From: Kudoa neothunni | Lineage: Eukaryota > Animalia > Cnidaria | Reading direction: 5' to 3' | Assembly: GCA_964304625.1 (NCBI GenBank) | Contig: OZ199840.1 | Span: 7,881,744-7,945,743 of the forward strand | Length of the DNA: 64,000 nucleotides | Shown here: positions 1 to 64,000 of the stretch, piece by piece | How positions within the stretch are numbered: position 1 is the first letter of the stretch | How the letters are laid out: every line of letters starts with the position of its first letter | Notes under the pieces: model-generated | The model's input: the letters and a program-made list of their open reading frames with translations, nothing else | Told to the model about the DNA's origin: nothing | Databases searched by the model: none | Made by a program: the position numbers and the translations under genes

Positions 1-2495
1 GCACAAAGTTAATCTAGGAACGCGAATTGCTCCTCAAAATAAAGTAAGAACGAATAATATAACAAAATCGAAAACAAATAAAAATCTCGAAATTAGAAAG
101 TCTACAAATGCCCATTTAAATCAGCGCTTCCCCATTCATTTTAGTTTCCGGACCCTTTACAACCTACGAGGACAATTCCACACCCTTTCTCCCAAACGAG
201 ATTTAAAATGGGTTTATTTTTATATTTTTAGGTGAGGAAAATATTTTTATTAAAATAAAATTAAAAAGAGAAATCCTGCCTATTTTAAAAAGAACAAATG
301 TGAATAAAATTAATAAAACTGGTAATAAATTAAATGTGTAAATTGTTTTTCTTGTCTTTTCGGGCATTAATTTAATCAAAATGGGACTCTTTATCAGATT
401 AAGTTATGACAAATCATAATTTGTCAAGTTACAAGATATGTTAATGTTGTTGTGCAGAATAACATACGTGAATAGTTGAGCTTACGCGAAATTTTGGGTT
501 TTTTAGTTTGGTTGTTTAATTATGAATTTGAAAATTTAATGAAAAAATTAAATATGTAACTCAATCTCAAATGCATAGTTTAAATTTATAGAATTTTTTA
601 ATGCAAATTGACTTTAATTTAAAGTATAAAAATTTAACAAAAAAATCTAAATAACGTAACCTTGACATGAATTAAAATTTAATTCTTACTTGTCATATAG
701 TTTAATTAAAAATAATAAATAATATAATTTTTAATAATTCATCCATTTTAAAACCTTTTATATTTCGTTTATCTTTCCCATTAAAAAGTGAATACTTCAT
801 AATTTATTACGCTGTTCCATTTAAAATTTGAACTGAATAATTTATTTACCGGTGAAAGAGGAATAAGTTATCATTTTTATTTCATATGAAATAAATGAAT
901 ATTAAGTAGTAGATTGAGAGCACAAATTAATCCTCAGTAAAATTCATCAAATGACTATTTATTTAACAGACTTACTTCAGCTTCGACTGCGCTCATGATA
1001 TATTGTCGTGAGAGATTCTGATTATTTGGAATCGAGACATTATGTGCAAAGCATGTTTAGTCGTACAAATTTTTCGTTGATCCTAGACGTGAGTCTCGGA
1101 TCCCCAGTAACTGTCTCTGGGCCTCCAATCGTGAATCCCTGCTTTAAATAGACCAATTAAGCTTCAAATAGACATTTTGCACAAACATGCATGTTTTCCA
1201 AATAAATCAAACAGAATTAATCGTCAACTAATTATTCTCTAAAAATTATAAAAATTTTTAGAGAAAATAACTAGTTAAAAAGTATAACAAAATAAGAATC
1301 TGAAGTAATAATGGATCCCAATACATTTGGTCAGTGCTCGATTTCGTGGTGCTCCTAAGTTTAACCGATTTAAATTTTAACAGCAGGAAATTAGAGCTTC
1401 TTCAAAAATTCCGCGATTAAATAATAAAATAAGGAGTTAAAATGTAAAAATAACAATAATCAATAAACATAAAAACTGTAAAAATTAAAATAGAACATTC
1501 GTTAACAGAATAAAAAAATAATAAGATTAAGGTATAAAATATTGTCTTCAATAAGCTGTTAGTTATTTTATTATTTAAAAATCGCATAATTTAGAACTAA
1601 CATATTTTTATGATGAGATCGTATATGATCAATTCAATTAGAAATATATCAATATTATATATTATAAATTATAATATAATATTGAGAGGTTTGAGCGGAA
1701 TTTTTAAATTGATTCCAATGACTACTTGATCGATATAATAATAAAAATAATAAGATTGTTTTAATATTTAATATAAAATGTATTTTGTACAATAATAAAA
1801 GCGCATCATACGAGTCTTTAAATAAATAATTAATTAGTAACAAACTTCATGTTTATCTATTTACAAATTTAAACTCCCAATCTTTTAATTCTTATATTAA
1901 AAACTCCCTTTATACCTATCAAAATGATATTGAAATGTATGCAATAACAACTTATTTTTCATTTTTAAATCCCAAGAACTCTGAGCGAAAAACTAATATG
2001 ATACGGTTTCTCTGTATACTGCGAAGTAAATCGGGTAATCGAAATTAAATCTCAAAAAAAAAATAATTCACAATGTCCAGGTTTTAATTCTTTAAAATAC
2101 TTTTGAAGATCTCTTTGACTTAAACAAAAATATATTTATAATATAATAATGGCTATTAAAAGACGAAATAATTGACTGTAGTTAGTATAAAAGTTTTTCG
2201 ACTCACTTCGAAATACTAGACTAGCATCAAACTGTCCTTAGATAATAATATTTTTATATTAAAATTTATAGATATGACATCAAATTGCATGTATGAAATC
2301 TATCATTGTTTAGAACTTAATTCTGTGTCAACAAATATTGAAAAAATCCTCAATCCATTAATTTCTAAAGTTACCTATTCTAAAAGTTTAAATCTCATTA
2401 ATTTTTATTAAAATTCTTTATTAAAGATTCGTTATTTATGCGACAAAATACAATCAATGTAATTAAAAAGACAACAAAAATAAATTTTGAATTAT

Positions 2496-3286
2496 TTAGC
2501 TATTCTTAAAATAACTATCATTCACGAGGTCAAATTCATCCAAAACCTCAGTTGCCGATAAACTTTTGGATATACCGAAACGCAGTTGCAATGTGGTCTC
2601 ATTATCAATCTTCAAATCGACAAATGTTTCGTGGGGTGTAAAATAGATTTTGTACATAGGATTAGGGTACGAAAAAATGGAATTAAGAGCCGCCAATTTC
2701 ATCAAATGTTTCACTAATTTATCTACATGAGGTTGGAATTCCTAAAAAAACTCATTCCCAATCTACATCTATATCACTTGGGGAGTATTCCCGCGAAACC
2801 TACCTTGTACAATTGATATCGTTCGATAAAAAACTGTTTTGGCTGATCTGAATTGGTGTGATTCGCCAGTTTTAACATCTCGCCAACCAATTCGCCTTGT
2901 TTCTCTATTACTTGTTTTCTTAAAAACAACTGTAATAGTTCCGAGGCTTTTTCTTTGGTAACGTGGAGTATATCTGTCGATTCATTGTTATCTAATGTTT
3001 TACCATCAGCCACATTAATACCGACATCAGTATTATCAGTATTAATATTATTATTGTAATAAAATTTAGTATTTTGACGTCCACTTTTTAGCGGCTTAAA
3101 TGATGTGGGGATCTAATTTAGAATAAAGTCGTTGCCACCAACTTCACAATTTACCAGTCCATCAAACGCATTCAAGTCTAATAGGTGTGAATTATTTGTT
3201 AAAATTTGCGATTGAAATTTTTGAAACCCATTGTTTAGACGACGGGTTTTTAAAGAAGTTCGCGACAAAGGTGCGTATATCTTCAT
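2496..3286 (-). CDS. Orphan 3-exon gene, about 228 aa, function unknown; head-to-head with PSMA2
   Basis: Three minus-strand ORF pieces join in frame through GT-AG introns at 3154-3113 (42 nt) and 2803-2742 (62 nt). Exons are 3286-3155, 3112-2804 and 2741-2496. Protein MKIYAPLSRTSLKTRRL...DSYFKNS*. In-frame ATGs at 3301 and 3313 are alternative starts. Confidence 0.65.
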
Positions 3287-3573
3287 TATGCGTACGCACA
3301 TAACGAAACACATATTTCCACAGTTAAACTCCAAGCAGTTACACAATTAATTATTGTCAATAAAAAACAAAATAACTAATATATTTTCAAGTTAATTAAT
3401 CTAATTGAGTTGTTGTTTAAGCGCCTGAATAAAATAATCTAAATACAAACTAAAACTTTATTTCTAACAATAGTCTATAAAATATTAATTTTTTACGTGA
3501 TTACAACAACGTTAAACATCATTACTATTTTTTTGGATCCTCGTGCGCGCACACACGCACACACACAACCACA

Positions 3574-4636
3574 ATGGGGTCCAGATATCAGTACAGTTTG
3601 ACAGTGTTCAGGTTGCCATTAAAATATCAGTTCATCCACAATAAGTCCAAATGAATTTAGTTCATCTGGAAAGTTGGTTCAAATAGAATATGCTCTTCAA
3701 GCAGTATCGTCTGGTCGTCCCACTTTAGGAATAATAGGTTGGCATTTTTGTTACTTATCACAACTGTTTAACTCAGTTCTAACCTACTCTTATGATGAAT
3801 TAAGCAAATAATGGTGTTATTCTTGTGTCGGAGAAAAAGTTGCCTTCCATTCTTTATGACGAAAGCAGCGTGTCCAAGGTGAGTTGTTATGTCATTTGTA
3901 GTGAAGGATCTGATTTCTAATATTGTAATAGATTGAGAAAGTGTGCCCTCACATTGGAATGTCGTACAGTGGAATGAGTGCTGATTTTAGGTGGCATTTT
4001 TATTCTTAAATTCATCCAGAAATGATGCGTATTGTAATAATTTGGTGGTGTAGATTGTTGGTGGTACATGCGAGGAAAATTTCGGTCGAATACAAACTGA
4101 AATATGGCGAATATCCTACTCCAGTGTATATGGCACAGGAGATCGCCAAGGTTATGCAAGAATACACTCAGCAGAATGGAGTGCGCCCTTTTGGTGTGTC
4201 GATTCTTCTCAGTGGGTTCTACGCTGGAAAACCCTACCTGTTCCAATGTGACCCTAGTGTATTATATTTTCGGAGTTTTGGTTCTATTTGGTTGAACTGA
4301 CAATTTGAACTCAAATTAATAGGGTGCATATTTCCAATGGAAAGCCACTGCTCTCGGAAAAAATAGCACCAACCACAAAAATTTTTTGAAAAGAAGATCC
4401 GCCACAACCATTGCCGATATTGAAGATGCTGTACATATGGCAATTACTACGCTGAAAGTCTGATTTTTATAAAACTATATGGGAGTTCGAGCATTTTTTA
4501 ATTTCTATTATGTTAGGAATACAGCGAAGGAGTAATCAAAGAAGACAATATCCAGATATCTGTGTGTGATGCTGATGGATATAGGGGTCTTTCCAAGGCT
4601 AGAATCAAAGATTATCTTGATGCTGCTTCTATATAA
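3574..4636 (+). CDS. PSMA2: 20S proteasome subunit alpha type-2, 7 exons
   Basis: Spliced translation MGSRYQYSLTVFSSSGKLVQIEYAL...YTQQNGVRPFGVSIL...[21 protein letters not shown]...IEDAVHMAITTLKE...YLDAASI*. It carries the alpha-subunit N-terminal signature and alpha-2-type motifs, has six GT-AG introns, and shows no frameshift. Confidence 0.96.
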
Positions 4637-5427
4637 AACTCTTATTCTTGATTGTTAGTGCGTTGATCGTTTATTTGAATTTTTTTATTATTGCGTGACG
4701 TTAAAGTATTGTTGTATTGGGTGCTTAAAACTTTATGCGTTTAGTCGAATTTCTGAATGAATAGTTTATCTTTTTAATCTATGCGATATGAATTCAAAAT
4801 AAATTGTATTGGCCGAATTATTTTTTATTGCTAGCGAAAAAGTATACGGTAATCTGATCGCTGATTTATTTTTGCGTCTGACCTTTTTGCATTTTTAGTT
4901 TTTTTTTCGTAGCCACTCTCAAACGTTTCATTCTAGCCAAAAAGTTATTAACAATGCGTTAGTATATTAAAAATTGAGAGGGATTTCAAATAATTTATTT
5001 TTAATCAACTAAATAATTAAAAAATAATTTAAAAATACAATTTATTGTAGTTGGCAATTTAATATTTTATAAAATAGATGTAATGATTCATTTATTCTAT
5101 AAAGGATTATTTTTTAAATTTACCCCTTCGGCCTAGTGAAAAACCTAAATTTGTCTCCCTAACTTGGAAGCCAAATTCATATTTAGTTTAAGGTTTTATA
5201 CCGGTTTAGCTCTAGCAGAGACTAAATTCTAATCCTAAAACGCATGTACGCTTGTGGAATGGCAATTTTTTATCCCACCAACTCTTACTCATAAGCTATA
5301 AATTAAGTTATTTGTTGGGATTTTGTTGAATTATTTCTTGTCCACTCCTTCGTTCTTAGGCCACAAATAATTAAAACTACAAACTAATGACGTTTGAATA
5401 TTATTTATCACAAAAATAGCCATTTAA

Positions 5428-6619
5428 CCCTCCAATGAATTATAAATTAACAATTTGTGGTAAATTTTCAACCCATCAAGATGTTAATGGTTGTAAATGT
5501 GATTTGTTTTCTCTGTGTAGGGTACCAGTTTTTTTTCTAATCATCTAAATGTTACTAATATATGATGCTGAAATATTATGACTAAAAATATAAAATCAGA
5601 AAAATTATATCAAGTTTACACTCCAATGAATTTTTGAGGTAAACAATGACACCAGATTTTTTATTCATCAATTGATAGATAAAATAATTATTATTTCATA
5701 AATCTAATTTTTGGTTTATCTGACCGCTAAATTTGAAGTTATATGGTTATTACCTAAATTGTTGATCACGTGGCTTCTGTTTTTATTTTTAATATTGCGA
5801 TAATTGAGGTGGACTTCACCGATAATAATTAGAATAATAAATGAAATTCATTTAGAGTGATTATGAATACTTCGCAACTGATATGTCGGAAGAATCTGAC
5901 GAGATTGAATATTTCGAGAATTCGGGTCAATCCATGATCTCATAATCAGTAATCAGTAATGATGGCCTATGGTGGTGTTTCTCCATTTAATGGATTTATT
6001 ATTTATAAATGCGTGCTCCATTTACAAAAAAAACTTGTGAGATGATATGGTTATGAGAATTTTTTTAAAATGTAGCCAATTTATTATATCTCTCCATTAA
6101 TAGAAAGAAACATACCTGAAGCCCAAAATCCTAAGAGTTACACCTTATCTGCTCTGTTATAACTCAGAACATCAAGTAAATGAACAATATTTTCAAGGTT
6201 TGAATGTTTTTACGGAAAATTAATAAGAAACCCCTTCTATTGCTTGTTTCAAATGTACGAAACTGTCGCAAAATTCATTCTGAGAGTTTGCGAATCTTAT
6301 TCTCATTAAATATTGTATTTCGTCGCGCGAATAATAATTAAAAGTTTTATTACATGATATAAATGTGAAATCTACTCAAACATCAAGTTTTAATCAAAAA
6401 TTATCATTGCTGATTTTGAAGAATACAGTTTTCGTAGGATTATGAGAATTACTACTCGGATATTAGTTGTTTTGCAGTTAAATCTAGCCATGGAATTGTG
6501 CTTGTTTTTATTTTCTGAAATCAAGCATTTTTTATGGTTCGAATGGAGAAATAAAAAACTGGGGCAATTTTTTACCCCAAAATTCATCGGAGTACAATAG
6601 ATTTCAGTATATTAGAGGG
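5428..6619. mobile_element. Degenerate, internally deleted piggyBac-like element
   Basis: TTAA|CCCTCCAAT at the left end and ATTAGAGGG|TTAG at the right end form an inverted terminus. Subterminal GGGGC-AATTTTT-ACCCC palindrome near 6560-6580. No intact ORF. Confidence 0.5.
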
Positions 6620-6624
6620 TTAGA

Positions 6625-6870
6625 ATATTTATTATTATTATTATTTAGGCTACACCATTTAAAGGTAGACGAGCCATAAACGAAGGAGACTGATAATAGT
6701 CATAAAAAACTGTTAAATACTAATTTTTACAAACATTAAACATTTCTGCCTAATTCTTATTGAGTTTCAAATCCCTGAATAATATAATTCTTTAGAAAAC
6801 CTGAAGTTCGTCATAAACCCACGATGAGAAAATTACGCATATCAAATTGGGATGTTTCTTAAATTACCTC
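6625..6870 (-). mobile_element. Possible 3' fragment of a CR1/L2-type LINE
   Basis: Minus strand ends in GGCTC...AGCC followed by a (TAA)n tail, with weak FSHR-type resemblance to a reverse-transcriptase C-terminus upstream. Weak evidence. Confidence 0.25.
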
Positions 6871-8907
6871 CTGCCATTTAAACTTTACCGCCGGTTAAGA
6901 ACCCCTGCCTTAGACAAATGTTTTCCAACGTGGGCCCACACTGGGAAAACAGATGGGGTGTGACGTAATTTTGGTGGGGAATGGAAATTTTTGAATGTTT
7001 AATAAACCACTCAGGTCTGGTGGGATGGGGAAAATCCTGAGTATTGGCATTGGTATGACATGAATAAAGATGAGGTAATTGTGCAGTATGACGTACTTTG
7101 ACGTCAATATCGCGATTTTTGATATCGCTCATTTATAAATGACGTTTAATATAATAAAAAATACAAAAGCCAATGAATAATTATATAAACGCTAATAATA
7201 ATACTTAACGTGTCCTTCACCAGGATAGAATCAGAATAGTTTGAATCTCAATCTTGCCTCATTTAGAACCATAATCTTTTTTTGATTATATCTAATATAA
7301 TATTGATTAATTTTGTATTTATATTATCTATTTTCGATTCATTAGCCTCCTATACAAGAAAGTCTTTCATTATGAAGGTTGGATTTACACGAGTATCATT
7401 TGATGCGGGTTTTTGGCGGAATAAAAAAATAAAGATGTTAATTTTTAAGTTCCATCGATAAATTAAGTTGAATCTGATCAAAAACATTTTAATTTTAACG
7501 ATAAAAGAAATATATATTAATTGCCTTCAAATTTTAAAGAGATGGGGGTTTTATTCCAAATTATCAACAGTTTAAGTAAAAAAATCAATAACTTTGAATG
7601 AGGTGGGGTAAAGGACATTTTTCAATAGAAGAAAAGGCGCGTTCAAAAAAAGAATAGGAAACACTGCACTAGACTGTGTCTACTTTCCTGATACTCCAGC
7701 AATAAGCATATTATTTCAAGGCGAAAACCCTACTACCGTATATTTCTTAGTAGTGTTAATTCATGAATCGTTTACCATGTATATTTTAGAAATAACATAT
7801 ATATAACACATTAATTTATATTTAATATTGTATAAATAGATAATTTAACATCTTTTTTCGAAATTGATGGAATTTTTCCCATCGATATCAAATAATAATA
7901 ATAATAATAATATATCAATGAAACAGTTCTAAACAATTATTTGTTCATTTAAGGTCCAGGTTCAATCGGTTTCTAGAAATATAAATTAGTGGCCTTTATA
8001 AATAATAGACTTGTAGAAGATTACTCCGCGATTTTTACTGTTTATTATTGTTGAGATATATGGGCGAGACAAGCATGTAATGGCTATCACGAGAATCATT
8101 ATGATGATTAATTTTCTAATAAAGTAATATTAGTTACCATAATAAACAATAACGAAGACCAACATTAGTTTTCAACAAATATTATCATATTTTGTATATT
8201 ATTAAAAATTATTATGCTGAATTATTTTAATTTTTTAATAAATAAATATCCCAATAATTTATTACATCTAATACATTCAGAAAACGATAAATTTTAGTTG
8301 AAAAATATAACTAGAATATTTCAGATTAACATAATGTGATTGGATTAACTTTCGTGAACATCGAATTACATTATCGGTAAAAAAATTTTCTTTCGAAAGA
8401 AATGAGATATTTTTAAATATAAATAGAAAAATATATTCGGTTAATTTATTAAATGGTTATTTCTTGCAAAATATAGACATAACACGTTCTAAGAAGGATT
8501 CAAATTTTGCTTATATAAAATAATGTTACTTTATCGGGAGAATAAAATATTATTGATTTTTTAGAAAAGTATAAAATATTTCGGTTAATGAAACAAGAAT
8601 TCTTTGAATGCAGGGAAAACGACACTTTTGAGTTGTAGTTGTAGGACACACCCTACTCAGGGCAGGAAAGGTTAAATAAACTACATTTTTCTCTATATTT
8701 TGTTTGCATACTTCTTAAATATTCCTCAATACAAAATACTATAATATTATGTAAAACAAAAATTAATAATTTAGAATTTCTTGGGAGAATATTATTGGAC
8801 GGCGGTAAGTTGTATTTGCCTGGTCGCTAATGAGTTAATGAGTATCTGGAGAGATATTCTACTTTTAGTAATTTTACTCTGGAAACTTCATTTTGAGGTG
8901 ATCAATA

Positions 8908-9199
8908 ATGTCTACTTGGGATAAAGTAACTTACTTTCAAGATTAACTATTGGCTACATTTGAATAGATTGGGGACCTCATAGGAGTTAGGGGCGGTGAC
9001 AAGGAAAAGAAAAAAAAGGAATTAATTTCTGGTCTCTCTATAGGTATTCTTGTATTGGTTGGGCTGGTGATTGGTGCTATCATATGTCTATACTACCGTC
9101 ATGGACAAGAGAAATCTCATAAGGTTACAAATTTAAAGTTCCAGAGTTTAACTGTTTATGTAGTCACCTAATAAAAACGTTTCTCCTGTGATAATGTAA
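8908..9199 (+). CDS. Single-pass membrane microprotein, paralog 1 (69 aa, 3 exons)
   Basis: Exons 8908-8925, 8968-9123 and 9164-9199 with phase-0 GT-AG introns of 42 and 40 nt. Protein MSTWDK|IGDLIGVRGGDKEKKKKELISGLSIGILVLVGLVIGAIICLYYRHGQEKSHK|SPNKNVSPVIM*. In-frame stop just upstream of the ATG. Clearly paralogous to 14797-15104. Confidence 0.75.
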
Positions 9200-10519
9200 A
9201 GTTTCATTATCGTTGAATATATTCAAAATCAAATTTTAAATGATCTTATTTTGATGAATTCTGTCAAAAATTATAAAACGTAAGTCAAAAACTTGGAATT
9301 TCACAATTTCATTTTTCCGATTTCCCTAACGGTTATACAATTTTAGGGCATTATAATCTTGAATCCACAATAATATATGGATCTAAAAAATTGACGAAAC
9401 TTTCTAGTTTATATTGAACAATTGATATTATTTATGTAGTATTTAATTTTATAATTTTGTACATAATTCGCGCATTCTGTTATACTCAGGTCAGTTTAGT
9501 GAAAAATATGAATTATAATTTATAAATTTATTTAAATTTTGTTATTAAACTAATTGTGTATGTATGGATGGGAAATAATTCGTAATAATAAGTACTTGGC
9601 TATTGAGACACCTTGATTACCACTAAAAAATTTACGTAGTCTGAGTTATAATTGACTTTTTTGTAATTAAAGCTTTTAAAAAATATATTAACCATGAATA
9701 TTTTGAATTTTACTATGAAATAATTTTTTAATTAACAATTAATCGCTTAAGTGGTCGATATTATGCATTTTGAAAAAATCGTTCATTATATTTCTATTGA
9801 ATGCGCAGAATAATTCATAAAACAATAATTATATTAAGAAATAAGATTAAGTGTAATATTACGACTTTATTCACTGTATAAATCTAAAAAAAGTTTACAA
9901 CAATGTTCTAAGAAATCTTGATTACGACAATCGTGTTTAAAAATACACTATACACTTCGTGCTTTTTGAGATCTATTAGACCCCGGGTTTTTATTGTCTC
10001 ATTAAAAGCGATAGTTTTTTTAAAGCTCGTATGTAAATTTGGAAAAAATTCTGTCGAATAATTTAGACACTATTGTAAAAATATTAAACGGTGACAATGT
10101 ACGAGGGGGGGATTAACGCATCACGATAGATTTAATTTCTTCTTGGGGTTATTTCGCCCCAATCTCGCGTGATAATAATCGTTTCTCATTCACAAAATAA
10201 ATTGATTTCAGGGGGATTTGATCATTTAATTAATATTTTAACATTTATAAACCCGAATGATTTAGTAGAAAACATATCAAATATTCAAATAAGTATCCTT
10301 AGTTACATACGCATATATATTTTTACAGCTTTCCGTTAAATAAACATCATATTATTAATCATAAGAATTAAAATAGTCATCCTAAATTAATGAAGTCGAC
10401 ATAATTAATAAATGGTTCAAGCGAATTCGAATGGCCCAACGCGTAACTTAAATTTTAATTGAGAGAAATCTCAAATTACTTGAGGTGAAATGATAGAAAA
10501 CCATCATCAAAGAATATTA

Positions 10520-12427
10520 ATTTCTATTATCTGCTGAGCAATCAACACAGACAAACTGAGAGTATTTCTCACAACAAAATCTTAAACAAATAATGCACGA
10601 ATTCTTAGTTTTTCGGTCATTGTTCCTTGAACATAGTGCACATCTTTTTCGGCAATTTGGCAGAGGAATAGGATAATTTTTTGGTAATAGTTAAGTTTTA
10701 ACCAGCATATCTTTTTCTAGCACAAATGGTTTGACAAATTCGTCCGCAAGTTTATCCACAAACTGTTCTCTCCTAATTTTGTTGTCATTAAATACGGCTT
10801 TGTAAAGAAAAAATGAATGTATTAGGCTGATATCTAAAATATTAAAAAAACAACGGTTGGCCAGCGTTTTGAGTATCTTCTGACACTAGTCGAAGCGAGA
10901 ACTCGGTCGATAATATCAACACCACCTTTATTTTTATTGTAATATGTAATATGTAATGACTTCAGGTTTTTTGCATTCATCAGAAGTCACATTTGTATCT
11001 ACTGAGGTAACCAAAAGTAAACTGACTTTTTTTGGGACGTAAGACAACATTTTTACTCGCGGAAAAGAAAAAGTGAACTACAAAGTTCTCTCGATTTATT
11101 TGCCTTCAATACTTCGGGGATGTCTCTTTTGTTTGGCCTGATCGTTCCGACCACAGTCATACCGAGGTTTAATAGTTTATTGGCGAGGGGTACTGATGTG
11201 AAATAATTATCAGCGACAATATTTCTATCACCATCTTTTAAATACGACACGAGGTCCAACAATATGTTTTCACCTAAACATTTTGCTCCTTTATTATTTT
11301 GTTTTCCAAGATAAATTGAGATATTGTGACAAAAGTTCATTGATGGGTCAACAAGCAAGAAAAATTTGATTCCACAAACAACCGGTTCAGAACGCATGTA
11401 ATGCTTTAAAGGGTATTTTTCCCTGAAAGCAACCAGTTGTTTATCAACGGTTAAATTGGAATAATTTCTTAATATTTTCAAATATTTCCTGTATTTGACA
11501 AAGTTCATCGGTTGGTTTTCTTTCGGCTCTGGTTGTATAATCGTTGAAATGGAGTGCTCTTATAATTTCAATAAATCTTCTCAAAGGCATGATACTTCTA
11601 AATATTTCCCTACCTTTATCCTTACTCCAAAGTGTTTTTAAAGACTCTAATTTTGATTTGAATATTGCCATATATATATATATATATATATATGAGCACA
11701 TCTATGTAGGCGCGGAATTCCACATTTGATAACTGTTTCCAAGATCGACTGTAGTGATATAAGCCAAAATTATTTGTATTCAGTAAAATGGTATCATAAA
11801 TGCCATCACCAACAAATATATCTAAGCAATCAGAAAATCCTTTTATTATATGTGTTTAATAATTAGTAACACCCGAGGCTTTGTTTAAAATATTTTCTTT
11901 GCACACTTTCGATGTTTTCGGGATTTCAATATTCCATATTACACCATTTTTTTCGGAGTATACATCAAGGGATTCAATATCATTATCATCAGATTCGAAA
12001 GAATTGGGCACGTTATCGCTACACTGTTCCATGTCAACGGATTTGCTGCAGTAACTTTCACAACTATCAGAATATACATCGTCAGATGCACTCATTTCTA
12101 CAGTCGTATGTCTCGGTATTCCTCGCAGATCATCGTCGTCATTTATTTCGTTATTTTCTCTTAATTTCTTCGTTAGAATCTGTTTTAATTTGAATATGAT
12201 TCATATGATAATTTTCACAGTTGTTTGCGCCAATAAAAACGTGGGGTCTAAAATACCCCAAAAGGCACAAAGTGTATAGAGTTTATTTATTTCCCTTGTA
12301 ACTTTAATATCTTTATAAAATAAATGATTATAATATTCATGTGTTCCTTGTAGGAGTATATACCGGATATAAACCTAATCTGATTCCAATAAGTATATAA
12401 AATTAGTAACACAAAATGCTCGGAAGG
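10520..12427 (-). mobile_element. piggyBac transposon relic (frameshifted transposase pseudogene)
   Basis: Fragments TVDKQLVAFR, GIKFFLLVD, VADNYFTS, GTIRPNKRDIP, KGGVD and RRYSKRWP. C-terminal Cys-rich domain CALC..CIIC..CVDC, acidic N-terminus, terminus GG|TTAA at 12426-12431, and GGGGTC..ACCCC palindrome near 12243. A (TA)n run interrupts the ORF near 11670. Confidence 0.9.
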
Positions 12428-13538
12428 TTAAAAGTGTTAGTATACATTATAAAATATAAATTGTTCCGACTATCATATAAATTATGTGTTATTCTCAGTA
12501 TTATAATAATTCGACGATGCCATAGAACAGTTTACACTCGGAACTTTACGCAATAACAATATCCTTTTTATAAAAGGGTTAATATAGTAATACAAAATTA
12601 TTACATCAGTTAAAATTAAACGCATATTTTATTTGTTCATTAGATAAAACATTTTACGCAATTAATTAGATATAAGAATTACTAAGTAGTCAGTTAAAGC
12701 TCACGAACGTTGAAGGCATCATGGTTAAAATATAGAATGGTGGCCGTAACCTAAATAAGCGATAACGAAAAAATTCGACAGTGCTGATTACGTTATTTTT
12801 GTAGCTTCTTAGTATTTGATGCAACATGACCCCGTATTTTATATTCTATTTGTTATATATGTTAGTTGCTGTAATCTATTTTATGTCTCGTAGCCCCTCA
12901 CAATCATCTTTACAGGCCATAACACTCAATCGCGTAAAACACCCATTACGTGTTCTAAAAGTTAAGTGTTACTGGTGATTTGGATGCGTTATCACAATTT
13001 CTTATCAACGATTGCCTATTATGAATTCCAGGAATCTATAAAAATAGTAACTGCATAATTTATAAACCATTAGGTGTTCAAATATAGAAAAAGTTTAAAG
13101 TTACAACAACAAAAATTATGGGTTAAAACACAGATATTCCTACCAGAAATTGTTTACATACATGTTACACAATTCTAATTTATAATTTTGGGATTAATGA
13201 TCTAACTATAATTTTTAGTCGTTAAATACGGCCGGTATTCTGCAATTTTCACGTTTTATTTACTCACAACACACTTTGGTGTGACCATATAATTCATTTT
13301 ATATCTATATACGAACAAGTAAGAATAATCCCTCCTACGACACAGAAATAATATAAAATTAATAACCTGGATACTATTAGAACAAAAATTAAATTTTAAC
13401 ACTTTATATTAATAAAGTAACTTAAGTGTGTTTGGAACTATTTCACTTTTAAATGATTTTTACCGGAATTTATGTAGCTGATATAAATAAGATCAATGTA
13501 GAATATTAATTATAAGGAAGCAAATACTAATCTTGTTG

Positions 13539-14300
13539 CTATCGGTAGAATAAGGCAGTTTCATCTACATTGTAAATAAGATTTTCAGAGTATATTTTAA
13601 AAAAATGTTCTGATTCTATTGATCTACTATGAAATAGTTTCAGGTGTAGCTTTAGCAGACTAGCTAATAAAATTTTGTTTTTTAATGTTGGACCTTTTTT
13701 TAAAACAACGAAACCCTCCACGAATTGCACATGAAGGTAAACCTTTTTCATTGACTAATTGATTTCTCTTGATGATTATCATGACGACTCCTACTACAAT
13801 TTTTCTGCATCGTGTCCGCCCAATCCACTCATATATATCTTCATCAACAGAATTAAATTATCCCGCATGCAGATAATTTCTATTTTTAGATTCTACAAAT
13901 ATTCATAGGTTTTGATTATTTTATTTTTCATCTCTAGAATGCCATTAGGAGTTGAGATAATAGATATTTTAAAATGTGATACAGTGGCAGTTTTTGGGTC
14001 ATTAGATTGAACACTTTCATAATAATTAGTAATATTGTACTCTTCGACAGTATATATAGCTTAGGAGTTTTTTGCATTGAATATTGACTTCACTAAATAA
14101 TAAACATGAAATAATCGAAAAAAATACGTGAAATTTGACAGTCACGTGACTGTTGGTTACTTTATTTAGCGACTTTTAAAATAATTTTTATAAAAATTTT
14201 GATTGGAATATTATAAGAAACATATTATACAAACAGTGACCAATCAATATTCTAACTAAATGGGTTTTTAAAAAGTGCGTGAAATTGGTTACTTACTGTA
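13539..14300 (-). mobile_element. pogo/Tigger transposase relic
   Basis: IYNVDETALFYR matches the first catalytic Asp motif of pogo/Tigger DDE transposases, preceded by a GPTLK CENP-B-type HTH remnant. A TA|CAGT terminus lies near 14300. Confidence 0.65.
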
Positions 14301-14796
14301 TTACTAATGAGGAATCTTGTGAATCATCTGAATATTGATTTACTATCTATATTATTTCCTGACCGAAAGCTGATCTTGAAACATTGTATAATAACATCTG
14401 AATATAATACTACCTGGTGAATACACAATTTAATACACTCTTCGATTTTAATTATTCATGTATTCTATTTAGTAGAGTCCATTTTTCATTTTATCTCATA
14501 CTCTCCTTAGATTAAAAAGCTTATGAGATTATTTATTTAAATATTTTTACCACTATTCTGTTTTAACTGAATTTTTATGATTCAAAGGTGTTCTTATAAT
14601 ACAATTAACATAAATTTATAATTTTCGAATGTCTTCAATATTCGAACTATTTGGAAAAATTATTATCTACAGTTAATACTGATTATTCATGAGTCAATCA
14701 GAGCCGAAATTATTACTGACTAATCTGTCGACATCAATAAATACCGTGCCAGTTTTCGTGGTTTCACACAAGAAACATTTATTTGTATAATCAATT

Positions 14797-15104
14797 ATGT
14801 CTACTTGGGATCAAGTAACTAGTTTTCAAAGTGAATTATAGTAATTATGACATTAGATTGGCGACCTCTTTGGGTTTAGAGGTAATAAAGAAGAAGTAAA
14901 AAAAAGTCAAATAATCGCTGGTGTATCTATCGCAGTCTTTGTGTTGGTTGGACTAGCAATAGGTGCTTTCATATATATACACTATCGGAAAAAAGGGAAT
15001 AACAATACGGTTACCAAATTATTCTAGTAAAATATAATTAACAATCTGTGTAGGTACAACAAAGAAGCGCTCCTCCATCGAAATCAAGAACCGGTTACTA
15101 CTAA
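14797..15104 (+). CDS. Single-pass membrane microprotein, paralog 2 (73 aa, 3 exons)
   Basis: Exons 14797-14814, 14857-15009 and 15054-15104 with phase-0 introns of 42 and 44 nt. Protein MSTWDQ|IGDLFGFRGNKEEVKKSQIIAGVSIAVFVLVGLAIGAFIYIHYRKKGNNNT|VQQRSAPPSKSRTGYY*. Confidence 0.75.
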
Positions 15105-15469
15105 CAAAAGTTAAAATTTTCACGACATTTTGAACCTTATTGAAAATTATAAAAAAAATTATTACTTTAATTATATAATATTTTGCGCCAATTCTTAATA
15201 CAAATAATATTATGTATCAATTTTATTTAATTAATCTGCTCTTTTTCATTATGTAATAGCTTATAAAATTAACTAATTGATTAAAAAAGTTTATTTTGAC
15301 TGATTTATTGTTTTGACTTGTATTATTTGATTATTTTATTCATGAATTTAAAAAAATACGGTAAAACTAGATTTATAACTCTGGGAATCGACTAATTAAA
15401 TAACGGGAATTTTCATACAGTCAAACTTCTTCCCTTTAGTAGAAGAATAATTTATGAAGGTCTAGTATA

Positions 15470-16545
15470 ATGCAATTAAAAAATTTAATGCCTTAAACCG
15501 CAAATTTTGAGGAAATATACTGCGTGAAGGGACACCCGACTCTCAATGAAACTAATTATTCATCAACTAAAGACGAACAGAAGGAATTAGACACATCGGC
15601 AAAATACTTTTCCACCTATTGAAAATTTCGGTTAACGGAAAAACCTTTTCGACCCCTCACCGTAAACTCTTGTCTCGCAGTCATCAAAGTGAACATTTCT
15701 ATTTAATTGGATGAATCTATAAAGCAACATGATTCTACGAAGTATATCATGCCCTTTATTCAAGCTCCATTATTGCTTAAGATGCTCCATTTTAGACTTA
15801 AAGATAGGCTTATATACAATAATTCCCACGTATACTTTAAATTGCATTATATTCAGATTTTGCCTTTTAATTCCGTAATGAAAGCACAAAATTTGTTAGT
15901 GTGAATAATGGCAGAATTGAAAAATTCATCATAAAAAAATAGAAAAACTATCCGATAAATTTCAAATTCGGGATGTTACAAATGCAGTAGGACTTAGTGG
16001 TTTGTTTAAGCTTGGTTTCTTTTCTGATTTTTGTATTCGAAAGCACAACTGAAGACCATAACACATTGTTTTTGTCCCTATACGTGTAAGTGACTCCAAA
16101 ATCATCTGAACAATCATAAAGAGATTAAGAGAAACATACCTCAATAATATCTTCAATTTCACTGCGATCGGAATCATAGCTCGTTAGAAAACTATCATAT
16201 AACTCTTCCATTTCTAGAGGCCGGAAACATCAACTTTGATTTTTCTCAATATTTAATGGATATACCCTTTCGATATTAAAATACTTTATTTTTATAATTT
16301 TATAAATGTTTCTGTGAAATAAAAACGTGGGGTCCTCCTGGACCAGAAAATGGTTTGGTGTAAGTATTTGATATAAAATGCTAGCAAACAAATAATTCTT
16401 AATTTTAAAATTAAATTATGAATATATAACAACTTTAACCGAATAGTGATTGTATCCAGCTAATTTAACTTTTTCAGTGAGCAGTGAATTGAGATTAAAA
16501 TCAGCCTGAGGTCCATTTTGGCTTCGAAAATGCTTGGAGTGTTAA
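15470..16545 (-). mobile_element. piggyBac relic (5' half, decayed)
   Basis: Minus strand near 15480-15575 reads SLVDE*LVSLRVGCPFTQYISSKFAV*GIKF, matching the piggyBac [28 protein letters not shown] motif. GGGGTCC..GGACC palindrome near 16329 and a TTAA end near 16545. Confidence 0.7.
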
Positions 16546-16599
16546 AGATAACTTACTAAATGACAGATAACTTCGTTCAGTATATTTTGTATGGTTTCC

Positions 16600-16900
16600 C
16601 TCGACAGTTTAAGTAGATAAACTTCAAAAAGTTTTTTGCATAACATTGTTAATGACATTGCAAAATTGTTAGCCACTTGCGGAAACAGCAAATATTTTTC
16701 CTTCTTTCAGAATAGGGTGTGGTAATTTTTATTTATTTTTTTTGTTGTAATTTTTTTATGATATGGCACTACGTTGATTCATAGATGTGCAACGATCTTG
16801 CTACGTCGTGTTTTATCATGCTGTGCTTAATGGCATTATTTATGGAATACCATAGGGGTGTTTCATTATACACAAAATCAAATTTTTTTACATGATATCA
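16600..16900 (-). mobile_element. Possible second pogo-like fragment
   Basis: Minus-strand remnants RKWLT (AS.GWL-like) and NETPLWYS (DETPLWF-like). Very decayed. Confidence 0.3.
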
Positions 16901-19240
16901 TAAACCTTGTAAATAAGATTAGATAATTTTGGTTTAACTCATTTACTTAATATCATATCATATCTTTACGAATTATACAATTTAAAATTTAATTTAAACT
17001 ATTTAAATTATAAATATAAACATTGTATTATAACTCACGAATTAAATTGATATATAAATATTATGAAAAATGTGTGTAAACCATTTAAATAGTATAGCTT
17101 AATTAAAATTTTTGAAATTTATATTATAATACGATTATTTTATAATTTAAAATGACCATTTCCCTTAACTTAGAAGAAGTCACTTGATAGTTCTTTTTGT
17201 CAGATATACCAGGAATTAATTGTTAAATATCGTGTTTTCTCAGATGTAGGGCAGCTTTTGCATTTTGTTTAGTTTAATAAGGATCATTAGTTCTTATTTT
17301 TATTAAAGATAGGTCTTAAATTTGTAACTGAAAATGCTCTCTAAATATTATTTAGCTCATATAGCAGAATTAAATAGGACTTTCTAGATAGAAAAAATAA
17401 TATGTATGAAAGAAACAAGATAATTTGATAAAAATATAATCTGTTCTTTAAAAAAAGAAGACAATATGATAATCCAATCACCAAATAAACATTTTTAATG
17501 AATATTTGACCTTTATAATTTGAATTATTGTTAACTACTAAATAAAATTTCATTTTTAGATATATTTTGTTATAAAATTCAGAATATCCGAATTTTGACT
17601 ACTTTAATGGGGTTTATACTTAAAACTAGATCAAAAATACCGTCAGATATTATTTTCAGTGTAGCTCATACAATTGGAGAAACACAGTAGGTTAGGTGCG
17701 TTAAAATCCTCATTGGGATTTCAAAAATTTCTGCGTGCAAAATAAGTCCTCAATAGAGAATTAATAGAATTTGTATTTTTAATTCGTTAATAAAAAAGTT
17801 GAGAATATAGTTTAGGTTTTAATTTTAAATTAATAAAAGGAATTTTCGTCGTACTCTATCTAACCAAGCATGCTTTTCAGGGTACTCACTCAACTCCCCA
17901 TAAAATCATGTAATAAAATACATTTATAAGCTTAATATTTATTTTAATATTTCAAAAAAAATTTGAAGTTAGATTGAATGATTCAACGGGTTGCTAGAGT
18001 AAGTTTTTGCGATTCGATCGGTGAATAGTGCACATATTCCATCTATTCAACGTTAAATATGTAATAGCATCACAATTTCATTTAATATTAAGCTATTTCT
18101 AAAACGAAATTTTCTCTGATGATTTTTCTAGTTGCCATATTTCGTTTGTAAACTAAAGCAACGATATTGTAAGTAAGTAAGTATAGTTTAGGTTATTTAT
18201 AGTGATTTGCGTTAATTATCACAAATATCAAGCTTTAGAAGAAACGAAATCACTCATTGTATCATTAGGAAATAATATAATGTATTATTAAATCAAAATT
18301 GATGTGAATGTATTATTAAATGAAATAAAAGTTTTTCTAAGCGGATTTTCACTTGAATGACAACAGTAGACAAACAAAGATGCTCTTATTCATTTCGACT
18401 GCTGACAGTTCCTTGTTAGGATTGATATTAGAGTGTTAAGATATTTTAGCTTTTTTATTATTTCAAGTCTAATGACAAATATACCCGTTAATGTCTTTAC
18501 GTGCTTTGATTTCTTTTTATATGCAAAAAAAGAGTAACATTATTAAGGTTTATTTACAGAAATCGAGATTTATACAACACATTGTTTAATGTGCTGTTAA
18601 TACTTTAAGCATTAAATCTTTGATATAATATTTTGAGTTCATTTTTAACTGTCGATTATAGAAGTAATGAATGGATATGAATAATTAATAATGTGACCAG
18701 ACGTTATGGCGCTACGGTATTCAATTGGAGAGATTCGTTATTAAGTATTACATTAGGATTTTACTAATTCTCACATATTTCATCCTCTGCCATTCACTTT
18801 GTATATACTGCCACATGATCACACTTTATTATATGCATCACTGCTATTTGGCAACATAATTTGATGCAGATTCGTAGATATTACACAAATATGTACCCTC
18901 ATGATTAGATGATACATTTTTACTTTTGTTAATATCCATTATATATTAAGAATTGTAATGTTATTTTATTATAATTTCATGGAAAATATGCTAATCAAAT
19001 ATAACAATAATAAATAATTATATTTGATTAATAATATGAGTAGTTTAAAATAAACAGTAACAATTCCGACTGCTTAAAACTATTTTATTCAACTCACCAT
19101 GCAATAAAAAATCTGCTGTCGAAATTTATACTTCATAAGCCCATTAGAATGAGGAATTATTACTGATTACTCTATCGGCTTTTGTGAGAGTTATATAATA
19201 ATTAATCATACCACTCGAGAACATTTAGTTTGGATGGACA

Positions 19241-19528
19241 ATGTCAGATATTACTGATAGGGTGACCAGTTTTCCGAATGAACCATAGTAAATTTCACCT
19301 TAGATACTTGAAATTGTAGTGTCTATGGGAATTAAAGAGACTGATACAGGAACAGCTACAATGATTGGCCTATCTATAGGAACCGCTTTGATTGCGTTAT
19401 TTCTAGGTGTTATTTTCAAATATTGTCTTAAAAAGAGAAGCAGCAATAGGGTTACTAATTTATCCTATGAATGATTATTAATTCTATAGGTAAGCGAAAT
19501 TCAGAATATTCCTTTGGAAGAACGATAA
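19241..19528 (+). CDS. Single-pass membrane microprotein, paralog 3 (68 aa, 3 exons, more diverged)
   Basis: Exons 19241-19261, 19304-19450 and 19490-19528 with phase-0 introns of 42 and 39 nt. Protein MSDITDR|ILEIVVSMGIKETDTGTATMIGLSIGTALIALFLGVIFKYCLKKRSSNR|VSEIQNIPLEER*. Shares GLSIG, the basic post-TM patch and the GTTAC intron-2 donor with paralogs 1 and 2. Confidence 0.7.
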
Positions 19529-20149
19529 AATCATCTTTATTATCTTAAAAAATTGTGAGGTAAAATTTTACAATCATTGTGGTGTATATCGAAAATTTAA
19601 ATATTAATTTTTTGTCTCATTTAGAAAACTAATTTCTAGGGATCTCTAACTGTATGAATGCTATATGAAAAAATGACGCTTTTTAGATTTTATTATAGAT
19701 GTATTTTACGTTTTTCGTATGTGCAAAATAATGGATTTAATTATCAATCAATATTTTAAACAGAGTAAAAATTCATTTAAAGTGTAAATATCGGATGTAT
19801 TAATGTATTAGAGAGTCGACGAATTTTTATTAAAATTGTCATTTATTTTATTAGGATGCTTAACTTTTATTGTTTACTGAGTAACTATTATTTTTAATGG
19901 TAATATTCATTGATTGCCATTATCATAATTTATGTATAATAGGTGGGAATAAAGTATTATAAAAATATCTATATTTATTGTTTTAAACGTTTAGATAATT
20001 TAAAATTACATGGGAATCAATTTTTATTGAGATATTTTGCAAATACGTGATACATGATATTCGAAGAGAAAACTTTTTTAGGCGTTTAGTTATAATTATT
20101 ATAAAGGGATTGTACACTAATTATTCATAACGAGGTGTAGGTGTAGATA

Positions 20150-20515
20150 ATGCTAGTATATTCAACTCGTTCACCTCCTCTCATTGATTGTATTTTTGCA
20201 CAAGTAGAAAAATTTTAGTCACATTTTAAATTGAATTTCTAATAAAATATCCAATGTAGATATCGGATACAATTTACATTGATCCTAATAGTAACCCCAA
20301 AGTACGATACTTTGTAGCGGTGATATGGATTCTTATTTTTTCGATACTTTTAAGTGTCGTTCTTGCCTTGATCATGATTTACCTTATCCTAATGTGTCAA
20401 AGCTTTTTGCAAGTATCTATATTGAATAAATCAATAATATAATTTCATTAAGTGGATGTGCTCATACGACGAAGAATCCAAACTTTCTGAGTCATCCCTA
20501 AATTTAATACGCTGA
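20150..20515 (+). CDS. Small single-pass membrane protein (89 aa, 3 exons)
   Basis: Exons 20150-20203, 20260-20412 and 20453-20515 with phase-0 introns of 56 and 40 nt. Protein MLVYSTRSPPLIDCIFAQ|ISDTIYIDPNSNPKVRYFVAVIWILIFSILLSVVLALIMIYLILMCQSFLQ|WMCSYDEESKLSESSLNLIR*. Confidence 0.55.
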
Positions 20516-23415
20516 GTCTAAACAAAGTTTTTGATAAGTTTCTTATTTACACAAATTTTTTTCTTCTACAATGCTTCATGTTTCTTTAATATTTTTCCTA
20601 TGACCTAGCAATCTACTTTAAAAGCACCCCGTCTAGTTTTTAAAAAAACAATAAAGAATTTGATTTTAGTATTTCACCAATGGTGATTAATGATTTTTAA
20701 AACATTTTTTAATTTATTCGTATCTAATTAGTTTATTCTTTGTATATCTCAAAAATTTAAACTGAAACTCACTAATATTGTATTTAATTCTCAATACAAT
20801 TAATGCCCTAATATAAATTTTTTCATGATAATTTTCAATTGATTAAATTATTTTATTAGAAACATCACATATAAGTCTAATCGATAATTAATAGTTGTCT
20901 TTGCTTATGTTCAAACCTTAGTGACGAACGCTCACCCTTTAAGGACGATCTTAAAATTTCCAACAATAATAACTAAAATAGGAACGATAAAATTGTTGTA
21001 TTCTAGTCGACATGATAACTTTCTTAATTTTCTATAGAAATGTATAATATTGGAGGATAAAATTTTTTAAGTTAGGTACGATTAGCCCCAATATTTAATC
21101 TCCTTGTAATACTTATGGCTGTTTTCTCATCTCGTTTAAAACGCTTTTTAGACTCATTGCGGAATTTTAATTCTCAGCATCGGACACAGAAAAGACATTT
21201 ACTTTAATATGTGACTAATTCTTATTAAAATCTAATTTTATCTTATGATCAGAATGCGCACGCGCGGTGATTGTTGAGAACCCGCGAAAACTAGTTTTAT
21301 TGGTAGTAATTTTCTAGAAAAAACTAGTATCTGAGTTCAAATATTTTTATTTCGAAAAACAGATTTTTTTAGATTTAACTAATTTTTCATTCTCAGTATT
21401 TTCAACTTGATTGCATTTTATGTTTTTCAGCAGAACCCCAGATGTATCTTGGGTTATCTTTCATTGTTTTAATTTATATTAATTATAAATTGCATTAATA
21501 AAGCAAAAATTAAAAAATACTAATTAAATTATTTTCATGTCAGATCACTTAATTAACTTAAAAAGAGTCTAAGGGCACATTATAGCGGTCCCTGCCGTTA
21601 AAATAAACTGTAATTTTCGATAATATCAACAAAATATTATATTAATATTTCTATTAAAATTGATTTTATTGTTTTACTCTCTTTGGAAGTTTATTATAGA
21701 CAGATGTAAACTTCCAGGTATATTATTATAGCATTTTATTGTTTGTCCTCTAGTTTCTTAGTTTGTTAAAATGGATGATATTAGTTCACAAAAATGGAAA
21801 TCATTATAGAACTTAGCATTAGTCGAAACTAATAATAATAATAATGATAGATTAATGAATAAATTAAGCCCTTATATCTATTTATATATAATAGATTTTA
21901 CAAAAAATTAATTATATATTTATTTTCAGAATAAATTAATATTTGTTGCTTTATCAAACCACCTTTAATAACAATAGATTTGATTTAATAGACATATACA
22001 CAGTTTCTGGTTTCATTTATCGATTAGCGATTGTCAATAAGCTTAATTTATTGATATGCAAGAATAATTGACGCATCCCATAATATTCTATATCCACTGC
22101 GATGATTTTTTCTAAATCACCTCAAGATCAATGCATTAAGAATTTAAGAGAAAAGGGTCTATTTGTTAATCATTTTTCTATGCTGTAAGTTGGTATCGTA
22201 GTTTTCGACGTTTATTCTTAAAAATTTCGACGACTAAAATCGATTTTAATCAAAAACTACGATCCCTAACTGTAAGTAACTGTATGAGTTAGCTTTAAAT
22301 AGCTAGATAATATAAATATTTCATAAGCATTAGTATCCTAATAGATAAAAAACGAAATAACCTATCTAAAATTTCGCGCTATTTCACCAATAATATTGTA
22401 GATTAGCATGGGAAAATTAATAAAAAGATTATTAAACATATTTTCAAAAACTTTTAGTAAGATAAACCCTGGATATCATGATATCATGAGAGAAAAAAGT
22501 TATCGTTTAACTTAAATAATTAGGCTGATACGAAACGGAAATAGAATAGGGGAGGGAATTGATTTTGTTAGACATACCTCTCGAGATTAATGGGTAACCT
22601 AAACCAAATACTATTAGTAAACAATCTAATTTAATTGTGGGAATATTTATGCGGAATAAACAACTTGGTAATCCCCATGGGAACTTACTCTTAAAAACAT
22701 CCAACTGAATTTTTTGGCGATATTACAATGGGTTCAAGAATTTTAACCTGTTAAATAGTGGTCTAATAAATAAATACTTAAAAAGCATTAGTCTGAATTT
22801 AAAATAAAATTTTTACAACATGATGCATGGTGGGTAAATAAATATGCGCTTATGGTACTAATTGCTCGTTAGTGTATTTGAGCCCAAGAGACGGAGAGCT
22901 ACGGTGATTGTTTTCAATTGTATACATCAAATGCCATTTAATTATTTATTTTTGTGTTGGGAATATTTAAAAAATTATCTTACGCATTCATAGATGGCAT
23001 AATTTGGTCGACACGTATCAACCAGTATTAATTTGATTTAAGAAGTTGTAATCTTGGGCTGTTTTGAAAGATTAAAAATGTTTGTTTTTGAATCTTAGCG
23101 CCTACTTTTCGAGTGATTACACTTTGAAATTATTGATCCAAAAAAACCTGATAGAAACGTTATTAAAATTTCGTAAAGTTACACGTTACATCCAAATTAG
23201 GTATTAATTAGTTATATTGATAACACTTGAAAGTTGTTTTTAGACTGATTTTCATCAATAACTTCAGAATAAAATAATAAGTGAGAGAAAATGGTATATA
23301 ATACTTAATAGATTATTATTATTATATTTTATTTGTAGATAAAGTCGAAAAGTGATGTTAGATTGAGGCAAAAGTTGCATTCTATTAGATCAATCCATAG
23401 CAGATATCGTAATCA

Positions 23416-25260
23416 ATGATTCTAAATTTCGCTCAACATTTATTAACTATTCCCATAGTTAATAACTCATATCAACTGAAAAAAAATGAATGCGCCACGT
23501 CACCCAAAATGGTTTTAAAAAGGAAATCATGTTCACTCAAGAGTCTGTTTGCAAATACCTCATTTCACAGCCAAAAAATAATATTCAGCGTACATATTTC
23601 CACTTGTAATAAAAAATTAATTTAATATTTAGGAAAACAAATTGAAAATATTAGAAAAACGAAATTATATTGTATCAGAATTAATTGAATCAGAAAAGAA
23701 TTATTTGACATTTCTAATCGAATCCCTCTTGGTAATAATTTATAAAATAAATATTTAAGGAAGCATCTCGAAAATTTAGATATATCGAAGATGCTTTGTT
23801 CAGAACTACATTCTTCCTATCAATACTATACATAAAATATTCTTCTGGCTTGAAGAAATTATCAACTTGTCCAGATGCATCTTGCGTGATATCGATAAAA
23901 CACATGCCTGGAAAGTTTATGCCAATAACAAAGACAGCTTCTCGCAATACACCAAATATCCCATGTGCTATCAAAACTCTATCGCTCAAATAGATATCTG
24001 TAGGCGGATGTATGCTGGTTTTGACGAGTTGATCGTTTCACTGAGTAAAACCCCTGGGGTCTGTTGTGGGTTGTCTTTGGAATCAATTTTATTGATGCCG
24101 ATTCAAAGAATCCCAAGGTAATAGACCATACAAAACTATTAAAAGAGGGGTTTGTATTAAGAGATTTCCTCTGTGAAAAATGAGTAAATAAATAAATACA
24201 TAATCTTCTATTTATTAGATATGAGCTACTTTTTAAAAAACTCTCAAAAACATTTCAGGATGGAGACCGTGAGAGAAGTGAAATTAGAGGTGTGATTACT
24301 AATCTGAGATCCCTTTTTACTAAATATATTTTAGATATGAAAAAGTTTTTCAAAACACTCAACAGAAAAATCAACACAAACGTAACTAGCTCGATTACCT
24401 TTTGCCAGCCCGGAACCAAGTCCATTCATAAACACGCTCGAAAAAAGCAACTTCACATGATTGGTAAAGTGAAAAAGTTTATAGTTGACTCAAAAATATT
24501 CAAAGGTTATCTATCAAAATTCTTAAAATATTTAATTTACATATAGAGAATGAATTAATTCACGCAGAAGTGGTTTTCAAGGTGAATAAATACCCTCATT
24601 AATTTTATTATATTTCAATTTTAATTTGGCTATATTATAACTATTCCAGTTAGAGGTTTACACCAAAAGCTAAATTTATTTTTTAAAATATTTCATTCAT
24701 TGGCAACTAATCTAATCTTTTTTAGTATTTGACCAATGGAAAAACTCAAAAAATATACTTTATCGTATTCAAAGACATTATTGTTGAAATCTCTTCGCTC
24801 AACCTGTAATATTATGATAACTTAGCAGTTATAGAGGTTTTTCATTAGGAAATCATCCAGTGGAATAATGTATTCAATGCCCGATTCCAATATTACATTA
24901 TACTCCAGTAAAAATATAAGTTGTATAGATATTGGAGTTGACCATCTTCATATATGTTCTGGTGGTGGAATTTTTCAGGTATTCAATTTCTGTTGCAGTT
25001 ATTCCTTAGTTAAAATTTTTTAGATCACAAACAATATCATTAGTAGTTATTACTTTTGTCCATGTAACGAAAGGGCAAAAGAAATAGTACGAGTCATCGA
25101 AACATCCAAGTTAATGTAATTAAATATAAAATTTTAATGATTATGATTTATTTATATTTGTTTAGAAAATTCAACCAATACTACAACGACAGAAAGTCGT
25201 ATTCAAGTTGTAAAAGTGATTCAGCCGTCCATTCGAATTAGCCCTTATTCTTTAACCTTG
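23416..25260 (+). CDS. Dbl-homology (DH) Rho guanine nucleotide exchange factor, multi-exon; 3' end approximate
   Basis: DH motifs KRNYIVSELIESEKNYLTFL, IHKIFFWLEEIINLSRCIL and GLSLESILLMPIQRIPR|YELLFKKL are joined by short GT-AG introns. Downstream exons, probably the PH region, were not fully resolved. Confidence 0.8.
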
Positions 25261-26209
25261 ATTTTATTTACTAAATTATATTTTCTTGTATACACAATTT
25301 AGTATCTTTATCAGTTATTGTGCAGTTTGGTGCACTCACATTTAGTTATAATTTGTAATCATTAGAAAATTCAAAAAATAAATCCATACTATTTATTTAT
25401 CCTAAATATTCCTGATTTATGTTTATTATAGGACTAAAACTTAAAGTATTTTATTGAAAGTTTTTCTTGTGGATCGGATATTTTAAGTAAAAGAGATATA
25501 CCAGTTAGTAGATAAGATCCGTAAGATGTATTGTACCTAGAAATTCTATATTAATAAACTCCGAGGAAATTCTGGGAAATCCTTGGTACACTTTTCTGAG
25601 CCATGAATTAGTTTTTCGTAACAAAATGCAATCAATGTGGCCATTAACTTTCATTCATTGCCATTTTTATTTTTCGTAGTCTGGAAATAAAAATAAGGTA
25701 GTTGGTCTCACGCTAGCTGTCATTTTTACCCGGGTAATATGTAAAGACGAGATCGCACTCTTAAGAGTTCTAAAAGGGCCTTGTTCGCAATCGATAAATT
25801 CCGATAAATAACCTCTAATAGCAACATTAATTAGATGCTCAATCACACCCTAATAAACTTAATTATAGTCGTAGTTTTCCCAAATTATCATGAGCGAACC
25901 ATTAACGATTATTCCAAATAGATTTATTCTTGCACTGATAGTTCTAAAAAGTTTAAAAATTCCATATAAGGAAATTATTTTTTAACAATTTTTTTAAATC
26001 CATTTAAGAACGATTTCAAAATTTTAAACAAACTCCAGATCAAGGAGAATTGGAAAATTGTTTATATATAATTAATAATTCATTTTTTGTATTTTAAATG
26101 TATTATTTTAACAAATAACTACGAATAATACATATTATGGTGGCTTTGAAAGAAACATTATTGTTCCACCAATTCTATCCCATCTGTCATGTATGGAAAC
26201 CACTTTTAA

Positions 26210-27491
26210 CCTTCTAAGTAAACTGGGGTCCACTTGGACCCAAACGAGATTGCCAACCTGTTTTCTCAGCCGTTATGTAATAATTAGAATTTAAACTTCT
26301 TTCATTCTCATCAAACACGTTTATCTTTAGAGTAATAAATTTTTTTGAATATTTAAAAATACATTATTATTTATATTAATTTTTAAATGGAAATTTAATT
26401 TAAACACATTTTACATAGCGAAATCTAAAAAACAATTTTTCTCCGAGCACGCGCCCGTGTGCAAGTTCTTATTGTGTAAGCATGCATTTCTTTTTGGAGC
26501 GTAGCGAGGATAGTATTGACATTAATGAAATCGAAACACCCGACCAGGTGTACTTGAGAGAGACTGTCGGCGATGAGAATGATGAAAATATAGTGTTTGA
26601 TCGAAATGACGATTCGATTGCAGACAAAAACAACAATTTATTTAGTGTAATCAAAGCAAACGAAACCAAGGTGGAGGCAGATAATAAAATAAATGTTCTT
26701 CAAGGCGTGATTATGTACGCTATCCAAAAGATCCTTAGTATTGTAGGATGTTGTCATCATTTCTTTCGAATGGAAAAAGTGGAAGGAACAATTAAATATA
26801 TCATTCAGTGCGATAAGAATCCTTATGGGAAGAAATAGAAAGCTATTAATGAAATTCATGGTTTTATTGGCTGTTTTTTGTACATAACTATCCATAAGCA
26901 TAACCAAGAGATTATTGTTTAAATGTTTAGTTGTGACGATGGTAGGAGGATAGACAAAGATTTTTTTTCCTTGTACATATTCAAGCAACTAATAAGAACG
27001 CTCCGTTTCGTACATTCAGAAACTACGTAGAAATGACAGCTAAATGATAAATTTTCCCCAATTAAAGAAATGTGGGGCATTGTTATTAACGCGGCGAACA
27101 GAAGTTATAACCCTGGAGAAAATGTATGTCTTGAGAGTAATTGGTTTCCCTTAAAGGCAACTGCTTTTTTAGACTATATATAAAACGTAAGCCAGCAAGA
27201 TATGACTTAAAATTTTTCCTTTTGGGAGATCCAGCATCTACATTATGTGTTTGTGGAGTTACTAACGAATTCCGGTATCAGTCAAAATAATCTGTTGTCC
27301 AATTTATATAGGAACATTGCATATAGGCGCACGCGTTAGAAAAAACAAAACGAATAAAACATTTCCTAAAATTATAATTTTTGATATTGATAGAAAACAC
27401 AATTATTGAACGAAATCACAAAAAAAACCTTGGGGTCCAAATGGAGCCCAGTTATACTCCGAGGAGATCTGATTAATTGTTACTTAGAAGA
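26210..27491 (+). mobile_element. piggyBac element with both termini, internally deleted and decayed
   Basis: TTAA target sites at 26206-26209 and 27492-27495. TIR CCTTCTAAGTAA / TTACTTAGAAGA (11 of 12). GGGGTCCA..TGGA(G)CCC subterminal palindromes at both ends. Acidic N-terminal ORF 26482-26838 and remnants YNPGENVC and YIKRKPARYDLKFFLLGD. Confidence 0.85.
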
Positions 27492-28334
27492 TTAAACAAC
27501 TCATAAGTCTTTATTTAACTAGAGGAAACAGATGGATTATTATTTTTACTCTAACTTGATACATTTACGTATAATCCGCTATTTGAATAAATCTGAAATT
27601 ACGTATAAAAATATTTTGATGTTTACAGAAGAGAAAGTATATTTAAATTAATGAGTAAAGTTTGATATACTTAGTAGAATCTAGTTCACCGTGTCTCATA
27701 TGCTTATTATGCCGATAACAATAATATACAACATTAGTATAGTCAGTCATATATTAAAAATGGGGAAATATATCACTATAACGAATTGATTTGTCAAACT
27801 CTAGGCATTTTATGGGTTAAGTAGAATCCAAAATTCAATTTATATGGTCATTATATCAAAACTAGACAAAACTCACAGATTGCTTCTAAATACCTTATAA
27901 TAGAGCGACAAAAATAGGAAAATAAACACCTTTTATCTGAAATATGGGATTTCTTAGTATATAATACACATTTAATCCTTCTTTCACACATCTTGTAATA
28001 AATGAAGAATGTATCAATCGTCAAGGAGACTGGTTTCTTTGATTATACCCGGGTTAGATCAGCGGTGAAACCAATTATGAATCCAACTCAAGTTCCCAAA
28101 ACTCCTTTATAAACAAAAATATAAGGTCAATGAATTCGTGAAAAATTATAGAGCTCGCGATAATTATTTAATTTTTATAAATTAATTCAACCTTTAATCT
28201 TTTGAGGTTTAAAAAATTACAATGTATCTGAATAATTTAGGATAAATGGTTGAAAAATTTCCAAGTGAATTAGTTCAGTGGATTCTCTGATAGGAAATAA
28301 CTTTTTTATATAGACTGTTACCTCTAAATAATGA

Positions 28335-29350
28335 ATGGGTTATTTAACATCACAATTCCGGCACAATAAGCCAAAATATTCACGCAAGTTGATTGCCATA
28401 TTCAGTTTTCAAATGTTGGTATAACAGTTATATTAGTTCAATGTTCGAATTAAATTACTATTGGTGGTTGAATATTATTTTTCGGTTGTAATAACCAAAA
28501 CTATAACTTCCAACTTATAATTCCGTGTTTAACTAAAATTAGCACCTATCAACTAAATTTTAATTAGATTGGAGTGGCTTTTATCAAAGCAAATCCACTC
28601 AAATACATTGCTCAAATGTCTTCTGAAAATAATCCGGCCTCAACGTTCATTGCTCAAAATTTATGGGGATATTCAACGTTGACCAAAGAACCTGGCTCTA
28701 GTTCTGGCTCTTCACATGTATCGAATAATGATCAGGATAGAATTGGTGACACTTTCCCGATGAACCTACAAGAAGGTAATTAATTGCACAGAAACTTTAT
28801 ATACATATTGGGCGTAATGAATTATTCAGATGATAAAATAATACTAATGATACAAGCCTTGAAGGTAGAATCAATCTTTTACTTTTATGCGTGCTACAAA
28901 ATACGGCCATTTTTAGATATTTGAGAATGGATCATGTAAATCGTATTACTTAGCACTCTTCAAAAAAGAAATGATCGAATTTAATCTAACGAAAAGACGG
29001 TAACTTTGATGTGTTGATTGAAAAACTGATAGAGAGTATCTTAGAACAAACGAAATCTCCATAAAAGCATCATTCGATAAAATCAACATTAGGATACTGT
29101 TCGGAAAAACCCTCGAATGTCTTACCGAAAGCAGTCAAAAGTTCCATGAATGCACAGGAGGAGCAATGATACAAGTATACTCTCTCTGTTGATTTATCAT
29201 AGTCTTAGGTTAGTAAATTGAAGATAACTGATGAACACTCAGAAAATCACACCTATATTATCACTTGTAACAAATCAGCGAAGGAATTTGTAGAGTTGTT
29301 TCAAATGCTTAAAAACTACCACGTAAATTATGTGAAAAGTGACTGTAAAT
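28335..29350 (+). CDS. Orphan multi-exon gene, possibly with a C-terminal PH-like domain; 5' end uncertain
   Basis: At least five exons join in frame through short GT-AG introns: IGVAFIKANPLKY...MNLQE|DDKIILMIQALK|IFENGSCKSYYLALFKKEMIEFNLTKR|REYLR...GGAMIQ|VSKLKI...SAKEFVELFQMLKNYHVNYVKSDCK*. The PH assignment rests on pattern resemblance only. Confidence 0.55.
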
Positions 29351-32232
29351 AATTAAGAAAATACTGTTCGATAATATATATTCACTTTAAAATGGTATTT
29401 TTCTGTTAAATATTGTAAAAATATAAATTTTACCTTTTATCGCAGCCGTTTTTTATTAAGGTCGCCAGATCTGAACTGAAATGTGCGGACTGATATTTTT
29501 TGTCATAGAATAATTAATAATTAGGGCAGATAAGACATTAAGTCGATTTCCGTATACAACCTGGAATTTTATAATCTATATAAACTCTCTTATCAAATAA
29601 TATTGTTTATTGGAAAATTAACTATAAAAAATAAAGAAATATTCCTTCAGTCGTTCTCACCGTCCAAACTAATTATTTTTGCAGTAAAGTTTTACTCTAA
29701 AAGGTTTCTTCAAAAAAAAACTCATTTGCAAGTAGATAGTTAATAAATAATATCGACATTTAAAACGGTATAACAATAACAAAATTATTAATAATTTTAT
29801 CTACACGATTTCTTATAGCAATAATTATTTTTTCTTTATTTTTCATTAAAAATATTCCTTAATTAAGTTAATATTGACTTTGGTCTTTTCATATGTATTA
29901 TAAAAGGAATTTGCGAGCAATTCTCATATCCACTCTGAGCTGAGAGGTTTAACTCTTTTTTTAATGTGAGGACTTAACAGATCAATTTTCGATCGCCATA
30001 AAAAATAAACACCAACGGAAATACAAAAATACAAATCAATTGGCTTAACTCGTTTAGTTGGGGAATAAAAAGGGATGTTTTAAAGCATCCCTAATCAGAA
30101 TTCTCTTTTTAGGATTCATTTGCATCAGTTTCTTTACGGAATATTAATTTCCAGGTTATTAACAAACAAATATATACAGTTAAGAGATCGAGAGTATCTT
30201 CAGTAATACTTGGAACGAGTTCATTCAAAGGTACGTGCCTGTCAACGTAAACCATCTAAACAAAGTTCTATTAGATTCAGGCTGTCTGAAATACTTCATA
30301 TTTCGGAAGTTTAGTAACACCAGGCCATGAAGATTCGTCTGGCACGCCGAATGTTCTAAATACATGTGTATCATAAATAAACAAACTATAAATTTTGTTT
30401 AATTCAGAAAATGTATGAAAATTCAAGCATATTTTGTAAATTTCATATTTAATCTATTTGTGTACCAAAATTATTTAAATAAGCGTTTCTCAATTTGTTT
30501 ATTGATACCCTCAATTCGTGGAGTATATTAAACGTTATATTAAATTGCTTCGGTAATAGCGTTGGATTCTTAGTTTAAAGACAAAATAAAAAGAATTTTT
30601 AATCAAAGAAGAATAAAGATCGTAAAACGAACAAATTAAAAAATTGTAAACTTTAAATATATTTTCTCGTGTAAATAAATATTAACTAACGAATGTGGAT
30701 GTTTTCGTAGTATTCGTATATTTTGAAATGGCTTACGCATATAATTTTATTAAAATTAAAGTCAAACCAAAATTAAATGAGGGGAATTTATAAACTAAAC
30801 GAACTAATTAATAAATGTGGGAAAAACAGAATCACAGTCATATTTCGCGGAATCTTCCTCGGATTAACTGATTTCCATAATTAGCGAATTTTTTCAAATA
30901 GTTCATTTTATTATCTAAATATGAAATAAATCTAATAATTTTAGTCACCTTACTTTAGTAATCGGATTAATAAAATATAAAAAATTTAGCATATTCAATT
31001 ACAAAGATACGAATAATTAGCAGGAATACAATTAAATCTTATTAACGGAGAGCTCCCAACAAAAATATTTTTTCTTTAACGCACAAATATGTCATTTGAA
31101 AAATCTTAGTCTAAAATAAAGGAATTTTATTCCAAATTATTTATAATTATACGATTTGAGACTTTTCGACATATAAATAGTGCAAGTTTAATCATTATAA
31201 ATTTATCATTTCATATTAATTTAAAAGCTTATTTATTTACCATATTTCAAATTATACTATAAACAAATATTGTTGGACTTCAAATTTGTAATGGATTAAA
31301 ATAAACGTACAGTAAGTTTCAAGTTTTCTATAAATATTACATTCTTTATTAATATTAAACGAGTCGCATTTTTCTTTGATTTTAGAATATTATGTATATT
31401 TTGATGTACGAAAATTAAAATCAAATAGAAATTAGCACAACTGATAGTCACGTGATTATAATTTTCATGTAGTTCCTTAGTTAGAAATTATTTATTGTTT
31501 AGTATCTTAAATTCTAAATGACTAATTGCACTGAATATAAAAAAATATTGCTGATAGATATTGAATAACAATTTAATACAATGTTATTTTTGTGCAGGCG
31601 AAAACTACAATTATGCTGCAATTTAACATTCCATAAATTAGCACTCATTATAAAATTTTCACAAATAATGAAAAAACATTTAAAAATTATTAATATTCGT
31701 CAGTTAATATTTTATAAGGAATTCAATTTGTGGAAATTTTGTTTTCTATCAAGGCGCTTATAATTTGGTTAAATGAAATAGGGTCAAAAAATTAAATAAC
31801 ATGTAAGCACGAAATAAATGAAACAGTATAAAAAGAATTATGCCTTCAACTTTAACCATTGGATTGTTCTTATATTTAAACAAAAACTTTAGAGAAATTA
31901 AATTTATTACGACGAGTTTATCACCACTTGTTCAATTATCACCTTTATAGAGTCACAAAAATACGCAAAAATTATTCTACTTATTATATCTACCAACCAA
32001 TCGATTATGTTTTATTTAGACACCTAAAATGCAGTAAAAAATTAAATATTTAAACATTTTACGTTATTAAGGAAAAAGTTGTTAACATCAGATGAGGGCG
32101 ATATTGGATTTTAAGTTTCAAAAAAATGTTTCAATATTTATAGTGATAAAAATATGTGTATTTCTCATTATGCTTTTTAGGGTGAATAGCTTGTTTATCT
32201 CACTATCATCCATCCTTCAAAGGATTACTTAA

Positions 32233-34504
32233 CCTTCAACGCCCCCAATTTTTTTTCGTTTGACAAAAATATATTTACTTAATTATACGTTATTTATTAA
32301 TTTTATAAAATTTTAAAATTTTTCGAAGCGTTTATCCTTATTCTTTAAGATCAAATAACGTTGTTCACTAGGGTGAACATTGGGCGCCTGAGCGAAAATA
32401 ACAATTTATTTTATCAGAAAATAATTTTTTCCAATTTATTCAGTTATTATGATATAAATAAAAACAATTTTTGTCTTTTAGAATACAGCGTGGAGCGTTA
32501 CATTTTTTACACACAAATTGTGTATTCCGTTGACAGAGTCGACATCTACTTTTCGAAGAAACTATTTCAGGGTAGTGTCCAACATTGTCAAACCTGATAG
32601 ATTTTAACAAATCGAAATTTTTATTCTTTGAGGTGTAATTTGGAATCAATTTGTTCGAGTTATCAATAGAAAGGCGTCCACGCTTCGTTGCTGTAACGGA
32701 TTTTTTTAAGATTATCAAATCTTCGGTCAATGAATCAGTGAAAGGGAGCAAATCTAATATATCTCTATTAGGGATGCGCTTATCTTTTAAATTTAAGCGA
32801 TAAATGAGTCAAGCGTTGACTATGCCTGTATTCAGTCCCCGGAAGAATATCCGCATATAACATTTACGACCTTTATGATTTTAAATTATACAGCGCTATC
32901 AACATGTCGGGTAGGTCAACTCCATCCATATTTTTGTTGTATTCGGCTACAACGATCCGGACAAGAAATTGACAGTAATTTCTTCAATATTCGATCAAAT
33001 CTCTTCACTTGGTCGATAGGCTATAGCGACGAATGCGGATCCAACGATAAAGTAACGATGGTGCCATCACACCATTGGGTAATGGCAATACCCTTGTTGA
33101 TATCGTGAATAACTTTCATAGGATCCACGTTCTTTTTTAATTCCTTTTGAGGAGCAAGAGGACAACCTTTGATCCTATCTCTCCTAATGGCCCCAACGGA
33201 ATATATGTTTCTCTTCTTCAAATATAGATACAGGTCTATATATGTAAAGAAGTTGTCATAGTACAATAAGAATGTTTCACAAGTTGGAGAGATCTTCGAC
33301 AATTTGATGACAAAATCGCCTGAAACTAAGCCACACCTATGGTTAACGACAGGAGGTTTTCCATCGTACACTATACCGCTATCGCCACATCTGGCAAACA
33401 TTTTAAATCCCCATTTGTTGGGCTTCTTTGGAAGATATTGTTTAGATTTTGCATTTTCTCTTAAAGGGGATCATCCGCGCGTCAACCGAGTGATATCTTC
33501 CTGGTTTTACCTTCGAGCAGGCAGATCGCAAATTGGCATCAACTACAATGTTTTGGTTGTTGTTAAAATGGAGATATCGTAATAGTTGTTCAAAACGATT
33601 CCTTGATAAACAGTCAGGTACTTTTAGATAGTTCAAATATTTTCTCCAAAAAGAACGATAACGAGACATTTTAACAATACCCCTTTAGGATTAACACTCC
33701 AAGAAACTTCTCCATTTCAGAGGAATCTGTTTTCAAATTGTCTCCGCATTGGGTTTCATATAAGTTTGATTTATTACATATTAATTTTAATCAGCTGTTG
33801 ACTAAAGAACAGCTTGAAATAATCATACGGACGATGTAATTCAACAGAGACTTCAAAATCTAGTTCAAGTATAACTCCGTTGGGTAATTTTTAACTAAGG
33901 TCCTTTTTTAAACCGGCTGAAAATTGAATCTATAGCATCAGAATCTTCTGACGAATCTTGGTCAACAACCAATGTTTCTGATACATAGTTATTTTCAGAA
34001 GATATATCAGGCTCTATAACATCAACATCTGGTATCTCAACTATGTCAGTGATTGATCTGACCGTTTCGCAGCTTTGAAATATTCAAATCGTGATCCATC
34101 CCCCTCTCGGCGTGATTTTTGGACACGCACCCCAATGGTCACCCTAGTGAACACATGATTTTGTGTTTATAACTTTTTATATTTTTATAATTGGAATTTT
34201 TACATATAATATATACTATCTTTAAGCTTACACATACAACATATTTTTTTTCTGGTTCTATTACTTTAAAATTGTTCTGGTTTTTAGGGTAAAAAATAAT
34301 GCAATTTTAAAAATGCCAAGTAACGAAAAGTTCCATTCTACAAAAAGTAGTATATTACATTATCTGTTAAAAATATATTAAAATAATTATATACGTAAGA
34401 ATTTTAAAGTATTTTTATACTTAATAAATATAATTTTTAAATATATATATATATTGTCAAAATAAGTCGCTGTTTCATCCTAGTGAACCTCGGGCATGAA
34501 AGAG
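32233..34504 (-). mobile_element. Near full-length piggyBac (PGBD2/PGBD3-like clade) with dead transposase
   Basis: TTAA flanks at 32229 and 34505. Termini CCTTCAACGCCC / GGGCATGAAAGAG. Subterminal inverted repeat GTTCACTAGGGTGAACA near 32364 versus copies near 34140 and 34475. ORF pieces SRNRFEQLLRYLHF, ARCGDSGIVYD, YYDNFFT, GAIRRDRIKGCPL and C-terminal CRLC..CKKC..C..CF..YH. Confidence 0.9.
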
Positions 34505-34969
34505 TTAAGAGAGTACCTGCTGTAAATTTAATCAAAGATGTTAAATCACGATGTTGTATGACATTATGATACAACCTAATTAGTCCACGGTTTTAAATGG
34601 ATTATTTTTTATACATCTAATTAAAAAATATATACTAATTATTCTATGAGTTCCGAATTTAATTATTTTACATTAAAATATAAAGAGTATTTTTAAAGCA
34701 TAAAAAACTTTCTCACATTAAATTCAAATTGATAAAAGATTTTTGCCAGAGATAATTTATTTCATTAAATTCTATTAAAAAATAAGCACAAATTTATATT
34801 GATCGCATATGCAGTTGAAATATTGGGTCCATAAAATACACGAAAAAATTGTTTAGGAATTAATTTGAGGGATTTGTTATTCTAAAATAATTATAACAAT
34901 AAAAAAACCTTCAAATTGTTGTTTTATTCCATAAAAATTTAAACTGAGAACTTTTTAATGTGTGAAAAA

Positions 34970-36390
<1,421 letters not shown>

Positions 36391-36805
36391 CTTTGCTGCG
36401 CGCGCATTGAATTGACATTGAGTTATTCATATATATTTTGTAATACATTTTTTTATAACGTGAAATTTATTTTAATTGCTAAGAATTATTTATTCTTCAA
36501 ATCTTATAAATTTAATATATGTACTAAAGCAGTGTTCTTTAAAAAAGAAGGGGCGGGAATTTTTATTGAAAAAATTTAAAAATAAATCTTTATTTATAAT
36601 TATATATCTACTTTAGGAAACAAGAATATAATACTGATAATCAGTCGGTTTTTTCCTCTATTTGAAAGATTTAAATATTTTTAGATATAAAATGAAAATC
36701 TTTAATACCTCTGTATAAAAGCATCAGGCTTTAATATTTTTATTTATGTAATATAAATCTATTGTATCTCTGTTTAACAGATTCTATTAAAAAAATTATT
36801 AGATA

Positions 36806-36870
36806 TGGATTAGTTCGGAAAATAGAAGTTGATATCAAAGATTGGTGCGTGTAAACACAATAAAATTGAT
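36806..36870 (+). mobile_element. Possible Merlin/IS1016-like transposase fragment
   Basis: GLVRKIEVD-(shift)-KIGACKHNK resembles the G..K.VEIDESKFGKRKYNRG motif. The fragment is very short. Confidence 0.3.
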
Positions 36871-37059
36871 AGTGGTAAGTTTATTAATTATATAGGGTTT
36901 CCCGATCAAAATGAAAATTGTTGCAATTAATGGGACTCATTTTAACTAACTTAAACTTAAATTTCGCGTAAAACCCAAACAATAATATAACAGCAACAAA
37001 TATGTATTTAAATTTATTTGGATTAAAACATATTATTGGATTATTATTTCTTTATTTTC

Positions 37060-37260
37060 AGCCTTATTTATGGAGGTACCTTAGAATTTTTCTGAAGAAG
37101 ACGTAATTTCTTCTCAAATTTATTAAAGGTTAACTCCTTCAGCTCCATTTCATTTTTCGCCTCCGCCGCTTATTACCAAATTTTTTCCAAACAGAAAATA
37201 TGTTTCCTATTCGATTCAGAAAAGGGGAGTATGATGGCAAGAAGGATAGCTTAAGTCCGA
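37060..37260 (-). mobile_element. Tc1/IS630-like transposase C-terminal fragment
   Basis: Minus strand reads KLSFLPSYSPFLNRIGNIFSVWKKF, matching the FLPPYSPFLNPIE..FS.WK motif. Confidence 0.6.
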
Positions 37261-37289
37261 GCATATCTATAATGTCCTTTAGTCCTTTA

Positions 37290-37768
37290 CTAGAGCTAAT
37301 TCCCAGCTTTGCCTGGTACTATATATTATGATACTATGTATTATGATACTATGTATTATGTATTACGTACTATGTATTACGTACTATGTATTATGTATTA
37401 CGTACTATGTATTATGTATTACGTACTATGTATTATGTATTACGTACTATGTATTATGTATTACGTACTATGTATTATGTATTACGTACTATGTATTATG
37501 TATTACGTACTACTGTATTATGTATTACGTACTATGTATTATGTATTACGTACTATGTATTATGTACTATGTATTACGTACTATGTATTATGTACTATGT
37601 ATTACGTACTATGTATTATGTACTATGTATTATGTATTACGTACTATGTATTTACGTACTATGTATTATGTATTACGTACTATGTATTACGTACTATGTA
37701 TTTATGTAATGGAAAATTTTAATTTTTACTTTTATTTTTATTTTTGAATGAAGAAATTCTACGTAAGA
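37290..37768 (-). mobile_element. Probable non-autonomous Helitron carrying the satellite
   Basis: Minus-strand 3' end CCAGGCAAAGCTGG (hairpin), then about 10 nt, then CTAG|T at 37293-37289. A candidate A|TC 5' end lies at 37769/37768. Confidence 0.4.
37327..37708. repeat. Heptamer tandem satellite (TATGTAT / TACGTAC / TATGTAC) with a 21-bp higher-order unit
   Basis: About 380 bp of directly visible 7-bp units, with the central part (TATGTAT TATGTAT TACGTAC)n. Confidence 0.97.
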
Positions 37769-40700
37769 TATAATCTAATTAGCACGTTAAATCTGTATAT
37801 TTTATTTTTCTATTTTAATTATTGCATTTTAAAGCTTGTCATTATTTGCGTAATGTGGTGATTTAGAAAAACAAAATTATGCGCACACTTTCCATTCAAA
37901 TATTAATAGAGGTATTGAGGGAAATTAATGAGTATTTTGAAGTTTATTTTACAAATTATTGACCAAAAATATAATGACCTTAATTTTACGAGCAATTAAA
38001 TTAACGGTTAAAGTTCATTTATTTGTTGGACAACATCATTAAATAACTTAAATAAGACTTTCAGCTCTTTTTAAAATCTTACGAAAAAATTAATCCTCCT
38101 AGTTATAAAATTTATTATTAGTCTGCAAACGATATAAAAAATAAAACCGACCTAAAGTGCGTCAGCAATAAAAGTATTGATTGTTACTCCTTTTCTTGCA
38201 ATTTTATAAATGATGTTTTAAAAATCTATGAGTGACAATTTACGTATTCACTATTTTAACGTAATTCCCCGATTTTTTAATAAATGCAGCCGTTCTTTTT
38301 AACAAAAATATATACACAAAATTATTAAAATACGATTAAATCTAAAATGTAAAGGTGTTTTTGGTTTGAGAAATTATAGTAATGCTTAAATATTTAAATA
38401 TCAACTGGTTTTTTTGAAGGAGTGCATCCTTTTAAAAATAAACGTACTCTTTGATTGCCCTAAAAAAATTCATTTGTATTGAATTATTCTTAGATTAACG
38501 AAAATTATGTGAAAATATCGGTTAGGTCGAATAGACCAATAATTTCTTATTAACTTATATGGCATGTACTGAAAATAGACTGCATTTCGTGCAAAAGTAA
38601 TCGTAAATATAAATTCTTAAACTACGTATAGAATGCAGTATCGCGTATTTTTATGCAGCCTTTATATAATAATGATTTTTTTTAACGAATAGGAAATTAT
38701 ATATAGATTTGAATATTAACCTTAAGGTCTGGCAGGAAGGAATAATTAGGTTACTAAGAACTTAAGTATTATTTAAAAAATTATCTCATCAAGTACAGAA
38801 ACTTTTGCAATTAGTGATGTCAGCTGTCAGCTGTTTTGCAAGAAAGCTTAGGAAAACCAAAATAGGGTAAAAACTTATCGGAAAGACGAATATAATTTCA
38901 ATATCAATCGATATATTTGATATAAAGAAATTTTCATTTAAGAAATTATCACAAAAATTTAATCATTTGAAAACTCTACACACATCTTACATCGTTTTTA
39001 GAGTGCGTATAGAGACCCAAATTATTCCAATATGGCAACAATTTTAATCTCAAATTATGTGTTTTATTTAAATTTATCATAATCTTTTTCACAAAACTAT
39101 ATCCATAACGCTTGACAATTGAAAATACATCCTAAATAATTTGATATTCTTCAAATTTTAAGGGAAATGCAACAACTCTTGTAAATGTGACGTTAATAGT
39201 TTTATTTGGCTTAAAAATATTACAAACGACATGCATAACATTTTTAATACATTCTATACCATAATTAACATATTCTCTTTGTGTATAATGAGTAAAAATT
39301 CATTCTAATTGATTATTACTCTGAAGTAAACAAACATCAATATTATTTAGGTATTTTTTAATCTGCTATTTGAGTTGACAACCAGAAAATTCCTCACTTC
39401 TGACTGCGATATTGATTATATTTATACTCCTAAGTAAATTAACGATTTTTTGTAATAGTATCATCCTACCAAATGTAAACTAAAAGTTGTATCTCAAAAA
39501 AAGTTTCTCCGGTGCACATGCGTACTGCTGTAAACACACACTGACAGGCATAAGAACTTATATATATATATATATATATATATAGTAGATGGTCACCTCG
39601 GACCAACGGCTTACTGTTACCAAAGGGTGAAATTTAATTCTGATTGTTTTCTATTTTCTTTGGTCCAAATATTTATTGTGAAATAAAACAGTATTCCAAT
39701 TTCATTATAAAACATATTATAATGAACATTCGTCAACAAAGTTTTTAATTGTTAAAGAAGTCATTGTAATTTTAAAAGTTGTCTTATTGACAAAATAGTA
39801 TTTATTATATCAGTTAATTTTATTTTTTCTTGCGCGAAACAATCCGAGACTATTAAAATCTCATCTATCGGATTTAGGAGGATTATTTGGTATAATTAAT
39901 GCCGTTTTGTTATTAAAATAGTTGATAGAATCGTTGTAATTTTACCAGTTTATCTGTAATTATTTTATAAATAAATATAGCCAAAAAAGAGTTGGATGTA
40001 GTACACCCCAAAAATCGCTGTAAGGTAAGGTGTACGTTTTTCGCACCAATTTAGTGGGTTAAAGACTGCGTGAAATTTTTACCTAGTTTGGATACATACA
40101 AATAGGTTTTTAATTTAATTCCATTTTTTCGTGTAATTTAACGGAAAGAGTCGACAAAGAATTTTTTATAAAATTTAACCTGTCAAATCATTATTATTAT
40201 TAACGATTTTTACGTAATACGAATTATCTTTGGATTGCAAATAAAAATTTAACCACGAAAAAGTTAACATATTTGTTGAACGAATTGTTTGATCTTAACG
40301 TGACTCCCTTATAAAGTAAATTCATTCGAATAAAATATACTTATTTTTTAACTTTTGTAGATTTTTAAAGTTAAAATAATGACTTTGCTACCCTAGATCA
40401 CCTACTAAATCATGGTTTCTCAGTTATTTTTTCTAAATTTACTCCTGGTCTAAATAACAGACCATACTCTCTGTGCCGATAATTCTATCAATATAATCAC
40501 CAATCTCCAAATATTCGCATAGCATAGTTGCAGATAAATTTTACGATGTCAAATTAAAACGAAAAATATATTTATTTAATTAATTCATTCATTTCTAGGT
40601 TAAAAACAAGAGCTAAATCTTGGGTGTGAATCTTTGCGAACATATTCGAATCATGGCGAAGAAATGGTCAAACTTTAGCGCCTCGTTAGTTTCACTCATT

Positions 40701-41347
40701 TCTAGAGCTTCGTCGTATAATTTCAATATTAACTCGTTGTTCATTGCATTAAAATTACTGGGATACATTTCAATCATATCTGGCAGATTTATCCCCCTTA
40801 ATATCGTGGTGTTTGTAGCTGGGTTTTTGTTTTTGGGACTCTTTCCTAGTTGTCCTATGAAGACACATTTTAGTTCAACTAATTACATACATTCGTGATC
40901 AGTCTAATTACGAGGCGTTTATAAATTGTATTCAATATTATGGACCCATTCAAAACCGGTTTTGGCTGAAAAACACCACAAAATCATAGTAGAGTATACA
41001 TTTTTAATAACGTGTGAAATTCCACACAGCACCTATCAGTCAATAGTTTATAATCTAATTTATATAGATTAATTGTCGTAGCAAATCATAAATTGTTGCT
41101 ATTTCAATTTTTTTTAAAGTTATGGTAATTAGAAAATACATAAAAATATTGAATTATTTTTATATCACATATTTTTCCTTAAGTAATAATACAATGGTAT
41201 CAAGAGCTTAAAAACATAAATAATCTATTTAAATCCAAGCATCTCAGCTATATTAAATGTTATTCTCCGTAGGCTTCACAACCGAATCAAATCTTAACCT
41301 AGCAGCAATGGTGGGGTAAAAATTCCACAATCTAATAGAAATCCCAA

Positions 41348-41387
<40 letters not shown>

Positions 41388-41777
41388 ACATTTATACATA
41401 AGTTCGAATTTTAGTTTTATCTGAAAATCAAAATATAAGCTTATTAGAATGCGATGTGTTGCGAAAAATACAAGATTCACTAAATCAAACTTCTATAGAG
41501 GACAAACTAATATTGCTGCTATATTTGTTACTGCTAAAAAGCATTGAGTAGTAAGTGGATTTCGCTTACTGTAACAATCAAATGATGATTTAGTGATATA
41601 GCAAAGGTAGGTTAATGTAGATGGTAAAGGTGGGAAAAAAGTGGTGAAACGCCATCCAAACACCCACACACAGTATAGCGGCAGTGTTGAAAATAGGATA
41701 TAAACCCGGGCTCATATCTATTAATCATGGCAAAGTATTTTGGTGGTTGTGTGTGTGCTTGGAATGGGGGAGGACCC

Positions 41778-43516
41778 TCAGTTGAGGGTGGAGGCCAGGA
41801 TGGCAGCTCCTGTACCTGAACCATCACGGACTAGTACAATGGAAGTCTCAACATCCGGCAAAAGTTCTTTAAGATAGCCCAAAACACAATCACGTATGTA
41901 GTGATTCTTCTGAATGACACTGCCATCAGCTGAAATGACAGCCTTTTTTCTACCCATGTATTTGATGATTGCGCTCAAACCGGAAGCAGCTATGAGAGAA
42001 ACTCTCTCACACAATGCTTTCGCCACAATGAGATCAATACAATTTTCTACGTTGAAAATTTCGCCATTTACCATATTGTTGGCTCTCCTGCGGTTACACA
42101 TTATATATAACAAAATACAACAAACACTACTCGGCTAACTCGGACAGTTGTTCTCCGGTCACATTGTCTATATCGACACCAACAGTGTATCCCAACGATT
42201 GGACTTCTTTCATGATAATCTTGTAGATGTCAACAATGTACAATCCAGATATCATCTTTTCGTAGCTGAAATAATCAATTATTATCGATTAGAAAATAAA
42301 AAGTGAATCGGGATTACATCTGTTCACCTGGGCGTATTGATTTTTCGTCAATTTCAATTTCGTACTTGTTGCGAAGATGGTGGATTTCTTTGTTGCTACC
42401 GAATGCGCCGAATTCGGTATTCAAAATCACTCCTTTGTGTGAGCTACCGTTGGTATGGGTGGAGTGTCCGTTGGCAGCAGCGGGTACAGAAACTAAATGT
42501 TCGTTCTCCTCCATGTAGCAGGCGTTGCATCCAGTGCCCATGATGAATCCAATACAGACATTGTCGTGGGTTTGTGCTCCGCATAACATGGTACCGACAG
42601 TATCATTGAGAAGGGCAACATTTTTGCATGTTAGCCCAGGTCGCTTTTTAATCGCTGTCAACAAGAGTTTGGATACATCTTGCCCCACAACTCCTTTCAC
42701 ATCGAAACCCTTTGTCCAATGGATTAAATTGCCAGATGTTAATGAGAGTTGATCGACTGGGAAGGAGAAAGTGAATCCCACTGTTTTCAAGTCCACAACT
42801 TTATCATGAATGTAATGTCTTGAGCATCTCTCCAACACACTTGCAATCAGGTCAAAAAGTTGTTCCGCGTCACCTGTAAGAATCTCCGAAGAGATACTCT
42901 CATACTCTATGTGTTTTTCCATTTGTCCGTTAGTAAACCTAAAATACAACGACAATTAATGTTTATCAATGCTTTATGTGATAAAGATAAATATCGAGTT
43001 GGTTCTCAAATCTCATAATCATTGAGATTAAACTTCACTGAGCTTTTAAAATCTGCATTACATGATGGCAAGAACTCGAAGATTGGATCCCCCTAGATCG
43101 ATCCCAAAACGTAGCCCATTCTGCTTTCTATTTGGCAGATTGTGCACATGTGTGTTGATCATTTTGAGTGTTGATGGTTTTCCCTTATGCTTGTCCCGCA
43201 TGGCCTTACCCATCCTGTCAGCAAGTTCGATTCCCTCACTCAGTGGCATTTTAATTTGTTTGATAATGTCATACAATTTTGGATACGATTCCTAAAAAAA
43301 ATAACTTATATTAGTTTTCCAATTGGATAAAATCTCAATTAGTTGTGTGTATTTGATCCAGAAAATGGATCATTATATGAGGGTAAGAGTGGTTAAATGC
43401 AAGTGAACCCCACTGACAAGCAATATAAATCATCATCAAAATAACAACATTTCAATGATTAATCTAATGTGTGGATCAAAAAAAACTACCTTTATTATTT
43501 GCTTATGTTCCGTCAT
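41778..43516 (-). CDS. HK: Hexokinase (single about 45 kDa unit), about 5 exons
   Basis: Motifs DLGGSNLRV, GFTFSFP, WTKGF, NDTVGT, IMGTGCNACY, NTEFGAFG, YEKMISGLY, ADGSV and DGSGTGAA. Exons join in frame. The first mini-exon MTEHKQIIK (43516-43490) is tentative. Confidence 0.95.
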
Positions 43517-46500
43517 AATTTCAATCCTAACTCACAAATAATCAGTTATCAGATTTTAGGTTTACGTAGGTTACCGTTTTGTAATAACGCTCGAAATCTA
43601 ACAGTCGTGCTAGGCTAACTTATTTAAACCAATTTATCGGTGTTATAATTGGGTGTTAATCAGTATGCTTGGTTGCGTGGATATACTCAAATTAAATCCT
43701 AATCTCCCGAATACAATTAAGATAGGTGAAAATAGAGTTAGAAGGTGGAATATTATTGGTTGATATTGCGAATTATATTCCTGCTACTTCTACATTAGAA
43801 CCACTGTAAATTTTACACCAATGTTTTGCATGTAATGAGGGTAAGTCTCAAAGTGCCTGGCAGTATCCCTATCACACCCTTACTCGATAATAATACTAAT
43901 TTTAAACTAATTACCGTTACCTGGTGGTGTCCTCACTTGAACTGAAATGATTGATCATTGAAGTCCCACCCAATTAATATTATATAATTACAACAACCAA
44001 TGGGTTGGTTAAAGGTGTGGGTTTTATTTCCGCTTTTTACACTTTATTTTAGTTGAGATAGATATCAATGATAGCGGTGCAACTATGTTGTTTAAATCAT
44101 CGTGTATTACTCTAAATCAACACATGTTTGATCGGTAGTATGATAGTAGATCGATTAGATCAACTTAAAAAAGTTGTCTTCCTAAGAAACATCGTATTGT
44201 TTCGCATTAATTAAAATTAATCATAATTTAATATAACATTAATTGATATTCTCAAGTGATTTTTAGAACATACTGTCGATTTTATTAATTTCAAATTAAA
44301 TTTATCCGTTAACAAATTTAAATCATCCAACATCAATGTAAAATATGAGTTATTATTTGATCGTTAATCTTACATGTCAGTGTGATAAGGAACACTTACG
44401 CCAGTTTAATCAAAGCGGTATCCGATAGATTTATTTATATTAATTGTTTAAATGCATGATATCGATCCCATATCAATATATTCTGTTCAAAATTGATAAG
44501 GATCATTTTAAGTGAGTGATAAGAATCCTTTTTCAATATAACCAGATAAAATTAGATTGTAAGAAAATTTGAGATTCTCTATTTAAAATTTGTGCGAAGA
44601 AAATGAATCAAGAACAACACATCTCATTTAAATAATTGAAATATACGCTGTATATTATTCGTAAAAATTACCTTCTATTATATTTAGGCGTAGGCTTAAT
44701 CACGACTACCTCAATTAAGTTAGGATACCAATAGCTTTATCATGACACAGCTAAGCAGATTATGTTTTGATTTATCTAGTTAATATAGTATTCAAAAACG
44801 CTTGTTAGTTATAACTTTTTAATTATCTTTTTGTTGAGTGGTCATGTTTAAAATCTAACATAGAAGTAGTTAAAATTAGCTTTAGTCCCCGTCAGATTTA
44901 CAGATTCGACCTGATTCAATGTTTCGCCGTGACAAGACACATTGTGGATCGATACAAACGCGAGGTTATTATCACGGCGCTCGTAATCCATTATAGTTTG
45001 GTTTCTCGCACATTTTACCAATAATTTTAATTTGTGATAAAAATTGTTTATTATGTAATTTTTGTTAGTTTTCTTTAAGAATTATATATAAACATATAAT
45101 TTTTGAATATCCATCATTATTAATATGAAGGAATCGTGTCACGGACTGATCTAATCCTATTTAATTACATTTGAGCTTAAATATTTTACAGTTTAAAGCA
45201 TACAAATTCGCATGAAGTGCTGCACACAGGGATTATTTTTAAAAATATGATTAATTTTTCATGGTCGTCTATTTTCTCCGTCGGTTATACATCAAAAATA
45301 ATCTTCAGTACCAAAACTATAAATACTGAACAATATTCATGGCACTAAGCGATTTCCATTTATTAAGACTGCTTATGGAAATATATGGTGCTCAATTACA
45401 CGGTTTTATTATCTCTTTATTATCCGTACTTTTTAGAAATTATGGATTTTTGGATTCTTTTGCGCTTTTTTCGATGAGTAAAATTTTTCCTAAGTTAATA
45501 TACTCTCCAAATATAGACGTGTTAATTTTATTCTATGTTGCGCGTACGCCAGGATTTTTATAGTTTGTGGTGCTAGTCCTCTTATGATGTTAACTGTCAG
45601 TAATGATCGTGAGGTGGCGTTATTTGCTGACTAATTATGAGTTTGTCTAGCGCATTACATGGTTTTTAGATGTTTTACGTACTATTATTTTATTATGAGG
45701 ACTGTTAGAATACCTATGGGATTCTATTAATACAAAATAATGACCTTTAATTATCAAGCATTAGAATCCTCAAGATAGTAGTTAATTACTTTATTATATA
45801 TATATATATATATATATCAACTATTATTATCTCGAAGAAGTTTACTGTTGTATTTTTGATCATAGTGTTATGAATAATAGTTGCAACAATCTTAACAAGG
45901 ACTTTTAATTAAAAAAAAAATCGTTGTTTTGTGGGATCTCATTTAATATAAACCCCCCTAATTCGCCTGTGCATACAGTGGATTATTGCTTTTAATATGC
46001 CGTCATGTACGAGATACGAGATTAGGTGAACAATTTATTTTTAATATATTAGTAAAACTGTAGACTCGCTCCAGATGAGATATGTCAATAAGGTTGTTTG
46101 GAGCCACTTTCAACATAAAACACTGAAAACAACCGCTAAAAATTAATAGCAACACCCTCCAGAATTACCGTTTTGTTTAATCTCATTTAAAATATCTACG
46201 AAATGACTCTCTCTTCATTCGAAAATGGAGTAAAATTCTCTCGGCGGAAGAAACGTACGTTTTTCTGAAGGTGGAGGACTAAGTGTCCATTTGAACGAAT
46301 GGAGGCTTTACTAACGTTCAGCCGTTTTGTGCGTAGAGTCGCCACCGGGTTAAATTTGATGCGCTTTTACGGTGTCAAAGTAAATTGAAGACCCGATATG
46401 AGTAAAATTACAATGAGGACAAAATTTCCTTAATAAATATTGATAATACTGAAAAGACGCAAATGATAATTATTTAAAATGCATCAAGATGTAGATGCGA

Positions 46501-46764
46501 CTATGTAAAATTTAAATACAACGGTCGCGCGTTGAATGTAAATATGTAAAATTAAAAGGAAGAGGCTAATTGACACAACCAATTTTAATCCTACGTGTTA
46601 CTGCGCTTGCGTGACGTGAAATTTTTATCTCGTAAACTCTTACTCAAAAGCTTTTTTCAAATTTTATATTTTATTATTTGCTATATTAAATAATTTCTGT
46701 CCTTAAGAATGAAGCTATGGGAAGATAATAGTTAAATATAGCAAAATCTCGTGGCATCTTTATA

Positions 46765-47027
46765 CCGGGGTTGCATTCATTTTCGTATGTTGTGACAATT
46801 AATTTCGGACTTTCGCACAATTTTTACATGCGGTAAAAAGTGACCAAATATATTGTTTTCCCTGCAGACAATGGAAAAAGATTAATCGAACAAGTCGTTA
46901 AAAAGGAGATACCTTAAGCGAAAGTAGCAGAATTTTTAATTATTCGTCCATCAACTGTAAATAGTATTGTGTAAATATACTATATCACCCTATCGGATGA
47001 AAAATCTCCGAGAGAGGGTGTTAGAAG
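46765..47027 (+). mobile_element. Truncated Tc1/IS630-like element (left TIR plus HTH remnant)
   Basis: TA|CCGGGGTTGCATTC is related to the TIR of the 47467-48795 element. HTH-like remnant IRPSTVNSIV. Confidence 0.5.
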
Positions 47028-47259
47028 TGTTGTGTCCACGACCTCGCAACACACACTTGCTGACAGCTGAAGGTTGGAAAATCGTTTCCGATTTTCTTTC
47101 TCCTCTTCTGCATAGAACCTCCGTCTTTTAGGGAACAACTAGCACACAGCACCACCTACCCACGACGGAACACTTTTCCCGGGGAACGCGGCGGCGCAGA
47201 GGGTCAAAACGGAGGCTCCATCATCTTCGTAACTTGGAACCCCTCATCCTATATCAACA
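47028..47259. mobile_element. Solo-LTR-like insertion (232 bp)
   Basis: GC-richer block bounded by inverted TGTTG...CAACA termini, interrupting a Tc1-like remnant. No clean target-site duplication. Confidence 0.4.
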
Positions 47260-47466
47260 ATAGTTAGTTTGTTTATTTATTTATTTATTTATTTATTAAT
47301 AGCATTCTCTCTTTTCGCTTTGTTATTTGGTGTTTGTTCTTGCTCTCAGACATTCTTGGCGCACAAAACAAGGAGGCTTATTTTTGACGACAAAATAAAA
47401 AGGGACCTTATTCAATTAATTAAAGACCAAAGTATGATTACAATCGTATCAACAATGAAAAAATTA

Positions 47467-48795
47467 CTGGGTTTTGCACTCGAATCCGGACAACATTTAA
47501 AATTTTTTCGGGATTTTATCAAAATTATCTTCGCAAACCGCTACACGTTGTGCCAGTATTGGTGACATAACGCCCGGCAGAATTGAATATAACAACAAAA
47601 ATTGGAAAATGGTTATCTATGTGATGATTCTAAAAGGTAAATCACAAGCCGAAACTTCTAGAGATTTAAATGTTCCACACTAGACCGTAAGTGACATAAT
47701 AAAAGCTTACGATGTCGAGGGAAGAACATTTAAAATCTCAAAGGAGGGCTCTGTCAATGTGACACTGACTGAAAATCTTAAGCAACGTCTTCTTGATCTC
47801 ATAGAAGATGATTGCACAACAACCCCACAATCTATAATCTATGCTCGAAAAGCTAGATTTGTCGGTTCATAGAACAACAGTTTGGAGATGACTCAAAGCG
47901 CTCAAAATAATTTTCAAAACGACCCGCCCTATTCCAAAAAGTAGGAATTCAGCGGAGGTAAAATCGGAGCTTAGCTTAGCTACTATGCGAGTTGTTATTA
48001 ACGGCCTTCTCTCGGTATACGCTACAAAAATTTAATTTTTGTTGACGAGAATCCCTTTTCGCTCCACATACTACGCTCTCATGGGCGTTCGCGAATGGGA
48101 ACTACACCAAACCCAGTGTGGAAAAATAGCAGGAGCAGAAATGTCACTATGATCCTCGCCATCAGTGCCATTAGCGTGGTTAGTTGTGAGGCTGTGCTTG
48201 GTGGTGTAAACCAGGTTGATTTCCAAGAATTCTTGACAAAACTCAAGAATATTCTTGGCGAAGGCAATTGCATAATAGTAATGCACAACGTGAGGTTCCA
48301 TCATACAAATTAAGGGTTCTATGGTGAAAACCCTTACGAAATCCACTATTTACCGAGGTATTCGCCATTTTTAAACCCCTTCAAAGAGGTTTTTCTCCAA
48401 ATTAAAAGTAATGTTCGCCGAAGCGGACCATTAAAAAGGGCCAATGATCTGTAGAGGAGAATGGAGAATGCCTCTCATTCTGTCACTGAAACATTTCTGA
48501 GCCGCTGTAACACGTTCTAGGATATTGGGCGTGATTAATATTATAATAATTAATATTATTTCCAACAATTTTATTTGTTTATTGTTTGAATTTTTGCGCA
48601 TAGTACTTATTTGCTAACTTTTGTACTTTTTAAAAGTAAAATTTTGTTTCCGCTAAATCACGAGTTAGGATAACAAATGAACGTTAAATTCATCGAAAAA
48701 ATTATTCAAAATATACAATTTGGTGAATCCGAATTCGATTGCAACGTTTACCGGATTTGATTGCGATTGCGTATGGATTCGATTGCAAACCCCGG
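47467..48795 (+). mobile_element. Tc1/IS630-like DNA transposon, full length (about 1.33 kb) with dead transposase
   Basis: TA flanks. TIRs CTGGGTTTTGCACTCGAATCC and (reverse complement) CCGGGGTTTGCAATCGAATCC are 18 of 21 identical. Motifs IFVDENPF, IIVMHNVRFHH and YLPRYSPFLNPFKEVFSQIK, with stops and frameshifts. Confidence 0.88.
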
Positions 48796-49089
48796 TACAT
48801 TTAAATTTCTGCCATATTATTTTTTTGAGGTGGCGTAAAGATATGAATATAACGTTGAAAGTAACACGACCAGTTCTTTTGATTATGAATTTTATCGATA
48901 AAAAGAGGGTGAGTAATGTGTGCGCCCAATAATATATACAACTGGACATCGATGCAAGGTACACAAAACTTGTATTTGTGGACGAAGGTTCTTCAATCTC
49001 CATATGCTCAGAACTCATTTAAGACCACAAAGAGGAACAGCTCCTAATATGACTACCAAATACAGTGTTTAAAGTTCAAGTTGCATCTA

Positions 49090-49330
49090 TGTCCGACCAA
49101 GATGCAAGTACATTAGAATCGGCGGAAACTCCCTCAACACTTTCTCAAACAAAAAGAAAATACAAAATAACTGACAAAACTGCGAGAAGTGTTTTTTAAG
49201 TGGTTAAAAAAAGTATTATTTTCTCGAAATCGTAGCTTATAAGTAAGTCTTCAAGGAAAAACTCACCAACAAACAAATCGCCATTTCTGTTGGAGTTCGT
49301 CCATCAACTATTGGTAGAATCCTTAAATTG
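49090..49330 (+). mobile_element. Tc1-like N-terminal HTH remnant
   Basis: KRKYKITDKTAR...LTNKQIAISVGVRPSTIGRILK resembles a transposase DNA-binding HTH. Confidence 0.4.
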
Positions 49331-50229
49331 AATAAGCTCTAAAGTAGAGGTTCCCAGCTGGGAGTAAATTTGGGTAGGTTTTGGGGTAAATTGCTGAACG
49401 GCAGTGTATATTACCGCGCTAGCGTATAATCCCATGTCAGGGTTGTCTATTGCCACGAAAACGAATTTCTCTGTAACCACGCAATATTAAACATTTCTGT
49501 TTACGTATTTGTAATAAAAACTTTTTTTACTATAAAAATTATAATTTTCATATGAATATTCATTCTCCTAATTTCTTGCGTATGCAGCATATAATCGTGT
49601 TTTTCACTCTTGTTATTGTAACAATTTGTATATTATTAAATATTTGGGATAAAATTATTCTTTTAAAACATGGATAAATAAACAATGGATATTTTAAACG
49701 AAAAATCGAATTTACAAGTCACAAATAGGGATCATACAATCATTGACTTAACTACACGTATCATAAAATGTTACGATAAATACAGATAATTATGCAAAAA
49801 GTATTCACGAATGTTGTATCTAAGTTCGCGTGAGCCGTGCTAGTGAAAAGAAACACTTTGTAACAAACAACAATAAAGATTAGACGGGTGTCAATTAGAA
49901 ATACGATGTTTATATATTACTGATGTAGTATTAGCGCCAACCGCATTATGGCGAGATATTGTGGGAATAGTGATGTTTGGAGTTTGGAGGAAAATAATGG
50001 AATTTAGAGATATGGCTCGTTTACCTTTCTGTTGAAATAGTTGAGTGTTGGAGATAGATTGAGAGATGCGTCTTTCGGTCTGGTGGGTTTGGATGGAAAT
50101 CATTTATAATGAAGTAATAGTAAGGCGGTTGCCGGGAAAGGAAATACATGGTGGGAAGTTGGTTTGATAAAAATATTATGTACATGACAACGAACAACTT
50201 AAAAACTATATTATAATTTATAATTTAAT

Positions 50230-52540
50230 GATGTAATTTTTTATTTCTTCTTTTTTCCCAATTGCAGTCACTCCATAACCTTTTGGCCTTCCCTATTGCT
50301 TTAACATTTTTGGGAAGTGTAAGATCTATAAAAATATATGATAATTCATTGAAGTTAAAAACCTAATATTCCAGTAGATATGATTGACTTGGAAGGACTG
50401 ATATCATTTTGAGGTTTAGAGTGAACATTAATTTCGTCGCCATCATTATCATTACTGAGTATCATGTATCATGGGAGGTGAAATATTTCCAGATTTTAAA
50501 TGTTCTTCAATAGGCGTAGTTTCAGCGAAGCTATTATTTACTTTAAAATGTAAATTTTAAATATTAAATTGATATATCGTTCTACGCGGCGATGCATGGT
50601 CCTCGATATCAACATACTTAGAACATCTTTCTGTACATGAAGTTATAGATTTTCCGAGCTCTAAAACTGATTCTTAATACGAATCAATTTCTTTAATCCT
50701 GTTAGATTGTGACTTCTAATGATATCTTCTGAAATTGTGAAATATTCAATGCAGAAATAAAAATATTCCCCATAATATTCGGCCGCGGAGTTGGATAATT
50801 TACCGGCATACACACTGGCAACTTTCATGCGTTTTGAAAACGTTGACAAATTTTCAGGTTTCTTTTTTTATCATTATTTCACCATGATTCATATTCTTAT
50901 TCAGCTCTATTTCTGTTTTGATGAAATTAGTGGTGTACTCCGTATTCCATCTGGAATGACATAGTTGGGGATCAAACATAGGAAGGAGAGATTTACATCT
51001 CTGGGATCGAATATGTTGACATGGTAACTCGAATGAACGATGACAAGAACACTCACAATAATTAATAGTTGAATTATAAGTATTCCCAAGATCAAATTTT
51101 AACCTCATCTTCTCTAGCTCTTCTATTATTTTATCAAGGGAAAACTAAGTCAGGGGGTTCCAATAATTTTTTTCAGTATCACTTTGAATATTAGGATTAA
51201 ATGGACGTGATAGTTTGGTGACCGTTTTACATATTCTTTCCGTTCTTAATGAATTCAAAATACTGAAGAACCTGCTAAAAAATTCATCAAACGTTGGAAA
51301 TTTGTTGAATTATTATAATAATTTTTTGCGTTGCCTAATAAAACAATCCATTGTGATCTGATCGGATCCCAATTCTTTTTAAAGTATATATTAAAATGCT
51401 CAACATTATAGCTGTAGAGTTCAGCACACATTCTCAGATAATCATTTTCACGTCTAACAAAGGCCTTATTTTTGAAAAGTTTGTAATATCAGATCTTTTA
51501 ATTCACTCGTGATATTATATCTAGAAAGCAATCGCTCCCGCTGAAAAATTTGCAAACCATGAAATTTACAGATTATTAGCTTAGCATTCGGAAAATCATT
51601 TTTCAACATTTTCCGGTGTTTTAAATCTTTATCTGTGATAATTGAAAATACCTTCTCCTTTATCGGTGGCAGAATAGATATTAACTTACTGATATGCCAA
51701 TTTAAAACAACTTCTGTTTCTTCATAAATGATAAAAACATTGCAGATATTACTCATTCCCATAGAATCTTAGTTAACTGTTAGATATAATCGAGAGTTAA
51801 AAAATCAATATTGAGTTCTTATCGTGAATCCAATAATTTATAGGCTGCATCTACTAAGAGTAGTTCTGGAAAAAACCTTTTTCATCTCCTCATCTATTAA
51901 TAGTATTGCACAAACCTGATTTGCATCTCCAGCTAGAATTCTAACGTCACAGTTATAATCTGAGGTTAAAATGTTATAAATATAGTTTATATCATTTTGC
52001 TGAAGAGATGTATTTTTTTGTATTATGTATGGACTTAAGCGTAACCATTTTATCTGTTTATCGTTGTATTTTAGACTGCAGCAGGTTTTTGTTAACACCC
52101 ATAGATATTAACTCTGATATCACTTTATCGTTGTGGCGGCAAACATTTGAAGAAAACCTGGTTTCTTCAGTGATTATGCTCTAGGGGTAAAGATTTTACT
52201 TCAAGCGTTTCACCGTCGGAGCTGACTCCTATCGTAATATGAGCCAGGCAGGTGTCTTTTAAAGTTTTATTTTCTCTAACACATTTTGATCTATTACGAG
52301 AATGGTCCTCAAAATAGCATATGTATTTTATATAGCAGTATTTTAAGTTCTCATTAATTTGTTTTGAAAAAACTCGTTTGATATTGGTAATTTTTTCGAA
52401 TCTCTTTTTATAAAGTTACATAATGATTTTTTCTCGCAATAATTTACAGATTCTTCTAGCTGATGAAATGAATTAAATTTTATACCCACTTTAAAAATAT
52501 CACACTCAACGCTGCCCTCCATTATCTCCCGCTTACGCAT
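50230..52540 (-). mobile_element. Mutator-like (MULE) transposase relic with SWIM zinc finger
   Basis: IITDKDLKHR..FPNAKLIICKFH (MULE domain), CECS....FELPCQHI (SWIM), ZSWIM3-like N-terminus FKVGIKFNSFHQLEE, and a GRPKG AT-hook-like tail. Multiple stops and frameshifts. Confidence 0.85.
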
Positions 52541-54250
52541 ATTATAATTGTCATAACAATTTTCACATAACTGAGGAAAAAATATTAATTATAATTCATA
52601 ATTATCACGATCACAGGTTTTATGAGTTTTATTTTCATAATAATTTTACACTCTTTTTCAGGGGTAGCTGCTTTAAAATACCAAAAGATATCAACTAAGA
52701 TATCATTAAACTAAAAGTTGAGAAAATAGAAATCTTTTAACAAGCAAGCAATCGTATATATATATATATACAGATCGTGTACTTATAATAGATTCGATAT
52801 AGTTAAGTCGATCTGAGGATGGATCATGGGATTAGGGCTCAAAAACGCTCCGGAAATACTCAGTTGTGACAATATAACATCAAAAATTATTTAAATGACT
52901 GATTTTTGCATATATATAAATAAACCAATATTTTAAATTTATAAGCCACCAATTATTGTTTAACCAACATAAAAGGCTGATTTTTAATGTAAAATCTATA
53001 TCGTAAATTTTGACACGAAAATCTAAAATTTAATAGAAAGAAATATGTTTAAATAATAGAAAAAAGTGTAGGTCTATGCATTCTCAGAAATGGGAGAAAT
53101 TCGTTTTCGTGGAAATAGACACTGCCTTTCAATAACGTATCCTTCACTACCGAATTTTTGCCGATTGAGGAAGTGGTTTGTAAAAATAGTTCGAATTTTA
53201 ATAAATCAATTTTTTAGAGACATGACCATTGATGAGATTGATTCAATGGTATTGTCTAAAACCAATAATACAAGATATATAAGATATTATTTGTAGTTAA
53301 TTTTCGTTTTGTTCCCTCATTATTTCTGGTAAACAAGGTTTTTTTGTTTTACACCTGTCTTATTTAATGAAGAGATTAATTAGTTAGTTTCCTTTCTCTC
53401 TCTTGTAGAGGTATACATCGTGCCGCAACCTCTACAGTTTTTACATTGTTTTGGAAGGTCGTGGACGATTTTTTTACGAGACCAAGAAGTTAAATAGAAT
53501 TTTATTAGTAATTATAAGGAAAAAAACGCATCATCCGATTTAATATCAACCACTGCCGCCTTATTTCCCGAAAACGTGCACCCTTAAGCTTAAGTGATAA
53601 AATAAAAACTTAAATCACATATATGCATAACTATATTAGATTCTAATATAATATTATATTATTATGAGCTATATATCTCGATAAAATGTTACAAAACATA
53701 TATTCGTGGAAATTTTTATTTCTGTCCTCCATTTCGTCATCATCAATCGAAAACAAAAATCTCAACGCACCTTAAAAGTTACGAGCCACACGTCACTACA
53801 AAATAATCCCTAAAAAACAACTATTTGATTTATGTAAATTTTGTTTGTATTTTTAATGGTCAAATAAATGTTTTTAAATACTCTGAGAAATAAATAACTT
53901 ATATAATCTTATGTATAAGTTAATTTTGTAACATTTTCTCAAATTACGAATCACACGTCACCCACTGTATTGTATTATCCCCTAGATCAATTTAAGATCA
54001 TTCATTCTTACGAACAATAACTTCATTCTTATCACTGCCAAGTCTCTTACTCATTATTAAAAAATACCCTAAACCAAAATTACTAAACAATATTCTAAAA
54101 AATTTAGACTGTCAATTTTTTTGGACTGGAAATTTAAATATGATATAAAATTAAGGAATTCTTGCTAATTTTTAGCCTCTCAGTGAACGAATTGCATTAA
54201 AATAAATTTCAATAAGCATCAAATGTATGTAGAGATGGAGAACATGATCA

Positions 54251-56920
54251 TTAGTTTTTAATCTCTTTAGTGATAGGTCTCAGAACCAGTGCCACTCGCG
54301 ATGGGATGTACACCTAAAAAGAATGCCAACAAACATCGTTATATGGGTGTATTCTCAATAAATGGTTACCTTAATAGAGTATGGTCGATTGTTGAATGCG
54401 TAGTTTTCAGTTTGGTACTTCACTTTTGGATCTATGTTGCGGAATCCATCAAATTGAGGGTCGTCACTATTGAGAACAATCTCGTAACTAAATCCCCATA
54501 CAAAATATGTTATAGATCCATGTTGTATTTAGTATACGTTCCAAAATGTTCACATCCAACACGGTAGTCGGTAAATGATTTGGTGGGATGAAAATTGAAT
54601 ATCCACAATAGATTAGCTCGTTCAAACACCACAACTTTGTCGTCTTCATGTTTTGTGCTTATGTACGCCTAAATGTATTTATAATTGTTAAAATGCACTT
54701 TTTAATAAAGTTGCAAACTAGATATCTAGAAGAAAAACAACATACTTGAGGCGAAGATAACCAGCTGTATTGCTGTTCGAGGAGATTCATCGAACTATCG
54801 AAATTGGCCAGAAAACGATATCTCAAATCATTGTTACGCAACAGATTGAACTGACGTCTCGCGTAATGGTAACTGTTGTTATTGCCTTCACGGGGGAAAT
54901 CTAGCCATTCCGGATGGCCAAATTCATTTCCAATAAAATTCAAATATGCCTCACCACCAAGACCGCTAGTTAGCAGTCTAAGAATGTTTAATTAAATTAA
55001 TGAAAAGATATTTGGGAATGTTAAGTTACCTGATCATTTTGTGCAATGAGATTCCTCTTGAAATTACCATATTTTTCTCCTGCGAACATGACATATTCCA
55101 ATACATTTCCTGATCCATCAACCAGAATGCGATGGTTTTATCGCCTACAAGAGCCTGATCATGACTCTCAGCATAAGCTATGTGTTTCTCGTTGTGGCGT
55201 CGATTTATCAGTGTGTACACCAACTTGTTGATATTCCATTCTTCGTCGCGCTTTTCTTTCAATATCTTTTTAAATACGTTAAAATTTTCAATCGAATACA
55301 ATACAATTATCAATCACTTTAATCCACATATCAGGTATAGCCATAGCAAGTCGGTAATCAAACCCAAAGCCACATTCAGTCACCGGGCGGCATAACGCGG
55401 GAACTCCACTCACTTCCTATTTTATAATACATCAAATTCAACACAATCCAACGTCAATTTTAAAAAAATCTACTTCGGCTATGGTTATTATGTTGGGATA
55501 GATTTTGTGCAACCAATAATTTGCACACTGCAAATAAGCCACACTCTCCATATCGACAAACGTTCCAAAGTATTCACGATAATCACCAGTGAACCCGTGT
55601 GCTATTCCATGGCTGTGATAGATCATCGAAGTGACACCATCAAATCGAAATCCATCCAAATGATATTCGTCCAAAAACCAACGCAAATTTGAATGCAAAA
55701 ATCTTTTCACTTCGTATCTAAACTCGCAAAGTAGTTAGATATATCCACATTCCGTAGTTGCCACCAACATACTTTGAATAATCAAATAAACGACTATTCC
55801 ATAGGTCGTGATAACCTCGTCCATTATCATGGAAAAAGCAACCCTCTGTTCCATCGAATTGGTTCAAACCATCCAAGGTATTCCTCGATGAATGACTGTG
55901 AACAACATCCAACAAAACCAATATGTTGTTTCGATGACATTCGTCGATCAACTCCTTCAATTCGTCAGGTGTGCCAAAACGACTATTTCAAAGTAGTACA
56001 ACAGGTGGAACAATGACAAACAATTACCTCGATACAGAAAAAAAACTAGTAACTTGATAGCCGAAACTAGCATAATATGCATGCTCCATAATGGCCATCA
56101 ATTGTACTGCATTATAACCCAATTTTTTGATATGAGGAACCACCTAAATAGATGGAAGCAATAAATGATTGATTGAATTAATAACGTTGTTATCAAATAA
56201 AGTATCTATTGATTGCGTACGTTGTCTTTGAAACTGGTGTAACTTGCAACAGCATATTCATCTGACGCGATCCCCACATGAGCTTCATAGATTCTAAGAG
56301 ATTTCCTTGTGAGGGCTGGTACGGTTTTCAACAACCAAGGATGTTTGAATTTGTATTTGTTTACGAAGTGTGAGTGCAGAAAGTACGCATCGAAAAGCTT
56401 GGTGTGATCATCTTGAATAACGTATTTGGCCCATGGTGACAATCGGTACAACTCCCTGCCATCGTGGGTGATTATACGTAATTTGTATTTGCTCATATTT
56501 GGTATTGCTGCGAATTTTTCTCTATTAACGAGGGTTGGGTTCAGTTCACAGCACCAAACACCATATTTATCCACTGTTAGTGGATTTGCTGTGGGGGACC
56601 AGTTGTTGAAATCGCCAACCAAATACACCTCTTTAGCAGCTGGTACCCATTCTTTACAAGTTATTTTTAAATGCCTGTGAAGAATAAGCCCAAATTCGTG
56701 ATAGCTTGAGGTGAATTTGTCCCAGCCGCCATCATTTTTTTCTATCTCATTGAAGGCGTTTATGAAATTCTCATACCTATTTTTACACACAAATAACGGT
56801 TCAACTCTATAGCTTTCATTGAAGAGTTTTCAATCACCTCAAAATAAGCTCTCCCTTGAAATCATTCAAATAAGGATCGAGTTTTATAAGTTTCGCTGCT
56901 GCATCCTCGGCTGGTAACAT
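54251..56920 (-). CDS. GBE1: 1,4-alpha-glucan branching enzyme (GH13), multi-exon
   Basis: [104 protein letters not shown] and [11 protein letters not shown]. The catalytic D/E/D residues are present. Confidence 0.97.
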
Positions 56921-58799
56921 ACTTAGTGGTTTCCCTAATAGGATCACCTGATGGCACCTAATGTTAATCGTTTGTTATCTTAATCTCAATTTAGTTTTAG
57001 AAATTTTATTATCCCAATGATTCAATATAAAGTCAAGTTGATTTTATCTTTGAAGAGAATTGCATTAATGTGAAAAGCATTAACAGCATAGACGAATAAA
57101 TAATAAAATATTCTCAACAGATAATAATTAATCGTTGTTTAATAATATTCAAACCCCCACTAATCCAAATTTAGATTGATGTCTCACCCGAATTCACATA
57201 TGAACTCTTAATTTAGATGACTGATTAGCAACATTTGTTTCGTTTTAGTTACTAACTTATTTGCCAAAGAGATACTTGAATCTAGCTTAAATACTAAGCC
57301 AACTTCTTAGGTTAACACCTCTAGAGCCCATGCTGACACATTTATTATTAAAAACATTTGTCATATACTTTGTATCATTATATCTAGCAAAATGTAAAAA
57401 CATCGGCAAACTTTATAAATAGTTCCACTCTTTAATTGTCGTCTTAAGAGATAAAAATCCGCTGTGGGAAGATATCAGCTAGATGATAATCTCCTCGCGG
57501 AATTTGATTCACGTCAGGTAATGATTATCATGTAAAATTATTGACAGGTTCAGCGAAAATAAATAAATAAACATGAGTCGAATCAGTCATCGTCAGACAT
57601 AATTGAGAATCTTCGATACGTCTCCAAATTGATGGTGCTGTGAATTATTCTCACAAAATATACACAACTATTTATTTAATCTATATTGATTTCATTATTT
57701 ATTAAATTTTATTTTTTCTTAACGTTTATGATTAAATCGTAGATGTTAATTATTAAAGAGACAATTTTCAAATAAAACAACAAGTTAACTTTTATTCATA
57801 ATTATAAGTTAATAAATTTCCATATATTATAATCCCAAACATTTTCCAGCATCTAGTCGGAAACTTGGTTCTAACGTGAACACAAACTTATTTCATACCA
57901 ACGTCTTTCAAATTACAATAGGTAACCATATTTACGCAATTTTCGAAAACACTACACACCTTTATATATACATTTAAATGAGTAGTATTTTTGATTTTAT
58001 TTTGGACAGTTTTGTGAATTTTTTAATTTATCAGAATTTAAAAAGGTATAAAATAGCCAAAGTAAAATGCACTTGATTAATCAGTTTACATAATATTTTT
58101 GGGTGAGTATTGTTTATGATTGGTGTTTTTATTCTCAATAGTTGACCAAATTTTGTTGGAAATAGATATATAACGATTAGTATAAAATTATAATGTAATA
58201 AAATAGCCAGGAACTAGTGAGGGGCGCAAACTACGACTACGTTACAATTTAAAATGCTGTAAATTAACATATGTAATGGAATTTTAAAATAGAATGAAGA
58301 ATTATATTAGAACTTCCAGTACACGTTGATGAAAATTATCTAGTAAATTTTATTATTAGAAATCTGGGTTCTGGATCAACAAATTTACAATCGGATTTAA
58401 TTTGATGAAAAATATCTAAAAAGTTATAACTAAACATTAAATCAATGGTTGGTTCCTTAACTTACGAAAGTATAATATTAAGGAAGTAAATTTTTTGGAC
58501 GAAGCTTCCACCATTTATTTAATTACCACTTTTGGCTGGAAAGTGGAGACAATTCAAACCATAAACCATGTGACAATATTGAAAAATGATAAATATATAT
58601 TTTTTATTTTAAGTCAATGTTTATTACATAAGTCACATCCAAAGGACGATATCGACAAAATTCAGATTGTATATATGCGCGCAAAAACTACGTAAAAGTG
58701 GTTACCTACTAAAGTACAGAATAATTTCAATTATATCAAAAAATCCATTAGTAACTAAGTCTAATTCTAAAAACTCTTGTCTTTTTGTTAATATTTAAA

Positions 58800-60360
58800 T
58801 CAACAAAATTAAAAAAGGCATTATGGAGGATATTATAATGTTATTCCACATCATAAAAATATTCATACGACCCCACAATTTTCTTGCATGAGTTTAATAT
58901 ATGTTGAAAAACTTTTTGATAAACTTTAAAAGAAATCTATCTACGAATTCATACCGAATTTAGAAAAAACATATAAACCGAGAAGATCGATTTGTCTGTA
59001 ATTCTTAAAATTTTCCTTTATTTATAGTTTATTTAATTATTTTATAACTCACATTAGCTAAATATTAAATAAACCTATACTTTATATGAGTGACAATGAT
59101 GTCATTTGAAAATAAAAGTTTGTAAAATTTTATGACTACCGGCAAATAAACAAATTAAAAAAATAACAAATGGCAAAAAACATGCGTACATCGAACAGAA
59201 AGATTAGATTAATAACCAAGAAAGTCTTGTTTGGCATTTCCCAACCTTTTTTCCATCGTGTCCTAATTTTTTTGAAAGTATTGGTTTTTTAACTTAAACA
59301 ATTTATAACTTTGAGTCAAACTTCCCGTCACATTTAAAATTTATTCGATCAGATCTAAATTAATTTTTCAGTTCTTCACTTCGTCAAAAACAGCGCGAAA
59401 CGAAACTCGTGATAATCCAACCCACATCAAACACAACTTTAATGTATACAGGGCTTATAAACCGAAAATGAATAATCTATATATGAAACAATCAGTGCTA
59501 AATTAGGTTAAGTGAAAATCAGGGAAAATCGTGATTATAAATGAGAAAAGATTGGGATAGAGACTATGTTAAATGTTATTAGTTATATTTATGTAATTAT
59601 TCGTAGCGTTTGGTATTATTCCACTATTACCCATGGTTACATCAACGCTCAGGATTATCGACGTCCCGTTAGAGCTGTTCATTATGCGTTCAAAAATTCT
59701 TCCACGTCTCAAAAGTGGGTCGTGGTTATTATGTTAGGAAACACTGCCCTATACGATTTGGATTTCTCTGTAGTCCATATTGCATTATACTAGTCGTAAT
59801 GCAAGTTCAATCAGTGACAATTTATCAGAATTAGAGTCGGATGAATCTGAATCATTATATTGAGTAGAATTGAAAATTTCACCACGGTCACTTTTAAAAT
59901 CTGTGAAATATCCTTCGCCAAAACTTTCCGTCATTTGAAGCTAATCCGATTCGAATTCACTCGTATGAATTCGGTGTAGGTTTTTCCTCATTTCCTCTTT
60001 ATTTTATCGATAGAATTCTATATAACTTTGGATTATGGTACCTACAATTTTTCTGCATTATGTAATGGAGGAAAACCTAGCGTTGTATAAAACCCCAAGA
60101 GCACTACGTGTAAAAAGTACGCATATCTTATTATTAATTTAGATGCACATCTTTCTATTATTTTGTTCACAAATTTAATATTTAAGATTTTAATATTCTG
60201 TGTATTCTCGCCAGCATTTCACCGGTTTTTTTTTATAAAAGTACTACAAACCGACTGATATATTCAAATTAGTTTGACTCATGGAAAAAATATGCAAAAT
60301 AATCATGAGGCGGGCTGGTGGGATCCAAGGTTAGCTTTATAGAGTTAATGACTAGGTTAA
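58800..60360. mobile_element. Very decayed piggyBac-like fragments
   Basis: Plus-strand FSCMSL..EKL and TYKPRRSICL remnants near 58880-59000, a minus-strand acidic stop-interrupted frame near 59790-59990, and GG|TTAA near 60356. Confidence 0.3.
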
Positions 60361-60571
60361 AACACCTAATTACTATATTTAGACCAAAAATTTATGTCAA
60401 ATATACAGGTCTCAGAATTAGTTATCAATAGGGCATGTAATTTTGAACGTTTATTTTTCAAAGAATCGACGGTCTAAATCGACTTCTATAAATAAACGTC
60501 GAGTTTTTTGATTCTTTTATGCATAATTGAGATTATATTCAGGTGTGCGCAAAGAATACAAGTTAATATAA

Positions 60572-61600
60572 TTATAATACCGTATAGATTTTTCTTCTCG
60601 GAAGAGATATTTTCTCCCATGAAAGAATATGTCTAATCTTAGCAAAGATTTTTGTTGCGATTGAAGACAACGGTAATTTTAAAAATCCATAAAAATTGTG
60701 GGCAAGTTTGTTTCTGAAATCTTTTTTTAAACAATGTGAGTACGTGCTTTTCAACAAAAGTTTCGGCATTAGAAAGTAAGCGTGCTGTAGGGCAATATTT
60801 TTAGAAAAAACTTCTAGGTTTTGCGTAACTATCTATTATTTTAAATGGTAATCCACCATATTCCACGTCTAAAACAAGAAAAATCATTATTATTTTATTC
60901 TTATGATCTTTAAATGACAAAAAGGACCAGGAGAGACACGCTTTAACGATTCTACCATTGGATGATGCTTCGATAATGAAATATGTTTCTGCAAATGGTT
61001 TTGTACGTAACATTAACTTACCGTATTTGTAAACAGATTCATTTAAATAACTCCCAAATCACATTTTTACCTGCCTATTCTTATCAATAATAATAATAAT
61101 AATAATAAGGCTTTAATTCGAAATTCCTAATCTTTCAGTGATGATTCCTCTTTTAATGTTGACGATATTTCTATTTATTTTATTATCTTTTTTATTACTC
61201 TTTATTCGATAATTTTAAATCTAAAATGAATAGCGTTACTTGTAAAAATAAGGTATATGCATTCTTCCCATAAAATCGGCATATTTCGGATACGAACTAG
61301 AAAAATATCAAAATAACCATCTTCTTGTGATAGTTAATGTAAAAATGAAAATTATTTGACCTTAATTAAATTATATTAAATGATTTCTATCAATGTGAAA
61401 TCTATTAAATGTAAATCTGTGCATCCCAAAAAATCAACAAAAACTACATGTTGTAATTTGAGGAAGTATTTTTTGGGCGCGCGGTAAAAGACTAAAGATG
61501 TTTACCTGGGATTTTATACACCCTAAGAGAATTCCGATATTACCTAATTCAAATAAACAAACAAATATTTACAGGGTATTATACAAAGAGCACCGCCATC
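60572..61600 (-). pseudogene. Heavily decayed CMGC (MAK/ICK-like) protein kinase relic
   Basis: In kinase order on the minus strand: FYRAP (near 61490), VDFLGC, PILWEE, EASSNGRIVKACLSWS and NIALQHAYF. These resemble subdomains VIII-XI (YRAPE, D.W..GC, W.EG, NASS..ML.WDP, ALQHPYF). Frames are broken. Confidence 0.4.
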
Positions 61601-61780
61601 ACGCATCTATCAAAATAATTAATATAAATTTTTATATAGAAACTCATTTGGATTTATTATTCACTTCTAAACAACATAAACCGAAACAAAAACCAAACAC
61701 TAAGAAGATTACTAACGAAAGCAGTCGTTAAAGAATATTTGACGTCACATCGCACTTGCTGCCTTAGTGGTTGTGGTAAA

Positions 61781-63282
61781 ATGACTTTATGGTCATTGTA
61801 CATTTTGGATGAGAAGGGAACTGTATCTCATGAGCGAATGAAACCGCAGTTTTAACCAACAAATTTAGGTGTTGATATTTCGTGATTTCCATCAAAATTA
61901 CAGTCCAACTCTTATCAAAAAGTTTTTCGCCATTCTAACCAATATGATTGAAGATGGTCAAATGAAACCAATAATAAATATTAATGATCTTTATTTTATA
62001 TATATTAAACACAAAAATATTTATTGTAAATATTCGCATATGTGAATAAATTTGTGTATTGGTTGGTTTTAGTTGTTGGGATTTGTCCAGAGAACAGTAA
62101 TATCGCAATGGACTTTACATTTATGTATAAAACAAAAGACGTATGATACAATAATAGTCAATTTATTAGTTTTTGAGATTTATAAATATAGTTGTTGATT
62201 GATTATTTCACCGAACTTGAAGAGGAGAGTGTTCGTGATAATTTTGTCATAATCTATGAGTTGCTGGACGAGATAATTGACTATGGAATACCACAAATAA
62301 CCGAATCCAAAATATTACACGAGTAATTAATGTCTTTTCAGCATTTCTTATCGATTATAATAACCTTTGTAATTTTAATAAATTTTCACTATTTAGATAT
62401 ATCACTCAGGAGAGCTACCGTATGAAAACAGCTACACGACCGCCCATGGCCGTAACAAATGCAGTCTCTTGGCGTAGTGAAGGTATACGCTATCGAAAAA
62501 ATCAAATTTTCGTTGATGTGGTGGAACATATCAATTGTTTGGTGAATATTTTTCTCCTATATACATCCCCGTATTTATTATAATTCTTGGTGTTAGATGA
62601 CTAAAGATGGAACGATTTTGAGTTGCGACATCAATGGGGTAATCAAATGCGACTGCAAATTATCCGGGATGCCAGAATTGAGAATGGGGTTCAATGATAT
62701 GTTGGCTATGAATAACTCACGACAAAACAAAAGTATGGTTACAATTTTTTTAGTGTAGATGGTGATTGACTGTGGCAATCCCTCCGGGGTTTATAGTAAG
62801 ACAGGGAACAAAAATCGAACTTGAAGATATCAAATTCCATCAGTGTGTACGTTTGGCTTCGTTTGAAACAGACAGAAAAATATCATTCATTCCACCCGAC
62901 GGAAAATTTGATCTTATGTCCTATAGAGTACCTTTTACGGGACGTCCTCCATTTCTAATTTCTCAAAATTATGATGTGATGAATGCCAGTCGTATCAAAT
63001 TCCGTGTTAGGGTATCTATGTTTAATTTCTATATTTTCACAAGTTTTTGGTAGGTTATGAGCACCTACAAGGGCGATGTTAACGCTGTAAAGGTAGATGT
63101 GAAAATTCCTGTCCCGCCAGACATGGTCAACCAAAAATTCACTGTATTTTTATCTTTTTGTATAGTTTTTGAGTGTATTTGTTCATAATAGACCCAACGA
63201 GGAAAATGCACCTACCTGCCTGAATGCAACATTGTGAATTGGTCGATGAGCTCGTTTGGAGTACGATAATGAAATTCTCTCT

Positions 63283-63313
<31 letters not shown>

Positions 63314-63785
63314 CTTTACTGATTATTAATATTCTTTTCTATTATTGAATTAAATATATTTATTTAAAAATGAAAAATAACATTTTATCCATCAAATTCA
63401 TTATTTAGGGCCAAAAGGAAGCTGAACTAACTGTCGAATTCAATCTTCCCACTATCAGTACTATTATAAACTTTGCGTTTTGCAATTATTGAAACTTTTG
63501 TTAATTTTGTGAAAATCCATTTGTAGATCAAGGATCCGATATAAAGGCACCAATTACGGTCGAGTTTGAGATTAGCTATTATGCTGCTTCGAGAATACAA
63601 GTATGCCGTGATACTTTGACAACAATTATTCGAAAAATTTAGATTCGTTATATGAAAATCTCTGAGAAAAGTGGATATGAAGCGTTTCCTTGGGCTCGAT
63701 ATATCACCCATAATGGAGGTAAGGTTTTGTATTGTTTAACTCATTGACTATTTGATGTGTAGACTATCAGGTTAGAGGTATGTGA
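61781..63785 (+). CDS. AP1M1: AP-1 adaptor complex medium (mu1) subunit, multi-exon
   Basis: MTLWSLYILDEKG.., YFTELEEESVRDNFVIIYELLDE, RPPMAVTNAVSWRSEGIRYRKN, LSGMPELRMGFND, LEDIKFHQCVRL..F..DRKISFIPPDGKFDLMSYR and EKSGYEAFPWARYITHNGDYQVR. The WRSEGI and LEEES motifs are typical of mu1. Confidence 0.95.
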
Positions 63786-64000
63786 TATATTAGAAGCAAA
63801 CTTTGTACTTCAAATATTCAACAGTTATACAACCCGCAGCTACGTTATATTAACAATTTACTGTTTAATTTGTGTCCACTTTATCCGCCTAATATTTTTG
63901 TGAAGATTGCTAAGGTGTGATGCGATTTATTATTTTACCCTCCGAGCACTTGTGATATCTGAATGAACTCTAGATTGATTTTCATCGTAATTCGCTACTC

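Follow-up and report, generated by a model that had tools for sequence, protein, structure and literature searches.

In a window of 64,000 nucleotides from Kudoa neothunni, the whole stretch of DNA analysed here, we find three unannotated loci on the same (+) strand, which on present sequence evidence we read, with a probability of roughly 0.6, as old tandem duplicates of a real protein-coding gene that has escaped annotation. Their ATG codons lie at 8908 (p1), 14797 (p2) and 19241 (p3), and in-frame stops are located just 5' of each of them, in p1 two codons upstream. The loci follow a common plan, in which an exon 1 of 6-7 codons is separated by a GT..TAG intron, exactly 42 nt long, from an open exon that encodes a single Gly-rich transmembrane (TM) helix and then basic residues. 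Up to a conserved GGTTAC this TM exon comprises 52 codons in p1, 51 in p2 and 49 in p3. Strand, coordinates and the lengths of exon 1, intron 1 and TM exon had been given in an earlier note on this DNA and were all re-derived by us. The TM motif reported there (I.G.SI...LVGL.IGA) is present, but its spacing had to be corrected, as four free positions and not three separate SI from LVGL. The neighbouring transposons are broken, as had been stated: the adjacent piggyBac-like ORFs are fragmentary. The features of the three loci are as follows.

8808..8907, +: 5' flank of p1, promoter or 5' UTR, with homology to that of p2; the blastn alignment of p1 and p2 starts at 8863
8908..8925, +: p1 exon 1, MSTWDK; ATG kept, 17 of 18 nt identical to p2 exon 1
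8926..8967, +: p1 intron 1, 42 nt, phase 0, GTAACT..ATAG; same length in all three copies
8968..9123, +: p1 exon 2, 52 codons, open frame; TM helix LISGLSIGILVLVGLVIGAIICLYY between an N-terminal segment and a basic patch
9124..9163, +: p1 putative intron 2, 40 nt, GTTAC..GTAG; TTAAC 12 nt 5' of the TAG
9164..9199, +: p1 putative tail exon (three-exon model), SPNKNVSPVIM and stop
14708..14730, +: p2 upstream 23-nt motif AATTATTACTGACTAATCTGTCG, common to p3 at a like distance from the ATG
14797..14814, +: p2 exon 1, MSTWDQ
14815..14856, +: p2 intron 1, 42 nt, GTAACT..TTAG
14857..15009, +: p2 exon 2, 51 codons, TM helix IIAGVSIAVFVLVGLAIGAFIYI
15010..15053, +: p2 putative intron 2, 44 nt; alternatively VTKLF, then stop 15025-15027
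15054..15104, +: p2 putative tail exon, VQQRSAPPSKSRTGYY and stop
19155..19177, +: p3 upstream 23-nt motif AATTATTACTGATTACTCTATCG
19241..19261, +: p3 exon 1, MSDITDR
19262..19303, +: p3 intron 1, 42 nt, GTGACC..TTAG
19304..19450, +: p3 exon 2, 49 codons, TM helix TGTATMIGLSIGTALIALFLGVIF
19451..19489, +: p3 putative intron 2, 39 nt; alternatively VTNLSYE, then stop 19472-19474
19490..19528, +: p3 putative tail exon, VSEIQNIPLEER and stop

Over 13800-19750, contigs from an independent run (possibly of the same sample) agree with the window without any listed base substitution; the two small indels, at 17406 and 17450, both fall between the genes.

Judged by the alignments, p1, p2 and p3 resemble one another far more than chance would allow. 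Between p1 and p2, blastn gives 71% identity over 242 nt (E 8e-21), and the p2 TM exon used as a query recovers p1 at E 1.7e-10, where it must be kept in mind that these are short hydrophobic proteins and that composition inflates the similarity between TM segments. The protein identity of p3 is only 30%, and the protein search does not recover it. The link to p3 is found in the DNA: its intron 1 is identical to that of p2 at 31 of the 42 positions, a value equalled in none of 300 shuffles, and it also carries GGTTACnAAwTTA and the upstream 23-nt motif (at −89 from the ATG in p2 and −86 in p3), which has exact matches only at p2 and p3 in the 40-Mb assembly. The homology begins some 100 nt upstream and extends to include the putative intron 2, and the regional similarity exceeds that of shuffles in all pairs (z = 2.8 for the upstream 100 nt of p1 aligned with p2).

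The manner in which the copies have diverged supports the view that selection has maintained them as paralogous genes, each coding for a small single-pass membrane protein. ATG, intron-1 GT and TAG, and reading frame are kept in all three copies, so that frames and splice sites are indeed intact despite the divergence, as the earlier note had it. All indels within exons 1 and 2 measure 3 nt; those in the flanks measure 1, 2, 4 and 6 nt. NG86 dN/dS across the three pairs is 0.39, 0.40 and 0.50 (dS 0.9-1.7), and not near 1, the value that, along with disrupted orthologues, had been named beforehand as speaking against the family. If the same number of substitutions is placed at random, only 8%, 3% and 5.5% of the copies stay open, and among those that do an omega as low as or lower than observed occurs in 1 out of 241, 2 out of 90 and 4 out of 165. 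Differences between p1 and p2 number 20, 10 and 27 at codon positions 1, 2 and 3, the second position being the most conserved, and the antisense frames of the loci are closed. The signatures of protein-coding sequence under selection, namely a frame kept open between diverged copies, an omega under 1 and indels of whole codons, are thus all present. An overall omega of 0.4-0.5 denotes purifying or relaxed and not positive selection, and the description of the family as diversifying is not supported.

Intron 1 contains in-frame TAA and TAG in p1 and holds a TGA in p2. Because of the in-frame stops it cannot be coding, and its removal is needed to join the ATG to the frame. A ciliate-type genetic code reading through intron 1 was rejected in view of the TGA in the p2 intron and of PSMA2 and hexokinase, which are normal under the standard code. 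All six proposed introns have GT..TAG ends and measure 39-44 nt, compared to 43-123 nt in ten reference introns from the PSMA2, hexokinase and GBE genes of the window, which show arbitrary bases after the GT and mostly TAG acceptors. The published median intron of K. neothunni is 49 nt (PMC12239612), and the 5' splice-site logo in Myxozoa is merely "GTa" (PMC13644364). Three RNA runs bearing the species label of the host, presumably from the host fish, contributed 0 reads on 13800-19750; according to the genome paper the Kudoa-mapping RNA reads are too few (PMC12239612). With an intron that is conserved better than the exon, the family could represent a small natural test case for the recognition of very short introns with almost no consensus.

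The 3' end can be read in two ways. In the three-exon model, to which we give not quite an even chance, a second intron of 40, 44 and 39 nt in p1, p2 and p3 (GTTAC..TAG and phase 0 in each) would be followed by a tail exon with an ORF of 11, 16 and 12 codons. In the two-exon model, which we regard as possible but somewhat doubtful, translation would run through GGTTAC and end in VTNLKFQSLTVYVVT (p1), VTKLF (p2) and VTNLSYE (p3), with the "tail exons" as 3' UTR; the stop would then be placed 5-15 codons past the conserved VT(N/K)L. In p1 the read-through codes VTNLKFQSLTVYV and the frame continues to a stop at 9169-9171, which is overlapped by an AATAAA at 9170-9175. The read-through peptide V-T-(N/K)-L is conserved while its Thr codon differs synonymously (ACA, ACC, ACT). 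Myxozoan donors require little past the GT, so that the demands of splicing do not account for how strictly GGTTACnAAwTTA is conserved; against this argument, the noncoding 5' end of intron 1 is equally conserved, and such conservation hence does not demand coding. The tails, which the earlier note had called unrelated, are barely conserved, and both models find something in them. They have no significant gapped similarity (z 0.7-1.9), and the lengths of their ORFs are about what is expected of AT-rich random sequence, which favors two exons. The first 33 nt past the TAG, however, align without gaps and are weakly similar, with 43 out of 99 identities against 26.5 ± 4.2 in shuffles, a value reached by 1 out of 5000 shuffles and 29 out of 5000 random genomic triples, and Pro is tail codon 8 in p1, p2 and p3. 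Further hints towards splicing are a branch-like TTAAC/TTAAT 8-12 nt 5' of the conserved TAG in all three copies, the restriction of indels that are not multiples of three to the 40/44/39-nt segment, and a GC content that climbs again 3' of the TAG (in p2 about 43-45% in the putative tail exon, by our own count, compared to 23% in the putative intron 2). Two other small TM loci of this genome (L005 and L006) have a short intron directly after the basic patch. The second intron proposed earlier is plausible, with its sites present, but it is not established, and the two-exon reading is about equally consistent with the sequence.

In either form the predicted product of 62-73 residues has no signal peptide. 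Exons were searched separately, and the spliced models were joined only locally, for lengths and charges. Kyte-Doolittle maxima are 2.4-3.0 in the three proteins (2.97 over 19 residues in p1). The sole hydrophobic segment is the TM helix within residues 22-49, with no N-terminal hydrophobic signal, and AF2 predicts one helix with the best pLDDT over the TM segment (residues 21-40 in p1). G22, S24 and G36 are invariant in all three proteins, and small-residue pairs of the type G/A-xxx-G/A occur twice. Whichever gene model is used, the TM segment is followed by 15-26 residues. The charges of the N- and C-flank are +3/+3 in p1, +2/+4 in p2 and −1/+4 in p3, and the N-out topology claimed earlier is thus favored by the charge balance in p2 and p3, while p1 with +3 on both sides is ambiguous. 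As the C-flank of p2 and p3 is the more positive one, their orientation is argued to be opposite to that of a tail-anchored protein, which has a cytosolic N-terminus.

In our reading each copy carries a separate conserved 5' flank, an ATG exon of 6-7 codons and, in phase 0, a constrained intron of 42 nt. Exon 2 encodes a short charged N-terminal segment, one Gly-rich TM helix and a basic juxtamembrane patch. Insertion into the membrane would probably be post-translational, because the protein is too short for the TM segment to clear the ribosome before termination. The flank charges of p2 and p3 suggest an N-out/C-in orientation, and the small-residue face (G22, S24, G36) could pack with itself or with a partner membrane protein.

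Searches for relatives agree with the earlier description of the family as undescribed. No homologue was found when 1.84 billion representative proteins were searched exhaustively with a HMMER profile. Six profile matches with E-values from 1e-5 to 8e-4 (e.g. P0002, P0006) are TM segments of unrelated proteins and were rejected as compositional. The p2 TM exon as a query for homologous proteins returned no candidates, no Pfam family lies above its cut-off for the three TM exons, and feature matches in the ESM Atlas (syndecan, glycophorin-C/SMAGP, stannin) reach 0.81-0.87, which is under the lead threshold of 0.9. A search for further copies, as suggested in the earlier note, found none beyond the three, neither in the window (nhmmer and hmmsearch) nor in the 40-Mb assembly (protein, profile and DNA searches). 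Three candidates were discarded: L005 (E 0.07) turned out to be a TM exon belonging to a Cys-rich type I protein; L040, which matches the upstream 23-mer with 3 mismatches, has no gene behind it; and the 35 occurrences of the intron-1 5' motif GTRACYWRYTTTCMR, against 12 in the control, owe their excess to dispersed repeat families and not to more members. With regard to a duplication of the whole unit, tblastx between the inter-gene spacers gives only piggyBac debris. A PSMA2 exon used as a neighbour-gene probe returned nothing above 60% identity in a collection without Kudoa relatives. By these searches p1, p2 and p3 are a modest, lineage-restricted orphan family.

The absence of any homologue could also be taken to mean that the loci are non-functional relics whose frames are fortuitous, either pseudogenised fragments or conserved non-coding DNA, for instance a regulatory module or a non-coding RNA. 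In favor of this, intron 1 and the upstream motif, which are noncoding, match or exceed the coding exon in conservation between p2 and p3, and a weak conserved long-range pairing joins the two GTnAC sites. We consider it unlikely, as the frame is kept with an omega well under 1 in every pair, exon indels are exclusively 3 nt and p1 and p2 differ least at the second codon position. The consensus RNA fold is moreover feeble (−10.5 kcal/mol over 283 columns), its long-range helix is without two-sided compensation, and the window has no Rfam family match. The pairing itself involves the complementary starts of the two introns, GUAAC(U) at intron 1 and (G)GUUAC at the second site, both conserved far past what myxozoan splicing requires, and a 6-bp helix spanning the TM exon is possible in all three copies. 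Together with the length-locked 42-nt intron and its in-frame stops this pairing might conceivably form an RNA switch that couples or gates the removal of both introns, an idea we regard as highly improbable; if it were true, the choice would be between a peptide of 12-15 residues (intron retained) and the membrane protein.

Alternatively, the units (promoter, exon 1, TM exon) could be variable cassettes that are spliced from GGTTAC over several kb to shared downstream exons in the manner of protocadherin or UGT1A, the candidate constant gene being a same-strand RhoGEF about 4 kb past p3. All three units indeed have a phase-0 GT at the same place past the basic patch, a separate conserved 5' flank and a barely conserved local tail, and the DH-domain exon of the RhoGEF (23780-24118, same strand) is without the first approximately 30 profile positions, so that more 5' exons of that gene must exist. 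This arrangement is nevertheless very unlikely, as it needs introns of 4-15 kb in a genome whose introns are tiny (median 49 nt, PMC12239612; 43-123 nt in the window), no constant exon was identified, and each donor is followed about 40 nt further on by a conserved branch-like motif and TAG, with weak similarity in the first 33 nt after it.

Tandem duplication of a small membrane-protein gene remains our preferred reading, and its present value is that of an annotation lead rather than a discovery. K. neothunni was annotated without transcripts, and missed short genes are therefore to be expected. Since the annotation of myxozoan genomes has relied solely on protein hints, their reported repertoires of about 5,300 genes systematically lack short genes specific to the lineage, and a selectively maintained, tandem triplicated family of membrane proteins of about 65 residues is a concrete example of this hidden gene fraction.

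FXYD proteins, phospholamban, sarcolipin, DWORF and yeast PMP1/PMP2 resemble the family in size (about 35-110 aa) and in combining a single TM helix with a basic cytosolic stretch behind it. FXYD proteins, regulins and PMP1/PMP2 also have no enzymatic domain and a small-residue TM face suited to partner packing. FXYD proteins differ in being type I, some with a signal peptide, and the Kudoa family does not belong to their profile: the three TM exons give no match to PF02038 even at E ≤ 10, and the translations contain no F-x-Y-D. Regulins are anchored by their C-terminal tail and keep the N-terminus in the cytosol, in contrast to the N-out orientation favored by the flank charges of p2 and p3; the DWORF profile (PF22030) matches p1 only, with 13.3 bits against a cut-off of 27. 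For PMP1_2 (PF08114), p2 reaches 18.6 bits against 22.3, and p1 and p3 have no match. An FXYD- or regulin-like role, offered as an example in the earlier note, thus has no support from these profiles.

Two small-xxx-small pairs on one face (GLSIG ... GLVIG) recall the GxxxG helices of glycophorin A, a resemblance of motif only. Such motifs are frequent by chance in TM helices. Malarial ETRAMP and the schistosome micro-exon genes, which code for small proteins of the host interface, are likewise parasite lineage-specific, small and tandem, with a charged stretch beside the TM segment, and the micro-exon genes share an exon of 18-21 nt, a multiple of 3. ETRAMP has a signal peptide that is absent in the Kudoa family, and its profile (PF09716) scores 15.2 and 16.3 bits against a cut-off of 29.1; the micro-exon genes have a signal peptide and long series of symmetric micro-exons, compared to one micro-exon here. 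Protocadherin and UGT1A arrays are alike in their tandem units, each with its own promoter and a conserved donor after the TM and juxtamembrane region. They differ by their constant exons, of which none was found here, and the Kudoa units have a plausible acceptor 40 nt away and tiny introns.

The closest parallel in the same genome is a tandem pair of unannotated single-pass TM-PPxY genes of about 60-100 aa (L006, G000:C3 at about 6.077 Mb), in which a short intron, placed immediately behind the TM segment and basic patch, leads to a cytosolic tail exon. The two sets have no sequence similarity: the pair carries ATG and TM segment in one exon and has tails with clear PPxY motifs, whereas the three-gene family has its own micro-exon 1, a Gly-rich TM helix and no PPxY. 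The presence of other small TM arrays in this genome suggests that this much-reduced parasite may have evolved single-pass microproteins repeatedly.

Small membrane proteins are very probably encoded by the three tandem paralogous loci p1, p2 and p3, as genuine genes that lack annotation in a parasite genome whose annotation used no transcripts. Too few RNA reads mapped to the published Kudoa neothunni genome (final assembly 40.2 Mb, N50 12 Mb, GC 30.4%), which was therefore annotated from protein hints (PMC12239612). The window is eukaryotic and AT-rich, with a GC content of 25-37% per 2 kb. At all three places we found the architecture that the earlier note had described:

8908 (+), ATG of p1; exon 1 of 6 codons (MSTWDK); intron 1 at 8926-8967; TM exon of 52 codons
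14797 (+), ATG of p2; exon 1 of 6 codons (MSTWDQ); intron 1 at 14815-14856; TM exon of 51 codons
19241 (+), ATG of p3; exon 1 of 7 codons (MSDITDR); intron 1 at 19262-19303; TM exon of 49 codons

Intron 1 (GT..TAG) measures exactly 42 nt in every copy and contains in-frame stops, and the TM exon, open throughout, encodes in turn an N-terminal stretch with charged residues, a single hydrophobic helix and a basic patch. No Met precedes the helix in p1 and p2. Each ATG has in-frame stops 2-5 codons to its 5' side, and the TAG of the intron 1 acceptor shuts the TM frame directly upstream, so that the ATG exon with its 42-nt intron is the sole simple route to translating the TM frame. DNA contigs of run X1 list zero base substitutions against 13800-19750 and two small indels, both in the p2-p3 spacer, so that the sequence is no assembly artefact, although X1 possibly comes from the source sample. 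A search of sequencing runs gave DNA runs holding the sequence from a single study, and RNA runs bearing the shared species label. Zero reads fell on this interval in three raw-read RNA runs of that kind, which is not a test of expression.

Over 242 nt p1 and p2 are 71% identical (8863-9098 vs 14753-14987, E 8e-21), and the p2 exon, searched against all six frames of the complete assembly, matched p1 at E 1.7e-10. The third copy is far more diverged (protein identity 30%) and was missed by protein search. It is tied to p1 and p2 by non-coding features: an intron 1 of the same length, identical to that of p2 at 31/42 positions; the common sequence GGTTACnAAwTTA after the basic patch; and a 23-nt motif, AATTATTACTGAYTAMTCTRTCG, upstream of p2 (14708-14730, -89) and p3 (19155-19177, -86). 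This motif, absent from p1 and without an exact match elsewhere in the 40-Mb assembly, could be a promoter element specific to the family. Compared region by region, the copies are more similar than shuffled sequence over a span that begins at about -100 and takes in the putative second intron; beyond it the similarity fades.

The median intron in this genome is 49 nt (PMC12239612), and in myxozoans the 5' splice site is reported to have shrunk to “GTa”, while the 3' site keeps hardly anything beyond AG (PMC13644364). As a reference set, ten introns were rebuilt within the window from three genes:

3575-4636 (+), proteasome alpha-2 (PSMA2), complete; six introns of 49-67 nt
41781-43291 (-), hexokinase, Pfam Hexokinase_1 and _2; introns of 123, 52 and 43 nt
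about 54300-56970 (-), glycogen branching enzyme (GBE); CBM_48 exon at 56209-56790

These introns span 43-123 nt, with TAG as acceptor in seven of the ten. Donors are GTTGCC, GTTGGC, GTGAGT, GTGGCA, GTATTA and GTCTGA in PSMA2; the others are GTAATG, GTAATC, GTAGTG and, in GBE, GTAACC, so GTAAC donors exist outside the family. PSMA2, whose spliced model yields an intact complete 234-residue protein, is a useful local reference for the degenerate splice signals of this genome; hexokinase has mammalian best matches, which marks the genome as that of an animal, and among proteins of solved structure its closest relatives are HK1 and HK2 of mammals. Taken with the published splice data, the reference introns make a 42-nt GTAAC..TAG intron ordinary here, and chance GT..TAG pairs about 40 nt apart are equally easy to find.

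Intron 1 begins GUAACU or GUGACC, which is reverse-complementary to the GGUUAC site after the basic patch:

8926-8931 and 9123-9129 (+), complementary sites of p1
14815-14820 and 15009-15015 (+), complementary sites of p2
19262-19268 and 19450-19456 (+), complementary sites of p3

In every copy RNAalifold folds the two sites into a helix of 6 bp, with one-sided changes only, and both sites are conserved well past the usual need of myxozoan splice sites. A threefold genomic excess of the intron 1 5' motif is due to two dispersed repeat families, one with cagtagGTAACCTATTTTCCGtagtgaccg (e.g. the assembly loci L011, L013, L016, L017, L020, L021 and L024, near position 1500) and one with GTGACCAATTTTCCAcattttt..cccgaggagattacg (L008, L022, L028).

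Exon 1, intron 1 and the TM exon of the proposed three-exon structure very probably stand; we give the second intron with its tail exon a probability of about 45-50%. Alternatively, and as a more tentative possibility, there would be no second intron and translation would read through to an early stop. Read-through past the second donor gives VTNLKFQSLTVYVVT (p1), VTKLF (p2) and VTNLSYE (p3), each followed by a stop, with a conserved V-T-(N/K)-L whose Thr codon differs synonymously in three ways; gapped similarity among the tails is not significant, tail ORF lengths look random, and AATAAA overlaps the read-through stop in p1. However, intron 1 is unable to code, and its 5' end is conserved as strongly as the second donor site. 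In each copy TTAAC/TTAAT lies 8-12 nt 5' of a conserved TAG, indels of lengths not divisible by three are limited to the 40/44/39-nt segment, and the 33 nt past the TAG keep a gapless register with 43/99 identities (reached in 1/5000 shuffles and 29/5000 random genomic triples). The three-exon model is further favored by a Pro at tail codon 8 in every copy, by a GC content of 21-28% in the putative intron that is higher again downstream, and by a short intron just past the basic patch in two unrelated small TM genes:

L006 2171-2990 (G000:C3 ~6,076,670-6,077,490), tandem gene pair with ATG and TM in one exon
L005 1122-1710 (G000:C3 ~9,697,150-9,697,730), type I membrane-protein gene with a Cys-rich (VWC-like) exon first

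In the L006 genes, unrelated in sequence to p1-p3, the intron right past the basic residues is short and leads to a tail exon that carries PPxY motifs (PPPY, PPSY). The L005 TM exon ends CKRCRKSRDIM, and a GTATAT..TGTAG intron of ~37 nt separates it from a tail exon; this Cys-rich type I gene was the sole weak profile match (E 0.07) and does not belong to the family.

For the coding part, NG86 dN/dS is 0.39 (p1-p2), 0.40 (p1-p3) and 0.50 (p2-p3), with dS about 0.9-1.7. The observed number of random substitutions was introduced into one copy of each pair, and frame retention and omega were scored. Only 8%, 3% and 5.5% of the simulated copies stayed open, and among these an omega as low as observed occurred in 1/241, 2/90 and 4/165. 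Differences between p1 and p2 at codon positions 1/2/3 number 20/10/27, all indels in exons 1 and 2 are of 3 nt, a respect in which the flanks differ, and the antisense frames are closed. We conclude from these comparisons that the TM exon is under purifying selection as a protein; that the loci are not functional genes is improbable. Neither positive selection nor the diversifying selection suggested earlier was seen, an omega of ~1.2 being reached only in the 19-codon N-terminal segment of p1-p3. Least probable is splicing to distant shared exons, for which a RhoGEF DH-domain exon (23780-24118, +), matching positions 30-143 of the PF00621 profile at E 5e-12, is present on the same strand 4.2 kb 3' of p3.

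Protein searches and protein folding used individual exons separately, and the assembly-wide searches covered 40,260,978 bases in 4 contigs. Neither nhmmer and hmmsearch in the window nor protein, profile or DNA searches of the assembly gave further copies, and motif matches were only repeats or chance; by these searches the family is three copies only within this assembly. The inter-copy spacers were rejected as part of the duplicated unit, having nothing in common except piggyBac debris. Fragmented transposase remnants and other repeats of the window are:

11053-11701 (-), 15479-16082 and 33024-33401 (-), piggyBac-type transposase remnants (PF13843), between paralogues and elsewhere
9938-9996 and 12231-12289, 59-nt inverted repeat pair, 81% identical, bracketing the first remnant; may mark a ~2.35-kb element
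37283-37747 (+), tandem repeat with YYVLCIT-type units, free of stops in three frames and hence a source of spurious ORFs of 120-154 residues

Outside this genome, word search gave no candidates, exhaustive profile search only compositional TM matches (E >= 1e-5), Pfam only sub-threshold matches, and Atlas features were all under the lead threshold. No match to a PSMA2 exon in the collections exceeded 60% identity, which indicates that Kudoa relatives are absent from them. Detection power is low for a protein of 56 residues, most of them hydrophobic, in a lineage that evolves fast, and “lineage-specific” thus means only that no relative is detectable.

The predicted proteins are 62-73 residues long and lack a signal peptide; their one helix spans residues ~22-49, with Kyte-Doolittle maxima of 2.4-3.0. 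Flank charges for p1, p2 and p3 are +3, +4 and +4/+5 on the C-terminal and +3, +2 and -1 on the N-terminal side. The positive-inside rule predicts N-out/C-in for p2 and p3, as proposed, p1 with +3 on both flanks being undecided. With no more than 15-26 residues behind it, the helix would not yet have left the ribosomal tunnel at termination, and post-translational membrane insertion would be expected on general grounds. The AF2 model is one long helix of modest confidence, with a mean pLDDT of 63 and the highest values over the TM segment. The anticipated small-xxx-small motifs are present as two pairs on one helix face, with G22, S24 and G36 invariant, which makes this face suited to helix-helix packing. 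Our best guess is that the proteins may act as small bitopic accessory subunits or adaptors, whose TM face would bind itself or another membrane protein.
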